Shown here: positions 1 through 64,000 of the stretch, piece after piece
Layout of the letters: every line of letters begins with the position of its first letter
How positions within the stretch are numbered: position 1 is the first letter of the stretch
DNA from: Patescibacteria group bacterium
GTDB lineage: Bacteria > Patescibacteriota > UBA1384 > CAJBMM01
Length of the DNA: 64,000 nucleotides
Assembly (NCBI GenBank): GCA_041660565.1
Contig: JBAZWC010000001.1
Coordinates: 70,197 to 134,196 of the forward strand
Reading direction: 5' to 3'
Made by a program: the position numbers and the translations under genes
The notes under the pieces: model-generated
The model's input: the letters and a program-made list of their open reading frames with translations, nothing else
Database searches by the model: none
What the model was told of the DNA's origin: nothing

Positions 1-643
1 ATTACCCAAATTGACTCATGTTTCTTACGGATTTTTCCGCCTTAAAACCGGCAAAATGAGCACGCGTCAGGGCGATGTGATTCGGTTAGACGAGGTTATA
101 GACGCGGCGGTGCAGAAATGCGATGAATTATTGTTGGCAAAAAATGACAAATTAACAAAAAAAGATCGGGAAGAGCTGGCGCAGACATTAGGATTGGCGG
201 CGGTTAAATACACCGATCTGCAACACGATCGCCACACCGACGTAGTATTTGACTGGGACAAAATGTTCGCACTTGAGGGCAACTCGATTATCTATCTTAT
301 ATATGCTTATGCGCGGTGCAATTCACTATTAATAAAGTCTACTTCAACTAATGCCGGAGACGGCAATGAGGTCGGCTGGTCCGAAGATGATAAGCAGTTG
401 TTATTTACCTCACTAGAGTTAAACCATGCGGTGCGCCAGAGCATAGAAGAATACGACCCACATCATTTAATCAATCATGTTTATGAGGTGGCAAGCCAGT
501 TTAGTCGGCTATACAGCCACAATGCAATTCTAAACGCCTCGGCAGAAGATCGCGCTCGTCGATTAAAATTAGTAGCCATGGTTAAGGCTCAATTACAATT
601 ATTATTTGATCTATTAAATATCGACGCGCCAGAAAAACTTTAA
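1..643 (+). CDS. argS: Arginyl-tRNA synthetase, C-terminal part (5'-truncated by window edge; ORF continues upstream of the TTG at 11)
   Basis: Translation contains the ArgRS motif FRLKTGKMSTRQGDVIRL and a DALR anticodon-binding-like C-terminus; stop at 641-643. Confidence 0.75.
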   Translation, partial: LPKLTHVSYGFFRLKTGKMSTRQGDVIRLDEVIDAAVQKCDELLLAKNDKLTKKDREELAQTLGLAAVKYTDLQHDRHTDVVFDWDKMFALEGNSIIYLIYAYARCNSLLIKSTSTNAGDGNEVGWSEDDKQLLFTSLELNHAVRQSIEEYDPHHLINHVYEVASQFSRLYSHNAILNASAEDRARRLKLVAMVKAQLQLLFDLLNIDAPEKL

Positions 644-690
644 AAAAAATAAGCGGGTGGCCGCGTTTGCGGTCACCCTGGGCACGTCTG
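640..690 (-). terminator. Rho-independent terminator for the minus-strand gene 703..1479 (the hairpin may also serve argS)
   Basis: Inverted repeat GGGTGGCCGC-GTTT-GCGGTCACCC; on the minus strand it is followed by TTATTTTTTTT. Confidence 0.5.
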
Positions 691-702
691 ATGTTCTTTC
701 GC

Positions 703-1479
703 TCACTCGATTTGCAGGCTATCCGGCCTAATCCGGAGGCGACAGGTCGCCACACTGTGTGGCTTGACCTTGAGGATCTTGCCGACCTTCTTGCCGGCCC
801 TGACCGGATCATCGGCTTTGTTCGCGAAGTCGGCATCAACCCGAACAACGCTTAATGCACCCGTCTGGAAGGTTAGCGGAATGACGACCTCGCCGCCTCG
901 ATCCTCTTGAACGGCGAGAGTAGCTGATTTGCCGGAGTTGTCGACACTCGACCACAGCAATTCCGGCGTCACTTCGACGTCATTCAGTCTCCCTCGATCG
1001 AGGGTAACCTGCACTGATACGCCCGGGCCATCCTCGATGTCGAACTGAAAGCCGTTTACCTGTTTGACCAGTTGCTGCTCGCCCATCCTGATGTAGAACT
1101 TCCCGTTGGCGCCTGGCATCACGCGTCGTTCCACGGACCGTTCGATCACGATGTTCTTGACGCCGGTGTTCCAGACGGCGATGCACTCGACCTTGTCGGT
1201 CTGGCTGTCCGCCCGGAATTCGACCGGGATGACGCAGTCCTTGTTTGGGATGTAGCTGAGGACTGCCCCGTCTTCGGTCGTTTGGATCATCGCGTTGGTG
1301 GGCGCGCTGACAATCGTCGTCTTGGCGTAAAGCAGCCGTACTTGCACGGATCCTTCGTAGTAATTCGGCACTCGGGTAATCCAGGTGATTCGGCTCACCG
1401 TGCCTACTACGATAATAACGATCAAACATACCACCCACCACGGTATCTTGTCAGTGGGTCCCACGTTAGGGGGTCTCAC
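703..1479 (-). CDS. Hypothetical signal-anchored protein (N-terminal TM helix), high-GC gene
   Basis: 258-aa ORF with N-terminal hydrophobic helix WWVVCLIVIIVVGTV; about 58% GC versus about 40% in the flanks; shadow ORFs on both strands typical of high GC. Confidence 0.45.
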   Translation of the reverse strand: MRPPNVGPTDKIPWWVVCLIVIIVVGTVSRITWITRVPNYYEGSVQVRLLYAKTTIVSAPTNAMIQTTEDGAVLSYIPNKDCVIPVEFRADSQTDKVECIAVWNTGVKNIVIERSVERRVMPGANGKFYIRMGEQQLVKQVNGFQFDIEDGPGVSVQVTLDRGRLNDVEVTPELLWSSVDNSGKSATLAVQEDRGGEVVIPLTFQTGALSVVRVDADFANKADDPVRAGKKVGKILKVKPHSVATCRLRIRPDSLQIE

Positions 1480-1608
1480 AGCAGTCTCCTTTGTGTTGTC
1501 GATGGGGCGCTAGGAACTTGCCCCGAGTTGATGATTTATGTATATCACATTTTATAAAAATAGTCAATAAAAAAACGTGCAACAGTTCACAACTCTGAAA
1601 TAACTTTT

Positions 1609-1790
1609 CGCGTTCGAGTTTAGGACGTAAAACGTCCCGAAGCGAGAACGACATCGGTGAAAAGAATAGCTAGTTCTCGGTTTTACCTCGAACAAGAAAA
1701 ACGTAGACCAGACTTCTTGACCTTCCGAAGCTTTAGCGTATGAGGTTAGTCTGTTTTCTTAATAACACAATAAATCGTGGTCTACAAGAA
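1609..1790. repeat. Composite palindromic repeat (GGACGTAAAACGTCC / GAGAAC..GTTCTC module plus CGTAGACCA..TGGTCTACAAG module)
   Basis: Related copies at 9589-9682, 38454-38490 and 49290-49450. Confidence 0.6.
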
Positions 1791-1821
1791 CGAATTGACA
1801 TCCGGACTCGCTCAAGCAATT

Positions 1822-3987
1822 TTATAGATCAAATTGATACACGCTATCGCCAACTAGAATCCAGCCGCGTTTGGATTTGGTGGAAATATAACTTTGTTTA
1901 ATATCACCGAGTGTGGTTTGATACTGCCCGGAGTATTGGCCGTCTTTAGACGCCTCAATAATACGATTTTTGTCTTGAATAAATATTGAATTTCCCGAAC
2001 TATCAGCAAAAATCCGTGCTGGGGAGTCGAGTCCACTGCCGGGCTCAGGAATCTGAATCGGCCCGAACCCAATTGAATTGCCTTTAGTGAATTTGGATAC
2101 ATCGCCCGAATTAAATAGTAGATAAATGTTGCCGTCATTGGTAATGTCTATTGCGCTAGAGTTGGACAGCGTACTTTTAGCCAAGTATGCGGTAACCGCC
2201 GTGAATTTATAGTTGGCGGTGCCGGTAAATTTCCAAATTTGCCCCGAGTCTTTCTCTAGTACATATAGATTTTGCTGATACCACGTTGCCGCTTTAATAC
2301 CGGGCCACTTCTCGGTTGTGGGTAGCGACAACTGAATTAATTGATTATTATTGTCGGTTAAAATAAGCTGCACTTTATTATCACTGGTTGCAACTAAAAT
2401 TTGGCGAGTTAGCTCAAACATAGTGAAGTAGGTAATTTTTGCCCCGTTGCTGGCGGAAAAAATGATATCCGGCGAGGTATTTTTACCCAAAATTTGTCGG
2501 GTAATTTTGGTGCCGTTAGAGTTTGTGGCAAATAAGTATTGGCCAATTATACCAAACCACGTTGTGTCGCCACTAACTTTGGTTATTACGGTAGGGTTAA
2601 TAATGGCGGTGTGATTTATTTCCAATAATAACTGGTTATATTTTGTGGTTATCGTTATTACGTCGCTACTGTCTTTGGGCAAGGTGCTTAGAATGTCGTT
2701 GGCTTTAACCAAATTTGTCCGAGCTAAGTCTGGATTTGTCTTTTTATTCAGCGTGGCAACATCTAAAAATTTATTAGCATCGGAAATTTTTTGGGTAATG
2801 TTGGCGGTAGAAGTGGTGGTGGAGTTTTGATGTTGAGTTCGGTTATATATTGATATCCCCACAATCAGAACCAAAACTAAGGATGAGGCTAATATGGTAA
2901 TTGGTTTGACTTTATTGAATTTACGCGAGGTTTTAACTATCCAGCTTTGGGCATCAACAAAAATGTGAAACAGTGAATGGCTAATTTTTTGTCCTGATGA
3001 GCGTTGCAATTTGGGTGTACCGATCCGAATTTGCGGCTGTGAAGGCTCTTCCGCGTCGCCTGGTTTATATTTCACCGGAATGACTGCCGTGTCTTTATCT
3101 GAGCTGTTGGTGTATTGCAGCTCGGTTTTTGGCTCGGTGTAAAATCGCTTGGCTTTTTGATACCCGCTTTTAACACCGCTGAATATCAGTTTGCTTAGAT
3201 CGGAAGCCGCATCTAATATGCTGTGCCGGAAAGATTTTTCAAAGTTGCCGACACTAGGATTTCGAGATGCTTTGATCACCCCTCCGACAGATGGTTCTAG
3301 TACGATGGTGTATGGTTCGGTTTGGGTATCGAGATCATCATTCTCAATTTTGACCACTACTGCTGATAAGTGATTCAGGTGCAATCTTCTGCCGGCTTGG
3401 AACATAGCCTGTACGCCATTGGTGGGGTTTGACTCGATTGATTGACATAAAAATTGCGGAGAAAAGTGCCGTCCAACCTCGGTATTGCCTAAAATTACAC
3501 TATCGCCGACTGATAATTGCCCAGAGGTTAAATTGGCAAAGGTTTTGTGTACCAATACTCGTCCGGTAATGTTTGCGGTGTTGTCAAAAATGGGTGAGTA
3601 GGTTTGTCCTCTAATAACCGCACCGGTAACTTTGCCGGTGTGAGACAAATAGACTTCGTTATTAACAAAAAGGGCAATCACTGCGTGAATGTGCCCCACC
3701 CAATCATTATTTCCGTTCTCGGCCAATTCGGCCAGCGCCAGGTTTATCTGCTTAATACAATCTTCAAACTGATAGATAGGGGATTTTCGCTCCTCCGAAA
3801 AATATTCGTTTTTAAGACAATCAATGATGGTTTGTTCAACTATTTGACCGAAAGACCGGGGTAGGGGGATATCGATAATATAAACAATATCCCCAAAACT
3901 AAGATCGTTTGGATGATTCAACACGCCCGAGGCAAGGGTGCGCTCGTGTGTGCTTATTGTTGATATTCTGGCTATTGATAACGCCAA
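1822..3987 (-). CDS. Hypothetical membrane protein: about 330-aa cytoplasmic N-terminal domain (weak PP2C/SpoIIE-like GDS motif), one TM helix, large extracellular repeat (beta-propeller-like) domain
   Basis: 721-aa ORF; TM segment ITILASSLVLVLIVGISIY; Ser/Thr/Asn-rich repetitive C-terminal half. Confidence 0.5.
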   Translation of the reverse strand: MALSIARISTISTHERTLASGVLNHPNDLSFGDIVYIIDIPLPRSFGQIVEQTIIDCLKNEYFSEERKSPIYQFEDCIKQINLALAELAENGNNDWVGHIHAVIALFVNNEVYLSHTGKVTGAVIRGQTYSPIFDNTANITGRVLVHKTFANLTSGQLSVGDSVILGNTEVGRHFSPQFLCQSIESNPTNGVQAMFQAGRRLHLNHLSAVVVKIENDDLDTQTEPYTIVLEPSVGGVIKASRNPSVGNFEKSFRHSILDAASDLSKLIFSGVKSGYQKAKRFYTEPKTELQYTNSSDKDTAVIPVKYKPGDAEEPSQPQIRIGTPKLQRSSGQKISHSLFHIFVDAQSWIVKTSRKFNKVKPITILASSLVLVLIVGISIYNRTQHQNSTTTSTANITQKISDANKFLDVATLNKKTNPDLARTNLVKANDILSTLPKDSSDVITITTKYNQLLLEINHTAIINPTVITKVSGDTTWFGIIGQYLFATNSNGTKITRQILGKNTSPDIIFSASNGAKITYFTMFELTRQILVATSDNKVQLILTDNNNQLIQLSLPTTEKWPGIKAATWYQQNLYVLEKDSGQIWKFTGTANYKFTAVTAYLAKSTLSNSSAIDITNDGNIYLLFNSGDVSKFTKGNSIGFGPIQIPEPGSGLDSPARIFADSSGNSIFIQDKNRIIEASKDGQYSGQYQTTLGDIKQSYISTKSKRGWILVGDSVYQFDL

Positions 3988-4401
3988 ACTAAACCACCTT
4001 TAAGTTGCTTATTTCTATTGTATGCTTTGAGTGGCGTATGGCGCAAGGTGCAAAAAATTTTGCATTTATGTTACAATATATTTGCTTCCGGCTGTCCAAC
4101 ACATTGCTTCTTACTTTTTTTTAGGTGGTTCAACATTTATGTAAAGTATTATACCTTACATGTGCGAACTACCACTTGGGATTTTTGAAGCCCAATGTGC
4201 TGTGATGGCCGGAGCAGAATTTGAAAACAGAAAACGATCCCCAATTCTACGAGTCGAAGACTCGTAGAGATGACAGCGAGCAGAGAACAAGCGTTCTCTT
4301 TTTTGTTATTGAATTTGGCCGTTTTTGCCTAAGATAAAAAAAGTAGACCCGGCTGATATGGAGGTCAGCCGGGTCTTGGCTCGCAGGGTTTGGTGGTCGT
4401 G

Positions 4402-4671
4402 TCACTGTCGATCACGGGCTTCTTGGGCCAGTCTTGGGTTGAAGCCCAGCTCGGTGGTTCGCACCGGCCGTCCGACAAGTTCCTCGACACGCTTAAGGAC
4501 CATGTCCATGTAGACCTCCTTCGGCCCCGTTAGCAAATCCGTGACCTCCTTCTCACGCTCCTCGCCGGTCATCTCCTCTGCCTTCCTGCGTGTCTTGAAG
4601 TTCTCAACACACGTCGGGCAGGCCTCGGTACAGCTCGTGCCACAAACGTGGCATATTCGTTCCTCTGGCAC
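4402..4671 (-). CDS. Small Cys-rich (CxxC x2) hypothetical protein, high-GC
   Basis: 89-aa ORF with CHVCGTSCTEACPTC; lies in GC-rich patch 4330-4700; coding status uncertain. Confidence 0.3.
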   Translation of the reverse strand: MPEERICHVCGTSCTEACPTCVENFKTRRKAEEMTGEEREKEVTDLLTGPKEVYMDMVLKRVEELVGRPVRTTELGFNPRLAQEARDRQ

Positions 4672-4797
4672 AGGACCCCTCCCTCTTAGCCGTGATTCTC
4701 TAAGAACGATAATAACTATACCATATCGTTACGTTATGGTCAATATATTTTTGCTGTGAACCCAATAACTGATTCAAAAAAATCTCATTAGGTAGTT

Positions 4798-4845
4798 GTC
4801 ATTCCGGCTCGCCAGCTGGCGGGTGATCCGAAATCCAGTCTATGT
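4798..4845. repeat. GTCATTCCGG...CCGGAAT palindromic repeat unit
   Basis: Same family as copies at 7675, 12094, 13220, 13974, 15126, 38412 and 47199. Confidence 0.55.
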
Positions 4846-5014
4846 TTGTTATCATATAGATCATGAATCTTCCCTTTGACCTGCGGCCAGAGTTACTGGT
4901 TTCTGACAAAATCATTAAGTTTAGGATGACATGAACGGTAGTTTTTGGATTCACGATTATTGTTATTGAATTTGGATGATTTTCTGCTATCGTGTGGCGT
5001 GAGGGGGTGGTACC

Positions 5015-5761
5015 ATGAACATCGAGTTTTCAGGCTACGGGTTCACTGTCCTATGCACCTACTTACCCGTTGACATTTTCGAGCGGGCAATGAGCTGGCT
5101 AGCAAAAGGAGGACAAGGTCGGCTGACGTTTGAGCCGTGGGATGATGGGATTGTCGACAATCCCTGGGCATCAACCGGCATCGGTGGTAGGACGATTCGT
5201 CGACTTCGGGATCTCGAATCGAATGGCCTAGTTTGCCTTGGGTGGCGTCGTTACGAGCTGGTCAAGTGTGTCGATTCGATGGTGCTACTTAGTTACGCAC
5301 TGTGGCCAGTGCTGGTTGGACAGTACGAGATGGCTCGTCCAAACAACGCGGGTCTACAAGTGGATATCAACGAGATCACGCGGGGCTATCGGGTGGCAGC
5401 CAACTTTGACCCAGTGGTTTGGGACGTGATCGAACACGCTGGATTCAAGGGGCTACTGCCCGCCATCAACACGCACATTCGTCATTGGTTTGAGGAATTC
5501 GCGGATGGACGCGAAGATGGGCAGTACACCACCGTGTTCAATGGGAAGGATGGGCCTACGTTGATGTTCTATCCGCCGTCTACCAGCCGTGGTGTATGGA
5601 TTAGCGGGTCACGTGAACCCGGGATCGATGGGCACCAGCTGTATGACCACAACACCGATGGCGCTCTTGATGTGATGGGGCATTTGGTGGCACTCTGTAC
5701 CGTGCTAGATCACTGCCGAAAGGCAATCGACTCGGGAATTCTCAGCACTGACGGTGCGTAG
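5015..5761 (+). CDS. Hypothetical protein, high-GC
   Basis: 248-aa ORF, about 55-58% GC; no recognisable motif. Confidence 0.4.
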   Translation: MNIEFSGYGFTVLCTYLPVDIFERAMSWLAKGGQGRLTFEPWDDGIVDNPWASTGIGGRTIRRLRDLESNGLVCLGWRRYELVKCVDSMVLLSYALWPVLVGQYEMARPNNAGLQVDINEITRGYRVAANFDPVVWDVIEHAGFKGLLPAINTHIRHWFEEFADGREDGQYTTVFNGKDGPTLMFYPPSTSRGVWISGSREPGIDGHQLYDHNTDGALDVMGHLVALCTVLDHCRKAIDSGILSTDGA

Positions 5762-5844
5762 GCAATTGCCTACGCACCTCTTATTTATCTAGTCATATGA
5801 AACATGCTGTTTTTTTGATAATGTGTAAAGTACGAATCAAAATA

Positions 5845-5878
5845 CAGGGTATAGCTTAGTTGGTAAAGCGCTGGGGTT
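5845..5878 (+). other. Orphan tRNA 5' half (acceptor 5' strand CAGGGTA, complete D-arm GCTT/AAGC, anticodon-stem 5' strand CTGGG), then abruptly replaced by a GC-rich repeat
   Basis: CAGGGTA-TA-GCTT-AGTTGGTA-AAGC-G-CTGGG read directly. The 7-nt acceptor strand is exactly complementary to TACCCTG of the 3' half at 6455-6499. Confidence 0.4.
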
Positions 5879-5975
5879 GGCCTCCGCCCGTAGAGCTACG
5901 CCCGGAGGGCTCCGCCCGTAGGCTCCAGCCTGTAAGGCTTACGCCTGGAAGGGCTACGCCCGGAGGGGGTCAAAA
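5879..5975. repeat. GC-rich CTACGG/CCGTAGG/CTCCGCC module repeat
   Basis: ggcctccgcccgtagagctacgcccggaggg... ; the family recurs at 6330-6356, 6421-6460, 6499-6560, 19270-19400, 30960-31010, 35720-35800, 40790-40870, 49200-49240 and 60540-60640. Confidence 0.6.
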
Positions 5976-5977
5976 AA

Positions 5978-6238
5978 ATGTGCTATGTATATATATTGAT
6001 CAGCCAAGTTGATATGGAGCGGTATATTGGGTCAACTGTGAATCTTAGTGTTAGGCTGTCAGAGCATGATCTGGGGTTGGTAAATTCTACAAAAAATAGA
6101 CGCCCATTAAAGTTGTATGCTTATCAAATATGTGAGAATATCGGAGAAGCGAGAAAAATTGAGCATATGTACAAGGGTAGCCGGGGTGCTTATGACCGGG
6201 CGATTAAAAAAGGTCAATTGATTATCTTCGGGGAGTAG
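5978..6238 (+). CDS. Small stand-alone GIY-YIG nuclease domain protein
   Basis: YVYILISQ...RYIGSTVNLSVRLSEH matches the GIY-YIG core (GIY..YIG..R..H); the stop codon TAG (6236-6238) lies inside the 5' acceptor stem of tRNA-Pro. Confidence 0.7.
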   Translation: MCYVYILISQVDMERYIGSTVNLSVRLSEHDLGLVNSTKNRRPLKLYAYQICENIGEARKIEHMYKGSRGAYDRAIKKGQLIIFGE

Positions 6239-6305
6239 CATAGCGGCCTAATGCGCTGGGCTGGGGGTCCAGAGACCGGAGGTTCAAATCCTCTCTCCCC
6301 GACCA
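6229..6305 (+). tRNA. tRNA-Pro (anticodon GGG)
   Basis: Manual cloverleaf: acceptor CGGGGAG/CTCCCCG, D-stem GCAT/ATGC, anticodon stem CTGGG/TCCAG with loop CTGGGGG, T-arm GGAGG-TTCAAAT-CCTCT, discriminator A, encoded CCA. Confidence 0.8.
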
Positions 6306-6324
6306 ATTTGAAACTGGAATCGGG

Positions 6325-6397
6325 CTGGGCTCCGCCCGTAGGGCTACGCCCGGAGGGGGTCCAGAGATCGGCAGTTCGAGTCTGCCATCCCCGACCA
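6325..6397 (+). tRNA. tRNA-Pro-like 3' portion: anticodon stem with a 24-nt palindromic insert in the loop, variable loop, T-arm GGCAG/CTGCC, acceptor 3' strand ATCCCCG-A-CCA. No local 5' acceptor or D-arm
   Basis: GGGGTCCAGAGATC identical to tRNA-Pro 39-48; compensatory T-stem and acceptor changes relative to 6229-6305; the expected 5' partner CGGGGAT was not found nearby. Confidence 0.4.
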
Positions 6398-6454
6398 TGA
6401 TATAATGAAGTCTGCGACTAGGCTGGCCTCCGGCTCTACGAGCGGTAGGCTCGG

Positions 6455-6499
6455 AGAGGGGTCCAGAGACCGCCAGTTCAAGTCTGGCTACCCTGACCA
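6455..6499 (+). tRNA. tRNA-Pro-like 3' half (TCCAG, AGACC, T-arm GCCAG-TTCAAGT-CTGGC, acceptor TACCCTG-A-CCA)
   Basis: Compensatory T-stem. The acceptor 3' strand pairs perfectly with the orphan 5' half at 5845-5851; the upstream sequence is a repeat module, not a D-arm. Confidence 0.4.
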
Positions 6500-6588
6500 T
6501 CCCTCGCTCCCTCCTACGCTAAAGCTTCGGAAGGTCAAGAAAGCTACGGATGGCACGGCCAAAAATTAAAAAAATACAAAGGATATGA

Positions 6589-7116
6589 ATGAAAATCAAT
6601 AAACTTAAAAAAATTACCACCGGTGCAGCTCTGTTGACTGGACTTTTTGTGGCATCGGTTCAATCCACTTTTGCGATGTGCCCGGTGTGCACGGTAGCGG
6701 TGCTTGGTGGGGTTGAGTTGTCGCATTATCTCGGAATCGATGATGTGATAACCGGGCTATGGATTGGTGCATTAATGGTTTCGATTACAATGTGGACATC
6801 AAATTGGTTGCGCAACAAAAAATGGCGTTATATTCCCAAAGGCGCCGCATTCTGGTTTATTATTTGGGTTTTAATGACTTATGTCCCGCTCTATCAATAT
6901 CGATTTTTTGGGCATAACAACAGCCAACTCTGGGGGATTGATAAAATTATCATCGGATCGATGTTTGGGGTGGTGATTTTTGCACTGGCGGTGGTGGTTC
7001 ATAATTGGCTTAAAGCCAGAAACGGTGATAAAGTTTACGTGCAATTTCAACGTGTCATTATCCCGGTATCATTTTTGATAATCGGCAGCGTGGCGTTTTA
7101 TTTCATTACTAAATAA
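6589..7116 (+). CDS. Hypothetical integral membrane protein with signal peptide
   Basis: 175-aa ORF; N-terminal signal LLTGLFVASVQSTFA; at least 4 hydrophobic segments. Confidence 0.5.
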   Translation: MKINKLKKITTGAALLTGLFVASVQSTFAMCPVCTVAVLGGVELSHYLGIDDVITGLWIGALMVSITMWTSNWLRNKKWRYIPKGAAFWFIIWVLMTYVPLYQYRFFGHNNSQLWGIDKIIIGSMFGVVIFALAVVVHNWLKARNGDKVYVQFQRVIIPVSFLIIGSVAFYFITK

Positions 7117-7126
7117 AGGAGATATT

Positions 7127-7651
7127 GTGTCTGAAGATAAAGAACTCGACGGCTGGCTGGAAAAAGTATCTAAGAGTAAAAAAGGGGCACTAGATTTATC
7201 GTCTGATGAAGATCTATCAATTGCGATTATGAACTTAATCAGCATCGAAGAGCATTTTTTCTTTACTGCCGCCAAAACTGGCAAAGATCAATATTACGAT
7301 TTGTTGGGGCAAGTACGCGAAATGCGCAAAAGCTTGCTCAAAAAAATTGTCAAAGAGTACGAAGGTGAGGTGTGGTGCATTTCAAAACATTTGCTTTCGG
7401 CTAGTATGCGTTTGATTGAGGTTGGCACCAAGCAACAAGGATTGGGGCACGACAAAGACGCCAAAGAGATGTTTACTAAGGCGTACGAGTTGTACTCATT
7501 GTTCTGGGGGCTTAACTTGAACTTATTAAACGTCGGCGAGATTAAAAAGGTGGATGACGACCAAATGGATATTCACCCCGACAAAAAAACCTCACCGATG
7601 TCTAAGCTAGGCTTGTTAGTTAAAAAAGCGATTGATTGCTGTAGAGAGTAG
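7127..7651 (+). CDS. Hypothetical protein
   Basis: 174-aa ORF, 10 bp after the previous gene; no motif recognised. Confidence 0.45.
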   Translation: MSEDKELDGWLEKVSKSKKGALDLSSDEDLSIAIMNLISIEEHFFFTAAKTGKDQYYDLLGQVREMRKSLLKKIVKEYEGEVWCISKHLLSASMRLIEVGTKQQGLGHDKDAKEMFTKAYELYSLFWGLNLNLLNVGEIKKVDDDQMDIHPDKKTSPMSKLGLLVKKAIDCCRE

Positions 7652-7674
7652 GTTGAGATCGGACTTTATGAGCT

Positions 7675-7750
7675 GTCATTCCGGATTTAATCCGGAATCT
7701 ATATAATAAAGTCTTTTATAGTCTGGATTCCGGGTCGAGCCCGGAATGAC
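7675..7750. repeat. Double-hairpin palindromic repeat (GTCATTCCGG..CCGGAATCTATATAA // TTATAG..GGATTCCGG..CCGGAATGAC)
   Basis: Perfect terminal inverted repeats; family copies listed under 4798. Confidence 0.65.
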
Positions 7751-7756
7751 AAGGGA

Positions 7757-8443
7757 CTACAAGTTAATTTTAGTTAATTCAGCAGCTGGGAATTTTTCTA
7801 GCACCGGTTGCAATGTTTCTTCGTGTTTATCTAAATCAGCTCCGATTAAATAAACCGGCATAGGGTTTGCCGTAAAATGCTCTAGTCCCGGGCCGTGGTC
7901 TCCCATGGCAATACTAAGCGCAATTTCTAGCTCTTCTTTTTGCCATTCGGCGTCAGGTGCGTATGCGTGGCTGAGTAAAAATGAATCATCTACTGCGGCA
8001 GCTTTTGTATCTAGTTTTCCGGTGTAATCAATTACAATACATGGTTCGCTGTGTTTGTGTGGATCGCCATTAGCTTTGTAGTCGTAGTCTTCGGACCAGC
8101 CAATTGATTTAACGGGCATTGTACTACCAATTCCATCCGCCAATTTTTGAGCGGACCACTGCGCGATCTCGTCTTGGCTACGTTTATCGCCGGTACGCTC
8201 TTTATAAACCGCGCACGCACCGCAGTGTTCGTGCCAGGTGACGGTTAGGGTAGCGGGATTTACGCCGTGGTTTAGCAGATTTTGTTTGAATTTGGTAATT
8301 TGTGCATCGGAAAATAAAACGCCACTTCCGGCTAAGCCCAGAAAAGGTCGTTCAAGTCCGTTTGGCCGAATACGCCCGTCCATACAGACAATAGCTTGAG
8401 GATTTAGTTTTGTTGATTGGTGTAACTTTATGGCGTCTAGCAT
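7757..8443 (-). CDS. Hypothetical protein with beta-carbonic-anhydrase-like metal-binding motifs (CMDGR ... HEHCGAC)
   Basis: CxDxR and HxxCG spacing resembles the beta-CA zinc ligands; start placed at MLDAIKLH because the upstream ORF extension overlaps a microsatellite-like repeat. Confidence 0.4.
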   Translation of the reverse strand: MLDAIKLHQSTKLNPQAIVCMDGRIRPNGLERPFLGLAGSGVLFSDAQITKFKQNLLNHGVNPATLTVTWHEHCGACAVYKERTGDKRSQDEIAQWSAQKLADGIGSTMPVKSIGWSEDYDYKANGDPHKHSEPCIVIDYTGKLDTKAAAVDDSFLLSHAYAPDAEWQKEELEIALSIAMGDHGPGLEHFTANPMPVYLIGADLDKHEETLQPVLEKFPAAELTKINL

Positions 8444-8576
8444 GAAAATACTATAACGAAAAGTTGCCTTAACATCAAGCACTAAATCAGAAATTCGAAA
8501 TTCGAAACAAATCCAAAATTCCAAATTCAAAAAATTTTAAACTTGTTTCGTGCTTCGCATTTTCGTATTTCGAATT

Positions 8577-9263
8577 TTAGAAAATCTGTGGGGCGCCGCG
8601 AATTGCCAAATTAGCAATTCTGAGTAACGGATCCATAATCCGGCTAAGCAAGTTAAATCCGCCAGAAGAGCCAAAAATAATATTAGAAAATACAAGCGTC
8701 AGTAGAAGCGCCGGACCAATGCGTTCCCAAACTTCACGCGCTTCGTGGTCTAAAAAGTAATTTACAATTTTTGATCCGTCGAGCGGGGGAATTGGGATGA
8801 TGTTGAATACCGCCAAAATGATATTAAGCGACACTATGGCGTCTAAAAATAATAAAAATATCGATTGATCGGTTGGCAAGCCGGCAATGGTCATAATTCT
8901 GGCGGGTAGAGCAAAAATTAACGCCACCAGTAAGTTTGAAATTGGGCCGGCAATTGCAATTTTAATCTCATCTAAATCAGATTTTAACGCATTCGGATTG
9001 TATGGTACCGGTTTGCCAAATCCAAATCCGGCAAACACAAATAAAAATAATCCCATTGGATCAATATGTGCCAAAGGATTCAGAGTGAGTCTACCTTGAT
9101 ATTTTGCCGTATCATCACCCAAACGATTTGCCATCCATGCGTGAGCAAATTCGTGCACAGACAAAGCTAGCATTACCCCAAGCACAATACCACAAATTGA
9201 AACGATCGCCACAATCGGCTGGTGGGCGTTTTGTTGCCATAGTTGTAAAATTAACACTTGCAA
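8577..9263 (-). CDS. Site-2 protease family (peptidase M50) membrane metalloprotease
   Basis: HEFAHA zinc motif (HExxH) in a TM helix, second motif LDGS, multiple TM segments. Confidence 0.75.
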   Translation of the reverse strand: MQVLILQLWQQNAHQPIVAIVSICGIVLGVMLALSVHEFAHAWMANRLGDDTAKYQGRLTLNPLAHIDPMGLFLFVFAGFGFGKPVPYNPNALKSDLDEIKIAIAGPISNLLVALIFALPARIMTIAGLPTDQSIFLLFLDAIVSLNIILAVFNIIPIPPLDGSKIVNYFLDHEAREVWERIGPALLLTLVFSNIIFGSSGGFNLLSRIMDPLLRIANLAIRGAPQIF

Positions 9264-9367
9264 AACTCCGTAAATTAAGTTACAATAATTATTGTTGATC
9301 GATTTTTTTGAAACGCATTTTAAATATAAAGCAATTGTCCGGATAATGAAACACTATAGGAGATGCT

Positions 9368-9532
9368 ATGGCATTTTGTCCACTTTGTCAGCGAACTCAG
9401 ATGCACGGAAACAGTGTACCAAAATCGGTACACAAAACCGGTCGTGCCTTAAAACCGAACTTACAAAAAGTGAATGGATTATTAATCTGTACTCGTTGTG
9501 CCAGAACGATGAAAAAAGTATTGGCAAGCTAA
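9368..9532 (+). CDS. rpmB: 50S ribosomal protein L28
   Basis: 54-aa translation MAFCPLCQRTQMHGNSVPKSVHKTGRALKPNLQKVNGLLICTRCARTMKKVLAS (C4 zinc ribbon, PNLQ motif). It is below the ORF-track cutoff and in a different frame from listed ORF 9292..9561. Confidence 0.8.
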   Translation: MAFCPLCQRTQMHGNSVPKSVHKTGRALKPNLQKVNGLLICTRCARTMKKVLAS

Positions 9533-9588
9533 AATACTCATCAGTTTCTAAGTCTAATTGAGGTTACAGGGAATGCGGTGGCTTTCTT

Positions 9589-9682
9589 GTTCGAATTCAG
9601 GACGTAAAACGTCCCGGGGTGAGAACTATCAAGGTAGTTCTCGTTTTGGACGCATGACGTTCCAAACTCGAACGAGAAACCA
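9589..9682. repeat. Palindromic repeat (TTCGAATTC-AGGACGTAAAACGTCC-GAGAAC..GTTCTCG..CTCGAAC)
   Basis: Near-identical module at 1609-1696, 38454-38490 and 49290-49450. Confidence 0.6.
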
Positions 9683-9929
9683 AGGGATAGCTAGGGAGCA
9701 AAAGGGACGATAAAGGGAATGATAAAATACTCTGTCATCCGTACTCAGACCTCCGTTTTCTGCTACCCCTCTTGCATTTATTTCATATTCGGTTATACTT
9801 ATAGATAGGAACTGTTTCCTTAGGTCCTAACTGATTAGAAAAATGAAGTTTCCTTTATTTTTTCGCTAAGCCAAGGACAGAACCCTCAAGTATGGTCGAT
9901 CTTGGGTAGCCAAAAAACAAAGGAATAAT

Positions 9930-10292
9930 ATGTCATACGAAGACAAAACATTAGTTTGTAAAGAATGTGGTAAAGAATTTACATGGACCGCTGGTGAGCA
10001 AGAATTTTATGCTCAAAAAGGTTTTACTAACCAACCAAGCCGATGCAAAGACTGCCGCCAAGCAAACAAACAACACAAAGACGAACAACGCACAGAAATC
10101 ACCTGCAAACAATGTGGCAAAAAAGATACTGTTAACTTTAAGCCTCATAACCCAGACGATATCTTGTGCAACGAGTGTTTCACCAAGAACCGAGCACAGG
10201 TTCACTCTTTCGCCCCTGCCTCTGATAGCAAACCTGCTGAAGAGCCAGTTGCTGATGAAAAATCAGACGAAGAGACCCCAGCTGCTGAATAA
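9930..10292 (+). CDS. Zinc-ribbon protein (two CxxC...CxxC units) with acidic C-terminal tail
   Basis: CKECGKEF...EQEFYAQKGF..PSRCKDCR and CKQCGK...CNEC. Confidence 0.55.
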   Translation: MSYEDKTLVCKECGKEFTWTAGEQEFYAQKGFTNQPSRCKDCRQANKQHKDEQRTEITCKQCGKKDTVNFKPHNPDDILCNECFTKNRAQVHSFAPASDSKPAEEPVADEKSDEETPAAE

Positions 10293-10554
10293 TATTCTCA
10301 GTTGAAAACCAAAAACGCCCTGCTTTACGCGGGGCTTTTTGGTATTTATCCTGATGGGTCTCCTAATCAGCTAATAACCCTCCGGCCTCCAGCTCGTAGA
10401 GAGAAATCTACAAAAATATAAATTTTTAATTTTTAATTTCAAATGAATGGTTGCCAATTTTTAAATGACTAAATAAGGAACCATTTAAAATTTAATCATT
10501 TGGTTCTTATTCATTTAAAATTTAGCCTTTAAAATTTAAAATTATATACGGTAA

Positions 10555-11373
10555 TTACAGTTTATTAGTTCTTTGGCGGCGTTCGCGTTCTTTGGCATCA
10601 TCTAGTGCGTCTTTATAAAGTGATTTTCGGGGCTCCAAAGACCAAGCCCTAGATAAATATCGCACTGCTTTGCCGTACTGTCTAAGCGATAAATACGCTT
10701 GGCCTAAATCAAAGTGCCAGGCGGCATTTTTATCATCTTCCCCAACCGCTTTTTCAAAGTACTCTACTGCCTCATTATAGTTTTCGCCAATTTGAGCCAC
10801 TCGGCCTAAATAATGCAGAATATACCCATTGGCTGGATCATATTTATAAGCTTGCATAAAAGCTTCCTCTGCATCAACAAGCGCACTATTTACTCTTTTG
10901 GGCCCATCAACCGCTGCGGGCATAGCTGTGGCGATGCCTCGTTCTAAATAAATTTGTCCAAGCCGATAGTAAGCAAGAACGCACTTTGGATCAATTGCGG
11001 CCGCATTCAAAAACTGTTTTTCCGCCATATCTAGCTGGCGCAGGTCAAAATACTTCTGCCCGTCTGCCAGTAAATTTTTTAGCTGTGAATTTGTTGCCGT
11101 CTGATATTGATTAATATTTGGCTCAGCGGACTTGGTTACATCTGGCTGTGGCTCAGAAATTTGGTCGTTTTCACTCATCGAATCATTAAAAGGCACTCGC
11201 ATGGGGCCGAATTTCTTAAAATGCAATTGCGGCAGTTTAAACTTAAACTTAAACAACCGTCTATTTTGCGTTGCTTTTGGCGCCACCCCTTCTGCGGTTT
11301 CGGGAAAACGGCGCACTAATATGATAAAGATAATTGCCGCCGCCACAAAAATGATAATTTCAAATATTCCCAT
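10555..11373 (-). CDS. Membrane-anchored tetratricopeptide-repeat (TPR) protein
   Basis: N-terminal TM IIIFVAAAIIFIILV; repeated A..Y..LG / AL..DP TPR-like helices. Confidence 0.6.
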   Translation of the reverse strand: MGIFEIIIFVAAAIIFIILVRRFPETAEGVAPKATQNRRLFKFKFKLPQLHFKKFGPMRVPFNDSMSENDQISEPQPDVTKSAEPNINQYQTATNSQLKNLLADGQKYFDLRQLDMAEKQFLNAAAIDPKCVLAYYRLGQIYLERGIATAMPAAVDGPKRVNSALVDAEEAFMQAYKYDPANGYILHYLGRVAQIGENYNEAVEYFEKAVGEDDKNAAWHFDLGQAYLSLRQYGKAVRYLSRAWSLEPRKSLYKDALDDAKERERRQRTNKL

Positions 11374-12064
11374 TGCGTGTCCTAATTTTAAATTCTAATG
11401 ATTTTGGGAAGGGGATTTGATGCGTAATGTGCAAATAGGTGGTTTCGAGTAAAGCAGTGGCGTTAACCGACGTCTGACTAATTGCTGATCGTATTTCGAT
11501 TAACCATCGAAGTGTGTCTGCATTGGGGTTCATACTTTGTATGATTTCTTTGCTCCACGAATCAATCAAATTTGTGGCCAATCCATTTTTTACTGTCTCA
11601 CCTATTTTCAAGCTCACTGTAGCAAAATCTTGGGCGAAAGCAAGTGGAATAATTTGGCTATCAATCTGAGCCTGATTTTGGAGGTTAAAATAGGCACATC
11701 TAGACAGAATTGTCGGCAAAACGTTGTTAGTGTTCGACAGTAATAAAAAACGGGTTTTTTCGGGGGTATCTTCTAGCACTTTCAGCAAAGTATTGGCCGA
11801 CTCGTGGTTTAATTGGTCGGACTGATAAATGACGCACAAGCGCATTTTGCCTTGAGTTGGGGTGGTGTGAGCCAACCTACGCAACTCTCTGGTCTCGGCT
11901 ACGGTAACAGTTAAGTCTTTGCCAATTTCGGACAGATCGTAAGGCGAAACACTAAATTCAGTTAATGTTTCGGTTAAAATTTGTGGCCAAGAATTTGGTG
12001 TAGAGACAACCAAAAAGCACTGCCCGGTCTGCCAAAAAGTGGATGGGATAATATTATTCATCAC
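11360..12064 (-). CDS. holB: DNA polymerase III delta-prime subunit-like (clamp-loader AAA+ lid region)
   Basis: LLKVLEDTPEKTRFLLL...LPTILSRC matches the delta'/tau box VII-sensor 2 region; 14-nt overlap with the upstream gene. Confidence 0.65.
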   Translation of the reverse strand: MMNNIIPSTFWQTGQCFLVVSTPNSWPQILTETLTEFSVSPYDLSEIGKDLTVTVAETRELRRLAHTTPTQGKMRLCVIYQSDQLNHESANTLLKVLEDTPEKTRFLLLSNTNNVLPTILSRCAYFNLQNQAQIDSQIIPLAFAQDFATVSLKIGETVKNGLATNLIDSWSKEIIQSMNPNADTLRWLIEIRSAISQTSVNATALLETTYLHITHQIPFPKSLEFKIRTRNGNI

Positions 12065-12093
12065 GATCAGAATAGCACAAATCTCTTTTATAT

Positions 12094-12204
12094 GTCATTT
12101 CGACGTTGAAGAAAGCGTCAGGTACTGTCATTCCGGGCTTGACCCGGAATCTATATAAAAAAAGTCATTTATAGACTGGATTCCGGATCTAGTCCGGAAT
12201 GACA
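12094..12204. repeat. Composite palindromic repeat (TGTCATTTCGAC fragment plus GTCATTCCGG double-hairpin unit)
   Basis: gtcattccgggcttgacccggaatctatataaaaaaagtcatttatagactggattccggatctagtccggaatgaca. Confidence 0.65.
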
Positions 12205-12214
12205 CCAAGAAGGG

Positions 12215-13204
12215 TCAAAACTTATAATTTTTTAGTTCTTTTATACTCATCCGTTTTTCGGTCTGCAAACGGCGAATCTCTCTGGCTCTATCTACAGCCT
12301 TGGTTTGGTACAACTGATAACCCCCAACCGAGGTATTATAAATTGGAATCAACCCTTCTTCGGTCCAAAATCTAATTGTGGCAATGGTTTCATTAGCGGC
12401 GGCGGCAACCTGCCCGATTTTCAATAATTTATTGGAAATTTTGCGTGGGCGTGTTTTCTTTGCTGGCTCGGGCAACTCAGTTGATGCTGTTGATGCGATT
12501 GATGACAAAAACAGATTCAAAGAACGGTCAGTTGCCTCAAAAATCAACTGATAATAATCATCCAATTGGGCATCAGCCTGCGCCACCTCCAAATCGGTGA
12601 CATAGCGGCTTTGATCATCAACCCGAATTACGGCCGGTGGATAACCGTTCTGCAATAAAATTAAATTCATTAACAATCGTGCCGTGCGGCAGTTTGCCTC
12701 TACAAATGGGTGAATGGTAATTAACTTTAAATGTGCATCGGCTGCAATTTGAACCGGATGTTTGGTGTGATTGCCGTTTAGCCACTGCACCATTTCGGCC
12801 ATCGCCACGTTAACTTTTTCATTTGGTTCGTTGCGTACGGTGCCGGTACGATATTGTCCGGCGTGAACGCTATCTACTTTATTCATCAATATGCGATGGA
12901 TATGCAAAATTTCTGCTTGGCTAATGTCTTTAGTTTTAATAGTATTCGCCAAGTGACGTACGTATTCCCAAGCTAGCGCGTGATTGTGGGTTTCAATTAA
13001 ATCTCGAGCCTGTGAGTTTTGCCAGTTTTCCACAACTTCTTTTGCTGCGTCCACAGTGATGTTTTTGCCGGATAGGGCAGTGGAGTTGAATGCCAAATCT
13101 AGTTTATACTGATGATTAAGTTTAGCTAAAACATCAACCGAAATGGGCATCGCAGCCATCAGCTGGCGCTGTTTGGTTTCTAATTGTTCGAGAGTAATTG
13201 ACAT
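12215..13204 (-). CDS. Fic/Doc-family protein with degenerate active-site motif (HPFVEANCRTAR) fused to a C-terminal MerR-type HTH
   Basis: The motif aligns to HPFx(D/E)GN(G/K)RxxR with G->A and G/K->C; C-terminal IGQVAAAANETIATIRFWTEEGLI resembles the MerR HTH. Confidence 0.6.
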   Translation of the reverse strand: MSITLEQLETKQRQLMAAMPISVDVLAKLNHQYKLDLAFNSTALSGKNITVDAAKEVVENWQNSQARDLIETHNHALAWEYVRHLANTIKTKDISQAEILHIHRILMNKVDSVHAGQYRTGTVRNEPNEKVNVAMAEMVQWLNGNHTKHPVQIAADAHLKLITIHPFVEANCRTARLLMNLILLQNGYPPAVIRVDDQSRYVTDLEVAQADAQLDDYYQLIFEATDRSLNLFLSSIASTASTELPEPAKKTRPRKISNKLLKIGQVAAAANETIATIRFWTEEGLIPIYNTSVGGYQLYQTKAVDRAREIRRLQTEKRMSIKELKNYKF

Positions 13205-13219
13205 ACAAACCTCAGCATT

Positions 13220-13324
13220 GTCATTCCGGACTTGATCCGGAATCTATATAAAAGACTGGAAGGGATTTATTCTTAGATTTCTCCAACACAGTCGTGGTGA
13301 CCCACTCCTAGGGTCGAAATGACA
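13220..13324. repeat. Hybrid palindromic repeat (GTCATTCCGG hairpin unit plus AGATTTCTCC...GGGTCGAAATGACA module)
   Basis: Shares both module types. Confidence 0.6.
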
Positions 13325-13430
13325 TATAACAATATTTCGTCATCCATCATTTACCTACCTCTATTAAGCATAAACCATCACCTAATACATTACAATATCA
13401 TATAATATCACGCTTAGTACACCTAGGGTA

Positions 13431-13459
13431 TTGACAAATATAATCTAGTATGTTAATAT
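13431..13459 (+). promoter_or_regulatory. Near-consensus sigma70-type promoter (TTGACA-17 bp-TAATAT)
   Basis: Perfect -35 hexamer, 17-nt spacer, 5/6 match at -10; no ORF in the next ~700 nt, T-run at about 13612-13618. Confidence 0.35.
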
Positions 13460-13973
13460 GTAAGAGTTGCAATCAAGCAAGGCTAAAACCAAGCGCGATA
13501 AGCAGCAGAACCCAAAAACAAAAACGTAAAAATGGCTTGTCTAACATATGTCGGTAGCATATCAAGACGCCCCTTCCTCTATATAGGGATTGGACGTCGG
13601 ATGCGGACAGGTCTTTTTTAAAACAAAGCTTTGTTTTTCTGGCATATGGGATTTATCCCACGCGCTGGAGGGCAGATACCTTTTGAATAAGAGGTGACTG
13701 TTCCAAAGTTAGATCAACCAAGTCTTGGCAAAAATTGTCAAATTACTGGTTCACCTAATCCTTTGGAACAGAACTCTTCTTTCAGCAAAAGTAGGTTGAT
13801 GGCGAAGAGAGCCGTAAATATCAGATCTTGTAGAATTTTTCTTCAAGACGGCGCTCGCCAAAAACTGCTGACAAGTAGACACATGGAGCGGGGACAACAC
13901 CACCTAAAAGTAGATACCCCAGAACCGGCACCTTAACAAATTATCCTTTTCTCTGGTTGACATACATTTTATT

Positions 13974-14061
13974 GTCATTCCGGACTAGATCCGGAATCTA
14001 TGTATAAGAATCCTCGTCTTAGGCTAGGAAAGATTTATTCTTTACTAACCCAAGCCGATGG
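13974..14061. repeat. GTCATTCCGG hairpin unit plus the about 60-nt module GGCTAGGAAAGATTTATTCTTTACTAACCCAAGCCGAYGG
   Basis: The same 60-nt module recurs at 15170-15224. Confidence 0.6.
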
Positions 14062-14215
14062 AGTTTAACTTCGTCTGGCCTACCCCTCCCCGGGGTTAAT
14101 GCCGTCACGGCGTTGGGGAAACGGCATCTGGTGCGTATGGCGTAAGCCGCGCACCAAGTATTCGGTCAGCGTAACCGTAAGGCGAAGTTGACCAGATCCC
14201 TGGGAGGGGAAAAAG

Positions 14216-15037
14216 ATGGAATCCGCTAACGGGCAGATCGTCGACGCGTCTCATGTCGTCGACAATCCAGAGTCGGATCTCGTGACGATCTTGTCGCAGA
14301 ACGGTGGACGGACTATCGAAGTGATAGTGCCCGACGTCTGTGACCACGAGACGGTTTCTGAGCGCCTTTCGAGGCTGCTTGGAAAGCACGTTTCCGACTC
14401 CGACCTTTCCTCCGTTTGGGTTGGAGAGGAAGAGAAGCAATGCGCTTCTCTGATAGTCTCCTCCGACAAGGAGGGAGTACTGCAGGTCGCCCATAAGGAG
14501 GGCAACAAGATGAACCGCAAGCAAGCTTTGGCGCTGATTGGCGCCGCCGTGTCGTTCGGGTACACCGTGGTGGAAACGTTCGCGGACAACCGCGCGCTCC
14601 CCGCGTTCAGTCCTGCAGGCCGCCCGGGTTCCTGGTCGGATGTCGCGGAAGCGTATTACGACCGCTTCTTCGACCTTGATGACCTCTCCCAGTGGGAGTC
14701 GGTCGTCGGGCTGCTCCAGAAATGGTCCCACACGCGTGAGGCCTTCGGGATTCTGATCCCGACCCGGGACGATTTTGTCCTGGAGATCGAGCGCGCTGTT
14801 CGGCAGCGCCCGATCGACGGGGAGATGTACGTTCCCGAGGCTATGCCGCTTGCCGAGGCGGTCTGTAAGATGATCATGCTCGGCGCCACCACGGAGGAAA
14901 TCCTCGGCTGGGTCGAGGAGATCAACCTCCACACTGACGGCCAGGCACCGATCCTGTTCGACGCAATCGAGCAGGCGAACGAGCCTCGGTCGGAGCGGGG
15001 TGGCCGCGGCCGCGAGGCGGCCGAGGCCAGCAACTAG
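14216..15037 (+). CDS. Hypothetical protein, cassette 1 of high-GC island
   Basis: 273-aa ORF, about 60% GC, strong RBS GGGAGGGG 7 nt upstream; the opposite-strand ORF 14105..15130 is judged a GC shadow. Confidence 0.5.
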   Translation: MESANGQIVDASHVVDNPESDLVTILSQNGGRTIEVIVPDVCDHETVSERLSRLLGKHVSDSDLSSVWVGEEEKQCASLIVSSDKEGVLQVAHKEGNKMNRKQALALIGAAVSFGYTVVETFADNRALPAFSPAGRPGSWSDVAEAYYDRFFDLDDLSQWESVVGLLQKWSHTREAFGILIPTRDDFVLEIERAVRQRPIDGEMYVPEAMPLAEAVCKMIMLGATTEEILGWVEEINLHTDGQAPILFDAIEQANEPRSERGGRGREAAEASN

Positions 15038-15044
15038 TTCCACG

Positions 15045-15116
15045 GAGGGGTGGGTGCAACCGCACCCGCCTCTCCTCATTCCAAAGTTTCCAAAAGGTTG
15101 GGGACTTTGTAGATGA
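15045..15116 (+). promoter_or_regulatory. Conserved inter-cassette element, copy 1: GC hairpin (terminator-like) plus 45-nt box CTCCTCATTCCAAAGTTTCCAAAAGGTTGGGGACTTTGTAGATGA
   Basis: Hairpin GGGTGGGTGC-AAC-CGCACCCGCC; 28-nt palindrome CAAAGT..ACTTTG at 15082-15109; repeated 4 times in the island. Confidence 0.6.
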
Positions 15117-15125
15117 TTTCCTCTT

Positions 15126-15224
15126 GTCATTCCCGCGAAGGCGGGAATCCAGTCTATGAAAAACTTTCGATAATCCTTGGTTTAGGCTAGGAAAGATTTA
15201 TTCTTTACTAACCCAAGCCGACGG
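15126..15224. repeat. GTCATTCC(CG..CG)GGAATC hairpin plus 60-nt GGCTAGGAAAGATTTATTC module
   Basis: Low-GC host-type repeat inserted between cassettes 1 and 2. Confidence 0.6.
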
Positions 15225-15287
15225 ATGGCTTGATGTCCGAGTCTATAAGTCCTGACCCAAATGGGCAGGCAGGGCAAGGAGATTTCA

Positions 15288-15758
15288 ATGGAATTCGACG
15301 CTTCGTACAAACGGGCAAAGCGGCTGCTCGGTCAGAACTTCAGGGCGATGTGTCGTGAGGCTCACGCCCTGGCAGCGATGGGTTTGCCCATCGCGGTCTA
15401 CCAAGACCATGTCGTTCTGCTCCCAACGTATGGGACGACGAACGATTTCTTCTATCTCATGGCCGAGGGGATAGAGCATTGGTACGTCCGGTTCTGGTGC
15501 TGCAACGCCGAACCGGAGTTCGGCCAGACCGACTACCATGAGTCCCAGCAGATTGGCTCAGGCAGTCTGGAGTTGGTTGCCCGATGGTTCCGCGAGCAGT
15601 TAGAAGCTCGTGGCTGCCAGGCCGCCCAGCTGGAGAAGTTGGCCGCTGTTATGGCGGCTATCCTGCCGGAGGCGGCTTCCGTCGCGGCTCCGACAGACTT
15701 GGAGCCACCGAGGTTCACCCTCGGTGATCAGCTCCGAGAGATGGAGACCGGCAAGTAG
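15288..15758 (+). CDS. Hypothetical protein, cassette 2
   Basis: 156 aa from ATG at 15288 with RBS AAGGAG 7 nt upstream (the ORF track extends to 15261). Confidence 0.5.
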   Translation: MEFDASYKRAKRLLGQNFRAMCREAHALAAMGLPIAVYQDHVVLLPTYGTTNDFFYLMAEGIEHWYVRFWCCNAEPEFGQTDYHESQQIGSGSLELVARWFREQLEARGCQAAQLEKLAAVMAAILPEAASVAAPTDLEPPRFTLGDQLREMETGK

Positions 15759-15765
15759 CTCACAC

Positions 15766-15839
15766 GGAGGGGTGGGTGCGCAAGCGCCCACTCCTCTTCA
15801 TTCCAAAGTTTCCAATACGTTGGGGACTTTGTAGATGAA
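15766..15839 (+). promoter_or_regulatory. Conserved inter-cassette element, copy 2 (hairpin plus 45-nt box)
   Basis: ggaggggtgggtgcgcaagcgcccactcctc followed by ttcattccaaagtttccaatacgttggggactttgtagatga. Confidence 0.6.
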
Positions 15840-15843
15840 GAAA

Positions 15844-15955
15844 TGACTCCCCGTAGGGGATGGTATACACTTCGGGTGGGTCGCGACGACTCGCACCTAC
15901 CCACGACCCGCCTGACTAGGGGTGAAACTCTGGCAGGCAACAGGGGAGAACGGAA
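15844..15955 (+). ncRNA. Conserved about 110-nt leader type A, copy 1 (candidate cis-regulatory 5' UTR)
   Basis: More than 90% identical to 16791-16899 although the downstream ORFs are unrelated; contains CCCCGTAGGGG and GGGTGGGTCGCGACGACTCGCACCTACCCACGACCC stem potentials; ends in RBS GGGGAGA. Confidence 0.4.
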
Positions 15956-16618
15956 ATGGCTACAGGAAATATGTCATGGCTTGGCTTGGAAGTTGAGCCG
16001 ACCGTCGACGCAAAGTACCGCGTCGATTGGCAGCAATATGGTGGCCCGCGCGGCGGCCAGATGGTCGTCCGCTATGCCACTCGCGAGTGGCTGGAGATGG
16101 CGGTCAACTTCCGGGTTGCACCGTACACCGGAGAGCACTTCATCTCCGACTCCTGCTTCGAGAGCAGCCGGGAGGAGGAGTACATGGTGGCCGCCGCTCG
16201 CCGAACGGCAATGCGGCACGGCATGCTCCCTGACGTGCCAGGCCCGCAGGTCGGATATTGTGTCCGCCTGCAGCACTACCTGGGCCAGTGGTCGGCGGAG
16301 AACTTCCCGGCGACCACGAACGTGCCAGACGGGCATGTGGCGTCTCGGGGCACCGATCAGATGCCCATCTTCGGAATCGTCGATGGGTGGGCGGATGACA
16401 CAATATCCGGCCCTCCCACCCTTCGGGTGATCGTGAAGCGTGAAGCGCTCAGAATCATTGAGCGCGAGGTCAGGGCAGCCGCCAGTGCGGATGCCAGGGT
16501 TGCCCGTACCGGCTTCCTCACGGCGGAGGACGTGGACATGTCCACGGGCACGTATTCGCGTGTCTACGAGGCAATGATTCGGGTTTACCGTGGACATGTC
16601 GTAGCCTCAAACCAGTAG
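15956..16618 (+). CDS. Hypothetical protein, cassette 3
   Basis: 220 aa, about 62% GC; overlapping minus-strand ORFs judged GC shadows. Confidence 0.5.
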   Translation: MATGNMSWLGLEVEPTVDAKYRVDWQQYGGPRGGQMVVRYATREWLEMAVNFRVAPYTGEHFISDSCFESSREEEYMVAAARRTAMRHGMLPDVPGPQVGYCVRLQHYLGQWSAENFPATTNVPDGHVASRGTDQMPIFGIVDGWADDTISGPPTLRVIVKREALRIIEREVRAAASADARVARTGFLTAEDVDMSTGTYSRVYEAMIRVYRGHVVASNQ

Positions 16619-16716
16619 ACATACGCAATAGAAGTTTTTGGATCGTTCTTCGGCAAAAACGATCTGGCATCCCGATGCGCATAATCGGGAGGTTCGCGAT
16701 CCAAATCGCATTCGTT

Positions 16717-16788
16717 GAGAGGCGGGTGCAACCGCACCCGCCTCTCCTCATTCCAAAGTTTCCAAAAGGTTGGAGACTTTGTAGATGA
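16717..16788 (+). promoter_or_regulatory. Conserved inter-cassette element, copy 3 (perfect 13-bp hairpin GAGAGGCGGGTGC-AAC-GCACCCGCCTCTC plus 45-nt box)
   Basis: Read directly. Confidence 0.6.
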
Positions 16789-16790
16789 AT

Positions 16791-16899
16791 CGACTCCCCG
16801 TAGGGGATGGCAATACGCTTCGGGTGGGTCGCGACGACTCGCACCTACCCACGACCCGCCTGACTAGGGGTGAAACTCTGGCAGGCATAAGGGGAGACG
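16791..16899 (+). ncRNA. Conserved leader type A, copy 2
   Basis: See 15844-15955. Confidence 0.4.
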
Positions 16900-17475
16900 A
16901 TGAGTACGACAACAAGTGGAACCAGCCCTGGGCGACGCACCTTCTACTACGGGCGGTCTGGTGGCTTGCACGCCACCGGCGAGGCAGCAACGCGGCTGCT
17001 GGAGATCATCAGGCAGCCGCCGTACGATCTCCTCCCGTTCCTTGGAGGAGAGGATATTAGTCTTCCAGAAGGTACGGGTCTCGCAGATGTCGCGAAGTGC
17101 GAGGCGTTTTTCACGCCATGGGTCAAGGTCTGGGCGCCGCGTCGAATCGTTCGTTACCTGTTGTCGCTGGTGCCAGAGGCGACTTACCACTGGTGTCCGT
17201 GGGAGGGAAAGATTCCTGCGGGATGGCTGACCATCCCGAACTACGACAGCCAGGTTCCTCAGTCCTTCCTGGACTGGGTCGCGGAAACCGGAGGAGTTTT
17301 TGACGAGCCCTCCGGCGGAGCGGTCTGGCTCAAGTGGCCGAACATGCGGCAGGTACATGTCCAGTTCGAGAAGGGGGATTTCCCGGAGGATCTGATTATC
17401 TCCGGAAACGGCCGTAGGTGGTATCTGGAGCGGTATGCCAACGGCCTGGAGATCCTCAACATCCGCGAAGTCTAG
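16900..17475 (+). CDS. Hypothetical protein, cassette 4
   Basis: 191 aa; RBS AGGGGAGA. Confidence 0.5.
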   Translation: MSTTTSGTSPGRRTFYYGRSGGLHATGEAATRLLEIIRQPPYDLLPFLGGEDISLPEGTGLADVAKCEAFFTPWVKVWAPRRIVRYLLSLVPEATYHWCPWEGKIPAGWLTIPNYDSQVPQSFLDWVAETGGVFDEPSGGAVWLKWPNMRQVHVQFEKGDFPEDLIISGNGRRWYLERYANGLEILNIREV

Positions 17476-17481
17476 TCTACT

Positions 17482-17556
17482 GGAGGGTAGGGCGCTGTTC
17501 GCGCCCGCCCTCCTCATTCCAAAGTTTCCAAAAGGTTTGGGGACTTTGTAGATGAA
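17482..17556 (+). promoter_or_regulatory. Conserved inter-cassette element, copy 4
   Basis: GGAGGGTAGGGCGC-TGTTC-GCGCCCGCCCTCC hairpin plus 45-nt box. Confidence 0.6.
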
Positions 17557-17761
17557 TTTAGACAGGTTGGTCGGTTCGTATGTGCATCATATTTTATGAA
17601 TCATATACGAGCTGGTTACCCTGCCAACTTGGCCCTCCTCGGGCTTATGCCGTTCAGGCGTAAGGGAAAAAGATGCGTATGGCGCATAGCCGCGCATCTG
17701 CTTTGTAGGCCATCTAAGCCGTAAGGCAAAGTTGACCGAACCCCTGGGAGGGGGAATAGAA

Positions 17762-18892
17762 ATGGCAACAATCGCCTTTCGCAAGAAGGGTGAGACGGCT
17801 GAGCTGCCGCTCACGGGAATCGTGGATCCGTCCACGGTGACAGTATGTGACACCGCGCCGAGTGGTGCGCCTGTTGCAAAACGGGACCGACTTCAGTATA
17901 AGTTGGTTCCCGTGCCGGAGGGGACGTTGCGCCTTCGGATCCCAGTCGTACAGATCCGGTCGTCGCAGCTGTACGACGGCTGGATGACAGCCCGGGAATT
18001 TTGGGATAACCACCCAGACTTCCGGGGCGCTATCCTTAATGTGGATAGCGGGTTAAGGGCGTTCAGTGTGATCAACACGCTGTTTGCCCGGTTCGAAGAC
18101 GTTTGGCCCGGGCACCCCGTCCCGGCCGATATTCTTGCCGCGAGGCAGGAGATCGCCGAGGAAAAGCGGCTGGCGGCCGCTGAGGAAGTGGCCCGCCAGG
18201 AAAGTCAAAGGTCGTGGGACGCTATGTTGCAGAAAACCCACGACCTGATTGCCCTGGTGATGGGCGATATACCAGAAATCGTTCGTCATCAGAACGAATA
18301 CTGGAGTTTCTCGGTGAGTTCAATGGAGAGGTCGGTTTCTCTCCATACCCTTATACAGGGTGTGCGCTTCTACTTTGTCGCTAAGCATAATGACGTGCAG
18401 GTGGCGGCAAGGAGGGTGCTTGCCCTCCGCGATGAGTGGCGCACCAGTCCTCCCGGGGGCTTCGTCTTTTCTCCTGATACCCAGACGTACTGGGATTTGA
18501 AGGAGGAGAGCTGGAGTGGGGGGTGGCGGCTGGACGAGTGGTGCCGTGTGGCCAAGTGGCTGCGCGAGCAACACGAGGCCGCCGAGAAGGCGGCAACCGC
18601 GGAAGAAGCGGAGGAGCGCCAGTGGCTCTTCCAGTTACGCGGGATCATGATCCCTCCCCTGTACGGGGAGCAGCTGGTGGCTGTCCCAATGGTGGATAGC
18701 CGCGCTTGTTCGCCCAACGAGGCTAACTGGTGGGGGCTTTACACCCCCGACGGCAAGCCATACCTGATCCGTCGCGGGATCCACGTCCGGTACAGCTCTC
18801 TTGAGGGGCTGATCCGGAACCACTATCGGGACGAGCGGGGGATCATGGAGGAAGCGCTTTTATTGCTTTCTTCATTGATCCACTCGCTGTAG
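17762..18892 (+). CDS. Hypothetical protein, cassette 5
   Basis: 376 aa from ATG 17762 (RBS GGGAGGGGG). Its about 130-nt leader (type B) is about 80% similar to the leader of cassette 1 (14090-14215). Confidence 0.5.
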   Translation: MATIAFRKKGETAELPLTGIVDPSTVTVCDTAPSGAPVAKRDRLQYKLVPVPEGTLRLRIPVVQIRSSQLYDGWMTAREFWDNHPDFRGAILNVDSGLRAFSVINTLFARFEDVWPGHPVPADILAARQEIAEEKRLAAAEEVARQESQRSWDAMLQKTHDLIALVMGDIPEIVRHQNEYWSFSVSSMERSVSLHTLIQGVRFYFVAKHNDVQVAARRVLALRDEWRTSPPGGFVFSPDTQTYWDLKEESWSGGWRLDEWCRVAKWLREQHEAAEKAATAEEAEERQWLFQLRGIMIPPLYGEQLVAVPMVDSRACSPNEANWWGLYTPDGKPYLIRRGIHVRYSSLEGLIRNHYRDERGIMEEALLLLSSLIHSL

Positions 18893-19185
18893 CCCAAAGC
18901 GTTTTGGTAGTTTTTCGCATAATGAAACTAGCCACTGGGGTGGGGAAGAAAATAAATCTTCCTCACCCAACTGTCCCCCGCAAGAAACGGGGCTGATGAG
19001 TCGTTGAAAATTACGACGAAACAGATAAGGAAATTAAATCAGCTTGAGCGTAAAAAACCAAGCATGCTCACCGACGGATTATAGCCGTTTTGGCACCGCA
19101 AGATTATATAATCGTTTTAGCAATAAGACGGTTGTTACTACCGAATCTTGCGGGACCAAAGCGGCTTTTTGAGTACCAAAATTCT

Positions 19186-19400
19186 AAATCCGAAGCACTA
19201 AATCCGAAGCACTAAATTCGAAACAAATTCGAAATTGAAAATTCAAAATCGTAAAACGGGCGGACATCCCCCTTCGCCACCTCCTACGCTACCTCCTACG
19301 CTAAAGCTTCGGAAGGTCAAGAAAGCTACGGAAGGTCAAGAAGGCTACGGAGGACAAGTATGAGTCCGCCCCTACGGTGCTCGTCAGGCTGACCGTAAGG
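19186..19400. repeat. Microsatellite-like (AAATYCGAAGCACTAAAT) plus GGGCGGACATCCCCC..CCTACGCTAAAGCTTCGGAAGGTCAAGAA..GTCCGCCCC module repeat
   Basis: Module near-identical to 60530-60640 and partly to 6499-6560. Confidence 0.6.
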
Positions 19401-19467
19401 TCTGGTGTTGATCAAAATGAACATATCTGTTAAAATAAGTACATTGGTAGCCAGAATATTAATAATT

Positions 19468-19543
19468 GCCGACGTAGCTCAGTTGGTAGAGCAACTGTTT
19501 TGTAAACAGTCGGTCCGCAGTTCAAGTCTGCGCGTCGGCTCCA
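19468..19543 (+). tRNA. tRNA-Thr (anticodon TGT)
   Basis: Acceptor GCCGACG/CGTCGGC, D-arm GCTC-AGTTGGTA-GAGC, anticodon stem ACTGT/ACAGT with loop TTTGTAA, T-arm CGCAG-TTCAAGT-CTGCG, CCA encoded. Confidence 0.8.
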
Positions 19544-19553
19544 AATAATTTGT

Positions 19554-19639
19554 GCCGGGATGGTAGAGTGGTCAATTACATCAGACTGTAAATCTGACGC
19601 CTTACGGCTTCGGAGGTTCAAATCCTTCTCCCGGCACCA
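19554..19639 (+). tRNA. tRNA-Tyr (anticodon GTA), type II with long variable arm
   Basis: Acceptor GCCGGGA/TCCCGGC, anticodon stem-loop TCAGA-CTGTAAA-TCTGA, long variable arm, T-arm GGAGG-TTCAAAT-CCTTC, CCA encoded. Confidence 0.75.
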
Positions 19640-19655
19640 TTTTTTGTTCGCATCT

Positions 19656-19731
<76 letters not shown>

Positions 19732-19744
19732 TTAAAATAGGATT

Positions 19745-20311
19745 GTGATGATTATTGGCATTACCGGATATTTGAGTGCGGGGAAGGGCGAGTCGGCTGA
19801 TTATTTAGCGTCAAAACACGGTTTTTCTAAGCGAGGATACGGTGATACCATCCGCGCCGAGATGACCGAAAATGGCATCGAACTTGGTCGCGACAACGAA
19901 TACGCCTATGCCAATAAGCTGCGCAGCGAACACGGGTTTGGCTACTGGACCAAAAAAATCGCTCAGTCTATTAATCCACAAGACAAGGTTGTAATTGAGG
20001 GGATTCGCAATAAGCTCGAAATCGAGGAGCTTAGTAAGGTCGCAGCGTTCAAATTAATATTTGTGGATGCACCAGTTGAGATGCGATATGAAAGAATGTT
20101 GTCGCGTGTTGGCCGTACCAACGAACCTAAGACCCTGGCGCAGTTTGTTGAGCAAGAAAACCGCGAGCGTCACAATACTGATCCAGCCAAACAGTCGATA
20201 GACGATTGTGTGGCAAAGGCAGATTTCAAAGTGCGAAACAGTGGTGATATTAACCAACTTCATCAACAATTAGACAAAATTGTAGAGGAAATAACAAATG
20301 ACCAAAGATAA
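19745..20311 (+). CDS. P-loop nucleotide kinase, (d)NMP-kinase-like
   Basis: N-terminal GITGYLSAGKGESADYL P-loop resembling phage-type dNMP kinases; overlaps downstream dCMP deaminase by 14 nt. Confidence 0.5.
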   Translation: MMIIGITGYLSAGKGESADYLASKHGFSKRGYGDTIRAEMTENGIELGRDNEYAYANKLRSEHGFGYWTKKIAQSINPQDKVVIEGIRNKLEIEELSKVAAFKLIFVDAPVEMRYERMLSRVGRTNEPKTLAQFVEQENRERHNTDPAKQSIDDCVAKADFKVRNSGDINQLHQQLDKIVEEITNDQR

Positions 20312-20747
20312 TCGTCCAGATTGGGATCATTATTTTATGGAGATTGCCAAAATGGCGGCCACCCGTTCCACTTGTGACCGCAAACATATTGGCGCGGTGA
20401 TTGTTAAGGGCAAGAGCATCCTCTCTACCGGTTACAACGGCAGCGTGGCTGGAACAGATCACTGCGACGATGCAGGGCATTTGATGGAAGATGGTCATTG
20501 TGTGCGTACCATTCACGCCGAAGCTAACGCCATTGTTCAAGCGGCGCGTAACGGAGTAATGCTAGACGGGTCCACTTTGTACACATCTGCTAGCCCATGT
20601 TGGCCGTGTTTCAAACTGATTAGTAACAGTGGGATTAAAAAGGTGGTATTTGGTGAGTTTTATCGCGACGAACGCATTTTCGACGTCGCAAAAAAGATCA
20701 AAATTGAATTAGTAGATTTAAGTAATTCAGGGAAAGGAAAGAAGTAA
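20298..20747 (+). CDS. comEB: dCMP deaminase (cytidine/deoxycytidylate deaminase family)
   Basis: HAEANAI (HAE zinc motif) and SPCWPC (PCxxC) signatures. Confidence 0.8.
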   Translation: MTKDNRPDWDHYFMEIAKMAATRSTCDRKHIGAVIVKGKSILSTGYNGSVAGTDHCDDAGHLMEDGHCVRTIHAEANAIVQAARNGVMLDGSTLYTSASPCWPCFKLISNSGIKKVVFGEFYRDERIFDVAKKIKIELVDLSNSGKGKK

Positions 20748-20911
20748 TGGCCAAGAAAGAAGCAAGAAAAACAGCGGTAATGATTTGTTCAGTGTGTGGT
20801 TTAAGTAACGTTCATAGTGAGCGCAACAGTACCAACACGCCGGAAAAATTGCAGTTGCAAAAATATTGCAAAGTTTGCCGCAAACGCACCTTGCATAAAG
20901 AAAAGAAATAG
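20747..20911 (+). CDS. rpmG: 50S ribosomal protein L33
   Basis: 54-aa MAKKEARKTAVMICSVCGLSNVHSERNSTNTPEKLQLQKYCKVCRKRTLHKEKK; ATG overlaps the upstream stop (TAATG); below the ORF-track cutoff. Confidence 0.8.
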   Translation: MAKKEARKTAVMICSVCGLSNVHSERNSTNTPEKLQLQKYCKVCRKRTLHKEKK

Positions 20912-21118
20912 GTTGTATGATGGGAGGGGGAACATCACGATTTGTTATCGCAAAAGAATTGTAGATCACGCTTTAGCGTGTTAGAGAACCAATTTGAAAG
21001 CAAGCTAAAGCTTGGTCTACGGTCGTTCACGGAAAACAATAGGGGATGTGCTGGGCACGGGCGGGTCTCCAAAACCTGCCTCGAAGCGTCCGATTCGCTT
21101 ATCCCCTGCCAAATAAAT

Positions 21119-21415
21119 TTAGAGATCGAGGACGTTTTCTTGATGAAGAATGTTTTTGCTCCAGTCCCATGTAGAATGGTTATCCCATGAAATCGATACA
21201 CAAACTGACAAAAGAATTAGAATTGCAATAATTACGTTGGCTAGGCCAACTTTTTCTTTGCCCAACCAAGCTCTAAGACCAACAAAAACCAGCAAAAGTG
21301 GCCAAAAATTGTACAAAATTGAGGCATCAACCTTAACGTATCCCAAATTTGTTAATAGCATTAACACACCAATTAAGATTAAGACGAATCCAAATAACGA
21401 AAATTGTCTAGACAC
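21119..21415 (-). CDS. Small hypothetical membrane protein
   Basis: 98 aa, three hydrophobic segments; immediately downstream of the PspC-domain gene. Confidence 0.4.
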   Translation of the reverse strand: MSRQFSLFGFVLILIGVLMLLTNLGYVKVDASILYNFWPLLLVFVGLRAWLGKEKVGLANVIIAILILLSVCVSISWDNHSTWDWSKNILHQENVLDL

Positions 21416-21416
21416 G

Positions 21417-21827
21417 TTACTCCTTTATTTGTGGATTAAATAATATCATTAAACCAATTAGGATGAAGAAAATTGGCCAAAGCAGCCAAATTGCCAGGGC
21501 GAGAAAATTGGCGATTACTAACAGTATGCCAATAAATACCAGCGCCATGCCGATCATTTCGCTGTGTTTTCGCCAGTGAGACAAAGCAGACGAGTTAGAT
21601 GACTTTTGTGGTTGTTCCGGTTCTTTAGCTGCGCTGGCAGATTTTTCCGGTAGAATAACCAGTAAAATAATATATGCTATCACGCCTACGCCGTGTAGCA
21701 ATGCTAAAATAACAAATACTACGCGAATTATTGACACATCGATGTCAAAATAATCTGCCAATCCGGCACATACTCCACCAATCATTCCTTCAGCAGGGAT
21801 CTTGTACAATTGTTTGCTCATATTCAC
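21417..21827 (-). CDS. PspC-domain membrane protein
   Basis: GVCAGLADYFDIDVSIIRVVFVI matches the PspC N-terminal domain. Confidence 0.65.
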   Translation of the reverse strand: MNMSKQLYKIPAEGMIGGVCAGLADYFDIDVSIIRVVFVILALLHGVGVIAYIILLVILPEKSASAAKEPEQPQKSSNSSALSHWRKHSEMIGMALVFIGILLVIANFLALAIWLLWPIFFILIGLMILFNPQIKE

Positions 21828-21879
21828 CTCAAGTCCATGTTAGCATATCAAATTTCAGTTGTTAACCAACATAGCTAGC

Positions 21880-22012
21880 TGTCATTTCGACTCCTCGAGC
21901 ATTGTCTCGAGGGTGGAGAAATCTCAAAAAGAATTTGAAGGGACTTTTTCTTAGATTTCTCCAACGTGGTCGCTCGAGCCGGCTCCCCGGGTCGAAATGA
22001 CACTATGATGAC
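21880..22012. repeat. Complete about 130-bp palindromic element with 12-bp perfect TIRs TGTCATTTCGAC / GTCGAAATGACA and internal GGAGAAATCT..AGATTTCTCC repeat
   Basis: Read directly; near-identical element at 62354-62475; the right TIR abuts the transketolase start. Confidence 0.7.
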
Positions 22013-22014
22013 AT

Positions 22015-23894
22015 CGCACATAAAATCAAATACACTAAAACTAATGACTATTAATCAATACGAACAGCTAGCCAAAAGCTTGCGCTATTGGATTTTGCAG
22101 ATGACCTCTACTGCAGGCTCTGGTCATGTCACATCTTCGCTATCTGCGGTAGAGCTGATGGCCGTTTTGGCATCGCATTATCAATTTGACTTTGACCAGC
22201 CGCAAAATATGCACAATGACCGGTTGATTTTCTCTAAAGGTCACGCCAGTCCTTTATATTACGTGTTGTATGCGTGCATGGGGGCGATTGGCTTTGACGA
22301 GTTGTGGCGTTATCGTCAGCTTGATTCGACGTTGGAAGGGCACCCGACACCGCGATTTAAATACACTGATTTTGCTACCGGATCGTTGGGGATGGGGCTT
22401 GGGTTTGGATCTGGGTTAGCTTTAGGTTTAAGTCGACTTAACTCAACTGGGCGTGTTTTTGTTTTACTCGGCGATGGCGAACTGGCCGAAGGCTCGGTTT
22501 GGGAGAGCGCGGCATTTACCAGCCAGCATCATTTATCAAATCTCACAGCCATTGTGGATGTTAACCGTCTCGGGCAAAGTGCGGCCACGGCATATGGATG
22601 GGATATCAAAACTTATCAGCACAGATTCGAGGCGTTTGGCTGGCACGTAATAACGATCGACGGGCATAATATTAAAGAGATTGATGCTGCTTTCGGTCAG
22701 CTTGACTCACAAAAACCGACGGTTATTTTGGCTAAAACCGTTAAGGGTAAAGGCGTGTCCTACTTAGAAGATGAGCCAAATTGGCACGGCGTAGCATTAT
22801 CTGAGCCAGATCTTGATCAAGCCTTGTGTGAGCTGGGCGTGGTTCAGACTGATTTGACGGTAAAGGTCGCGGCTCCGAAAAAGACTATGTTGTTGCCAGA
22901 TACTACTGTTGCGATCAACGTGGTCGCTTCGGCAAACTCCCTGGGTCGAAATGACAAAGAAGGGGAGGTGCTCTCTCTGCGCCAAGTTTTTGGTCAAACT
23001 TTACAACAAATTTGCAAACAGAATGAAAAAATTATCGTTTTTGATGGCGATGTGGCTAACTCCACTTTCACCGCATTAGTCCGCGATAAACTGCCGGATC
23101 AATTTGTTGAAACTTACATCGCCGAGCAACAGATGATAGATGGCGCCGTCGGTATATCCAAAGCGGGGTTTTATCCGGTTGTCGCCACTTTTGCCGCATT
23201 TCTAACTCGCGCGTTTGATCAAATTCGCATGAGTGCCATATCAAATGCGAATTTACTGATTGTTGGTACTCATACCGGGGTATCGATCGGACAAGACGGA
23301 CCCAGTCAGATGGGGTTGGAAGATGTAGCGATGTTTTCGTCGATTCACCAGTCGACAATCATCTGCCCAGCCGACGCAATATCAACAGCAAAATTATTGC
23401 CAGAATTACTAAATCAAACCGGCATTAAATATTTGCGTCTGTTTCGGCCCGAAGTGCCAGCGCTTTACTCTATGGACGAGAAATTCGAGGTCGGTGGCAG
23501 CAAAATTTTACGAGAAAGCGCGGCCGATGTGGTGGCGATTATCGCCAGCGGGGTCACGGTTCATGAAGCGTTGAAAGCGTACGAAATGCTAAAAAATGAA
23601 AACATTGCGGTTAAAGTGGTAGATGCGTATTCCATTAAACCGATCGATACAGAAACGTTGCATCAAATATCGTCACAGGTAAAATATTTCGTTACGGTGG
23701 AAGACCATCGGTTGCAAGGCGGTTTAGGTGACGCGGTGTTAAACGCGTTTGTTGGCAGTAAATCAATTATCCCGCATATTACCAAATTGGGGATTGATGA
23801 GATTCCGCGTTCGGGCAAGCCTAATCAGCTAATGGACAAATATGGTATTTCCGCCAAAACAATCTATGATACAGTAAAGAAAATACGGAGTTAA
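22015..23894 (+). CDS. tkt: Transketolase (single fused polypeptide; N-terminal TPP domain and C-terminal domains joined by a linker containing a repeat-derived segment)
   Basis: SGHVTSSLS (SGH..S TPP-binding N-terminus), GDGEL motif and C-terminal transketolase-like region. Start placed at ATGATG 22015 because the ORF-track extension to 21966 is encoded by the repeat TIR. In-frame GGGTCGAAATGACA (22932-22945) encodes LGRND. Confidence 0.75.
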
Positions 23895-23896
23895 TA

Positions 23897-25276
23897 ATGG
23901 ATGAAAAACCCAAAGAACCGATGATAGAGCGAATCGCCGAAGCACCGGCAGAGGTTTTGGAAAAAACCGTCGAAATATCATCCAAAGTTGAGCACGCGGT
24001 AGTTGATCATGGCCCAATTAAAACCACGCGCGATTTTTGGCATAAATTAGGTCCGGGACTAACCACTGGTGCGGCCGATGACGATCCTTCCGGTATCACC
24101 ACCTATTCTCAGACCGGAGCTCAGTATGGCTTTGGGTTGCTTTGGTTGGCCGCCTTTACTTTTCCGTTAATGGCGATTGTGCAAGAAATGTGCGCACGTA
24201 TTGGCATGGTAACCGGGCAGGGCTTAGCGGCTAACATTCGGCATCACTTTCCCAAATCGATTATTTATATATGTGCGGTACTATTGTTTGCGGCCAACAC
24301 CTTTAACATCGGCGCAGACTTGGGGGCGATGGCGCAAGCAACTCAATTGTTAGCACCAAAGGCTAGTTTCGGATTATTAGTGGTTGGATTCACGGTTCTT
24401 TGCTTGTTGATGCAGGTATTTTTGAGCTACGCAACTTATGCCAAATATCTAAAATGGATGGCGTTGGTGTTGTTTGCCTATGTTTTCTCGGCGATTGCGG
24501 TGGGATTAAATTGGAACGATGTAATATTGCACACGGTTAAGCCCTCGCTTAATTTTTCTAAAGAGCAAATAATTTTGATTTGTGGTATTTTAGGTACCAC
24601 CATTTCTCCTTATCTATTTTTCTGGCAGACATCGCAAGAAGTGGAAGAGCAAATTTTGACTGGGCATACCTCAATCAAATCACGCCAATCAGAAGTTAAT
24701 GACGCGGAAATCAAAGATATGCGCATCGACATTTGGTCGGGGATGTTTTTGTCGAATATTGCGATGTTTTTCATTATTGCAGCCTGTGCAGCTACCTTAT
24801 TCCAGAACGGCATTAACAATATCGGTTCGGCGGCAGACGCGGCTGAGGCGCTTAGACCAATCGCCGGAAACGGCGCGTTTTGGCTGTTTGCTATCGGCAT
24901 TTTAGGTGTCGGTTTGCTTGGTATTCCGGTGCTGGCGGGTTCGGCATCATACGCGATTTCGGAGAGCATGGGTTGGCGTCAAGGACTGTATCGCAAACTC
25001 ACGTCTGCATATGCATTTTACGGCGTAATGATTATCGCCATGTTACTTGGGTTATCAATGAACTTTATTGGTCTTGATCCAATTAAAGTGCTAATTTATT
25101 CGGCGGTGGCCAACGGATTGGTGGCACCGGTAATTTTAGTGTTAATTGTGCTAATTGGGTCAAACAAAAAGATTATGGGCAGCAGAGTAAATCACCCCGT
25201 TACCACCTTTTTTGGCTGGTTAGTGACCGCGGTAATGGTGGTGGCCGGATTGGCGACCATATACTCATTTTTCTAG
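23897..25276 (+). CDS. mntH: NRAMP-family divalent metal (Mn2+/Fe2+) transporter
   Basis: GPGLTTGAADDDPSGITTYSQTGAQYGFGLLW (NRAMP DPGN-like motif region), about 11 TM helices. Confidence 0.8.
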   Translation: MDEKPKEPMIERIAEAPAEVLEKTVEISSKVEHAVVDHGPIKTTRDFWHKLGPGLTTGAADDDPSGITTYSQTGAQYGFGLLWLAAFTFPLMAIVQEMCARIGMVTGQGLAANIRHHFPKSIIYICAVLLFAANTFNIGADLGAMAQATQLLAPKASFGLLVVGFTVLCLLMQVFLSYATYAKYLKWMALVLFAYVFSAIAVGLNWNDVILHTVKPSLNFSKEQIILICGILGTTISPYLFFWQTSQEVEEQILTGHTSIKSRQSEVNDAEIKDMRIDIWSGMFLSNIAMFFIIAACAATLFQNGINNIGSAADAAEALRPIAGNGAFWLFAIGILGVGLLGIPVLAGSASYAISESMGWRQGLYRKLTSAYAFYGVMIIAMLLGLSMNFIGLDPIKVLIYSAVANGLVAPVILVLIVLIGSNKKIMGSRVNHPVTTFFGWLVTAVMVVAGLATIYSFF

Positions 25277-25379
25277 AAAGCAAATTAGGGGGTTAAGGGA
25301 GATTAGGGGGTAATTGGGTTTCCCCTTGTTATTTTACTCAGAGCACATATAATAGAATAGACAGAGGAGGAGCAACAAT

Positions 25380-28300
25380 ATGCATAAAAAATTGAATCAG
25401 TTAAAGGCTGATCTGAAGTTTTGGCTGTGGAAAACTAAGACACTCAACGCCAAAAGATATGTCTCAATTGTAGTATTGGTAGCAATGCTAGTTGGGGTGA
25501 GTATTTACTCACTAGGTGGTATCATCAAAAAAGTGGCGGCTGCTAACGCTGCCAGTGTTAACTTGCAAACCGGATCGATCACTGTTGACGGCGGTAATTT
25601 TTTGCTCGATAGTAACAAATGTCTTTGGACCACCGATTCCACCAGCACTATCTCTGTGGTTCAAAAAGACGGTTCGAATTTAAATTTACCGTATAATTTT
25701 AAGGGTAAGGTTTGTTTTGATGGTGTAATGAGTACCCCTACCACTCCTCAAGACGTAATTGTTCAAAACGGGGGAGTTCTATCTTTAATGGGGTCACACA
25801 CTTTTAAGACGCTTACAGTAAACTCGGGTGGCACAGTTACTCATCCACCAGCTGACGCGAATGGTAAAGCGGTACCGTACGGTTCGCGTTCGTTTATGTA
25901 CGCCATGCGTTTTACATTTTTTGTTAAAGTTGAGGCCCCAGCCGGTGATCCGACAAATATTAAACGGGTTTATCTAAAAGCACCAGACAGTAACGACTCG
26001 ATCGTTATTGAAGCTGGCGGGGGCGCGTTACCCGGAACATCTAGCGTAGATGATCCGGCCGCATTTAATCTTGGTTTAATCTCGTGGCACGCCAACAATG
26101 GCATAGGCTGTAACTTAATGGACGCATCGTTTAGAGCTAGTTCGTCTTGCGGCGGTACGTTACCTGCGGCAAACTTTAATACTGAAGCAGAGGTTGCGGT
26201 GTCGCGTGGTGGTGATTCGGTGCGCTACGTACCAATTAGAGTAACCACATGGCAATCAACATCAGATCAATTCTATAAGGTTGGATATCGAGAAACACTC
26301 CAAATTGGAGCGGGTGCGGAGACTCAGATTGCCAATAACCCACAATATTTACCGATCAGCTATATTTATGGACCATACGAAGGGCCAAGTAGCGAGTCGG
26401 GTACATTAACCGGTGCGGCGGATCCAGCGGCGCAATACAAATCTCGATTCGAATATGCTCAAGCACCAATCGATCAAGCCGATTATTCAAGCTTGGGATC
26501 GAATGGTTGGGGATTAATTAGTAAAGATCTCTCTACTTTTAGAATCTGGTCGTCGTCTCAAAACCGCTATGTCGATCAAGTTGCCAAACCAACCTATTCA
26601 TTCTTTTCTCGGGTTGATTTAACTAACAACGGTACATTTAAAGATTTTGGTAAATACGATTGTACCGGGCATTGCACTAATGTAAACGATGCGTTTTATT
26701 TTGATTATAACGATCCGAGTAGAACCAGTGCCGGTAATCCGTTTTCAAACTCACAGCGTAAAGATGGTTACGGCTATTTGATTGGGGCAAACCCGGGTGC
26801 TTCAACATATGATCCATTGGAGCCAAATGTAGCCTTATTACAAAACTATAAACTACAGACCCACAGTGATGCTGCGCCGGTTATAAAGCCCAGTGTTACG
26901 TTGCATGTTACCGGGGCCGTTACGTTAAACGGCGGCTTAATTGACACCACTAATAAGGGATTACCTGGTGGGTTTACTTACGGTGGTCCAAACAATAGCG
27001 ACAGCAAGTATGGTTTTGCCGGTGTTGGTGGTAAAGGTAATTCATCACCAGGCTGGTGGTACGCTTATGCAGACTGTGATAATAGTAATATTGGTATTCA
27101 GGGTAGTAACTGGTCGGATGGTAATGGTGGTGGTGGCGGCCCAGCCAATAAATCATGTACCGATGTTATTGGTTTAGCAGGCGGCGGTGGCGGTATGGGC
27201 TACGGTGGATCGGGGAAAACCTATGTTGACAGCAACTCTGACAGCGTCTACAACTTAAATAACACAAGAGGAAGTTATTACTCTCACGGTCAAGGTGGGG
27301 CTGGTTTATATGGTATCGGCGGCGGATTTGCTCAAAATTCAGGCACAGGACAATATCAAGCTGTTGCCAATTATGACTCGATGATTCACGGTTATTCATA
27401 TCGTGAAAGATACACCAGTTCAACTGCCGCACTATTAGGTGGCGGTGGTGGTGGAGGTACCGACGCAGGGGCTCCTACTGGAGTATCTCAGCGGTTTGAC
27501 GATGGATCGTTCCCGGCCGGCTCCGGTGGTGGCGCTATTTTGCTAACAGTTGACGGTGATATGACATTATCGGGTAACAGTACAGTCAGTGCTAGCGGTG
27601 GTAACGGATGGGATGTTTCAAATCCAGGAGGTGGCGCCAATCATTATGCAACTACGTCTGGTGGTGGTGGTGGATCAGTCATCCTAAGTGTGAGTGGTAC
27701 CATCAATCTAGCCAACACCTCTATTATTAAAGCAAACGGTGGTAACACTTCTGGCAGATGTTTTGCATCAAGCGGAAATGAATGTGGAGTCCCCGGAGAA
27801 GGTGGCGGCGGTTTGGTTCGAATTACCGCTTCGGTTTTCTCTGGTGATGGCTGGATTTTTGCCCCAAATAATTACTGTGATGTTAATGGCGCTTATGTCG
27901 GAATCTTAAGTAATTCGGTTCAGGCTGCGGCGGGTAGAGGTACGGCTAGCGGAGGCAGTTTGGTTATGGCAGACGGCAGCGATGCCTACGGCCAGGTCTC
28001 GGAACACGGAATCGTTGACCTAAAGTACGCCGGTAATATACCATTCTGTGGTTCGGGGCTTGGGGCTGGTACCGGCATTCAAATCTCAAAACAGATTGAG
28101 CAATTAAGCAGCGCACCAGCCGAAGGTTCAGCGGCCGTAGCAAGCGCGAATGGTAATAATGTGGTCACGGTTACCAACGGATCAATCCTGCGCGTTACTA
28201 TCACTGTTTCCAATCTATCTACAACCAACCAAACTGTTACAATTTCCGATGTTTTACCGAAATCAACTATGACTCTTGGTACTACATCGCCAGCAGTCAC

Positions 28301-29120
28301 CCTTACCTCCGGGCTGCAGTTTGACGGGAGTAACGACTACGTTGTAGTCCCGGGTAATGCTGGTTTACGCATGACCACACTAACCCTTGAAGGTTGGATA
28401 AATACTACATCCGGTGCATCCAGTTATCCGCTTAACTATGGTGCTTACGGTTTCCAAATTAATAAATGGAGCTCAGGCGGTGCACTTAGCCTATTATTTA
28501 CTAATCAGTATGGGGTAGGAGAGGAATGTATATCGAATCGTTCGGTAAATGATGGGAATTGGCATCATATTGCCGGTACTATTGATCAAGCTAATAAAAA
28601 ATATTCTATCTACATCGATGGCGCTCTGAGTAAAGCGTGTACCATGAATGCCAATATTAAATACTCCTCAACCGAATCGTTGTATTTTGGAACTGGTAGT
28701 CCTACTGTTGGAAGGTTTAACGGCAAGTTAAATGAAATTAGGGTTTCAAACAATTTGCGATATACCGGGAATTATACTCCGAGTAATCACTTTAACACCG
28801 ATGCAAACACTATTGGTCTTTGGCACCTAGATGGTGTTGCCGGTAGCACCACTGCTACTGACTCATCCAGCAATGGCAACAATGGAACCCTAATGAATGG
28901 CGCTACTAACTCTCCACCTGCGAATGGTTCAACCGATGGCCCGGTTTGGCTGTACGACCCCGATACTGTTATTCCGCCGGTGAATGGACTGGTTTATGTC
29001 TATAACTCTACCAGCTCCGATTTTACCCCAACAGTATCAAGCGGTAAGTTTTCCCAATCCGGGATTGCGGTTGCTGCCGGTTCGTACACCATTCTAAGAT
29101 ATGTCACAGTAATTAAATAA
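25380..29120 (+). CDS. Very large (1246 aa) secreted/anchored glycine-rich repeat protein (beta-helix-like GGxGG tracts) with C-terminal LamG/concanavalin-A-like lectin domain
   Basis: N-terminal hydrophobic anchor; tracts GGGGGPANK, GGGGGMGYGGSG, LLGGGGGGGTDAG, SGGGGGSVIL; C-terminal LQFDGSNDYVVVPGN...LTLEGWIN...GNWHHIAG typical of LamG_3. Confidence 0.55.
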   Translation: MHKKLNQLKADLKFWLWKTKTLNAKRYVSIVVLVAMLVGVSIYSLGGIIKKVAAANAASVNLQTGSITVDGGNFLLDSNKCLWTTDSTSTISVVQKDGSNLNLPYNFKGKVCFDGVMSTPTTPQDVIVQNGGVLSLMGSHTFKTLTVNSGGTVTHPPADANGKAVPYGSRSFMYAMRFTFFVKVEAPAGDPTNIKRVYLKAPDSNDSIVIEAGGGALPGTSSVDDPAAFNLGLISWHANNGIGCNLMDASFRASSSCGGTLPAANFNTEAEVAVSRGGDSVRYVPIRVTTWQSTSDQFYKVGYRETLQIGAGAETQIANNPQYLPISYIYGPYEGPSSESGTLTGAADPAAQYKSRFEYAQAPIDQADYSSLGSNGWGLISKDLSTFRIWSSSQNRYVDQVAKPTYSFFSRVDLTNNGTFKDFGKYDCTGHCTNVNDAFYFDYNDPSRTSAGNPFSNSQRKDGYGYLIGANPGASTYDPLEPNVALLQNYKLQTHSDAAPVIKPSVTLHVTGAVTLNGGLIDTTNKGLPGGFTYGGPNNSDSKYGFAGVGGKGNSSPGWWYAYADCDNSNIGIQGSNWSDGNGGGGGPANKSCTDVIGLAGGGGGMGYGGSGKTYVDSNSDSVYNLNNTRGSYYSHGQGGAGLYGIGGGFAQNSGTGQYQAVANYDSMIHGYSYRERYTSSTAALLGGGGGGGTDAGAPTGVSQRFDDGSFPAGSGGGAILLTVDGDMTLSGNSTVSASGGNGWDVSNPGGGANHYATTSGGGGGSVILSVSGTINLANTSIIKANGGNTSGRCFASSGNECGVPGEGGGGLVRITASVFSGDGWIFAPNNYCDVNGAYVGILSNSVQAAAGRGTASGGSLVMADGSDAYGQVSEHGIVDLKYAGNIPFCGSGLGAGTGIQISKQIEQLSSAPAEGSAAVASANGNNVVTVTNGSILRVTITVSNLSTTNQTVTISDVLPKSTMTLGTTSPAVTLTSGLQFDGSNDYVVVPGNAGLRMTTLTLEGWINTTSGASSYPLNYGAYGFQINKWSSGGALSLLFTNQYGVGEECISNRSVNDGNWHHIAGTIDQANKKYSIYIDGALSKACTMNANIKYSSTESLYFGTGSPTVGRFNGKLNEIRVSNNLRYTGNYTPSNHFNTDANTIGLWHLDGVAGSTTATDSSSNGNNGTLMNGATNSPPANGSTDGPVWLYDPDTVIPPVNGLVYVYNSTSSDFTPTVSSGKFSQSGIAVAAGSYTILRYVTVIK

Positions 29121-29122
29121 TT

Positions 29123-30898
29123 ATGATGAAAACTTTACAGCAAAAAATTTCATTCTGGCTAATAGTTCTGGCATGTATCAGTTTGTCTGGGGTGATAAGT
29201 GCTATACCAAAATCACGCGCAGGTAGCTTAATTGCCATTACCAAATCTATCATCAATACCGCCGCGGCGGTCAACACCGATGCTAGCTATAGTTCAGTAG
29301 TTTCGGCGGTTAGCTCAAGCGATGTGTTGTTAGTTACGGTTACCGTAACTAACTACGGGTCTTCGCCAACTGTCACTATTAACGATAGTTATGCCGGTTT
29401 TTCTACTCCGGTTACAAATGGGACCGTCAGTGATACCGCGTTAGGATGGAGCGGTGGTGGTGGCTCATTTAGCTCAGTTAACAGTGTTCTGACTGTCACA
29501 TCGCCAACAATGGTTAGTGGTACCACTAAAAGTTTCTCCTACACCATTACCCCAGCTAATATGCCAAATAACAAACCTAGAATGTTGGCTCTACCAATTT
29601 CTACCACCTCATCTAATTTTGGTATAAGCCAAATGATGGACACGGTATATGTAATGGAATTGCCGAATTCAAGTGCGGCTGGTAGTTCGTTTGTGGCAAA
29701 TACTTATAACAACGCCAGTGGTGGAATTGACCTAAGTTTTGTGGTTCCGGCGGTGAGTGTTCTAATTGGCAACACCACGCTTTACAGCTCAACTACTACT
29801 CTATCTACACCAAAACAAGATTCAACCGTTACCGGAAATAATTCAACTGATTGTAATAGCATTACCATTAGTTACTCCCGTGGAGGTAGCTGTATGTACA
29901 ATACAACGGCTACGGTATCCACTGTAATCAACGCTAAAACTGTCACGGTTGGTAGCGCTTCGGCACAGGTGATGACGGTTCCACCAAGTGCAATTGTTGG
30001 GAACATCAAGGTTGGGGGGTCAACAGCGGCTGTTGGTAACGTTTTATTACCTGGCCAACATCTTAGCAGTAATACCGATAGTTCGTCTGCATCACAAAGT
30101 ATTGCGTATAGTATCGACTCAAATTCTGTCAGTGGATTGAAGGGTTCCGGAGACTCCGATGTTTTTGGTAACGTGTATCTAGATGCAAATCTGGCATTAG
30201 CCAAACGAAACCCTGACTTTTTGTTAGATAACGCCAGCTATACCTCATATGGAGACTTAATTAATGTTGGGGAAAGTAACATAAGTTTATCGTGTGCGGC
30301 TGGTGCGGGTAACAACTGTGGTGCCGGTGGTACTCCGGCAACTGCCAAATATGTGTTATCTGCTAAAAACGGCCTAAATTTTGACCTAAGCTCCATAAAA
30401 ATGTCTAACATTACATCTACGCCAAAAAACCCAAAGAACAGCGGCTATCTCTGGTATGTTAAGGGTGATCTTACTATTACCGGATTAGTTGCAAGCACCA
30501 CCATTACGAATGTTGGAATTGGTACCATATTTGTAGAAGGCAAACTAATAATTTCCGATCTTTCCGTTTCTGCCACTGGTAAGCCACTTGGGTTTATTGC
30601 AACCAACGGGATTGAATGGAAAATTGATAGAGCCGATGTTACTTCATCCACTTTAAATTCCGTGGCTTTCTTTAGTAACCTAGACTTTACAGCTTCCACC
30701 ATCGCCGCAAGTCAATCGCTGAAACTGGTCGGTAGTGTCGTGGCTCGTCAAACTGTTAGTTTTGCAGATGTAAAATTACCCAATATTTCGGATAATTTAA
30801 ATTTGTTAATTCAGTATGACCAAGCCTTAACCACAAATCCTCCTCCACGTATGTCAAAATTGGCTACTCAGCCAAGTGCAAGTGGCGTATCACAATAA
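29123..30898 (+). CDS. Secreted Ser/Thr-rich hypothetical protein (591 aa)
   Basis: Signal peptide LIVLACISLSGVISA; extremely S/T/N/V-rich, low-complexity. Confidence 0.5.
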   Translation: MMKTLQQKISFWLIVLACISLSGVISAIPKSRAGSLIAITKSIINTAAAVNTDASYSSVVSAVSSSDVLLVTVTVTNYGSSPTVTINDSYAGFSTPVTNGTVSDTALGWSGGGGSFSSVNSVLTVTSPTMVSGTTKSFSYTITPANMPNNKPRMLALPISTTSSNFGISQMMDTVYVMELPNSSAAGSSFVANTYNNASGGIDLSFVVPAVSVLIGNTTLYSSTTTLSTPKQDSTVTGNNSTDCNSITISYSRGGSCMYNTTATVSTVINAKTVTVGSASAQVMTVPPSAIVGNIKVGGSTAAVGNVLLPGQHLSSNTDSSSASQSIAYSIDSNSVSGLKGSGDSDVFGNVYLDANLALAKRNPDFLLDNASYTSYGDLINVGESNISLSCAAGAGNNCGAGGTPATAKYVLSAKNGLNFDLSSIKMSNITSTPKNPKNSGYLWYVKGDLTITGLVASTTITNVGIGTIFVEGKLIISDLSVSATGKPLGFIATNGIEWKIDRADVTSSTLNSVAFFSNLDFTASTIAASQSLKLVGSVVARQTVSFADVKLPNISDNLNLLIQYDQALTTNPPPRMSKLATQPSASGVSQ

Positions 30899-31100
30899 CG
30901 CCAAATTATAAATTTTAATAAGTTCGAATAAACGTAGACCACGCTTTAGCGTGTTTGGAAAACAGACTGACCTCCTACGCCAAGGCTACGGATGGTCAAG
31001 AAGTCTGGACTACGATCTTTAGAATTTACTTTGTTGTTACTTGCGCAATCATTAAGTATTGTCATATAATTAATAGTAGGAAATAGAGGGGCCAAACAGT

Positions 31101-31841
31101 ATGATAGATGTCGATCTGGTAACAAAACCAGGGTCTAATCAGCCTTTTCAGGGTGAGTCTTATTGGGGGATCGCCACTATTGTGGTGATTGTCTGTACTG
31201 TCGCGTCACTTGGTTTGCTAGGCTGGTATGTAATGAAAAATTCTTCTACTAAACAAAAGATCGCAAACCAAACCACTGAATCTGCCCGACTAGATGGTGA
31301 AATTTTGGCTGCCAATAAATGGCCGGTTGATACGGTTGAATTGCGATCAAAAGATCTGTTAGGTAGTTTAACCGAATATAAAACTTTGTTAAACAGTCGA
31401 CAGGCGTGGAGCAGAATTTTGCCGGTGGTTTCAGCTTCTACCCTAAATGGAATTAATCTAACCGGAATGAGCATAGATGGAAAACTCGCTCTCAAAATTG
31501 ATGGTACCGCATCCCCTATAAGCGGTGTGGATAACATTACGGCGTATGGAATGGTAGCTAGGCAGGTTATCTCATATCAAAATGCCAAAATTACTATATC
31601 TGATACGTCTGGCGCAACATCCACCACAGAAGTAGCCCCGGTGCTGGTATTTAGCAATGTGGCGTTGACCGCAATTAGTAAAAATTCCAAAGCAGCCACG
31701 CAAGACGCAACTCCAATAGACTCGGCGTTGTTCTCAATTAGCTTAAGCTTGAATCCCGAGATTGTTAAAGAATCGCCGCTTGCACTTCCGTCTACCACCA
31801 CTACTGCTTCACCGTCACCTAGTGCATCAGCTACCCCATAA
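31101..31841 (+). CDS. PilN-like pilus assembly membrane protein (tentative)
   Basis: Short cytoplasmic N-terminus, single TM (IATIVVIVCTVASLGLLGWYV), periplasmic domain; position directly upstream of the PilO-like gene. Confidence 0.35.
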   Translation: MIDVDLVTKPGSNQPFQGESYWGIATIVVIVCTVASLGLLGWYVMKNSSTKQKIANQTTESARLDGEILAANKWPVDTVELRSKDLLGSLTEYKTLLNSRQAWSRILPVVSASTLNGINLTGMSIDGKLALKIDGTASPISGVDNITAYGMVARQVISYQNAKITISDTSGATSTTEVAPVLVFSNVALTAISKNSKAATQDATPIDSALFSISLSLNPEIVKESPLALPSTTTTASPSPSASATP

Positions 31842-31856
31842 AACGAAAGGGATATT

Positions 31857-32453
31857 GTGACCAAGCAACAAAAAAATATTATCATGATTGCAATTCTGGT
31901 AGTTTTGAGTGCTTTTGCGCTTATCCAACTTTGGATTGGCCCGCTACTGCAAACAAATTTGACCCAGCTAAATCAGCTTAACGCAGATGTTAACGCAAAA
32001 ACTGCTCGCTTAAACACTATTAACAAGATTAAAGCGCCGTTAGCCGACCTGGAATCTGCAATGAGTGATATCGATAAAGTTGGTTTGCCAAAAGGAAACT
32101 CGTTGCCAGACTTAATTGAGCAAGTGGAAAATATTGTCGCCGGTACAAAAGATGCCGCCAGCAACCAACCATATTTTTCTGTTACCTCGTTTGTTCCTAA
32201 CTTAACCAACGCAGTTAACTCGGCGGGGGCGTCGGCATCAGCTAACTCGCTAGATTTCACCTTGGCTGTTAGAGGAAACCCAGACAATCTTGCTATATTA
32301 CTAGACGCGTTTAACAAGAACGTCCGCCCAATGTCAGTAAAAAGTATGACGCTTGCCCCCGATTCTACTTCTAGTGATGTGTTAGTAACCCTAACTATGA
32401 CGGCGTATAATGGTGCCGCATCGTCAACAAAATCTTCCACCGCAAGTCAATAA
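31857..32453 (+). CDS. PilO-like pilus assembly protein (tentative)
   Basis: N-terminal TM plus coiled-coil (LTQLNQLNADVNAKTARLNTINK) architecture typical of PilO. Confidence 0.4.
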   Translation: MTKQQKNIIMIAILVVLSAFALIQLWIGPLLQTNLTQLNQLNADVNAKTARLNTINKIKAPLADLESAMSDIDKVGLPKGNSLPDLIEQVENIVAGTKDAASNQPYFSVTSFVPNLTNAVNSAGASASANSLDFTLAVRGNPDNLAILLDAFNKNVRPMSVKSMTLAPDSTSSDVLVTLTMTAYNGAASSTKSSTASQ

Positions 32454-32471
32454 TACTTTAAGGATGACGTA

Positions 32472-32744
32472 ATGAAAAAATATATTCCAATTATCGTTAG
32501 CGTACTAATGGTTTTGGTGGTGGTAGGCGCCTTTGTGTATCAAAGAGGACTCTTTTTAGCTAGTCCGAGTATGGAACCGGTAATTACCAGTTCAACAACC
32601 GCTGATTTGTCGGCTGAATCAATTACCAGCGCCAAAAAAATGGCTGACTTGTATAAATCAAGCCTAAATAAAGTATCGTCAGTTCCGATTTCAATTGATA
32701 CTTTAAGCACTAACCCGAAGCCGTTATTTAAAGTTTCAGAATAG
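32472..32744 (+). CDS. Small membrane-anchored hypothetical protein
   Basis: 90 aa, N-terminal TM helix. Confidence 0.35.
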   Translation: MKKYIPIIVSVLMVLVVVGAFVYQRGLFLASPSMEPVITSSTTADLSAESITSAKKMADLYKSSLNKVSSVPISIDTLSTNPKPLFKVSE

Positions 32745-32751
32745 GTCTTAG

Positions 32752-35670
32752 ATGAGTGCGTGGCCAATCAAAAATGAAACTCAAAGCCGGGTTTTAAAGT
32801 TATTATCAACCTTGGTTGATTTAGGTTTTGTTAAATCTGAAGTAATTGACAACTTAAGAGCTGAGCTAAAACCGCTTCCATCCGAGGTTGAGCTGGTTGA
32901 GTATTTAGTTAAGCATTTGATTGCCGATTACGACCAGATTAATCGCGCCTATGCCACCTTATTAAAATTACCGTATTTGCAACTACCACAAGAGGTAAAT
33001 AAAGCGTCGCTCATAAAATTACCAAAAGCTGTTTGTGAAGAAAAACAGATGGTGGTTTATGGGACAAATGACAAAGAATGGGATATTGCGGTGGCAAAGC
33101 CGGCTTTATTGCAGGAGAGCCAATCCGGTGTTCTGACTAAATTATCTAAAGCAGAAAAGATCAAATATAAAATCGTAATTACTTCGCCTGATTCAATAAA
33201 AAGATGGCTTAATCAGTATCCGGATCAGAGGACGGAGGACGGAGGACAGAAGACAGAATCATCTCTGTCATTTCGACCCGGGGAGCTGGTTCGAGCGACC
33301 ACGTTGGAGAAATCTCAAGAAAGAATCCCTTCCACTTTAGCCAATTCAGAAAAAGCGGCGTTGATTGGTCGAGCGATTGACCCGAAAGTACTACATAAGA
33401 TTCCGGTGGCCATCGCAAAAGACGTTGGCATTATTGCATATCAGTTTAGAGATAATGTTTTTGAAGTTGCAACAGTAGATCCAATGAGTCAAAAAGTACT
33501 AAACGCTGTTCATTACATTCAAGATCATAACAACGTTAAAATCAATTTACACCATACATCGCGTGACGATATTGATTACGCTATTTCGCAGTATGGGCTT
33601 CATGACCGCATCTTTAACCAAAAAAATCTGTCCGGGCAGAAAATTGATCACGAGCTTTTGTTAAAAATACCTTACAATGTGGCAAAAAAGTATCGTTTTG
33701 TGGTGTTTGGTAAGATCATTACAAGCCAAGGATTAACTGACAATTCAATTTATCAAGTTGCGTCAGACAATCTAAATAATGCCGAGGCAAATATTATTTG
33801 GGGTTATATTGAAAAGAATAACGGGGTTACCCTGTATTTGTACCCAACCGATATCGGTAGCATTGACTACGCGTTGTCTTTATATCCGGAAACAACCGAT
33901 CACAAAGAACAGCTCGCGTTACCGGGCGTTAAAAAAGCTGAGTGGTTATTGCCGCCACCCGTTCCTCATAATCCAGTCCCTGCAACAGCAGCGGTAGTTA
34001 AACCGCAAGCCAAGCCTAACCCTCAAAACGAACAACCTTTGCCGCCCACAGATATACCGGAAGAAAAGCCATCTTTCTGGCCCAAATGGTTAGTTTCATT
34101 GTTTGGTGGTAAAAAAGACAACGAGATTATAATTTCGGAAGATCTTATCTCGCCACCAGGTACTGTACCGAACGCGGCTACATCGGCAATGTTAGGAAAT
34201 CCAAATCCAACTCAACCGCCAATACCGGTGCCGACAAAACCGGCAGAGGTAAAACCACCCGAACAAAAACCACCGAGTCCTGCTCCTGTTCCTCCAAAAC
34301 CCCCTGAAGAGGTGGCAATAGAGCAAAAGACATTTATTCTTAAGACTAAAGAACCCTATGGCGCCAAAGAGAAAGAAGCTGCCCCAAAGCCGGTGGGGGA
34401 AGAAGACGAAGATAACTTAGGGAGCTTGCTTGACCACGATGTAACTACTCTGGAAGAACTGCAGAAGATAATTCAAGAAGGATTTGTACCACGAGTGGTG
34501 GCAGCGCTAGTCAGTTATGCCATCACTTTACACGCCTCAGACGTTCATATCGAAGCAGAAGAAAAAGATGTCCGCGTGCGTTATCGTGTGGATGGTATGT
34601 TGCAAGACGTAATGCGATTACCGGTAGAACAACACGCTGCCATTATTAGTCGTATTAAAATATTGTCCAAGCTGAAAATTGACGAAACTCGTATTCCTCA
34701 AGATGGGCGATTTGACGTAGCGTTTAAAGATCGTGCGGTCGATTTGCGTGTATCATCTATGCCAACGGTGCATGGTGAAAAGATAGTTATGCGTATTTTA
34801 GACAAGACGCATGGTATCATGTCACTGGAAGATTTGGGTGTACTGGGTAGAGCATTTGACATTGTTATCGAAGCCATTAAAAAACCATATGGCATTGTGC
34901 TTTCAACTGGTCCAACCGGATCTGGAAAATCCACCACTTTGTATGCCATTTTAAACCGAATCTCGGTGCCTACGGTCAACGTAATCACACTTGAAGATCC
35001 GGTTGAGTATGAAATAGCCGGGGTTAACCAAGCGCAGATCAAACCAAAAATTGGTTTCACTTTTGCAGAAGGGTTAAGATCGGTTTTGCGCCAAGACCCA
35101 AATATCGTGATGGTGGGAGAGATTCGAGACGCTGAAACCGCCAGCATGGCTACCCACGCAGCCTTAACCGGTCACTTAGTATTATCTACCCTACACACCA
35201 ATGATGCTCCTGGTGCCCTACCACGTCTAATAAATATGGGTATTGAGCCATTCCTAATTACCTCGTCAATTAACTGCGTTGAAGCTCAGCGCCTGGTTCG
35301 TCGAATCTGTCCGAACTGTAAAGAAGAAGTTGAGCTGCCGGAAACGGTTATTAAAGAGATCACCGATGAGCTCAATAAGATACCGGAAAATAATCCCAAA
35401 GATCGTGCCCGGGTGACAAATCCGATGAAGTTCTATCACGGTAAAGGATGCGACAAGTGTCAAAACGGATATCGTGGGCGAATTGGTATTTACGAAGTGA
35501 TGGCCATGAGCGAAAAGGTGGAGCAACTGGCAATCGAAAAAGCATCTGCCGCCTCTATTCAAGCTCAGGCAATTAAAGAAGGCATGATTACCATGAAGCA
35601 AGACGGATTGCTAAAAGCACTAATTGGTATGACCACGGTTGATGAAGTGTTACGCGAAACCTCGGAGTAG
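32752..35670 (+). CDS. pilB: Type IV pilus assembly ATPase PilB/GspE family with extended N-terminal region (about 600 aa: repeated T2SSE_N-like segments and a Pro-rich linker)
   Basis: Walker A GPTGSGKSTT, Walker B/Asp box, His box, tetracysteine CPNC...CDKC; contains an in-frame repeat insertion at 33229-33336. Confidence 0.85.
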   Translation: MSAWPIKNETQSRVLKLLSTLVDLGFVKSEVIDNLRAELKPLPSEVELVEYLVKHLIADYDQINRAYATLLKLPYLQLPQEVNKASLIKLPKAVCEEKQMVVYGTNDKEWDIAVAKPALLQESQSGVLTKLSKAEKIKYKIVITSPDSIKRWLNQYPDQRTEDGGQKTESSLSFRPGELVRATTLEKSQERIPSTLANSEKAALIGRAIDPKVLHKIPVAIAKDVGIIAYQFRDNVFEVATVDPMSQKVLNAVHYIQDHNNVKINLHHTSRDDIDYAISQYGLHDRIFNQKNLSGQKIDHELLLKIPYNVAKKYRFVVFGKIITSQGLTDNSIYQVASDNLNNAEANIIWGYIEKNNGVTLYLYPTDIGSIDYALSLYPETTDHKEQLALPGVKKAEWLLPPPVPHNPVPATAAVVKPQAKPNPQNEQPLPPTDIPEEKPSFWPKWLVSLFGGKKDNEIIISEDLISPPGTVPNAATSAMLGNPNPTQPPIPVPTKPAEVKPPEQKPPSPAPVPPKPPEEVAIEQKTFILKTKEPYGAKEKEAAPKPVGEEDEDNLGSLLDHDVTTLEELQKIIQEGFVPRVVAALVSYAITLHASDVHIEAEEKDVRVRYRVDGMLQDVMRLPVEQHAAIISRIKILSKLKIDETRIPQDGRFDVAFKDRAVDLRVSSMPTVHGEKIVMRILDKTHGIMSLEDLGVLGRAFDIVIEAIKKPYGIVLSTGPTGSGKSTTLYAILNRISVPTVNVITLEDPVEYEIAGVNQAQIKPKIGFTFAEGLRSVLRQDPNIVMVGEIRDAETASMATHAALTGHLVLSTLHTNDAPGALPRLINMGIEPFLITSSINCVEAQRLVRRICPNCKEEVELPETVIKEITDELNKIPENNPKDRARVTNPMKFYHGKGCDKCQNGYRGRIGIYEVMAMSEKVEQLAIEKASAASIQAQAIKEGMITMKQDGLLKALIGMTTVDEVLRETSE
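33229..33336. repeat. In-frame repeat insertion within pilB: (GGACGGAGGAC)x3 microsatellite plus TGTCATTTCGACCCGGGGAGCTGGTTCGAGCGACCACGTTGGAGAAATCTCAAGAAAGAATCCCTTCC
   Basis: About 95% identical to the intergenic copy at 37072-37141; translated as ...QRTEDGGQKTESSLSFRPGELVRATTLEKSQERIPS... without interrupting the reading frame. Confidence 0.7.
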
Positions 35671-35688
35671 GCGGAGAGCGCAATTATT

Positions 35689-35872
35689 TGTCATTTCGAC
35701 CCGAGGAGATCGTCAGATCGACTACGTTGGCCTCCGGCTCGTAGACCCTCCGGGCGTAAGTCCTACGGGCTGGAGCCTACGGCTCGGAGAGAGAAATCTA
35801 AGCAAGAATCCCTTCCAGTTTTTTTTAAGATTTCTCCAACCGTTCGTGGAAGCTCACGGGGTCGAAATGACA
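35689..35872. repeat. Large composite palindromic element (TGTCATTTCGAC TIRs enclosing a CTACGG module and AGAAATCT..AGATTTCTCC)
   Basis: Read directly, between pilB and pilT. Confidence 0.7.
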
Positions 35873-35946
35873 GGTATTGGCATTTGCACAACCATCATTC
35901 TTAGCGTTATACTTAAGATGAAGTATCTTTTGAGGAGGGATAATTT

Positions 35947-37014
35947 ATGTCAGTTAATATGATTCCAGAAATGGAGCGTTTGCTTGATCAAACGATCGCA
36001 GCTAAGGCTTCGGACTTGCATATTGTAGTGGGTATCAACCCGACAATTAGAATTGATGGCGAGCTAACCCCACTAATGGACGAACCGTTAGTTGATGCCA
36101 AAATGGCCCAAACGCTTGTAACTGGAATACTTGACGCGGAGATGAATGACTCGTTGAATCAGCGCAAAGAAATTGACTTTTCTTTCGGTTATAAAGAGTA
36201 TCGTTTTCGTGCCAATGCCTATTTTCAAAGTAGTACTTACGCGTTGTCTCTTCGATTAATTACGCTGGAAATTCGGAATTTTACTCAATTAGGTTTGCCA
36301 CCGGTATTGGAACGATTTGCAGCCAGTGGGCAAGGATTAGTCATTATCACCGGTCCAACCGGGCATGGCAAATCCACCACCTTGGCCGCTATGATCAATC
36401 AAATTAACGAAGATCGCCGCGACCGTATCATCACCATAGAAGATCCTATTGAATACGTGTTTAAGCATAAAAAATCAATTGTTACCCAACGAGAGCTGGG
36501 GCAAGATACAAATTCATTTTCGCGAGCACTGCGAGCGGCGCTACGTGAAGATCCTGATGTGGTGCTAGTGGGTGAAATGCGAGATCTAGAGACAGTTGAA
36601 GCAGCCTTAACCATCGCTGAAACCGGTCACTTGGTATTTACCACCCTACACACCAACTCGGCTGCTCAAACCGCCGATCGTATTATCGACATTTTCCCGC
36701 CACACCAACAAGCGCAGGTTCGAGCCCAGTTAGCCAGCGTGCTACTCGGCGTGGTATCGCAGCGTTTAATCGCTAAAATTGGTGGTGGGCGTACGGTGGC
36801 GGTTGAGTTAATGATCGCTAACTCGGCGGTGCGAAACACTATTCGTGAAGGTAAAACTCACCAATTGCCAAACATTATTCAAACCAGTGCTGCCGAGGGT
36901 ATGATAAGCTTAGACAAAGTCTTGGCCGAATTGGTCAGTAAGGGTGATATTACAATTGATAATGCCTTATTATGGTCCATGGATCCGAAAGCATTAAAAA
37001 TGATGGTTTATTGA
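35947..37014 (+). CDS. pilT: Twitching-motility (retraction) ATPase PilT
   Basis: 355 aa; Walker A GPTGHGKSTT, PilT-type motifs; lacks the zinc tetracysteine of PilB. Confidence 0.85.
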   Translation: MSVNMIPEMERLLDQTIAAKASDLHIVVGINPTIRIDGELTPLMDEPLVDAKMAQTLVTGILDAEMNDSLNQRKEIDFSFGYKEYRFRANAYFQSSTYALSLRLITLEIRNFTQLGLPPVLERFAASGQGLVIITGPTGHGKSTTLAAMINQINEDRRDRIITIEDPIEYVFKHKKSIVTQRELGQDTNSFSRALRAALREDPDVVLVGEMRDLETVEAALTIAETGHLVFTTLHTNSAAQTADRIIDIFPPHQQAQVRAQLASVLLGVVSQRLIAKIGGGRTVAVELMIANSAVRNTIREGKTHQLPNIIQTSAAEGMISLDKVLAELVSKGDITIDNALLWSMDPKALKMMVY

Positions 37015-37071
37015 TAATAATTTGAAATTTGAAATTTGAAATTTTTAAACCATAAGGAATTGTTTTTCAGT

Positions 37072-37141
37072 TGTCATTTCGACCCGGGGAGCTGGTTTGA
37101 GCGACCACGTTGGAGAAATCTAAGAATAAATCCCTTCCAAG
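37072..37141. repeat. Half-element repeat (same sequence as the pilB in-frame insert)
   Basis: ttgtcatttcgacccggggagctggtttgagcgaccacgttggagaaatctaagaataaatcccttcc. Confidence 0.65.
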
Positions 37142-37203
37142 ATTCTACCACGCCCCAACATCCCCAATTTCCCTAACCACCCTAACGTAATCTTGGAGTC
37201 ACA

Positions 37204-38403
37204 TTGGCAAAATTTGTCTACGAAGCAAAAAACGATCAAGGGCAGCTGGTACGCGGCATGGTTGTTGCGCCTAACGAATCTGCTGCCGAAAAATTATTGC
37301 AACGCAATCGTTTTGTTGTGACGTCATTAGAAGTTGGTAAATCGCCTTTTTCAGCCATAAACATTTTTAATAAAGTTGGAGTACGTGATCGTGCGCAGTT
37401 TGCGCGTCAGTTAGCCACCATGATCTCTGCTGGCTTGCCATTGGTACAAGCCCTAAACATTATCACCATGCAAACTCGTCAACCAAAAATGCATACTATT
37501 TTAGCGTCGGTGGTGCGAGACATTGAAAGCGGGTTCAGTTTTTCTACCGCGCTTGCAAAGCACACCGAGGCGTTTGATAGCGTTTTTATCGCCATCGTTA
37601 GATCTGGTGAGGCCACCGGTAAACTCGATCAGGTATTGCTCGAGTTAGCAGATCAATCTGAAAAAGACGCGTCGTTTTCCGGAAAAATTAAAGGCGCATT
37701 AGCTTATCCGGCATTTATCATCTGCGCTATGATTGGTGTTGCTATTTTAATGATGACTCAGGTTATCCCAACCATAAAAGCAGTTTTCGAAGAAGCAAAC
37801 GCTCAGTTGCCATTTGCCACCAGAATGTTGATTATCGCATCTGACTATATGGTTGAGTTTTGGTACATTGTGATTGTGGCTGTAATTGGGTTTGTGGTTG
37901 CGGCGCGATTGTTTTTAATGTCCAAGCCAGGCAAATTAATGTTAGATAAACTAGCGCTCCATGCTCCGATATTTTCACAAACCGCAACCAGCATCATTAT
38001 GGCCAGGCTAACCCGTACTCTAGGTCTGCTGGTTGGCTCTGGAATTCCAATTCTCGAATCAATTAGCATTGTCTCCGAGGTTATTAATAATAATATATAT
38101 AAAGAAGGCCTAAGAGAGGTGAGGGCGCAAGTTGAGCGTGGTATTCCAATGAGCGTGCCGTTGTTAAAAAACAAAGAATTTCCGGTATTATTTGGGCAAA
38201 TGGTCTCGGTAGGTGAGCAAACCGGACGAATTGATGCAATGCTTGCCAATCTGGCCAAGTTTTATTCCGAAGACTCTGATACAAAATTAAAAGGAATGAC
38301 TACGCTAATCGAGCCTGTCGTGATGGTTATCTTGGGTGTGGGCGTGGCGTTTCTAATATTTGCTATTCTAGTGCCAATTTACAACATCTCAAGCATAGGA
38401 TAG
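37204..38403 (+). CDS. pilC: Type IV pilus inner-membrane platform protein PilC (GspF family)
   Basis: 399 aa, two GspF-like repeats, 3 TM helices. Confidence 0.8.
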   Translation: MAKFVYEAKNDQGQLVRGMVVAPNESAAEKLLQRNRFVVTSLEVGKSPFSAINIFNKVGVRDRAQFARQLATMISAGLPLVQALNIITMQTRQPKMHTILASVVRDIESGFSFSTALAKHTEAFDSVFIAIVRSGEATGKLDQVLLELADQSEKDASFSGKIKGALAYPAFIICAMIGVAILMMTQVIPTIKAVFEEANAQLPFATRMLIIASDYMVEFWYIVIVAVIGFVVAARLFLMSKPGKLMLDKLALHAPIFSQTATSIIMARLTRTLGLLVGSGIPILESISIVSEVINNNIYKEGLREVRAQVERGIPMSVPLLKNKEFPVLFGQMVSVGEQTGRIDAMLANLAKFYSEDSDTKLKGMTTLIEPVVMVILGVGVAFLIFAILVPIYNISSIG

Positions 38404-38411
38404 TGATTTGG

Positions 38412-38490
38412 TGTCATTCCGGGCTTGACCCGGAATCTATATAAAAAAATTTTTGTTCGAGGTGCCCGTCCCGAGAACTGTGAGATGCAT
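38412..38490. repeat. GTCATTCCGGGCTTGACCCGGAATCTATATAAAAAAA unit plus GTTCGAGGTG..GAGAAC fragment
   Basis: Family copies elsewhere. Confidence 0.55.
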
Positions 38491-38654
38491 CATGTCAGTC
38501 AACAGCGAATATTTCATAATTATCGTCAGATAATTTCGAGACAAAGCGAGCCAAGCGAACTGTCTCAAAGCGAACAATCTTCATTAACATGGTATTGTGT
38601 GTTAGTTTAGTGGTAAAATATATATGGTATGTAAATTGAAAAAAGGAGGCTATC

Positions 38655-39170
38655 GTGCAAAATAAAAAGGCTTTTACTTTGATCGAACTATTGGTGGTTA
38701 TCGCCATTATTGGTATTTTGGCGGCTATTGCTCTTAACGCTACTACCAGTGCGAGGCGTCGTGCTGCAGACGCTCAGGTAAAATCGAACGCGCAGGCGTA
38801 TCTTAAAGCGTGGATTTCGTACTCGTCTGACAGCTCCATGTTTAACGTCGCTGCACAAGGAGTAGGAAACGTCACTCTAAGAGGGGTTCAGGGTTGGCAA
38901 AACACTACTTTTAGAACCAGTGGTGATTTAACTGCCGCTGCTGGGTTATACAGTGCATCAAACCCTGACGTTGCTTCGCCGTATGATATTACAAATCCAA
39001 AGTATGACGACCGAAATTTCACTGCTACTGCGATTGCGGTTGGAGGGGCGCTTACTGCTAACCCTGCTGCTACTGCTGCGGGTCCTATTGTTGCGGGTGG
39101 TCAGGCCAACATCGATAGCATTTTTACCGCGCCGGCCGGTGGAAAATGGTTTGTTGTGACTCAAAGATAG
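38655..39170 (+). CDS. pilA: Type IV major pilin (PilA-like), paralog 1
   Basis: Prepilin leader MQNKKA-G/FTLIELLVVIAIIGILAAIALN with Glu at position +5. Confidence 0.8.
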   Translation: MQNKKAFTLIELLVVIAIIGILAAIALNATTSARRRAADAQVKSNAQAYLKAWISYSSDSSMFNVAAQGVGNVTLRGVQGWQNTTFRTSGDLTAAAGLYSASNPDVASPYDITNPKYDDRNFTATAIAVGGALTANPAATAAGPIVAGGQANIDSIFTAPAGGKWFVVTQR

Positions 39171-39334
39171 TAGTTATCCACAGGCATTCGTTGGAATGAC
39201 GCTTGTTATCATATACAATTAAATAGGATTATTAAAATTGCTCCCGGTAGGGGTGGGTTTATTCCACTCGTGGAGGGACGGTCGATGCAGTTTTGTGATA
39301 TTTTAATCAAATTATTTTAAAGGAGTTTCTTATT

Positions 39335-39817
39335 ATGAAAAAAGCTTTTACCTTAATTGAGCTTTTAGTGGTCATCGCCATCATTGGTATTTTGGCCGCT
39401 ATTGCTCTTAACGCTACTACCAGTGCACGACGTCGAGCGTCAGATGCTCAAGTCAAATCAAACGCGCAATCAGCACTGAAGGCGTGGGTTTCATATTCGT
39501 CTGACAACTCGTTATTCTACACACCTGTTGCTGCTGCTGCCACAACAGTGGCGCGTGCCGACTTTACCACTGCTGCAACTGGCTTAGATGCGGTGTTAAC
39601 TGCAGACCTGCGCACCGGTATGACAGCAAGTTTGTATGGTGGCCATGATGGTACGGGTGCCGGAACATTTAGTTCAAACGTGATTGGCGTGGGTGGAGCG
39701 CTAACAGCTAATCCAGCTACGGGTGCAAACGGAATTGTCGCTGGAAACGGTGCCACAGACGGTATTACCGCTGGTGGTGCAGCTACCGACGAATGGTTCT
39801 TAGTTACACAAAGATAA
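39335..39817 (+). CDS. pilA: Type IV major pilin (PilA-like), paralog 2
   Basis: MKKA-FTLIELLVVIAIIGILAAIALNATTSARRRA; first about 55 residues near-identical to paralog 1, C-terminal halves divergent. Confidence 0.8.
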   Translation: MKKAFTLIELLVVIAIIGILAAIALNATTSARRRASDAQVKSNAQSALKAWVSYSSDNSLFYTPVAAAATTVARADFTTAATGLDAVLTADLRTGMTASLYGGHDGTGAGTFSSNVIGVGGALTANPATGANGIVAGNGATDGITAGGAATDEWFLVTQR

Positions 39818-39828
39818 TATTTATTATC

Positions 39829-39900
39829 TAACTGTCCATCTCTGCGTCATTGTTGTGTCGCGTAATGCGATGCTCTCTGACGCCGAGGGGACAGTTTTAT
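39829..39900 (+). terminator. Rho-independent terminator after the pilin genes
   Basis: CTGTCC..GCGTCA // TGACGC..GGACAG long inverted repeat followed by TTTTATT. Confidence 0.5.
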
Positions 39901-39912
39901 TGAGGAGGGGAT

Positions 39913-40662
39913 ATGTGGATTGTTGCGGCGTTATTCGGACTATTTATCGGGTCATTTTTGAACGTGGTCAACTTGCGCTTTGGTAAATGGAAGAGTATCG
40001 CCACCTCCAGATCTAATTGTGTACATTGCAAACACACCTTATCCTGGTTTGACCTAATCCCGGTGCTTAGCTTTGGGCTTTTAGGCGGAAAATGTCGCTA
40101 TTGCCACAAACCAATATCCATCCAATATCCGATTATCGAACTATTATCGGCAATTCTGGCGGGGCTAATTTGGTGGCATTATCAACCCGAATCAACATCA
40201 CAAATAATCCTTGCCATACTAACCATCATTTTTGGGTATATCTTTTTGCTTATGTCTATTGAAGACGTCAAACAAATGGAAGTGCACGACGAACTATTCT
40301 GGTCGGCAATTGTAATTGGGGTGATTATAGCCGTCTTTACACAACACAGCTTAGTCTCACTTTTGCTTGGTGTTGCCTCTGCCGCCGGATTGTTATTCTT
40401 GCTAACGACTGTTTCAAAAGAGCGCTGGATGGGGTGGGGTGATGTGTTGGTGGCGGTGCCGGTGGGAATAATTTTGGGATACCCGCTTGGGTTATTATGG
40501 ATATTAACCGGATTTTGGGTAGGAGCGATATATGGTGTTGGGTTAATGGCCCTCAAAATTAAAAAACGAACCGACCCCGTACCGTTTTTACCGATACTTT
40601 TGGCCAGTTTTGTGATTGTCTTACTATGGGGTGACCGAATCGTAAATTGGTATTTAAAGTAA
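39913..40662 (+). CDS. pilD: Prepilin peptidase (A24 family, PilD)
   Basis: N-terminal CxxC...CxxC (CVHCKH...CRYCHK), multiple TM helices, conserved Asp-containing C-terminal half. Confidence 0.8.
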   Translation: MWIVAALFGLFIGSFLNVVNLRFGKWKSIATSRSNCVHCKHTLSWFDLIPVLSFGLLGGKCRYCHKPISIQYPIIELLSAILAGLIWWHYQPESTSQIILAILTIIFGYIFLLMSIEDVKQMEVHDELFWSAIVIGVIIAVFTQHSLVSLLLGVASAAGLLFLLTTVSKERWMGWGDVLVAVPVGIILGYPLGLLWILTGFWVGAIYGVGLMALKIKKRTDPVPFLPILLASFVIVLLWGDRIVNWYLK

Positions 40663-40704
40663 ATACTTTAGGGGTGTTGGGGTGATTTGGGGAGTTGTGA
40701 AAAA

Positions 40705-40913
40705 ACCCTTCTCCTCTGGAGGAGAAGGTGGAACGCTAAGCGTCCCTTGACCCCGCTTAGCGGGGTGCCCGTAGGGCGGATGAGGAGCTCCTCACCTCTC
40801 CGAGCCGTAGGCTCCAGCCCGTAGGACTTACGCCCGGAGGGTCTACGAGCCGGAGGCCGGTCTTCGACCACCCTCTCCTCAAGGAGGAGAGGGAAACCGA
40901 GGAGTCGAAATGA
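40705..40913. repeat. About 210-bp mosaic palindromic element (CTTCTCCTCTGGAGGAGAAG; GGAACGCTAAGCGTCCC; CCCCGCTTAGCGGGG; GAGGAGCTCCTC; CTACGG module; CTCTCCTCAAGGAGGAGAG; ..GTCGAAATGACA)
   Basis: An inverted copy lies at 44826-44975 and a related copy at 60455-60650; overlapping ORF 40668..41153(-) judged spurious. Confidence 0.7.
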
Positions 40914-40965
40914 CATGTGAATCAAAATATATGTTACAATAAACGTAACACCGGAGGGGATTAAT

Positions 40966-41766
40966 TTGGGTAAACGTGCTTTTACGATAATTGAACTTTT
41001 GGTAACCATATCGATAATTGGTCTGTTATTGGTCACTATTTTGCCGTCGTTATCCAAATACGGCCGGTCAAATAACGTGAACATTGCGGCACAAACTGTT
41101 CGCCAAGCTCTAGCTGAAACCCAATCCTTTGCTACCGCACCAGACCCAAACACCTGTCCGTTTTTATCCGGAGTGTCATCTAACTGGTGGTCAATTAATG
41201 CCTATGGTTTTTATGCCAATCCGGGTGGAACTACCCCAACCAACATTAAACCGGCATACGCGGCAGATCCAGATGGCTCTTACCCGGCTGGATACACGTG
41301 TGGGCAGTACAGTGATGTTCAAAATTTAGCTCAAAATCAGTATGCTATTTTGGCACTGCACGTTTCCGCTGATCCCGATGATGCTACCAGCATCTGGATC
41401 TCGGTAATTGGGATAGTGAAAATTGAAACCATCGAAAGCCCGGCCCAGTTTATCCAAAATGGTACTACTAACGCCCCAACCCACCCGATATTCTTTGCCT
41501 TTAACTCACCAGATGGTGGCTTTCGTGCCCAAGCCACATACGCGGGTGGAACAGGTTTTGATATCCAGCTAAATCAAATTCTAGCCACCGGTAATTTAGT
41601 GAATATTGGGGCAACCACATACACCACGGCACTAGCTGCCAATAATAAGTTTGCGATAATTACTCTAGGCAATGCAGACAGCTACACTTCAACGCTGTTT
41701 ATTAATATTCTAACCGGGCAAGTTACTTCTACCAATAAAGCTCCGAATGGGTTTACGCCGCAATAA
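40966..41766 (+). CDS. Minor pilin / pseudopilin (prepilin-type N-terminus)
   Basis: MGKRA-FTIIELLVTISIIGLLL. Confidence 0.7.
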   Translation: MGKRAFTIIELLVTISIIGLLLVTILPSLSKYGRSNNVNIAAQTVRQALAETQSFATAPDPNTCPFLSGVSSNWWSINAYGFYANPGGTTPTNIKPAYAADPDGSYPAGYTCGQYSDVQNLAQNQYAILALHVSADPDDATSIWISVIGIVKIETIESPAQFIQNGTTNAPTHPIFFAFNSPDGGFRAQATYAGGTGFDIQLNQILATGNLVNIGATTYTTALAANNKFAIITLGNADSYTSTLFINILTGQVTSTNKAPNGFTPQ

Positions 41767-41779
41767 GATGATGAACAAG

Positions 41780-42766
41780 ATGAAAAAATCGTTTGGTTTA
41801 ATTGAAGTATTAGTCTCGGGATTAATTGTAATCTCGATAGTTTCGGCTGCCGCGGTTTTAAGGCAAAGATCATCTAGCCAAGCGTCATTAGTGCGCCATC
41901 AAGAAGTCGCCACGCTATTGGCACAAGAGGGGATAGAAGGCGTGCGTCAGATTCGCGATTCAAACTACCTGATCAAACAATCAGAAATTCACTTACAAAC
42001 GTTACGAACAAAAGTTCCTTGGGACTGTTTCCTAACATACGCCGGGTATATCGCTGCAAACGATTTAACCAGCCCCCCAACATTTTATTGCCAAGACGGC
42101 CGAAACAACTCCTCAAGCAGTAAAACCTCCACTAACACCGGCGATTTTTCGCTAACAAATTCACTTCCTACAGATCCATCAAAGCCAACATTAGAGCTAA
42201 GTGCTGGTGCGGTAATGGAGTATTTATTTTATAATGCTGCGGGTGGGCGTGTGTGGTTACCGGCATTCGGAGTTTCATCATACAATAAAGTTGATACCGG
42301 GGGGTTCGAATCTGATAGTCCGTCAACTAATACCTCTATAGGTACCATTTTTGCCGATAATTGCCCCGGAGCAGAACGAATTTTTGTTCCGGAAGGAGAT
42401 TCGAATAAAACAATTATGTTAGGGAATACCCGCCGAACATTGGGTGTGACAGCGGTAGGTGTGGCCGGGCAAACTATTCAAGGTAACAATGTGGCCGGGG
42501 CGTACGCTCAAGATTGTGCTTCAGCACCCCCTGCTGGCTACGCCGAATTTAAACGCCAAATTACTATCAGCCAAGTTCCCGCCATTCAGAACGCCGAAAC
42601 CGCCAATTATCCCGCTGACTGGGTTAGCGCAGGGGCAGTAAACTCACAAACTCACATGGTCAAGGTTTTAGTTAGAGTAAGCTGGGATGAAACAAACCGG
42701 TTTTCTACTAACCAAGACAATGCGGTATTGCTGGCAACATATCTAACCGACTGGAGACCAAATTAA
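41780..42766 (+). CDS. Minor pilin (PilV-like), atypical Ser at position -1
   Basis: MKKS-FGLIEVLVSGLIVISIV (Glu +5 present; start chosen among four in-frame ATGs from 41747). Confidence 0.6.
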   Translation: MKKSFGLIEVLVSGLIVISIVSAAAVLRQRSSSQASLVRHQEVATLLAQEGIEGVRQIRDSNYLIKQSEIHLQTLRTKVPWDCFLTYAGYIAANDLTSPPTFYCQDGRNNSSSSKTSTNTGDFSLTNSLPTDPSKPTLELSAGAVMEYLFYNAAGGRVWLPAFGVSSYNKVDTGGFESDSPSTNTSIGTIFADNCPGAERIFVPEGDSNKTIMLGNTRRTLGVTAVGVAGQTIQGNNVAGAYAQDCASAPPAGYAEFKRQITISQVPAIQNAETANYPADWVSAGAVNSQTHMVKVLVRVSWDETNRFSTNQDNAVLLATYLTDWRPN

Positions 42767-42796
42767 TAATTTTAAATTTTTAATTTTATAACGAAA

Positions 42797-43585
42797 ATGA
42801 ATATGAAAAAATCATACACCTTAATTGAAATATTAATTGCCTCGGCAATCTTTTCCGCTATCATAGTTATCACTATCGGTACATTTTCCGGGTCAATTTC
42901 ATTCAGTGGGGCAGCTACTGAAGACAGGGTAACTAGGGGAGCGGCTCAAACGTTTAATGATTGGCTAACCCGCCAAATTCGCGCCACCAACACCATGCCA
43001 ATCACGCTGTCCTCCTCTGGACCGGCGGCAGTTACCACTATGTGTTTAATTTCTTCCGATGGTGGTTCGAGGATATGTGGCGCATTGCCAGATTATAAAG
43101 CATCCGGTTTTTTGTTCATCGATGCGTACAATCTCCCTCTAAATTCTTATGACATTGCCGATGGCGGGACGATTAATGGGGTAGGTGGAATTATCATACC
43201 AAAACCAGACACCCCGCGATATTGGATGTATATTGGTACGCCATGCGCCGGCGAATCATTGCCAATGGTGCGTCAGACTGTCGCCGCGTTCGATACGGTG
43301 CCACCAAACCCGTGTGGGGCCAACTGGACATCTGCCGGGCAAATATTACCGGCCGAAGTTTCGGTCAAAAATCTAAAATTCTATGGCATCAATCCAAAAT
43401 TAGCCAAATTTGATACAAATGGTAATCTAACCGATTACGGCGCGCTGTCACAGCCATATATTTCCTGGAGTATGCAAATGTATCCCACCAATGCGCCAGA
43501 CCGAGTTACTACTTATCAAACCACCCTTACTTCACGTGATTATTCGTTTGCCTTCCCGGTTTGTACCACTGGAAACTGCCAATGA
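42797..43585 (+). CDS. Minor pilin (PilW-like)
   Basis: MNMKKS-YTLIEILIASAIFSAII. Confidence 0.65.
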   Translation: MNMKKSYTLIEILIASAIFSAIIVITIGTFSGSISFSGAATEDRVTRGAAQTFNDWLTRQIRATNTMPITLSSSGPAAVTTMCLISSDGGSRICGALPDYKASGFLFIDAYNLPLNSYDIADGGTINGVGGIIIPKPDTPRYWMYIGTPCAGESLPMVRQTVAAFDTVPPNPCGANWTSAGQILPAEVSVKNLKFYGINPKLAKFDTNGNLTDYGALSQPYISWSMQMYPTNAPDRVTTYQTTLTSRDYSFAFPVCTTGNCQ

Positions 43586-43658
43586 TAGGCCTCCTGGTCC
43601 GTAGGGGAGGACTCATACCTGTCCTCCCGAAATCTGACCTCAAAGAAAGAATAACAAG

Positions 43659-44741
43659 ATGAAACACAAATTATCACATTATCTACCAAAAGCTAAAAGT
43701 TCGGCGTTAATTTTAACGTTAGTAATAGTTACGTTAATTGCCAGTATGATCTTTTTTATCGGGCGCTCTGCTATCAAAGAGCAAAAGACCGCTGCTTCTT
43801 CTAACTCTTCATTAGGAGCGTACTACGCCGCAGAAGCGGGAATAGAAACGGGCTTAGCTATGTTAGCGTCAGACAAAAATCTAGAATCGCCAACCTGTCT
43901 CACCGGCGCCGTAGATTGCACCTTAAGCAACCTAAATTCCAACTTATCGGTAGATGACCTGGCAAAGGCCGTGCCAGAGTCATTCCCCGAGCGAGTGCGG
44001 CTAGCGCGATTCGGTGCAAATGGGGCATTGTCAAATAACGCCACCGATACAGATCTGGGAACGTCGGTTAGTCCGTTACTCAACGGAGTGCTCACAATGC
44101 CAGATCCAACCGAATACGTTTATGATCTAAAAATCACCAGCAAAATTGATACTATGGGAAAAGTGTCCGGTGCCAACCCTCCACAACCGATGTCGCCATG
44201 TTCTGCCAGCCCCTGCGCCACTACCGACCCGGGTTTTTTGGCAAACGGTAATGTTAAAGAGTTTACACTGGAAACCGGCGTTGGCGCAGACGTGCCGGGG
44301 AATATAAATATATTCTGGACTTGTACTGACAGGGATTGTGATGGACGTGACCAAATATTAATAGAATATATTCGCAACAACTGTGGTGGTAACACGGAGT
44401 GTACTGAAGATAGGGTTATGGGGTCAGAATACGCCAATCATTCAACGCCTCTAGTAGGTTTCGGCACCTCAAACGCCACGGGAAATATAACTAAAATACG
44501 TATCAAACCTGTTAGTTCAGATGTCGCCACCTTTTCTGGGATTAATTTTAGCCTGGTGGCATATAATAAAACTAACGATGGCACGGTGCCTATAAAATCC
44601 GATATCACTAAGGTACAGTCTATTGGTTACTATGGGGGAATAAAACGCCGCCTAGAGGCAAATGTAGATAGAAGCTCAGGAGCGTTGTTAGGTCTGTTTG
44701 ACTACGCCGTGTATGCCGGTGGTACTCTAACCCAACCATAA
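43659..44741 (+). CDS. PilX-like minor pilin / pilus assembly protein
   Basis: N-terminal TM followed by ..LGAYYAAEAGIETGLAML typical of the PilX N-terminal domain. Confidence 0.6.
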   Translation: MKHKLSHYLPKAKSSALILTLVIVTLIASMIFFIGRSAIKEQKTAASSNSSLGAYYAAEAGIETGLAMLASDKNLESPTCLTGAVDCTLSNLNSNLSVDDLAKAVPESFPERVRLARFGANGALSNNATDTDLGTSVSPLLNGVLTMPDPTEYVYDLKITSKIDTMGKVSGANPPQPMSPCSASPCATTDPGFLANGNVKEFTLETGVGADVPGNINIFWTCTDRDCDGRDQILIEYIRNNCGGNTECTEDRVMGSEYANHSTPLVGFGTSNATGNITKIRIKPVSSDVATFSGINFSLVAYNKTNDGTVPIKSDITKVQSIGYYGGIKRRLEANVDRSSGALLGLFDYAVYAGGTLTQP

Positions 44742-44794
44742 AAAATATCACCCCCGAGGTGGTATCCCTTCACACTCGGGGGAGATATTTCAAA

Positions 44795-44975
44795 TTCTAA
44801 GCACTAAGCACTAAATTCTAAAATGGATGTCACTTTTGTCCCCTCTCCTCGTGAGGAGAGGGTGGCTGTAAGCCGGGTGAGGAGCTCCTCATCCACCCTA
44901 CGGGCACCCCGCTAAGCGGGGTCAAGGGACGCTTAGCGTTCCACCTTCTCCCCGAGATGAGAAGGGTATTAGCAT
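44795..44975. repeat. Inverted copy of the 40705-40913 mosaic element (lacking the central CTACGG module) preceded by a TAAGCACTAAAT microsatellite
   Basis: The reverse complement of 44826-44975 aligns with 40705-40790 and 40866-40913. Confidence 0.7.
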
Positions 44976-45318
44976 AGCGTCTGTCACGCAAACTATTGAC
45001 AAAGTTTAAAAAATAGTATAGAGTGTTGGTGTATGAGTAACACATATTACCAATATGGTCTAAAAACGGCAGATGCTTTCTAGCGCATTCTCTTGATGAG
45101 TTTGCGATTTTTTGCATCGCCCTTTATTCTATATATAGATATGATGTTAGAACCTTAATAACATTTCAAGAACTCCTCTAGTTAGTGCCGCCAAACAAGC
45201 TGGCGCACCGTATCTGGCTAAACCCGGATGTGGTTCGACATACTTGGCACACTCGCCGGCTTAAAAGGCTGGCACTATCTATCGCCACACGTAGGTGCGG
45301 CGAGGAGGAGACAGTAAG

Positions 45319-47091
45319 ATGAAGCGAAATCTAATTCTGCTTCTCGCCGCTATGATCGTCATCGCGACGGTCGGATGTGGTGGAGGCGGTGGGGGTTCTA
45401 ACCCCCCGGCCAAAGAGACTCGGTCGGCCAACGTGGCCACCGCGACCTTTGGTTCGCAGTATCTCAAGACGCACAATCTGTTGGTGCAGTGGGTCGGCGA
45501 CAAAACCGGCACTAACTACGGCACCTGCAAGATCGAGAGCGTCAACAAGACATCGGGTACCGGCACGCTGTCGGTCAACCCCGATGGGAGCATCAGCTTG
45601 ATCAACGATCTTCCGGCTGATGTCTTCAACTTCACGTTCGTGACGCATCATCCCCCAATCGAATCCGGAGATCCGCAATACGACCAGCTACTGACGGGCA
45701 CGGCAACGATCACCATCGTCCCCGAGTCCACATCAACCAACCCCACCAACTTCAACATCCCACAAGGCGGGCAAATGACGCTGGTGGCGCGGGCGCAAAA
45801 CGCCCGAGCTACGGGAGCTGAAGTTGTCCGCGTTACTGCGGCTGACACGTCCCGCGTTCCGGTGAACGTTGAGGCCACATGGGTGATCAACCCGCCGAAT
45901 GCGGGTAACATCGTCAAGAACACCGGCGAGACAACGTACACCTTCACAGGCGCCGCGGCTTTCACTGGCACGTTCACGCTAACGGCACATATCGCTAACG
46001 CGATGGACCAGCCGGCAGCAGTCAACGGCAACGCCATTGCCCACCCGACCATTGGGGTTTCCAATCCTACGGAAGGGCAGACTGTCAGCGGCACGGTTAC
46101 CGTGCAGTTTGCCGCCCAGAACGCCACAAGCGTGTACTGGAAGGTAGACTCTGGTACCGAGATGTTGGCATCAAGCAATTCGTTCCCGCTTGACACGACT
46201 ACTCTATCCAACGCCAACCACACCCTGAATTTTAGGGCAGTGGGGCAGTTGGAGACCGTAACGCTGTCTCGCGCGTTTACGGTTAACAACCAAGTGCCGT
46301 ATGACCCGGGGAAGGCCGGCAAGCTGACCTTCACCGGTGGTACGTACAATACCAACTCGGATAACTCCGGCAAGATGGTTAGTACGTTCTACATGTTCAA
46401 GACTGGCGGGGCGGTGGCCGTTGATAAGGCGGATACCATCCGCTTCTTCAACGCCGCGGGCACGGTGGTGAACACCGTGCAGACCGCCGACTATGGCTAC
46501 CCGGTGGCCGTTACCTCTGGTGATGTTGTCTGGGCTGTGCGCCGGAACTTTGGGCAAGTTCGGCTACTCAACAAGACCGGAGCAGTTGTCAACACTCTGA
46601 CGGTTGCGGGGGCTAATGACGCTGCTTACGTGGCCCAAACCGGTAAGGTGCTGGTTAGCGGCAACAACGGTATTCGCGAGTACGACCCGAACACCCTGGC
46701 GTACACCCAGCTACGCACCGACCGTGCCACTGCCGTAACTGGCGACGATCGGTACGTATTCTATCAGGGTACAGGCGACGGATCCGATCCGACTATGCTG
46801 ACAATCTGGAAGTTGGATCGGACAACCGGGTCAATCGTTGCCATCGCCAAACCGGGCATCCTGTTCAGTCTGTATAGCCCGCCCGGATTCAACTGCGTCG
46901 TGGGCACCGACGGCACGTCCAAGACCGTGAAGGTCTGGGACAAGTCGGGAGGCCTGTTGTCCTCAACCCCGCTCCCGAACGGGGAGCAGGTTGTGGGCAT
47001 CGGCGTTGACATGAGCGGAGATGGTAGCGGGCTGTTCATTACGCCTGACATCTCGCTCTTCCAGTATCGGGCACAGATTGTGCCCAACTAG
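45319..47091 (+). CDS. High-GC surface lipoprotein with Ig-like/beta-propeller-like domains
   Basis: Lipobox IATVGC followed by GGGGGG linker; about 58% GC; RBS GAGGAGGAG; start at 45319 (the ORF track extends to 45295). Confidence 0.5.
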   Translation: MKRNLILLLAAMIVIATVGCGGGGGGSNPPAKETRSANVATATFGSQYLKTHNLLVQWVGDKTGTNYGTCKIESVNKTSGTGTLSVNPDGSISLINDLPADVFNFTFVTHHPPIESGDPQYDQLLTGTATITIVPESTSTNPTNFNIPQGGQMTLVARAQNARATGAEVVRVTAADTSRVPVNVEATWVINPPNAGNIVKNTGETTYTFTGAAAFTGTFTLTAHIANAMDQPAAVNGNAIAHPTIGVSNPTEGQTVSGTVTVQFAAQNATSVYWKVDSGTEMLASSNSFPLDTTTLSNANHTLNFRAVGQLETVTLSRAFTVNNQVPYDPGKAGKLTFTGGTYNTNSDNSGKMVSTFYMFKTGGAVAVDKADTIRFFNAAGTVVNTVQTADYGYPVAVTSGDVVWAVRRNFGQVRLLNKTGAVVNTLTVAGANDAAYVAQTGKVLVSGNNGIREYDPNTLAYTQLRTDRATAVTGDDRYVFYQGTGDGSDPTMLTIWKLDRTTGSIVAIAKPGILFSLYSPPGFNCVVGTDGTSKTVKVWDKSGGLLSSTPLPNGEQVVGIGVDMSGDGSGLFITPDISLFQYRAQIVPN

Positions 47092-47127
47092 TTCCGGTAG
47101 CACCTCCCTAGTGTGGTGAAATATCCG

Positions 47128-47178
47128 CACACCCCCGACTCAGGTCATTATGACTGGGCGGGGGCTTTTTTTTATACA
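47128..47178 (+). terminator. Rho-independent terminator
   Basis: CCCCCGACTCAGGTCAT-TATGACTGGGCGGGGG hairpin followed by CTTTTTTTTT. Confidence 0.6.
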
Positions 47179-47198
47179 AAAAATCCTAAATTCCTTAA

Positions 47199-47242
47199 TA
47201 TCGATTCCGGATCATCCGCCAGCTGGCGGACCGGAATGACAG
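47199..47242. repeat. GATTCCGG..GCCAGCTGGC..CCGGAATGACA palindromic unit
   Basis: Same as 4798-4845. Confidence 0.55.
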
Positions 47243-47244
47243 GG

Positions 47245-49050
47245 TTATTTTCTAGCGCGGGAGCGGTCTAGGGCGTGGAGTAGTTTTTTGCGTAGGCGCA
47301 AAGACTTCGGAGTTACCTCTAGCAACTCATCATCCTCTAGAAAGTCGATTGATTGCTCTAGCGACAAATTGGTTGGCGGAGTTAGCTGCACCGAAATATC
47401 CGAGTTAGACGATCTAATGTTAGTTAACTGTTTTTCTTTACACACGTTAATTTCAATATCTTGCTCGCGCGTGTGTAATCCCACAATCATTCCCTCATAA
47501 ACTTCGGTTTGTGGCGGAATAAAGGTGATGCCACGCTCTTGCGCGTTGGCCAAGCCGTACGCTACCGCTTTGCCGCTTTGCGAGGCCATCAACGCGCCCA
47601 AACGCATTTTCGGAATAGCGGCGCCCATTGGCTCAAAGTGCAAAAACAACGAACTTAACGCCGCGGTGCCGCGTGAAATAGTTAATAATTGATTTCTAAG
47701 TCCCAGCATTCCTCTGGTGGTAATGTGAAAACACAATCGGGTTGTGCCGTCTTGCTGAACTTCTTGATACTGCATGATGCCGCGTCTGCGGCTGACTTCG
47801 CTGGTAACGGCGCCGGCGTGTTCGCTTGCTACATCAATAGTCAACTCTTCAAGCGGCTCACATTCAACATCATCTACCATTTTAGTAATGATTTGCGGTT
47901 TGCCAACTTGTAGCTCAAAGCCTTCGCGGCGCAAAGTTTCAATAAATACGGATAAATGCAGCTCACCCCGCCCCGAGATGATAAATTCGCCGTTATTTTC
48001 CTCTAATCGCATTGAAACGTTGGTTTCCAGCTCTTTTTTGATGCGATCTAAAATTTGGCGGCTGGTGACAAATTTGCCTTCGCGCCCGGCAAACGGGGAA
48101 GTATTGGCGCCAAACGACATCTTTAAGGTTGGCTCTTCAATAGCGATGGTTGGTAATGCCTCTGGATTTGTAGAGTCTGCCACGGTTTCGCCAATGCGCA
48201 CCCCTTTTAAGCCGGTCATTGCCACAATTTCACCCGCTTCCGCCATATCAACTTCTACTCGTTTAAGCCCGCGATTAACGTAAACTTTTTCAATTCTGGC
48301 ATTGGTTAGATTGCCAGTAGGGGAGATCACAGTTACATTCAACCCGGGTTTGGCGGTGCCACGAACAATGCGGCCAATGGCGTAGGTGCCTTGATACGAG
48401 TCCGCGTCTAAAGCGGTTACCAGCATTTGAAAAGTACCGTCAGACACTTCTGGCTCCGGTACATAGTCTAATATTGCCTCAAAAATCGGGGTTAGATCGG
48501 CTGATTCATTTACATTTGCGGGTAATTCTTTCCACGATTTGCCCTCGCGGCTGATAGCGTAAAACACCGGAAAATCCAAATGAGCTTCGTCGGTGGCTAA
48601 ATCCAAAAATAAATCTTGAGTACGGCGAATAACGGTTTCGATTCTGGCGTTTGGTTTATCAATTTTGTTGATGACTACAATTACTTTCAAACCTAGATCT
48701 AGCGCTTTTTTAAGTACAAATTTGGTTTGCGCCATCGGGCCTTCTTGTGCATCGATGATGAGCAAAGCACCATCAGCCATATTTAGAGTACGTTCTACCT
48801 CACCGCCAAAATCGGCGTGTCCGGGAGTATCAATGATGTTAATTTTGGTGTCTTTGTAAAAAACGGCGGTGTTTTTGGCTAAAATGGTAATGCCACGCTC
48901 GCGTTCTTGATCAGACGAGTCCATGATTAAATCTTGGGTCATCCAGGCTTCGTTATCACGAAAAGTGTGAGATTGCTTTAACAAAAAATCAACCAAGGTA
49001 GTTTTACCGTGGTCAACGTGAGCAATAATGGCAACGTTGCGTATTTTCAT
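47245..49050 (-). CDS. typA: Translational GTPase TypA/BipA
   Basis: AHVDHGKTT G1, DTPGHADF G3, NKID G4, EF-G-like domains; 601 aa. Confidence 0.85.
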   Translation of the reverse strand: MKIRNVAIIAHVDHGKTTLVDFLLKQSHTFRDNEAWMTQDLIMDSSDQERERGITILAKNTAVFYKDTKINIIDTPGHADFGGEVERTLNMADGALLIIDAQEGPMAQTKFVLKKALDLGLKVIVVINKIDKPNARIETVIRRTQDLFLDLATDEAHLDFPVFYAISREGKSWKELPANVNESADLTPIFEAILDYVPEPEVSDGTFQMLVTALDADSYQGTYAIGRIVRGTAKPGLNVTVISPTGNLTNARIEKVYVNRGLKRVEVDMAEAGEIVAMTGLKGVRIGETVADSTNPEALPTIAIEEPTLKMSFGANTSPFAGREGKFVTSRQILDRIKKELETNVSMRLEENNGEFIISGRGELHLSVFIETLRREGFELQVGKPQIITKMVDDVECEPLEELTIDVASEHAGAVTSEVSRRRGIMQYQEVQQDGTTRLCFHITTRGMLGLRNQLLTISRGTAALSSLFLHFEPMGAAIPKMRLGALMASQSGKAVAYGLANAQERGITFIPPQTEVYEGMIVGLHTREQDIEINVCKEKQLTNIRSSNSDISVQLTPPTNLSLEQSIDFLEDDELLEVTPKSLRLRKKLLHALDRSRARK

Positions 49051-49158
49051 AAAAATTTTATCCCGAGTATACCTCGGGAATCCCTTATTCCGGATATTGT
49101 AATTCTACCATATTAGCCAAAATAAGTCAAACATGGGGACGCGTCCGGAAATTATTAT

Positions 49159-49450
49159 GTCATTTCGACCCGGGGAGCTGGCTCGAGCGACCACGTTGGC
49201 CTCCGCTCGTAAAGCTACGGCTTGGAGAGAGAAATCTGAGAAAGAATCCTTTCCACCATTAAATTAGATGCTTCGCATCGAAATCACTCGCAATTTGCTC
49301 GCGATTATCAAATTTCAAATTTCAAATTCTTGCTCGAGGTGTGCGCACCGAGAACTCTGTGATGCGATGTGAAATAAAGGTAGTTCTCGCTATGCTCGAA
49401 CAAGAAACACGAGGTGGTCCTCGCCTCGGTACGTTTTACGCCCTAAACTT
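49159..49450. repeat. Composite repeat: TGTCATTTCGACCCGGGGAGCTGG.. half-element plus CTACGG module plus AAATTTCAAATTT microsatellite plus GAGAAC/GTTCTCG palindromic module
   Basis: Read directly. Confidence 0.65.
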
Positions 49451-49472
49451 GAACAAAAAGGTTGCAGCGTAA

Positions 49473-51083
49473 TTATTCCGGCAAGGTGTTAAAGTAAAAA
49501 CCTTCGTACTGTTTAACGGCGGCGTTATATTTTTCTAACAACTTATTATAATCTGCAATGGCGCCGTTGTATGAGTCTATGGTGCTTTTGTATTGATTAT
49601 ATTTTTCCGAATACGCGTTATATTTTTGCTCTGTAGGGTCTGCCAGATAGTTTTTATAGAATTGATCTTGAGATTTCTCCAAAGACATAATATTATCATA
49701 CTTTTTCTGTAACAAAATTTTCTCATCCGCTAGTTGGTTATACATTTTTTCAATGTCTTGTTTAAGCGTTTTTATCTGCACAATGCGTTCATAAGATTTA
49801 CCGCTATTAATATCTACCACAAATCGCGGCGCTGTTAATGCTTTCTTACGTTCCACCGAAATGGTATCCGGATTTTCGCTAGCCGAAATTGGTTTTACCT
49901 CAGTAATGTCTAAAACCGGCACACCATTATTATCATTTATGCTTTCCGGAATATCGCCTGGAATAAAAGCCGGATTCGTCATCTCTGCATAAGTATACTT
50001 TGTGTTAAAATCGGTATATCCACTAGGAGCGCTAATTCCTAGCGCCATATGATTATCATCATTAAACGAGAAAATGCCGGTGCCGTAGCCCAATTTATTC
50101 AGTATTATGCTGCCCAAATACGTTTTATCGGTACAAATTCCCTTATTTTTAGATAAAGTTACGTAAGGATATTGCTCGGTGTCGGCGGTGTTGCCGGTTA
50201 CGTTCAAAACTATTTCTGCCTTTGCATCATCGTACGGGATATTCTGCACAAAACAGGTGGCAAGCTCTAGCGTCTGATCATCATTCAAATTGTTGGCTTT
50301 GCCCACGGCCACAATATCGCTAACCAGCTTATCAACGGTATTATCTTTGTCGTTTTGATAAATAAATTTGGCAAACTGGTTTTTGGCAAAATATGAGGTA
50401 TTAAGCAAATAATTGTGCTGAGTGTAGTAGTGATTCACGTTTTGGTGCGTTACTACATCTACCTTCAAATCTTTGCCCGAATATTTGCAATTCAAAGTGG
50501 TGGTTTTGGGGTGATTGGGAAATGGGGGATAAATTCCCAAATAACCTTCGTTTGCGCCATAACCCAGCCCGCATAGCAAAATGATGACGAATGTGGCCAG
50601 CTTTAGAATATGAAATACACGCTTGGAGCGGGTAGTAGGCGCAGGTGATGTTGCTTCGCGATATCTAAATGCCCAATGCTTATTAGTAAAAAATCCCCAC
50701 AACGTGGCCAAAGTAAATGCGGCCGAAAACCCGATGTAGCGGGGCAAATGTAAGTAAATTGCACTGGTAAGAATCAGAAAAGTTAGTCCGTATATTACTA
50801 AGCCAACAATATAAATTATAAAAAACTTTAATACCAAATGGCGTGGCGCAGACCCGGCGGTATTAAAAACACGTTTTCTGACAAATAAAAAACACACGTC
50901 AATGGCGGCAATTAAAGCAATAAATACCGCAATCAGCTCTCTTTCTTGACTAAACAGGCTGAAACTTTCTCTAAGCGTGGCAAAAAATATCAAAAAAAGC
51001 GCAATGAATATTATATTGGCAATGACATATTTAACAAACTGCCCCACAGCAGGATATAATTTGATGCTGAAAATCTTCCGCAT
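49473..51083 (-). CDS. Membrane protein: GtrA-like 4-TM N-terminus, extracytoplasmic transglutaminase-like Cys-His-Asp core, C-terminal coiled coil
   Basis: GICTD(C) ... NHMALGI(H) ... GYTDFN(D) with spacing compatible with the transglutaminase-like cysteine protease fold; Y/N/K-rich heptad C-terminus. Confidence 0.45.
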   Translation of the reverse strand: MRKIFSIKLYPAVGQFVKYVIANIIFIALFLIFFATLRESFSLFSQERELIAVFIALIAAIDVCFLFVRKRVFNTAGSAPRHLVLKFFIIYIVGLVIYGLTFLILTSAIYLHLPRYIGFSAAFTLATLWGFFTNKHWAFRYREATSPAPTTRSKRVFHILKLATFVIILLCGLGYGANEGYLGIYPPFPNHPKTTTLNCKYSGKDLKVDVVTHQNVNHYYTQHNYLLNTSYFAKNQFAKFIYQNDKDNTVDKLVSDIVAVGKANNLNDDQTLELATCFVQNIPYDDAKAEIVLNVTGNTADTEQYPYVTLSKNKGICTDKTYLGSIILNKLGYGTGIFSFNDDNHMALGISAPSGYTDFNTKYTYAEMTNPAFIPGDIPESINDNNGVPVLDITEVKPISASENPDTISVERKKALTAPRFVVDINSGKSYERIVQIKTLKQDIEKMYNQLADEKILLQKKYDNIMSLEKSQDQFYKNYLADPTEQKYNAYSEKYNQYKSTIDSYNGAIADYNKLLEKYNAAVKQYEGFYFNTLPE

Positions 51084-51164
51084 TTATTTCCTCAAATATC
51101 TACCATTATTATACTCTTATAATGCCCGGTGATTTATGTGATTTTTCCCATTTATCACCAGCAA

Positions 51165-51791
51165 TTATTTCTTAAATCTTAAATCGAATGCCTTTGGCAG
51201 CTCAGAAAATGGAATCAGTCCAAATTCCTTGTAATTTTCAGGAAGTTTGAGTAATTCCGGTAGAGATAGTTTTGTCATAACGTTGTATTCTCCCAATGCC
51301 ATATCCAATAATATGTAGGCTAGGGAGGTAAAAGCTTTGTTTGATGAGTCGTAGCCGTCAATGTATATTTTTAGTGCCATTCTCTCGCCGCCGCTATCAT
51401 TGTATGAAAAATACATATCTTTATTCGGATCGATATTTAATTTACCTATTGAGAACGCTGTTATAGAGCCAACCCTTGGCTTGAATGCAATAACTTTCCA
51501 AACATCCAAATCAGGTGCAACGTTAACAAGTTTTTGTACAGAATCGATTAGAGGGGGAATTCCATCGGGAGTAACAATGAACTCCCTTTTTCCGTTAACC
51601 GTTGGGCCAAATAAATAAACTATGCCTTTAGCAACCTTTTGCATTTCTGAAAAAAGTTGGTTGCAGATACGTTCTCGGCCTGTTCGAACGGCCATTAATT
51701 CGTCTGAATGATCAGAAAACCACCTCCAAAATCGTTCTTCCTTTGTTGCGGGCAATGTTCCATTATCTTTTAGTCTTCTGTTAAAAAACAT
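51165..51791 (-). CDS. Hypothetical protein; second candidate immunity protein downstream of the RHS toxin
   Basis: 208 aa, no signal peptide, same strand, 23 bp after the preceding gene. Confidence 0.4.
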   Translation of the reverse strand: MFFNRRLKDNGTLPATKEERFWRWFSDHSDELMAVRTGRERICNQLFSEMQKVAKGIVYLFGPTVNGKREFIVTPDGIPPLIDSVQKLVNVAPDLDVWKVIAFKPRVGSITAFSIGKLNIDPNKDMYFSYNDSGGERMALKIYIDGYDSSNKAFTSLAYILLDMALGEYNVMTKLSLPELLKLPENYKEFGLIPFSELPKAFDLRFKK

Positions 51792-51814
51792 ATAATTTCT
51801 TTCTTTACTAAACT

Positions 51815-52774
51815 TTAATCAACAAAATACGCTGGTTCTGCCTCGAAACCGCTTACTTTATTCTCTTTTAAAATTCGATAAAGCCTCTGAGAAATTATTA
51901 TGAATGGGTGTAAGTATTGCAATGATCTAAATTGAGACGTCTTAGCAAAATCTGTATTAGGCCAATTCTTGCGGTTAAAATAAAAACTCGTTCCTATACC
52001 TGGGCCAGCTGTTGTTCTAAATCCTTCAATAACCTTGTCGTACAACGGATTTGGTTCGAGCTGGTCTTCCAACTCTAGTTTGTGAAATTTTATGCCAAAT
52101 TTGGTCGGTGGCACACTGTAACCGCATGTTGGAACAACATTTAGCTGATAGAAATCTTTTGATAATTTTTTCTCGTCAGAATAATAATCAACGTCTTCTG
52201 CGCTTTCTTTTATTTTTACAGGTCTGTATACAGGATCAATTTTACACCCAGTAACCTTATTTTTCTCCAATATCTCTTTAAGTCGTTTTGAGATAATTGT
52301 TTCATCTGAAAATGTTTTTTGTATGTCTTTCTTGGATAATTTGCTCACATTAATTCTTAGGGGCGATATCTGTTTTTTTATTTCCCAACTATCCACCGTT
52401 ACAATCGGCTGGCCAACACCTTTAATGTTCATTGTATATTCTTTCCCCGTCCCGCCCTTGCCAAGTACTTCATATTTTGTACCGTACTCTTCCGCAAACA
52501 TTTCATTTGGAACGTCGGCGATTCGATTAAGATACAATATTTCAGCTGACCTCATCTCTGATTCAGAGAATTTATTTAACGCCAAAGGTGAATATGCATT
52601 TTCTGGGTTGTGCTCCCAATAGTCAAATATTGATTTAAAATCATGATTGTTCGTGCACACTCTCACCGCAAAAATAGATGTGTTGTTTGGTTCGTGTTCC
52701 AAGTGATGGAATTTATCAATAAATGATTGTGGAATTTTATCTCTATGGAATCTAAATGAATATTCTATTTGCAC
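51815..52774 (-). CDS. Hypothetical protein with two internally repeated modules; candidate immunity protein for the RHS C-terminal toxin
   Basis: Starts 10 bp after the RHS stop; KRLKEILEKNKVTGCKIDPVY and QRLYRILKENKVSGFEAEPAY indicate an internal duplication. Confidence 0.4.
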   Translation of the reverse strand: MQIEYSFRFHRDKIPQSFIDKFHHLEHEPNNTSIFAVRVCTNNHDFKSIFDYWEHNPENAYSPLALNKFSESEMRSAEILYLNRIADVPNEMFAEEYGTKYEVLGKGGTGKEYTMNIKGVGQPIVTVDSWEIKKQISPLRINVSKLSKKDIQKTFSDETIISKRLKEILEKNKVTGCKIDPVYRPVKIKESAEDVDYYSDEKKLSKDFYQLNVVPTCGYSVPPTKFGIKFHKLELEDQLEPNPLYDKVIEGFRTTAGPGIGTSFYFNRKNWPNTDFAKTSQFRSLQYLHPFIIISQRLYRILKENKVSGFEAEPAYFVD

Positions 52775-52783
52775 GAAATTTCC

Positions 52784-55700
52784 TTATTTAATTTCTTTTA
52801 GAAAATTGTCAATCGGTAATTTATCATAAACTTTCTTTATTACTTCTCCCACTTCCTTTTCCCACTGGGAGTAGTCATTCTGCTTTAGCAGCCGATAATA
52901 TTCCGCAGCTTTACCGTATGCCACCTCAGCTCTAAATGCATTGGTGATTTGTTGGTGATATTCTTTGGGAATTATTGCCCGCACTGCTTTGGCAGCACCA
53001 CCGAGATATTTTGGGATAATATGATGCGATTCAGTTTTAATAACATTTTTTGCGGTGTTGACTGCGGTGCTTGTTTTTGCAATGTTTGCTGCAGTTTTTG
53101 TAGTAGAGCCACCACCTACAGGTGTCAAATCCCCAACAAGTCCGACACCCGCAATTATTTTGTCCGTTTTAGTTGTATTTGGGTCGAATACTGTACTCAC
53201 GTCGTTTGCAATTAAACATTGCATCACTGGGCTATTGGCAATGTAAAATAGTGAAGCTAGAATCAAAGGCGAGTAGATTATTAAAGGAGCCAAGAAAATA
53301 ATTTTACCGCTGGGATCTGTGTGTGTTAATGGGCTATTATTACAATAGATATATGGATTTGATCCTAGTGCGGTATTATCTGCAACAACAGGGTCTTGGC
53401 TGGTGAAACGTCCTAAACTTGGATCGTACATCCTAGCTTTCATATAGTATAGCTTAATCGTGCTGTCATACCAATACCCGGCATATAGACGAGGGTTTAA
53501 TTTATCCAGATTATTTTGTGGAGCTGGTGGCTGAGGTACGGCTCGGGAATCTGGTGTCGGCCCACCCATAGTTGAAACTGTTACATTGCCCCATGCATCG
53601 TAAGAGTATGAAACTAAACGGTTGCCAGATGCATCTGTAAGCCCAGTAATGTCTGAATGGCCGTTTTTAAGGTAATAATAGGTCTGCGGATTGTTGTTTG
53701 TGTCTGGAATGGTTACGGACGATAAGTTTTCATCTTCGTCCCAAGTGTAAGTGCGCAGCATTTTTCCTGCCGCGTCTGTTTCAGAAACCAGCTTGTCTCC
53801 GTCATAGACAAACTTGGTAGTAGAAACAACGCCGGTGGGTGATGTTTCGGTGCGGGTGGCTCGCTGTTTGGTTAATTCGTTGTAGGTGTATTCTACCGTA
53901 GTGTTGTCTGGTGTTATTGCTTTAATAAAGTAGTCATCGGCATCATAGAAATACTGGGTAATGCCGTTTTTACTATCGGTTACTTTTGTAACATTGCCGT
54001 TTTTATCATATTCGTACGTTTTTGTTCCGTTAACGGTGCTGGTTTCTTTGATAAGGCGGTTTGCATCACCCAGTTCATCATAGGCGTAGGTAATGGTTTC
54101 GGCCGCCGTAGTTTTCTTGGTGCGGTTGCCCATTAAATCGTATGAATAAGTGGTACCGTTTTCACCGGTTAACTGGTCACGTGCATCGTATGCGTAGGTA
54201 CGTGTGCCGGTTAGCGAATCTATAGCGGTGGTAATATTTGAATTAGCATCGTACGTATATGAAATCTGTTGTTGTATGGCGCCGGCTTTATATTTGTTAA
54301 CTACCTGTTTAACTCTACCGGAGGTGTCGTAGGTGTAGGAAGTGGTATCACCATTTGGTTTTTTAACCGCTGTTAATTTGCCTTCGGCGTCTTTGGTCAA
54401 AATGTTGGTTAGCACTTGGCCGGTTTGAGCCAGGGTGGTTGAAACTTGGCTAACTTCTTGGTTGGCATCGTATACGGTGGCTACAGTGGCGGTAGAAACG
54501 GCGCTAGTAACCACGTTATCGTTTTTGTCGTAGGTTAGGGTATTGTTGCCGGTAATGTTAGATTGAACTGCGGTAACATTATCATTTTTATCATAGGTAA
54601 TGGTGTCGTTTTCAGATTTTACGGTAGATGTGGTCTGAACTACATTGTCGTTTTTATCGTACGATACGCTTGTGGTGCCATCTTTGTCGGTAATTTGGGT
54701 TGCATTACCATTTTTGTCAGTTGTGGCGGTGGTGGTGCTACCGGATTGATCTGTGGCAGACGTAATATTGCCATTTCTATCGTACACTGCTGTTTCGGGA
54801 ACGCCGGTGGCATCAGTTGTTTTGGTTAGCTGGTTTAGCTCGTCGTAGGTATTAATGGTCATTTTGCCTTTGGCATCCGTAGTTTTAACTACATTGCCAA
54901 CAGCATCAAAGGTGGTGGAAGTTATTGCTCCCACCGCATCGGTAAGTTTGATCTGCCGGTTTAATTTATCATAAGTGTAAGTAGTGACGTTTCCTTTGGG
55001 GTCAATATCTTTTAGTTTGTTGCTGTTTTTATCATATTCGTATCGGTTTGTAATGCCAGCCGGGTCTTTAATGCTGGTTAGGCGCCCCAAATTGTCATAA
55101 GCATAAGTAAGCGTGTTTCCCATGGCCGATTTCTCGGTTAGTTTGCGGCCAACGGTATCGTACGTAAAGGTAGATGTCTCTAACTTTGGCGACACGGTGG
55201 TTAACACATCGCCATCTGCGGTGTATGTAAATTTGGTTATGGCTCCTTTAGAATCGGTAACGGTAACTTTGTGCCCCTTGGCATCATAAGTAGCTGAATC
55301 TACATTTCCCTTGGCGTCTGTTGTAGATAACAACAACCGGCGGCCGTCGACCGAATAGGTGGCGGTGGTAACATTACCTTTTGGATCGGTAGTTTTAACT
55401 AAGTCGTAGCCCGCATAAACATTGGTGGTGGTGGCGTCCATTGGGTCTTTGGAAGTCAATAAGTTATCATTTGCGTCGTAGGTGTTGGTGTAATTAAAGT
55501 AGTAATATTCGTTTTCTGGGAGGTCTGGGGTAATAGTGGTAACGTTATAATTTCCATCATTACCGTAAATTTGGCGATAGCCTTTGGGGTTGGTAAAGTT
55601 AATTAACAAATTGTTCTGGTCAAAAGTGGCGTTAGATTTTCGCCCCAAAGCGTCTGTTATATCAACCGACCGATTATTGTATGACAGTTTGCTGCTGTTG

Positions 55701-58700
55701 CCCAGTGCGTCTTTAACCTCTGAAACGCGGTTTTGAATATCGTAATAAATGTAAGTAGAGCTGCCGTTTTTATCCACATACCTGGTCATTTTTCCTGCTG
55801 GTGTGTACTGATAGGCATATAATCCACCCAGCGGGTCTATAACACTTGTTAATTTAAACGGCGTTACGGTGGTGTTATAAGAATATGTAATTTTTTGACC
55901 AAGTTGGTTGGTAACAGTTTCTAGCCGTTTGCCGGTGTAGGTAAGTGTTATAAAGCGCCCGCCATCCACAATTTTGGTGACATTCCCATTTGTGTCTCTG
56001 TTATAGGATATGGTATTGCCGGAAAGATCAACTCGTTTTTGCAACAGCCCAGTGCTAGAAAAGTAGGTTTTTAACCCGGATTTAGAAATAATGGCGTAAG
56101 TGTTGTCTGCGTTTTTAACTAAGTCTATGGAAAGACCGGTTGGGCGTTTGTACGTTCCATTTGCGTTCCTAGAAAAAATATCTACCGCGCCGGTGCCGTC
56201 TTGGTACATTACATTATCCGGGTCAGCAAAGTTTAGATACTCATCAAAACTGGCACGCCATCCTTGTCCCATGGTAGCGGTGGTTGTAAGTGGAAGTTGA
56301 TTATCGGTATCTAGCAATAAGCCGGTAATTTGTGTGTTGTCGGTATTCAAAAATCTAGCCGAAAGCGCCCAAGCAGATGAAGCATGTGCTACTTTAAACA
56401 TTACTTTATTCCAACCAGCTAAAAGCGGCACATCAACCGAGTCGCTATCTAGGGTAATGCCGCGCAGAACATCTTTAAGCCAAACCATGTTGCCGTTAAC
56501 CCACACCTTTACGCCATCTGCCGAGCCAATTTTTAAGCGATACGTTTTGGCGTTAAGAACATAAACATTAGTATACGCGTAAACAGTGGCGTTACTGTTG
56601 TAACCGGATTCAACTGAGCCAGCGCTAGCTAACGCGGCGCTAATATCTAATGCCGGCGTTGCCGATGAGGTTTTGAACCACAAGTTGCTAGATGAAACCG
56701 AGCCAACCGTTGGTTGTGCTGTGGCTTCATTAGCAATAAATGCCTTTGATAGCCTGCCGGCCTGATTGCTTTCGCGGTATGGGCCGTTAACTAGCCAACT
56801 GCGAATATAACCATTTGCATCTGGAACAGTTGGGGTGTTGGCTAAGGTAGAGTTATATGACCGCCCAACTGCCAGCAAGCCGGTGTTAGATGGCACAGTC
56901 ATATCTGTACTGGAATAAGCTACGTTTCCTGTTGCCAAGTCTATTGGCCCGGCTTTGGTGTAATATTTTTCATCACCTAAATGAATAGAGCTAGAAAGCG
57001 CGGGGTTGGTAATAGCTATTGCAATGTTTTTAGTAGCCACGTTTTGAGTTGAAAACCAAGTTTTGTTGTTTACCTGATACATATCTAGCTGCAAAGTGTA
57101 GTTGCCGGCGTTTAGTGGAGCTGGAACATTTAATAATATGTTTCCAGTAGCACCGTATTTTGCCACATCAGACTGGAAATTTTGTGGGGTGCCATTGAAA
57201 ATATAAGTTTGCCCGGCAGAATCAACCCAGTGATATCCGAGTTGAAACTGTCCAATTGGCCAATTTTGGTTACTCATATTCGTAACTGACATTGGCAAAG
57301 AAATGGTACTATTCGCAGTGGCGCTAGTTGGCGGGTTATTTAGGTTGTATGTGGCACCGTACGCGGGGTAGTCAATGGCGGTTAAGCTAACGTCTTTGGT
57401 GGGTACACCCTGTTCGGAAAACCACGTTACACCTTCTTGTACCATGTCCCATTTAACTGTGTAATTTCCGGGTATACTTGGAATTTTTACAGTTGCATTA
57501 AGAACTACTCCATCACCATGAGGGGCAATATCTCTTGGCAACAGCGTCCGCACGCCATCCCATGTTACTAATTGCCCCGCAGAATTATAAATGTGATAAC
57601 TTAAATGTGTGTCAGATTTTAACCATGTATTTCGTCCGGTGTTTTGCGCGACCACGTCAATTGCACCACTTGTATCAATTAATTGAGACCCTAAATTATT
57701 TGTAGAATATTCAGCATAATAATCACGATAATCTATTGTTAGCCGTGGTTCATATTCTAGCGGAGTGGTGGGGTCGTTTTCAGCCACCCATATTCGGTAA
57801 CCACTAGGATTTTCCCAGTCAGATTTAAATGCCAGTGCTCCGATCCATGATCCATTTTGGTTATGCGATTCAAACCAATATTTTAAGGCGTTCGTCACAT
57901 TCATTGCATAATTTGGACCGCTATCGCCATATTGATACCCAACTTCTCCTATTCCTAGTGGCTGATTATTCCAGTTGACAGTCTTTGAATTAAACCAAGG
58001 CACGAGATTGGCTGTTACTCCAGAGACGGAGCATATCTGTACACAGGCTTTTTGGCGGACAGTAAAAGTGGCGTTGATAATATTTGCGTCGGTTAGATCT
58101 GGGATACTAAACGGAATTAGGGTGCGTGTTAGCCCTTTGCGGTATGTCCCTTCTTGGTGATTTCCCACATACAAATTGGCTTGATCCCAAGTGCTGGTAT
58201 TTGGATAATACTGTTCAACGTAGCTATCCTCACCGTAATGCAAATCTACCACCACGGTAGGGTCAATTACTACCGGATAAACTCGAGCGGTGTCTGAAAG
58301 CCACTGCGCATCTGGGGTCATGGTCAAAACATAACCACCAGTTTCCGGTTCCAGCGCCACACTTATGGCATCGCTATATTCATTTGCTTCGGAATCTTTG
58401 CCACCCCGCGCGTCCCACATTGTCATTTTGGGAATATAAAATGCTGTTTTTTGGTCTTTGTCCAAAAAGCTAATTGACCCGTCATCGCCTTTTTGGGCGG
58501 TAACACCGGTGGTTTGCAAGTGATAAACAAAGCTGGTTTGAGTGGGTTTTTGATTTAGGGTAATTTCTTCTTTAACGCCTTCCGGGATAGCGTAATAAGT
58601 TACATTTATACCCGGTGTAACATTGCCGTAGGTAATTTGGTTATTTTTAACTGCCGTGCTGGGGGTAAACAGGGTGGAAAGTTGAAGATTAGATAGATTC

Positions 58701-59161
58701 AAGGCATTTGGTGCCGGTGCTGTGGCTTCTAGCGCAAAGCTAACCTCGTTGCCGTTGCTAGAAATAGAGACCGGTTTGTCTGATAGTTGGTTAGGCAAAG
58801 ATAGGATGAATGAGTTGGCGCCGTTTTTATATCCGTTGTCGGTGGGTAATAAATTATTATCAATTTCTTTCCATACGGTTTTGCCATTTTCGGTTGCCGA
58901 GTAGTTTATTGGAGTGGAATAAACTACCGCTTGCATTGTGCCATCCGGTTGTTGGAAAGTCTTGGAATATTCGCCGCGTTTATCAGTAATTTCTTGCGGT
59001 ACGGTGATGGGCGGTTTGGGGGGTAAAGTAAATTGAGTGTCAGATACCGGCGCGGGGGTTGGTTGTGCGGCCGGAGTGGCGGCAAATGCAGACGCGGGCA
59101 GATTGGGGATGGTAAACATCACCATCAGTAGGTAGATAAAACCCTTTTTAATTGACGCCAT
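52784..59161 (-). CDS. RHS/YD-repeat polymorphic toxin (2125 aa) with signal peptide and C-terminal HNH-fold nuclease-like (SHH/AHH-type) toxin domain
   Basis: Many YD repeats (Y.YD..GN....TD..G..T.Y.YD); RHS core end ...PYIYCNNSPLTHTDPSGK (DPxG); about 170-aa C-terminal tail with ESHHIIPKYLGG. Confidence 0.8.
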   Translation of the reverse strand: MASIKKGFIYLLMVMFTIPNLPASAFAATPAAQPTPAPVSDTQFTLPPKPPITVPQEITDKRGEYSKTFQQPDGTMQAVVYSTPINYSATENGKTVWKEIDNNLLPTDNGYKNGANSFILSLPNQLSDKPVSISSNGNEVSFALEATAPAPNALNLSNLQLSTLFTPSTAVKNNQITYGNVTPGINVTYYAIPEGVKEEITLNQKPTQTSFVYHLQTTGVTAQKGDDGSISFLDKDQKTAFYIPKMTMWDARGGKDSEANEYSDAISVALEPETGGYVLTMTPDAQWLSDTARVYPVVIDPTVVVDLHYGEDSYVEQYYPNTSTWDQANLYVGNHQEGTYRKGLTRTLIPFSIPDLTDANIINATFTVRQKACVQICSVSGVTANLVPWFNSKTVNWNNQPLGIGEVGYQYGDSGPNYAMNVTNALKYWFESHNQNGSWIGALAFKSDWENPSGYRIWVAENDPTTPLEYEPRLTIDYRDYYAEYSTNNLGSQLIDTSGAIDVVAQNTGRNTWLKSDTHLSYHIYNSAGQLVTWDGVRTLLPRDIAPHGDGVVLNATVKIPSIPGNYTVKWDMVQEGVTWFSEQGVPTKDVSLTAIDYPAYGATYNLNNPPTSATANSTISLPMSVTNMSNQNWPIGQFQLGYHWVDSAGQTYIFNGTPQNFQSDVAKYGATGNILLNVPAPLNAGNYTLQLDMYQVNNKTWFSTQNVATKNIAIAITNPALSSSIHLGDEKYYTKAGPIDLATGNVAYSSTDMTVPSNTGLLAVGRSYNSTLANTPTVPDANGYIRSWLVNGPYRESNQAGRLSKAFIANEATAQPTVGSVSSSNLWFKTSSATPALDISAALASAGSVESGYNSNATVYAYTNVYVLNAKTYRLKIGSADGVKVWVNGNMVWLKDVLRGITLDSDSVDVPLLAGWNKVMFKVAHASSAWALSARFLNTDNTQITGLLLDTDNQLPLTTTATMGQGWRASFDEYLNFADPDNVMYQDGTGAVDIFSRNANGTYKRPTGLSIDLVKNADNTYAIISKSGLKTYFSSTGLLQKRVDLSGNTISYNRDTNGNVTKIVDGGRFITLTYTGKRLETVTNQLGQKITYSYNTTVTPFKLTSVIDPLGGLYAYQYTPAGKMTRYVDKNGSSTYIYYDIQNRVSEVKDALGNSSKLSYNNRSVDITDALGRKSNATFDQNNLLINFTNPKGYRQIYGNDGNYNVTTITPDLPENEYYYFNYTNTYDANDNLLTSKDPMDATTTNVYAGYDLVKTTDPKGNVTTATYSVDGRRLLLSTTDAKGNVDSATYDAKGHKVTVTDSKGAITKFTYTADGDVLTTVSPKLETSTFTYDTVGRKLTEKSAMGNTLTYAYDNLGRLTSIKDPAGITNRYEYDKNSNKLKDIDPKGNVTTYTYDKLNRQIKLTDAVGAITSTTFDAVGNVVKTTDAKGKMTINTYDELNQLTKTTDATGVPETAVYDRNGNITSATDQSGSTTTATTDKNGNATQITDKDGTTSVSYDKNDNVVQTTSTVKSENDTITYDKNDNVTAVQSNITGNNTLTYDKNDNVVTSAVSTATVATVYDANQEVSQVSTTLAQTGQVLTNILTKDAEGKLTAVKKPNGDTTSYTYDTSGRVKQVVNKYKAGAIQQQISYTYDANSNITTAIDSLTGTRTYAYDARDQLTGENGTTYSYDLMGNRTKKTTAAETITYAYDELGDANRLIKETSTVNGTKTYEYDKNGNVTKVTDSKNGITQYFYDADDYFIKAITPDNTTVEYTYNELTKQRATRTETSPTGVVSTTKFVYDGDKLVSETDAAGKMLRTYTWDEDENLSSVTIPDTNNNPQTYYYLKNGHSDITGLTDASGNRLVSYSYDAWGNVTVSTMGGPTPDSRAVPQPPAPQNNLDKLNPRLYAGYWYDSTIKLYYMKARMYDPSLGRFTSQDPVVADNTALGSNPYIYCNNSPLTHTDPSGKIIFLAPLIIYSPLILASLFYIANSPVMQCLIANDVSTVFDPNTTKTDKIIAGVGLVGDLTPVGGGSTTKTAANIAKTSTAVNTAKNVIKTESHHIIPKYLGGAAKAVRAIIPKEYHQQITNAFRAEVAYGKAAEYYRLLKQNDYSQWEKEVGEVIKKVYDKLPIDNFLKEIK

Positions 59162-59352
59162 TTTTACTCCTTTATCTTGTTACGTTAAAAAAAATCGCGA
59201 CAGTGCGCGATTCGATAATTTTAAATTGAAACCATGCTGCTCTCTGGCAATATACAGTAAACAAAGTTGTCTAAGTAATCTTTCAGGTTATTGTGGATAT
59301 TATTCATAACACCTTTGTTGTATTCTTATTGTTTACGCTTGTCAATACTCCT

Positions 59353-60354
59353 TTATAGTCCCATTGCGGATTTGACGTTGTCTAGAGTTTTGATGGCTTC
59401 TTTGCGGGCCGCAATAGTACCTTGTTCCAAAATATCATCCAATAAAGCGCGTTTGTTATGCAATTTAGCACGATCTCTAATTGGATCTAAATATTTATTT
59501 AATGCTACCGCTAGAGCTTTTTTGACTTCAACGTCTCCAACTTGGCCTTTGGCGTATCTGTCTTTGAAGTCGGCCACCTGATCTTTATTGGCATTGAATA
59601 AATCGTGATATATAAAGACAGGATTTCCTTCTACTTTACCCGGGTCGGTTTTGCGGATTCTATTTGGGTCGGTGTACATAGACATCACTTTTTTGGTGAC
59701 TACCTCGGGATCGTCAAGCAAACCAATGGCATTGCCCAGGCTTTTGCTCATTTTGGCATTGCCGTCTGTGCCAATTAGGGTGGCGGTGTTAGACAGTAGT
59801 GCTTTTGGTTCTGGTAAAGTATTACCGTACATTTGATTAAACCGAGCGGCAATTTCACGCGTCACTTCTAGGTGGCTAGACTGATCAACACCAACCGGCA
59901 CCGTGTCTGCACCAACCATTAATATATCGGATGCCATTAAAACCGGATATTCCAGCAAACCAAGCGAGGCGTTGGTGATATGTAAATTGTCCATTTGTTC
60001 TTTTAATGTGGGCACGCGCTCTAATCTCGCTACCGAAATTATCATACTAAGTATGACAAATAGCTCGCACACCTCTGGAATGGCGGATTGGCGATAGATG
60101 GTTACTTTGTGTGGATCTAGCCCAACTGCCAAATAGGTGAGTACTTGGTTGCGGATGCGATCTTGGATATCGGCAATTTCGGATTTTTGTGATTTAGTAG
60201 TGAGCGAATGCAGATCCGCTACGATGATAAATGTTTGATATTTGTCTTGTAGCTCAACTCGTTTTTGTAACGACCCGACTAAATGTCCCAGGTGCAGCGC
60301 GCCGGTGGGACGATCACCAGTTAGAATTCTGTTTGGTTTAAGATTATTTTCCAT
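59353..60354 (-). CDS. trpS: Tryptophanyl-tRNA synthetase
   Basis: PTGALHLGH (HIGH), YPVLMASDIL, VPVGVDQSSHLEVTREIAARFN, KMSKS; 333 aa. Confidence 0.8.
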   Translation of the reverse strand: MENNLKPNRILTGDRPTGALHLGHLVGSLQKRVELQDKYQTFIIVADLHSLTTKSQKSEIADIQDRIRNQVLTYLAVGLDPHKVTIYRQSAIPEVCELFVILSMIISVARLERVPTLKEQMDNLHITNASLGLLEYPVLMASDILMVGADTVPVGVDQSSHLEVTREIAARFNQMYGNTLPEPKALLSNTATLIGTDGNAKMSKSLGNAIGLLDDPEVVTKKVMSMYTDPNRIRKTDPGKVEGNPVFIYHDLFNANKDQVADFKDRYAKGQVGDVEVKKALAVALNKYLDPIRDRAKLHNKRALLDDILEQGTIAARKEAIKTLDNVKSAMGL

Positions 60355-60454
60355 ACCTTGATGGTATCAGAAAAATGATTTTTCGACAAAAATACTGAAA
60401 TTTTTGGGCAAGAATTTGAAATTTGAAATTTACAATTTGAAATGATGGAGGGAG

Positions 60455-60650
60455 CTCATTCTTTAATTTCTCCCTCCTTCGCTCATCCTAGATTCGGAAC
60501 GGCACAGCGGGCGGAACGCTGAGCGTCCCATTGCCCCGCTCAGCGGGGCGGACATCCCCCTTCGCCACCTCCTACGCTAAAGCTTCGGAAGGTCAAGAAG
60601 GCTACGGAGGACAAGCATGGGTCCGCCCCTACTTAGGTCGTGAAAGTTAT
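60455..60650. repeat. Mosaic repeat (GGAACGCTGAGCGTCCC; CCCCGCTCAGCGGGG; GGGCGGACATCCCCC..CTACGCTAAAGCTTCGGAAGGTCAAGAAGGCTACGG..GGTCCGCCCC)
   Basis: Related to 40705-40913 and 19260-19400. Confidence 0.65.
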
Positions 60651-60651
60651 C

Positions 60652-61419
60652 TTACTTCAATGTCTTTTTGAATGATCCTAGGGTAAGAAAGATCATAATC
60701 ACAAAGAATATTCCGGCTACGGCAAAACCTTGCCAGATAGACGGATCGCCCCAACCACGAATAAACAACCCTCGCACGCCTTCAATTACATAGGTAACCG
60801 GGTTCAGGGTAACCAATTTGGCATAAGAGGCGGGGAGTAAATCTTTGGGCATTTGCGAGGTGGTTAAATATAGAAACGGAAAAACCAGCACAAACATTGA
60901 TTGCACTAACCTTGGGTTACCGGTTCTAAGGGCAATTACCATACTAATACAAGACCAGCCCATGGCAAAGATAATCATCATGGCAAAAATGGCTAAAATA
61001 CCCAAGAATCCGGTGCTTGGCGTTACCCCAATCGCCAAAAGTAAGATTAAGACAATCAAGCCCTGAATAATCGCCTGTACTGCCACTTCTGTCAGCTTTG
61101 ATAGAATAATGGCAAGGTGATTGATGGGCATAATGGTCAATTTTTTGAAATATCCGGACGAAATATCCACTACCAATTCGATGCCGGCGTTTCCGGCGGA
61201 AAAGAAGATGGCGGTAAACAACGCTACCGGCGCAATGAATTTTAGATATGAATCAGACGGGAATCCGGGGATAAGCGATACCGATTTGAACGCAGCCGAG
61301 TTTACGGCAAAGAAAAATACCGGTATAAATAGCGACGGAATTAACGCCAGTAGGGGACGCCAGATTTGTTTGATGTTGCGGATTGATAAATAATACCAAT
61401 CGGATAGAAAATAATTCAT
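60652..61419 (-). CDS. ABC-2 type transporter permease
   Basis: 255 aa, 6 TM helices; 4-nt overlap with the upstream ATPase gene. Confidence 0.7.
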   Translation of the reverse strand: MNYFLSDWYYLSIRNIKQIWRPLLALIPSLFIPVFFFAVNSAAFKSVSLIPGFPSDSYLKFIAPVALFTAIFFSAGNAGIELVVDISSGYFKKLTIMPINHLAIILSKLTEVAVQAIIQGLIVLILLLAIGVTPSTGFLGILAIFAMMIIFAMGWSCISMVIALRTGNPRLVQSMFVLVFPFLYLTTSQMPKDLLPASYAKLVTLNPVTYVIEGVRGLFIRGWGDPSIWQGFAVAGIFFVIMIFLTLGSFKKTLK

Positions 61420-62207
61420 GATCTTGCCCTCGAATACGGATCAACCGCTTTTGTATTCACTTCTTCATCTAAAAATGTTTTGCCAGTGGTGGCTAGAAAT
61501 ACCTCTTCCAGAGATTTGGTTTTATGCTTGGATAATAATTCGGGGATAGTGCCCTCGGTTACGATGTGCCCGCTGTCCATAATGGCTACCCGTTCACACA
61601 ACTCCTCGGCTTCTTCCATAAAGTGAGTGGTTAAAAAGATGGTCATACCGGCTTTATTTAGATTGCGCAGGTGTTGCCAGATTAACTGCCGAGCGTGCGG
61701 GTCTAACCCAACTGTTGGTTCGTCAAGAAACAGCACTTTTGGCTTGTGTAGCAAAGCTAACGCTAAGTCAAATCTGCGGCGCATTCCGCCAGAGTAGGTG
61801 GCGGTGTATTTGTCAGCCACTTTTTCTAACTCAACCAGCTTTAGTAGCTCCTTAATCTGTTTATTTATCTCGGCAGGCGGGAGGTGATAAAGCCGTCCGT
61901 GTAGTTGCAGCATTTCCCGTGCAGTAGCGGTTTCATCTAACCCAACTTCTTGCATTGCAAAACCAACTAATTTATAAATCTCTTTTTCGTTTTCGGATAC
62001 TTCTAGATTATCTATTTTGACCGATCCGCTGGTTTTTTTAACCAGATTGACCAGCATATTGATGGTAGTGGTTTTCCCAGCCCCGTTTGGACCCAGAAAA
62101 CCAAAAAACTCTCCTTCTCTGACTTCAAACGAAATGTTGTCCACTGCGTTTTTGTCGGATTTGGGGTAGTGTTTGACCAGATTTTTAACTTCGATTATGT
62201 TTGCCAA
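61416..62207 (-). CDS. ABC transporter ATP-binding protein
   Basis: Walker A GPNGAGKTT, signature YSGGMRRR, Walker B LFLDEPT. Confidence 0.8.
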   Translation of the reverse strand: MANIIEVKNLVKHYPKSDKNAVDNISFEVREGEFFGFLGPNGAGKTTTINMLVNLVKKTSGSVKIDNLEVSENEKEIYKLVGFAMQEVGLDETATAREMLQLHGRLYHLPPAEINKQIKELLKLVELEKVADKYTATYSGGMRRRFDLALALLHKPKVLFLDEPTVGLDPHARQLIWQHLRNLNKAGMTIFLTTHFMEEAEELCERVAIMDSGHIVTEGTIPELLSKHKTKSLEEVFLATTGKTFLDEEVNTKAVDPYSRARS

Positions 62208-62353
62208 TTTAATCCCTTCTTTAATTTATTCTAAGCATAGATTAATGTGGGTTACAGTAGCGTTTGGCTATTGTACCAATCCCGGTCAAGATGGTCAAGT
62301 AGGTTTGACACGTGAATTAAGAAACCTATTAAGTGAGCTAATGTTTCACTCTT

Positions 62354-62475
62354 GTCATCTCGACTCCTCGAGCTTTGTCTCGAGGGTGGAGAGATCTCAA
62401 GAAAGACTGGAAAAGATTCTTTCTCAGATTTCTCCAACGCAGTCGATTTGACAATCTCCTCGGGTCGAAATGACA
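62354..62475. repeat. Complete about 120-bp palindromic element (TGTCATCTCGAC..GTCGAAATGACA)
   Basis: About 85% identical to 21880-22012. Confidence 0.7.
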
Positions 62476-62560
62476 ATAGAAGTCTTTGGACTCACGTGCG
62501 GTAACTGGTCATATTTGCTATAATCAATTTGAACAAGGAGCTAGTTTGATTAATTTGACG

Positions 62561-62956
62561 ATGTATTCCGATGGGGGATCGCGCGGTAACCCCGGGCCGG
62601 CGGCGTGTGGCGTGGTAATTTTTGGCCAAAATCAAGATGAATTGCATCGCATTGCAAAAACTATTGGCGTCACTACCAATAATCAGGCCGAATATCAGGC
62701 ATTGGTAATGGGCTTGGAATGGGCGCTGTCTGAGTATGGCCAGGCAGAGGTGTTATGTCGGCTTGATTCCGAATTGGTAGTTAAGCAGCTTAAAGGTGAA
62801 TATAAGATGAAAAATGCCGAGCTAAGGCCATGGTATGACAAAATCATACTATTACAAGCACAACTTGGCGGAAAAATTACATTTCAACATGTTCCGCGCG
62901 AGCAAAATAAAATTGCAGATAAATTAGTTAACCAAGCATTAGATGGACAAATCTAA
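62561..62956 (+). CDS. rnhA: Ribonuclease H (type 1, RnhA-like)
   Basis: MYSDGGSRGNPGPAACGVV...NNQAEYQALVMGLEWAL...D.ELVVKQL; start placed at Met-26 of the track ORF because the upstream extension overlaps the repeat. Confidence 0.6.
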   Translation: MYSDGGSRGNPGPAACGVVIFGQNQDELHRIAKTIGVTTNNQAEYQALVMGLEWALSEYGQAEVLCRLDSELVVKQLKGEYKMKNAELRPWYDKIILLQAQLGGKITFQHVPREQNKIADKLVNQALDGQI

Positions 62957-63176
62957 CCAAAAAATTTTAGTTAAAGTAATGCCGTTTGCAAAGTCTGTTC
63001 GAGTAGAGCCGATTTTGGGTGGGTTAAAAATATGGTTAACCGCCAAACCGGTAGATGGTGAAGCAAACAAGCAGCTAATCGAAGTTTTGGCGGATTATTT
63101 GCAGGTGCCAAAATCGGCCATTCAAATTAAATCCGGAGAAAATGGCCGAACAAAGTTGATCATCGTCACAAAATAA
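62943..63176 (+). CDS. DUF167/YggU-family small protein
   Basis: LVKVMPFAKSVRVEPI...LKIWLTAKPVDGEANKQLIEVLADYLQVPKSAIQIKSGENGRTKLI pattern; 14-nt overlap with rnhA. Confidence 0.55.
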   Translation: MDKSNQKILVKVMPFAKSVRVEPILGGLKIWLTAKPVDGEANKQLIEVLADYLQVPKSAIQIKSGENGRTKLIIVTK

Positions 63177-63235
63177 TACGCCTCTATCCTAATCGATCTG
63201 ATTTTGCTAGAATTAGACCAGATTAAGGAAATATT

Positions 63236-64000
63236 ATGTTTAAATCGGTTGATCCCAAAGTTAGTTTTCCGTCTCTTGAGGAAGAGATTCTAAAATATTG
63301 GGATACGGAAAAGATTTTTGAAAAGGTTCAGGCAAAAAACAAAGACGGTAAACCGTACGTCTTTTTTGAAGGTCCGCCAACTGCCAATGCCAAACCGGGT
63401 ATCCATCACGTTGAATCACGGGTGTTTAAGGATTTGTTCCCGCGTTATAAATCGATGCAGGGGAGATTTGTTGACAGGAAAGCCGGTTGGGATACTCAAG
63501 GGTTGCCGGTTGAGTTGCAGGTGGAAAAAAAGCTTGGGCTAAAAAATAAAAAAGAAATTGAAGCGTTTGGTATCGCCAAATTTAATGCCGAATGTCAAAA
63601 AGACGTTTGGACCTTTATGCAGGATTGGGAAAAACTAACCAAACGAATTGGCTTTTGGCTCGATCTTAATCACCCTTACATTACTTACACTAACGAGTAT
63701 ATTGAATCGGTTTGGGCGGTCATAAAAGCGGCGTCAGAGCAAACCGACGGGCTTGGCCAGCCGTTATTGTATCAAGGATACAAGGTGGTGCCGTATTGTA
63801 CTCGTTGTGGAACAGCGTTATCTAGTCACGAAGTGGCGCAGGGCTACAAACTGGTGAACGAAAACTCAGTATTTATTAAATTTAAGCTTACTGAAAAATT
63901 ACAAGGCAAAGCAGCCTTTGTGATAGGCTGGACCACCACTCCATGGACGTTGCCCGGGAACGTTGCCTTAGCGGTCGGTCAAGATATCGACTACGCAGTA
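63236..64000 (+). CDS. ileS: Isoleucyl-tRNA synthetase, N-terminal part (3'-truncated by window edge)
   Basis: Manual translation MFKSVDPKVSFPSLEEEILKYW...FFEGPPTANAKPGIHHVESRVFKDLFPRYKSMQGRFVDRKAGWDTQGLPVELQVEKKLG...VPYCTRCGTALSSHE (HIGH region and the GWDxxGLP-E motif typical of IleRS); continues beyond 64000. Confidence 0.7.
   Translation, partial: MFKSVDPKVSFPSLEEEILKYWDTEKIFEKVQAKNKDGKPYVFFEGPPTANAKPGIHHVESRVFKDLFPRYKSMQGRFVDRKAGWDTQGLPVELQVEKKLGLKNKKEIEAFGIAKFNAECQKDVWTFMQDWEKLTKRIGFWLDLNHPYITYTNEYIESVWAVIKAASEQTDGLGQPLLYQGYKVVPYCTRCGTALSSHEVAQGYKLVNENSVFIKFKLTEKLQGKAAFVIGWTTTPWTLPGNVALAVGQDIDYAV

Follow-up and report, generated by a model that had tools for sequence, protein, structure and literature searches.

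Two exported proteins encoded beside a type IV pilus locus lacking pilM in a Patescibacteria group bacterium

The gene pair and the pilus genes that follow it

The source bacterium is tiny and comes from groundwater, and the DNA analysed here is a 64-kb stretch of its genome (the window). Two genes on the forward strand open the locus: one for a 1246-residue surface protein (25380..29120) and one for a 591-residue exported partner with a signal peptide (29123..30898). The two open reading frames and the 2-nt gap between them were recovered as the first-pass annotation had given them; its word 'giant' is correct as to the sizes and relative as a label, as the same window encodes a 2125-residue RHS protein. 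Upstream of the first gene, on the same strand, are a promoter-like TTGTTA-16-TATAAT element (25326..25353, a consensus match only) and the Shine–Dalgarno sequence GGAGGAG (25366-25372). We regard both genes as real because homologues at 27-38% identity occur in other genomes. Glycine accounts for 14.5% of the larger protein. The smaller one, previously described as rich in serine and threonine and as having a signal peptide, fits that description, with 16.1% Ser, 10.8% Thr and a predicted Sec-type N terminus. Each protein has one N-terminal hydrophobic segment and none further along, so the remainder of both is predicted to be extracytoplasmic, in line with the earlier view that both are secreted.

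A 202-nt spacer (30899..31100, forward strand) separates the pair from the pilus-machinery genes. No terminator-like site was found in it; it holds a copy of an interspersed repeat (30970-31006) and a perfect TATAAT (31065-31070, a consensus match) ahead of the first pilus gene. This gene encodes a 246-residue bitopic protein (31101..31841), which we call PilN-like on position and topology only: it had no match among Pfam and NCBIfam profiles, PilN (PF05137) included, its N terminus is poorly conserved among orthologues, and hhalign against the PilO-like family returned a probability of only 17%. The next product is a 198-residue PilO-like protein (31857..32453). The window copy matches PilO (PF04350) at 18 bits (E = 3e-3), under the 22-bit cut-off, and its L015 orthologue has a precomputed PilO match, which is unmarked. 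A conserved 90-residue protein with a single transmembrane segment (32472..32744), present in all five full loci, precedes pilB, pilT, pilC, two pilA genes, pilD, three minor pilins with Glu5 and a PilX/PilK-like gene (32752..44741), all on the forward strand and in the order originally reported. PilB has 972 residues, with two matched MshEN stretches and a proline-rich linker. The minor pilins lie at 40966-44741, the 360-residue PilX/PilK-like protein at 43659-44741. PF07963 matches the pilins at 38655, 39335, 40966 and 42797, the last two just under its cut-off. We rejected the two large proteins as type IV pilins or modular pilins, as they had no PF07963 match and their N termini lack a prepilin motif.

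The operon had been called PilM-less, and this holds for the operon and for the 64-kb window: none of the scanned window open reading frames of at least 300 residues is a pilM (an actin-like ATPase of about 350 residues, PF11104). In four related loci (L004, L005, L007 and L015), likewise, no gene called within 10 kb is a pilM.

Domain architecture of the two proteins

The larger protein begins with a predicted cytoplasmic tail (residues 1-27; 25380..25460) and a sole hydrophobic segment (residues 28-50; 25461..25529), both placed by predicted topology and alignment. The tail carries the family motif K-A-D-V-R-F-W-L-W-K-A-R-T..R-Y, which occurs once per locus and is confined to this family. 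It is the best conserved segment of the family, with a mean pairwise identity of 50% versus 21-40% elsewhere. The hydrophobic segment may serve as a signal anchor, or it may be the h-region of a signal peptide of the extended kind; the motif small-x-small (AxA-like), which comes after it, is also conserved. Further along, a beta-rich N-terminal region (about residues 141-330; 25800..26369) contains a PA14/GLEYA-like motif (..RFTGF.KL....DD..v.e.g..). This resemblance, judged by eye in alignment A1, is a lead only; the GLEYA profile reached E = 0.046 in one of nine family members, under the cut-off, and AlphaFold gave a pLDDT of 62-90 in parts of the region.

Composition and alignment define a glycine-tract region at residues 545-830 (27012..27869). 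Runs of at least four glycines begin at residues 583, 601, 687, 761 and 808, at spacings of 18, 86, 74 and 47 and all inside one region of about 230 residues (583-811), rather than as a GGGGG tract recurring regularly every about 60-90 residues, as had been claimed. The tracts are invariant in the family, and the loops between them (residues 561-710) are hypervariable. Residues 711-830 are made of units of the form GGGG-h-x-h-x-h..G.h.h...S.h.A.GG. With Gly-Gly columns left out, identity across the region is 15%. The proposed beta-helix was not confirmed by structure prediction: the whole-chain AlphaFold model has a mean pLDDT of 51 and a best Foldseek match to the PDB of E = 0.42, confidence is low for residues 550-710, and the confident part consists only of short strand stacks within residues 716-820, whose strands (716-740, 762-788 and 808-820; pLDDT 64-91) had no fold match. 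Searches also returned no sequence match of the protein to any solved structure and no PHROG match.

The chain ends in an Ig-like domain, putatively of the DUF11/TIGR01451 type, traced in alignment A1, with its first half at residues 901-975 (28080..28304) and its last strands at residues 1205-1246 (28992..29117). DUF11 (PF01345) reached E = 0.0065 in one of nine members, and one source names P0007 "TIGR01451 family". A LamG domain (residues 982-1125; 28323..28754) matches the LamG_3, or concanavalin A-like lectin/glucanase, profile PF13385 with E = 4.6e-17 and 63 bits, against a Pfam gathering cut-off of 27.6. This domain had been placed at the very end of the protein; its identity stands, but its position does not, as the LamG domain and its linkers (about residues 976-1200) sit between strands of the Ig-like domain, after which the C terminus realigns with relatives (TPTVSSG.. 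in the window, TPTVSGQ.. in P0011). LamG was not found in any of the nine aligned relatives, and the window's member alone has it. LamG_3 is known as a carbohydrate-binding module on pilus-presented proteins (PMC8179133), but because the domain is not shared by the family, carbohydrate binding cannot be a conserved family role.

The 591-residue protein has a predicted Sec-type signal peptide (residues 1 to about 33; 29123..29221; topology and alignment A2), an Ig-like beta-sandwich (about residues 37-160; 29231..29602) and a C-terminal beta-solenoid (about residues 440-565; 30440..30817), the last being its best predicted and best conserved part. No prepilin motif was found at its N terminus, and a lipobox-like VLAC is not conserved among relatives in alignment A2.

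Conservation of the pair and comparison with known systems

The 1246-residue protein, which carries a LamG insertion, defines a rare family of Patescibacteria as its founding member, and the pair is previously uncharacterised. About 10 members were found among 1.84 billion representatives, all of them Patescibacteria, and the relatives are labelled Candidatus Berkelbacteria. The large protein is single copy, of fixed length and collinear in architecture in all members. The gene order (~950 residues, ~600 residues, PilN-like, PilO-like, ~90 residues, pilB, pilT) is intact in five further genomes (L004, L005/L006, L007, L008 and L015), which bears out the linkage to the pilus genes first noted in the window. 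It runs on to pilC in the three loci whose sequence extends to this point (L004, L005 and L015), and three further contigs, all short, retain just the pair. A gene of the 591-residue type directly follows the large gene at every locus (L001, L004, L005, L007, L008, L013, L014 and L015). The five further genomes are diverged, with transketolase identities of 49-58%. Synteny in the relatives broadly covers the whole neighbourhood of the pair and the pilus genes, transketolase and Nramp among them. On the upstream flank, Nramp is inverted in relatives and absent in L007, transketolase is inverted in L004 and L008, and a methyltransferase is inserted in L005, L007, L014 and L001. The junction between the pair and the pilus genes is unbroken and on the same strand throughout, and no other genomic context for the family was seen where contigs were long enough. 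Identity between relatives is 27-38% for the pair versus 77-86% for PilT; the pair diverges fast, at the pace of the extracytoplasmic PilN/O-like proteins. A bitopic topology is predicted for all five upstream proteins of the locus.

In every genome, 71-517 nt follow the ~600-residue gene; the other junctions measure 2-35 nt or overlap. Because this gap is always present, and given the perfect TATAAT in the window, the co-transcription of the pair with pilN/O/B that had been proposed is doubtful, and the pair and the pilus genes may form two separate transcription units.

Several known systems resemble the pair in part. PilY1/PilC tip adhesins of type IVa pili are likewise large non-pilins (about 1000-1200 residues) with a Sec signal and a gene in the pilus locus, and in them, too, a conserved scaffold bears variable binding domains. 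However, the PilY1/PilC beta-propeller had no Pfam or NCBIfam match in nine plus six family members, the large gene is not next to a PilK-type pilin but some 12 kb upstream of the minor pilins, and the C terminus of its product belongs to an Ig-like domain rather than being a free strand. The C-terminal strand of PilY1-type proteins complements a PilK-type pilin (PMC12918778). With no propeller detected and the pair (25380-30898) not beside the minor pilins (40966-44741), we rejected a PilY1/PilC-type tip adhesin. MshQ of the MSHA pilus, a non-pilin of about 1200 residues encoded in a pilus locus, for which a position on the tip complex has been proposed (PMC12918778), is similar to the large protein in size and setting. 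No sequence relationship between the two was found, and the MshQ gene, unlike ours, follows the minor pilin genes. MshQ carries LamG-type domains, whereas LamG here is an accessory insertion in one genome.

Modular pilins offer another comparison: Streptococcus sanguinis PilC has a concanavalin A-like lectin module and Thermus ComZ a beta-solenoid module. Unlike these, both proteins here lack a class III (prepilin) signal peptide and a pilin module, and the solenoid of the 591-residue protein does not match ComZ clearly better than it matches solenoids of unrelated proteins. Polyglycine tracts are found in receptor-binding domains such as the T-even phage gp38 adhesin and the glycine-rich domain of ALK/LTK. 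By analogy, the large protein appears similar in its invariant glycine tracts alternating with hypervariable segments, although the part after the hypervariable loops looks more like stacked beta-strands. Canonical Patescibacteria loci (pilM-pilN-pilO with pilB/pilT/pilC) share with this one the PilN-like and PilO-like proteins, PilB, PilT, PilC, PilD, the pilins and the lack of a secretin (PMC6744442, PMC11623550). They differ in that the operon here lacks pilM and has the two exported proteins where pilM usually lies, has the extra conserved 90-residue membrane protein and encodes a PilB of 972 residues.

Candidate roles of the pair

Gene order and domain content suggest that the two products are probably pilus-linked host-binding proteins. 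Our leading reading, which we hold tentatively, is that the pair is a lineage-specific, pilus-associated surface or receptor-binding (adhesion) module and a constant component of the type IV pilus locus in this group of Patescibacteria. The cluster, unbroken in diverged genomes while its upstream flank rearranges, appears to support this reading, as do the topology and fast divergence of the pair, the LamG_3 domain and the invariant glycine tracts with their hypervariable loops. For host binding, Patescibacteria use type IV pili together with large proteins that are accessory or sit at the tip (PMC11623550). We infer that the pair is surface-exposed, acts in adhesion and is coupled, physically or functionally, to the pilus. 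The first protein would be built of a cytoplasmic tail, a membrane segment, a PA14-like beta-rich region, glycine tracts with loops and a terminal Ig-like domain with LamG, and the second of a cleavable signal peptide, an Ig-like domain and a C-terminal beta-solenoid. Together they would form a surface-exposed receptor-binding complex that works with a retractile pilus and recognises host-cell structures (glycans in the window's genome), and PilB and PilT would extend and retract the fibre, drawing cells together. Several points count against such a module. The linkage of pair and pilus genes may in part reflect simple inheritance, as the neighbourhood as a whole is broadly syntenic in the relatives. 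LamG is present in one member only, and the gap always lies between the pair and the PilN-like gene. The pair lacks a prepilin signal, a PilY1-type propeller and a place beside the minor pilins, the fixed length and collinear architecture are commoner in machine parts than in modular adhesins, and the mean pLDDT is only about 51-52 for both predicted structures.

It is unlikely, in our estimate, that the pair forms structural parts of the pilus machine, either an extracellular collar or conduit that spans wall and S-layer or a part of the alignment complex; the large protein's cytoplasmic tail would then contact the motor or platform and do the work of PilM, PilP or PilQ in other systems. Besides the single copy, fixed length and collinearity of all members, such a role would fit a pair that occupies the exact place of pilM in other Patescibacteria loci (PMC6744442, PMC11623550), the failure to find pilM in the operon or within 10 kb (L004, L005, L007 and L015), the family-specific tail conserved at 50% identity and the bitopic topology of the five upstream proteins. 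However, pilM may simply sit elsewhere in the genome, a separate transcription unit is possible, and profile and sequence searches showed no similarity to any known machine component. The 31-38% identity, hypervariable loops and lineage-specific lectin insertion better fit an exposed binding protein.

We give similarly little weight to the view that these are ordinary proteins of the cell surface, functionally unconnected with the pilus, their adjacency being inherited synteny in a small clade. All known members come from one narrow lineage, the pilus genes may have their own promoter in the 71-517-nt gap, and the pair is itself preceded by a promoter-like site and a ribosome-binding site that is strong. 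The pilus-unrelated transketolase and Nramp genes also adjoin the cluster in most relatives. Yet those upstream neighbours are repeatedly inverted, lost or interrupted, whereas the junction with the pilus genes is never broken, its strand is constant, and the family was seen in no other context where contigs were long enough.

Among type IVb pili and type II secretion systems there are some that export proteins encoded in their operon. The Sec-type N termini of both proteins and their encoding within the locus would suit cargo exported or presented by a pilus-like machine, as a type IVb colonisation factor or by type II secretion, but we consider this very improbable: Patescibacteria have neither an outer membrane nor a secretin (PMC6744442), so Sec export alone would release such proteins, and the first protein appears to stay anchored, judging by its long hydrophobic segment and its conserved cytoplasmic tail. 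Least probable of all are S-layer or general envelope proteins, which the Gly/Ser/Thr-rich composition, strong ribosome-binding site and promoter-like site would allow but which the lack of S-layer-type domains in Pfam and NCBIfam searches, the conserved cytoplasmic tail (not expected of an S-layer protein) and a family far too rare for a general envelope solution argue against.

A further reading, distinctly unlikely in our view, places the large protein within a pilus machine that lacks PilM, as an integral subunit anchored in the membrane. Its strongly conserved 27-residue tail would dock on PilB, PilT or PilC, the host surface would be read by its hypervariable ectodomain of poly-glycine and lectin parts, and the 591-residue solenoid protein would be its extracellular partner. 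If this is true, receptor recognition would be wired directly to pilus extension and retraction.

Gene layout of the window

The window encodes a protein of 1246 aa (the large protein; 25380-29120, plus strand) and, beginning 2 nt past its gene, a partner of 591 aa (29123-30898, plus strand), as the first-pass annotation had described. A near-consensus promoter-like site (25326-25353, plus strand) and the ribosome-binding site GGAGGAG precede the large-protein gene, and a 202-nt gap after the 591-aa gene leads into the pilus-machinery genes. The first of these encodes a 246-aa bitopic protein that is PilN-like by position and topology only, and the next a 198-aa bitopic protein whose PilO match is weak (E = 3e-3) but clear in its orthologue from L015, the locus of a relative. 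Paralogy of the PilN-like and PilO-like families was not established (hhalign probability 17%). Between the PilO-like gene and pilB lies the gene for a 90-aa single-transmembrane protein (32472-32744), which matched no known family. All five proteins encoded ahead of pilB have a single hydrophobic segment, at the N terminus. The pilus operon that had been placed downstream of the pair was indeed present: PilB (972 aa, 32752-35670; two matched MshEN stretches and T2SSE) is followed by PilT, PilC, two PilA and PilD, and the operon also encodes three minor pilins with Glu5 and a 360-aa PilX/PilK-like protein without it. We found no PilM-like gene among the scanned ORFs of the window, in keeping with the description of the operon as pilM-less. 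A 386-aa ORF (17732-18892) was rejected as a hidden PilM, since its sequence has no actin-fold motifs and no Pfam match.

PilB is unusually long, here and in relatives (934–998 aa). Its ATPase is preceded by ~150 aa of Pro-rich linker, and high conservation is confined to the C-terminal ~425 aa, with 82% identity to the protein of the related locus L008. Directly past the minor pilin genes, where other systems have a PilY1-type gene, lies the gene for a 598-aa protein (45295-47091, plus strand) with a lipobox-like N terminus (..ATVGCGGGGGG) and a weak Big_7 Ig domain; GC content is raised to 50–54% around it.

Several further features of the window were observed. A short palindromic repeat (TGTCATTTCGACCCGGGGAG...CGTTGGAGAAATCT) is interspersed through the window, mostly between genes, with copies at 13284, 21962, 35689, 35832, 37072, 49158 and 62435, and it also occurs in frame within pilB (33266-33315) and the transketolase gene (22916-22956), both times in variable interdomain linkers, in a manner resembling the in-frame palindromic elements of Rickettsia. 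The copy in PilB encodes SLSFRPGELVRATTLEKSQE, within a segment of ~25 aa that is missing from the orthologues in L004 and L008. Two more repeat families have the sequences TGTCATTCCGGGCTTGACCCGGAATC and ACCTCCTACGCTAAAGCTTCGGAAGGTCAAGAA, the latter with a copy at 30970-31006, before the PilN-like gene. Between holB/Fic and a tRNA cluster, a GC island (~13300-19450; 58–59% GC, compared with ~44% for the genome) carries about five plus-strand ORFs without Pfam match, separated by four conserved elements of ~70–190 nt (at 15045, 15767, 16717 and 17483), each a GC-rich hairpin followed by CTCATTCCAAAGTTTCCAAAAGGTTGGGGACTTTGTAGATGA; the same position spans only ~1–1.4 kb in L005 and L015, and the island resembles a cassette array of foreign origin inserted at this site. 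At its 3' end, directly past the 386-aa ORF, is a hammerhead type III ribozyme-like motif (18968-19027, plus strand) whose catalytic core (CUGAUGAG...CGAAAC...GUC) is intact; the motif scored 41.8 bits, below the Rfam gathering score of 48.5 (E = 1e-6 in a 6-kb search). After the tRNA-Pro gene (6229-6305) come two incomplete repeats of its 3' half (6347-6397 and 6449-6499; 69–71% identity), a pattern that repeated integration at this tRNA would leave. Finally, a 2125-aa RHS-repeat protein (52784-59161, minus strand; PF05593, E = 3e-77, 10 stretches; DUF6531) is followed by two small ORFs (51815-52774 and 51165-51791), one with a faint Imm11 match, and together they probably represent a polymorphic toxin with its immunity genes.

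Architecture of the two exported proteins

The large protein begins with a basic and aromatic tail of 27 residues, predicted to be cytoplasmic, that carries the family motif KADVRFWLWKART..RY. In the family alignment this tail is followed by a hydrophobic stretch of ~21 residues and a conserved small-x-small motif. It is the best-conserved segment of the protein, with a mean pairwise identity of 50%, compared with 21–40% elsewhere, and in all DNA fetched its motif appears a single time in each locus, nowhere but at the beginning of members of this family. Because the tail is conserved and family-specific, the N terminus may be either a signal anchor with a cytoplasmic partner for its tail or a specialised, extended signal peptide.

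Two details of the earlier description did not hold. Regularly spaced poly-Gly tracts had been reported along the protein; the runs are confined to aa 583–811, and the long ones are irregular, lying 18–86 aa apart. A LamG domain had been placed at the C-terminal end. We found that LamG_3 (PF13385; aa 982–1125, E = 4.6e-17) is not terminal: it and its linkers are inserted between strands of a C-terminal Ig-like domain, and the last ~40 residues realign with the C termini of relatives, all of which lack LamG in the family alignment. The glycine tracts are invariant along this alignment and the segments between them are hypervariable and rich in indels; after removal of Gly-Gly columns, identity over aa 561–710 is 15%. 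The stretch aa 711–830 is built of units of the form GGGG-h-x-h-x-h..G.h.h...S.h.A.GG. An AlphaFold model of aa 47–1246, built from nine sequences with no alignment rows over LamG, had a mean pLDDT of 51. It was confident in parts of aa 57–216 and in strand stacks at aa 716–740, 762–788 and 808–820, with low confidence in the Gly-loop region and LamG, and its best Foldseek match in the PDB (E = 0.42) was not meaningful. Given the low confidence of the model and the lack of a structural match, a beta-helix fold stays a plausible reading of the sequence pattern, not one demonstrated by structure. Read by eye, the alignment also suggests a PA14-like module and, at the end, an Ig-like domain of DUF11 type. 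Two weak profile hints agree with this, both below threshold and each from a single member: GLEYA (E = 0.046) and DUF11 (E = 0.0065); one source labels P0007, a related large protein, as a TIGR01451 family member.

The signal peptide reported for the 591-aa protein is of the ordinary Sec type, in its single N-terminal hydrophobic segment. Lipoprotein status was rejected, as the lipobox-like VLAC is not conserved among homologues, and so was a sortase signal, there being no LPXTG. Its AlphaFold model (six sequences) had a mean pLDDT of 51.8, rising to 75–88 over aa 440–555, and Foldseek matched it to Ig-like sandwiches (CLIPPER, integrin and macroglobulin domains) at E values of ~1e-3 to 1e-2. 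We read the model as a possible Ig-like domain with a C-terminal beta-solenoid; a resemblance to ComZ is suggestive, not specific.

Distribution of the family

A word-indexed search with the large protein returned the window protein itself (recorded as a "LamG domain-containing protein" of a Patescibacteria group MAG) and one real relative, at 32% identity; the family was recovered only by exhaustive search. That search, of 1.84 billion cluster representatives, gave 13 matches. These included eight full-length relatives of 921–978 aa (P0002, P0005–P0010 and the weaker P0011), the more distant P0014 (900 aa) and two fragments; P0013 (5520 aa, 25 stretches) was spurious, matching a SWWY repeat. 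Scanning genomes with a five-sequence alignment yielded four loci only, and species-representative genomes and metagenome contigs together added only L009/L015, the truncated distant member L010 and duplicates, with nothing new from the metagenomes. The remoter members, L010 (10001-11463) and P0014 (on contig L012), both show PA14-like and Gly-rich patterns; L010 keeps the N-terminal tail motif, and the two contigs end inside or at the gene. No relative of the large protein was encoded in the viral contigs scanned, and a phage-derived receptor-binding protein is thus not supported. For the 591-aa protein, word-indexed search found no relative, even with a profile, and its candidate list was saturated by low-complexity words. 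Neither protein of the pair matched NCBIfam or PHROGs, and profile and sequence searches against solved structures gave noise only. Where a relative's record names an organism, it is Candidatus Berkelbacteria or, in one case, Saccharibacteria. Members of the large-protein family are very rare and restricted to a single lineage.

Linkage to the pilus genes and possible roles

Five further genomes provided full context: L004, L005/L006, L007, L008 (the contig of P0007) and L015 (the same contig as L009). All five share one order on one strand, with genes for proteins of ~950 aa, ~600 aa, ~240 aa (PilN-like), ~200 aa (PilO-like) and ~90 aa followed by pilB and pilT, and pilC comes next in the loci that reach that far (L004, L005 and L015). 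The linkage of the putative adhesin pair to the pilus genes, suggested by the first-pass annotation, therefore extends to related genomes. In every contig of sufficient reach, the large gene is followed by one for a protein of 568–617 aa, homologous to the 591-aa protein where sequences were compared (27–39% identity). Identity to the window across these genomes was 77–86% for PilT, 66–72% for PilC, 65–71% for Nramp, 49–58% for transketolase, 31–43% for the PilN-like protein, 34–41% for the PilO-like protein, 26–41% for the 90-aa protein (86–98 aa in all five loci), 27–38% for the 591-aa protein and 31–33% for the large protein. On sequence comparison, the five genomes are not close relatives of the window's organism.

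Spacing between genes was also compared. The large gene and the ~600-aa gene are 2–35 nt apart in full-context loci (71 nt in L013), the ~600-aa and PilN-like genes 71–517 nt apart in every genome, and from the PilN-like gene through the PilO-like and ~90-aa genes to pilB, neighbours in most loci overlap or are no more than ~10 nt apart (L007 has 81 nt ahead of pilB). The window's gap past the 591-aa gene holds the repeat copy at 30970-31006 and a perfect TATAAT (31065-31070); it contains no terminator-like hairpin, and its RNA fold is not unusual (z = −1.25). In L008 this gap contains a small inserted ORF. Two adjacent transcription units, possibly with read-through, seem more likely than a single tight operon.

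The whole neighbourhood is syntenic among relatives, so that gene order is a weaker argument than it would otherwise be. No interruption was seen between the pair and the pilus genes, though the flank just upstream is unstable: Nramp runs the opposite way to the window copy in L004, L005, L008, L014 and L015 and is absent from L007; transketolase is likewise turned round in L004 and L008; L005, L007, L014 and L001 carry an inserted methyltransferase gene; and L005 has an extra gene between transketolase and Nramp. An unbroken stretch beside an unstable flank is moderate evidence for selection on the linkage. We tentatively favour the view, at somewhat short of an even chance, that the pair forms a pilus-associated module, specific to the lineage, of surface or receptor-binding proteins. 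That the two are unrelated surface proteins kept nearby by inheritance, as neighbourhood-wide synteny would allow and the uninterrupted stretch would not lead one to expect, we consider rather unlikely; the result would then be only better annotation of a rare family.

In Patescibacteria pilM, pilN, pilO, pilC, pilB and pilT usually co-localise and the secretin is absent (PMC6744442), and Saccharibacteria TM7x has PilM-PilN-PilO in both machinery loci (PMC11623550). The present locus differs in lacking pilM, and the pair holds the place that pilM has in canonical loci. The pair could itself be the extracellular part of the pilus machine, in our judgement a reading just as unlikely as unrelated surface proteins. 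More doubtful still is a large protein acting as a machine subunit, whose conserved cytoplasmic tail would link recognition of the host to the motor where PilM is missing. The pair as cargo of the machine is very improbable, and an S-layer or general envelope protein, hard to match with so rare a family, is the least credible.

A surface or receptor-binding module has parallels. In TM7x, the proposed host-binding tip proteins are large minor pilins that carry accessory domains, and host glycans are implicated (PMC11623550); the non-pilin tip proteins PilC/PilY1, and by modelling MshQ, are held at the tip by a C-terminal strand completing a PilK-type pilin (PMC12918778); and pilus-presented proteins with lectin (PF13385) and solenoid modules are known (PMC8179133). 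The pair resembles these in kind, as large, exported, putative binding proteins tied to a pilus locus, but it has no prepilin signal and no PilY1 propeller, minor pilins are not adjacent to it and homology is not detectable. If the pair does bind a receptor, the LamG insertion would have changed its binding specificity recently and in this genome alone.

Of these findings, the conservation of gene order, the family's rarity and its conserved cytoplasmic tail are solid. Patescibacteria, which account for much of bacterial diversity, live attached to other microbes. To our knowledge, what is understood of their host recognition comes largely from a few cultured Saccharibacteria, in which both type IV pili and large proteins at the tip are important. 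For an uncultured lineage, the present locus supplies a conserved and concrete pair of candidates for this task. Useful handles are the operon without the usual pilM, the conserved cytoplasmic tail of a protein predicted to be mostly extracellular, and the LamG insertion, which may serve as a natural domain swap that points to glycan targets.

Follow-up and report, generated by a model that had tools for sequence, protein, structure and literature searches.

How does a small repeat element come to lie in the middle of a pilus ATPase gene without breaking its reading frame? The question is raised by pilB in a 64,000-nt stretch of Patescibacteria DNA (the window), in which a reading made from the sequence alone had recognized a palindromic repeat element, inserted in frame and resembling the Rickettsia-type palindromic elements (RPEs). 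We consider, with a probability of roughly 0.8, that this genome has undergone a lineage-specific expansion of hairpin repeats and that one single unit (singlet) sits in frame in an inter-domain linker of PilB as a tolerated passenger. The features concerned are collected in Table 1.

Table 1. Repeat-family copies and host genes in the window, in order of position.
Feature	Position	Strand	Remarks
Terminal unit fragment	12093..12106	+	intergenic
Singlet, 68 nt	13257..13324	-	intergenic; adjoins TGTCATTCCGG-type unit
Inverted doublet, 123 nt	21880..22002		between PspC and tkt; its two units differ in hairpin tip
tkt, fused-type transketolase, 628-629 aa	22005..23894	+	Pfam Transketolase_N, Transket_pyr, Transketolase_C
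Truncated unit inside tkt, terminal 41 nt	22916..22956	-	85.7-88.1% over 42 nt to other copies
pilB, type IV pilus assembly ATPase, 972 aa	32752..35670	+	Pfam, AF2 model, ortholog alignment
Heptanucleotide tandem repeat	33226..33257	+	TRF; 4.6 copies at period 7; lies just before the 71-nt unit
pilB-internal repeat unit, 71-nt singlet	33266..33336	+	starts TGTCATTTCGACCC, ends AATCCCTTCC; in frame
Doublet, 184 nt	35689..35872		pilB-pilT spacer; CTACGG-type repeat nested after GTTGG
Singlet, 70 nt	37072..37141	+	between pilT and pilC; nearest relative of the pilB copy
Terminal unit fragment	40902..40915	-	repeat-rich pilD / minor-pilin spacer
Singlet with nested CTACGG-type repeat	49158..49257	+	intergenic, BipA / GtrA-like gene
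Inverted doublet, 123 nt	62353..62475		intergenic

The host protein begins with three MshEN-like domains, which a Pro-rich linker joins to a T2SSE ATPase core at residues 576-968 (Pfam scan: T2SSE, E 1.6e-126; MshEN, E 3.4e-19). A T2SSE core preceded by MshEN/GSPII_E_N domain(s), together with the location in a pil gene cluster (PilT, PilC, pilins, and prepilin peptidase are encoded downstream), identifies it as a PilB/GspE-type protein. The repeat unit corresponds to residues 172-195 (predicted peptide ...LSFRPGELVRATTLEKSQERIPS...), and the ORF is stop-free across it; the predicted peptide of the repeat-bearing segment contains SFRPGELVRATTLEKSQERIPS, and residues 159-195 take in TESSLSFRPGELVR. 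Self-BLAST within the window established the homology of this unit to the rest of the family: it shares 94.2% of 69 aligned nucleotides with the intergenic copy at 37072-37139, 97.6% of 42 with the copy at 49158, and 92.5% of 67 with positions 21937-22002. An independently assembled Logan contig (L001), which may share the sample's reads, is 100% identical to window positions 22752-35755, its end falling in the next repeat after pilB. The sequence-only reading had described a half-element about 95% identical to the 37072 copy, translated without a frame break in the N-terminal extension before the ATPase core, and all of this was borne out; the segment is indeed a repeat of the family, but a singlet and not a complete palindrome. 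In the AF2 model, the three MshEN-like domains are folded (pLDDT 80-93) and residues 160-208 form a coil between folded domains (pLDDT 23-48), which places the insert in a predicted disordered coil, the linker of MshEN domains 1 and 2, a point that the sequence-only reading had proposed to check by modeling.

The basic unit of the family is about 70 nt long and is built from TGTCATTTCGAC, a variable hairpin tip, (T)GGAGAAATCT, and the tail whose end is shown for the pilB copy in Table 1; it is found singly or paired in inverted doublets of about 123 nt, which fold as one long hairpin (-52.3 kcal/mol, z = -4.65, for the doublet at 21880-22002 and -50.7 kcal/mol, z = -4.74, for that at 62353-62475). 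With up to two mismatches allowed, the window has 13 occurrences of the 14-mer terminus where 0.43 would be expected, a count of 13 being reached in 0 of 100 shuffles; for a broader terminus, TGTCATYYCGR, there are 22 occurrences and an expectation of 0.31. Coding sequence makes up 82% of the window, yet 15 of the 17 element loci are intergenic (P = 5e-10), suggesting selection against coding copies. The copy at 37072..37141 has a TGA in the frame used by pilB, and the repeat unit offers several frames without a stop. A separate repeat family of the CTACGG/CCGTAG type, which carries GTAG, is also present in the window.

An exhaustive search of representatives provided one ortholog for comparison (P0143), a distant one with 48% identity overall, while a word-index search of proteins, queried with only the N-terminal part of PilB, gave no match. 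P0143 has 998 aa, is encoded by a single ORF at a syntenic locus, and is collinear with PilB, showing the same succession of three MshEN domains, Pro-rich linker, and ATPase; it aligned from residue 7 to the C-terminal end, and the N-terminal domain before the insert is conserved in it. The linker between domains 1 and 2 comprises 51 aa in PilB and 22 aa in the ortholog. At the DNA level, about 87 nt are absent from the relative, and the flanking ACAGAA (T-E) codons are retained in the same frame; given the distance of P0143, this empty site is approximate and not base-exact, and the same applies to the order in which the unit, the heptamer duplications, and other indels arose. The relative's syntenic 15.9-kb locus (L154) contained 0 termini of the repeat family and no repeats, and its pilB-pilT spacer is a repeat-free 68 nt. 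The shared domain order, the shorter linker of P0143, and the lack of the repeat at its locus indicate that the pilB unit is a lineage-specific insertion, which the sequence-only reading had proposed to show by ortholog alignment, and not the product of a gene fusion.

The tract immediately 5' of the unit had been read as three copies of GGACGGAGGAC, which TRF did not reproduce (Table 1); only two of its heptamer copies are identical, and matches amount to 88%. It was found once in the window, its predicted translation is ...QRTEDGGQKTE..., and the relative's pilB has a single GACAGAA-like stretch at this position.

The second coding copy in the window lies in tkt and is a fragment, whose opposite-strand reading gives ...NVVASANSLGRND... 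at predicted residues 303-317 of the 628-aa protein. It falls in the variable PP-Pyr linker, where a structure model shows residues 301-310 as coil (pLDDT 56). A repeat terminus had been noted in frame in this linker, which is real, but it occupies 22943-22956 and not 22932-22945, a displacement of 11 nt. By DNA similarity the segment is repeat-derived, and only in this sense can it be called an insertion: homologs have 610-620 aa with linkers of 27-50 aa, so that the Tkt linker here is no longer than theirs and a net insertion is not demonstrated. The element described as a complete 130-bp copy abutting the tkt start codon is the doublet at 21880-22002; the six-frame ORF does run into it, but it measures 123 nt and leaves 2 nt between its end and the first ATG (22005), and, by the alignment of homologs, the true start may lie further downstream. 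The possibility that tkt arose by fusion of split N- and C-terminal subunits, an intergenic repeat having become the linker, was rejected, since close homologs are all fused, have about 610-620 aa, and carry an equally long variable linker.

Beyond the window, the core motif with identical termini was found in Clostridia, Bacteroidota, Planctomycetota, Chloroflexota, Patescibacteria, Thermodesulfobacteriota, Spirochaetes, and other groups, and none of the matches listed (at least 120 genome loci with the motif) came from Rickettsiales. An inverted partner accompanied 67 of 127 units from other phyla (median doublet length, 117 nt), each doublet arm forms its own hairpin with an independent tip, and it is common for units to occur as singlets that stop at a defined 3' end; of 133 units taken from other genomes, 93 have a minimum-energy fold closed by an ATTTC/GAAAT base stem. 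No gene family adjoining the copies was enriched among the best 25 of 165 families from 150 ORFs in other genomes, and Pfam scans of these ORFs found no transposase among the families listed. Likewise, no transposase, RAYT (Y1/HUH), or other mobilising gene was detected by Pfam scans among window ORFs of at least 90 aa. Rfam returned no family in the window at the gathering threshold, none in a permissive scan of the doublet, and none at 18 loci from other phyla, and a literature search by sequence strings and topic found no description of the TGTCAT-type repeat. A hammerhead or other small ribozyme had been considered on account of GUC...GAAA strings and was set aside, as the CUGAUGA core is absent and no Rfam match was obtained. 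That the core motif is so widespread suggests that a hitherto uncharacterised partner mobilises or binds it.

A metagenome scan with the lineage-specific terminus yielded 32 loci. Two further in-frame copies were identified in other genomes, namely a full doublet that a Saccharibacteria MAG carries in dnaX, where it separates domain III from DnaX_C, and a motif copy in a saccharopine-dehydrogenase-like gene. The four coding copies use four different frames: SFRPGELV... in pilB (plus strand, frame 2), VISTDLS... in dnaX (plus strand, frame 1), ...SLGRND in tkt (minus strand), and ISPGVEMT in the saccharopine-dehydrogenase-like gene (another minus-strand frame); with insertions in differing frames and strands, no peptide is conserved. 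One candidate (L135) proved to be a false positive, a native TPGVEMTG motif of a transketolase N-terminal subunit, and five high-GC loci with long open frames over the motif (L010, L017, L058, L118, and L147) were dismissed as spurious or upstream of the start.

We propose that small non-coding hairpin repeats expanded in this lineage and that one singlet entered the DNA for the disordered linker between MshEN domains 1 and 2 of PilB. Its survival there would be explained by three circumstances: the linker had no fold to break, the unit is stop-free in the frame used, and small accompanying length changes preserved the frame. Such changes would be needed because a unit of 70-71 nt shifts the frame by itself, and the adjacent heptamer duplications may belong to this adjustment. 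The unit would contribute about 24 linker residues and, together with the heptamer tract, the 29 aa by which the linker exceeds that of the ortholog. We infer that the unit is most likely a tolerated passenger, neutral and without a function of its own. In tkt, the 41-nt fragment would be a copy of the same kind that is older or has been trimmed, lying in a hypervariable linker between domains. The architecture of the family suggests that it may be moved by a single-strand hairpin-recognising transposase, as for REPINs.

Other histories could lead to a repeat in an open frame. In a gene fusion, a small gene with MshEN alone would have been followed by a shorter pilB, and loss of a stop codon would have turned the intergenic copy separating them into coding sequence. 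This would suit the overwhelmingly intergenic position of the copies and the presence of only two MshEN domains in the nearest word-index homolog (P0002). The ortholog, however, unites three MshEN domains in one ORF with a repeat-free linker at this site; the one-ORF architecture is therefore older than the repeat, and we regard a fusion as scarcely credible. It is also very improbable that the open frame reflects a misassembly at a repeat, or a recently disrupted pilB pseudogene that is open by chance. Repeats do break assemblies, as the end of the Logan contig at position 35755 illustrates, and a chance open frame would not be improbable for a unit that is stop-free in several frames. Against this, the two assemblies agree at every base over 13 kb, and an insertion of this length shifts the frame, yet 784 downstream codons remain open, the T2SSE match is full-length, and the N-terminal domain and near-continuous identity to the ortholog are preserved. 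Exaptation, in which pilB would be phase-switched by slipped-strand changes in the heptamer tract or the pil operon regulated by the unit as an RNA or DNA structure, seems improbable as well. A period-7 tandem repeat in a pilus gene would shift the frame with each one-unit change, and three family copies lie within or between pilB, pilT, and pilC; even so, a tract with only two identical heptamers is a poor slippage substrate, the pilB-type singlet alone folds no better than shuffles (z = +0.8), copies are scattered beside unrelated genes, and the other in-frame copies vary in frame and strand and conserve no peptide.

As for the class of element, the doublets could be classical MITEs that arose by deletion from an IS with a DDE transposase, and not REPIN-like hairpins moved by a single-strand Y1/HUH enzyme. 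Their 12-nt terminal inverted repeats are perfect (TGTCATTTCGAC / GTCGAAATGACA), and they begin with TG and end with CA, as MITEs would. No target-site duplication, however, was found at the three doublets (flanks AGC|...|CTA at 21880-22002, TCT|...|ATA at 62353-62475, and ATT|...|GGT at 35689-35872) or at the singlets in the window; singlets lack the inverted repeats and commonly occur as discrete units with a defined 3' end, each doublet arm folds with an independent tip, and the window shows no parent IS. A MITE origin thus appears unlikely. A broader proposal, that the TGTCAT-type unit represents an undescribed class of REPIN-like mobile hairpins whose copies recurrently come to code for disordered linkers between domains in small Patescibacteria genomes (pilB, tkt, dnaX), is put forward tentatively and is, at present, rather doubtful. 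Returning to the reading of a tolerated passenger, it implies that compact Patescibacteria genomes can carry bursts of selfish hairpin repeats and that disordered inter-domain linkers are places where repeat DNA survives inside genes. There are practical consequences: such repeats break assemblies, lengthen six-frame ORFs (as with the tkt ORF that extends into the upstream doublet), and give rise to spurious peptides as well as to "inserts" peculiar to one lineage when PilB, Tkt, and DnaX are aligned.

A 2024 review (PMC10969869) presents RPEs (Ogata et al. 2000) as whole palindromes of about 100-150 bp that code for a conserved peptide, nearly half of the copies being intragenic in some families. 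The repeats described here resemble them as small non-autonomous elements found in frame in housekeeping genes of a reduced-genome bacterium, at fold-compatible sites of linker type (the PilB and Tkt coils and the dnaX inter-domain position). They differ in that the pilB and tkt copies are a singlet and a fragment, the full in-frame doublet being confined to dnaX, in that the four coding copies share no frame or peptide, and in that 2 of 17 loci are intragenic. The resemblance to Rickettsia RPEs noted in the sequence-only reading therefore holds as a functional analogy only; what is known of RPEs is thereby widened to a further lineage with reduced genomes and to elements of a REP-like type. 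The intragenic MITEs ERIC, BOX, Correia, and others, which according to the same review (Delihas 2007, in PMC10969869) have open frames and are occasionally fused in frame to their hosts, carry target-site duplications and/or recognisable IS-derived ends; the present family is unrelated to them in sequence, and none of them has been described from Patescibacteria. The statement that in-frame tolerance is rare and known mainly from RPEs was overstated, since in-frame MITE fusions are called "not unusual" in that review and two more in-frame copies occur in other genomes.

REP/REPIN elements, which are short imperfect palindromes occurring as singlets and inverted hairpin doublets (PMC3116915), share with the present family the short hairpin unit, the singlets and inverted doublets with a short spacer, the strongly extragenic distribution, the lack of target-site duplication, and the lineage-specific expansion. 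The 5' end of the unit is TGTCAT(T/C)(T/C)CG, without the GTAG of REPs, the core motif is spread over many phyla whereas a REP family usually stays within one lineage, and the predicted translation of the pilB unit is not typical of REPs. The architecture is nonetheless nearer to REP/REPIN than to RPEs, and the in-frame repeat in pilB is a further example of a known phenomenon rather than a new kind.

The repeat unit of the TGTCAT type in pilB (sequence TGTCATTTCGACCCGGGGAGCTGGTTCGAGCGACCACGTTGGAGAAATCTCAAGAAAGAATCCCTTCC(ACT)) lies within the sole long ORF that spans it, which runs from 32752 to 35670 on the forward strand and encodes 972 amino acids without a stop. Self-BLAST of the window aligned this copy with the intergenic one at 37072-37139 (69 nt, 94.2% identity), with 49158-49199 (42 nt, 97.6%), and with 21937-22002 (67 nt, 92.5%), bearing out the sequence-only reading, which had placed a palindromic repeat in frame inside pilB. 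No frameshift was found at the insert: L001, a Logan contig of the same stretch (run SRR18595301), matched window 22752-35755 at 13,004 of 13,004 positions, so the in-frame junction is not unique to one assembly. The preceding tract, described as an 11-mer repeated three times, is instead a heptanucleotide tandem repeat.

The ORF product is an ATPase of the PilB/GspE type: its T2SSE domain (E 1.6e-126) spans residues 576-968 and is preceded by MshEN domains, and genes for PilT, PilC, two pilins, a prepilin peptidase, and minor pilins lie downstream. A word-index protein search with PilB returned at best 47% identity over the C-terminal half, and a query with the N-terminus only gave no match; a 998-aa ortholog, P0143, was recovered by exhaustive search of cluster representatives (48% identity to PilB residues 7 to 971, BLASTP). 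In both proteins three MshEN-like domains come first, followed by a Pro-rich linker and an ATPase core that is nearly identical between them. The linker between domains 1 and 2, bounded by the conserved ...YP that closes the first and the ID... that opens the second, comprised 22 residues in P0143 and 51 in PilB, and the gaps in P0143 (6 + 4 + 19 = 29 residues) coincided exactly with the heptamer tract and the unit. L154, the 15.9-kb contig encoding P0143, is syntenic (PspC, tkt, Nramp, a large protein, four small ORFs, PilB, PilT, and PilC) and is free of notable repeats; neither TGTCATTTCGAC (2 mismatches allowed) nor TGTCATYYCGR occurs in it. In the DNA alignment, about 87 nt of pilB are absent from L154, which has a single GACAGAA-like stretch at the position of the heptamer tract; the ACAGAA (Thr-Glu) codons immediately 5' of the unit are in the same frame there. 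The gapped linker of the ortholog and its repeat-free contig indicate that the pilB repeat is an insertion in the present lineage, as had been proposed, and that the one-ORF, three-domain architecture predates it. A gene fusion that took an intergenic copy into the reading frame is ruled out by this older architecture, P0143 being one ORF with three domains and without the repeat.

Since a unit of 70-71 nt alone shifts the frame, further indels must have accompanied the insertion, and heptamer duplications (each +1 in frame) plausibly contributed to frame keeping; the net difference from P0143 is 29 codons, and with so distant an ortholog the events cannot be put in order. The pilB frame is stop-free across the unit, as are several other frames of the unit. 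The closest intergenic copy, at 37072, has a TGA in this frame at the sole C/T difference within the first 50 nt, where the family consensus is C. The heptamer tract is imperfect, only two of its units being identical; one unit more or fewer would put everything beyond the first MshEN domain out of frame, and phase variation through it is conceivable.

An AlphaFold2 model of PilB (20 homologs) predicted three folded N-terminal domains with pLDDT 80-93 and a confident ATPase, with residues 160-208 as coil (pLDDT 23-48) covering the residues encoded by the heptamers (159-169) and the unit (172-195), which would place the inserted peptide in a linker. The pilB unit is most likely a passenger that the host tolerates: as its family of REP-like hairpin units expanded in this lineage, one would have inserted into the part of pilB that encodes the linker, and the disorder of that linker, together with a frame that remained open, would have let it persist.

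The tkt ORF encodes a fused-type transketolase (628 aa in the NCBI annotation); its origin by fusion of split subunits is refuted by homologs. Its fragment matches the unit's terminal 41 nt and is 85.7-88.1% identical to other copies, a likeness that, on nucleotide comparison, cannot be chance; the exact 14-mer terminus is at 22943-22956 and not at 22932-22945. The homologs all differ in the length and sequence of the PP-Pyr linker (~27-50 aa; ~34 aa in the window), and that of L154 is at least as long. Because homolog linkers are equally long and variable, the fragment is best described as repeat-derived DNA forming ~14 codons of a hypervariable linker: the claim of repeat origin stands, and a net insertion cannot be shown. 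In the transketolase model (mean pLDDT 90.3), residues 277 to 320 are predicted without secondary structure, and residues 303-317, encoded by the fragment, overlap the lowest internal stretch (301-310, coil, pLDDT 56), consistent with a linker position. Between 21417-25276 and L154 1-3457, the order of tkt and Nramp beside PspC is kept, both being on the opposite strand in L154; Nramp is 71% identical to its L154 counterpart and tkt 51%, less than the 58% that tkt shares with an unrelated database homolog. The pattern suggests that the region was rearranged and tkt possibly replaced.

In the window, the 14-nt terminus occurs 13 times at up to 2 mismatches (0.43 expected), and the broader TGTCATYYCGR 22 times (0.31 expected). 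Alignment of the copies gave a basic unit of ~70 nt in which TGTCATTTCGAC is followed by a variable segment, then by (T)GGAGAAATCT, and finally by a tail that ends in AATCCCTTCC; a sister family, TGTCATTCCGG...CCGGAATC, also begins TGTCAT. The element upstream of tkt, reported as 130 bp, is one of two 123-nt doublets, each of which folds as a single long hairpin (-52.3 and -50.7 kcal/mol; z = -4.65 and -4.74), and a third doublet is longer because a different repeat is nested inside it; singlets fold no better than shuffled sequence. Fifteen of 17 element loci are intergenic in a window that is 82% coding (binomial P = 5e-10), and by self-BLAST the copies within Pfam-supported genes are those in pilB and tkt only. 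The doublets are unlikely to be classical MITEs: their inverted ends, of the form TG...CA, would fit such an origin, but the flanks of the window copies showed no target-site duplications, and autonomous singlets exist.

Coordinates of repeat elements and associated features in the window
Feature	Position	Detail
TGTCAT singlet	33266-33336 (+)	in pilB
TGTCAT singlet	37072	intergenic
TGTCAT singlet	13324 (-)	
TGTCAT singlet	49158	
Inverted doublet	21880-22002	123 nt; PspC|tkt junction
Inverted doublet	62353-62475	123 nt
Inverted doublet	35689-35872	184 nt; nested CTACGG-type repeat
Unit fragment	22916-22956 (-)	in tkt
Heptamer tract	33226-33257	period 7, 4.6 copies
CTACGG/CCGTAG type	35731-35790, 49199-49224, 5880-5975	
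tRNA-Pro(GGG)	6229-6305	
tRNA-Pro 3' half copies	6347-6397, 6449-6499	
tRNA 5' half-like	5846-5880	
Inverted repeat	35729-35791 / 40796-40858	63 nt, 100% complementary
Inverted repeat	40702-40796 / 44876-44970	95 nt, 95% complementary
Direct repeat x4	15045, 15767, 16717, 17483	72 nt
Repeat x2	15865, 16813	85 nt
RHS-repeat protein	52784-59161 (-)	2125 aa

The CTACGG/CCGTAG family carries GTAG like classical REPs. It is nested in TGTCAT units at one shared point, right after GTTGG, and also follows GGTTGG in a tRNA-like stretch, which suggests a preference for inserting at ...TTGG^ and shows that it moved after the TGTCAT units were already present. Repeats of this type precede each extra 3' half of tRNA-Pro and follow the tRNA 5' half-like piece, ahead of a small ORF; these pieces (5846-5975 and 6229-6499) could be integration remnants or repeat-disrupted tRNA genes. 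The two inverted-repeat pairs bracket pilT-pilC-pilins-pilD (5 kb) and the minor-pilin block (4.1 kb), and are possible substrates for inverting pilus gene blocks. Within 14100-17800, the 72-nt repeats consist of a GC-rich hairpin followed by ...GGGGACTTTGTAGATGA, the 85-nt repeats lie ~100 nt downstream of two of them, and the ORFs have no Pfam match and overlap on both strands; the repeats may be leaders of a small paralogous gene family. The RHS-repeat protein (RHS_repeat E 3.4e-77, DUF6531) is polymorphic-toxin-like, in a Patescibacteria genome.

Scanning one genome per species with TGTCATTTCGAC-N18-34-GGAGAAATCT yielded at least 120 loci, and the matches listed include Clostridia, Planctomycetota, Bacteroidota (including cultured Mucilaginibacter), Chloroflexota, Patescibacteria, Thermodesulfobacteriota, Treponema, Nitrospirota, Omnitrophota, Coriobacteriia, and others; the termini are identical across phyla partly because an exact pattern was searched. 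Among these matches, an ATTTC/GAAAT stem around a variable tip closes the minimum-energy fold in 93 of 133 distinct units, and a partner in inverted orientation lies within 160 nt of 67 of the 127 units (doublet median 117 nt). Variants with other stems, TGTCATCCTGAGCG and TGTCATTCCGAGG, adjoin pattern-matched units. No gene family was enriched beside copies elsewhere (best 25 of 165 families, 150 adjacent ORFs), Rfam has no family for the element, and a literature search by sequence string and topic found no description of the repeat. The identity and mobilisation of this widely distributed hairpin family are the more interesting issue.

A screen of 183 motif matches for open frames extending far to either side, with inspection of the candidates, gave two further credible in-frame cases. 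In a Saccharibacteria MAG (CAYQPT010000023.1; L084, 5576-5682), a complete 107-nt doublet in dnaX is translated as ...VISTDLSRRAKAEVEKSLDERSLDSSSKDDIARDDK... between domain III (242-371) and DnaX_C (465-543). In a soil metagenome contig (Ga0134126_10007964; L137), a saccharopine-dehydrogenase-like ORF (5623-6939) carries two tandem terminal fragments (ISPKVEMTGEKISPGVEMTN) in its NADP-binding domain, whose match is ~24 residues longer than the model at that site. Frames and strands differ among these two genes, pilB, and tkt, so there is no conserved peptide. An apparent case in L135 was rejected as a native TPGVEMTG transketolase motif with a coincidental DNA match.

The phenomenon is of an already known kind, to which pilB adds another example. 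In-frame fusions from intragenic MITEs are 'not unusual', with Rickettsia palindromic elements (RPEs) as the extreme, having a conserved peptide per family (PMC10969869, a 2024 review). The suggested likeness to RPEs holds by analogy of function: in a reduced genome, housekeeping genes tolerate selfish repeats in frame where the protein structure is permissive. Membership is not supported, judged on form and distribution: the pilB insert is a lone singlet and no entire palindrome, the in-frame copies share no frame or peptide, and only 2 of 17 loci in the window are intragenic. Although it is without the GTAG signature, and no RAYT gene was found among the window ORFs of 90 aa or more, the TGTCAT family is closest in architecture to REP/REPINs (PMC3116915), sharing with them singlets, hairpin-forming inverted doublets, an extragenic bias, and the absence of target duplications.
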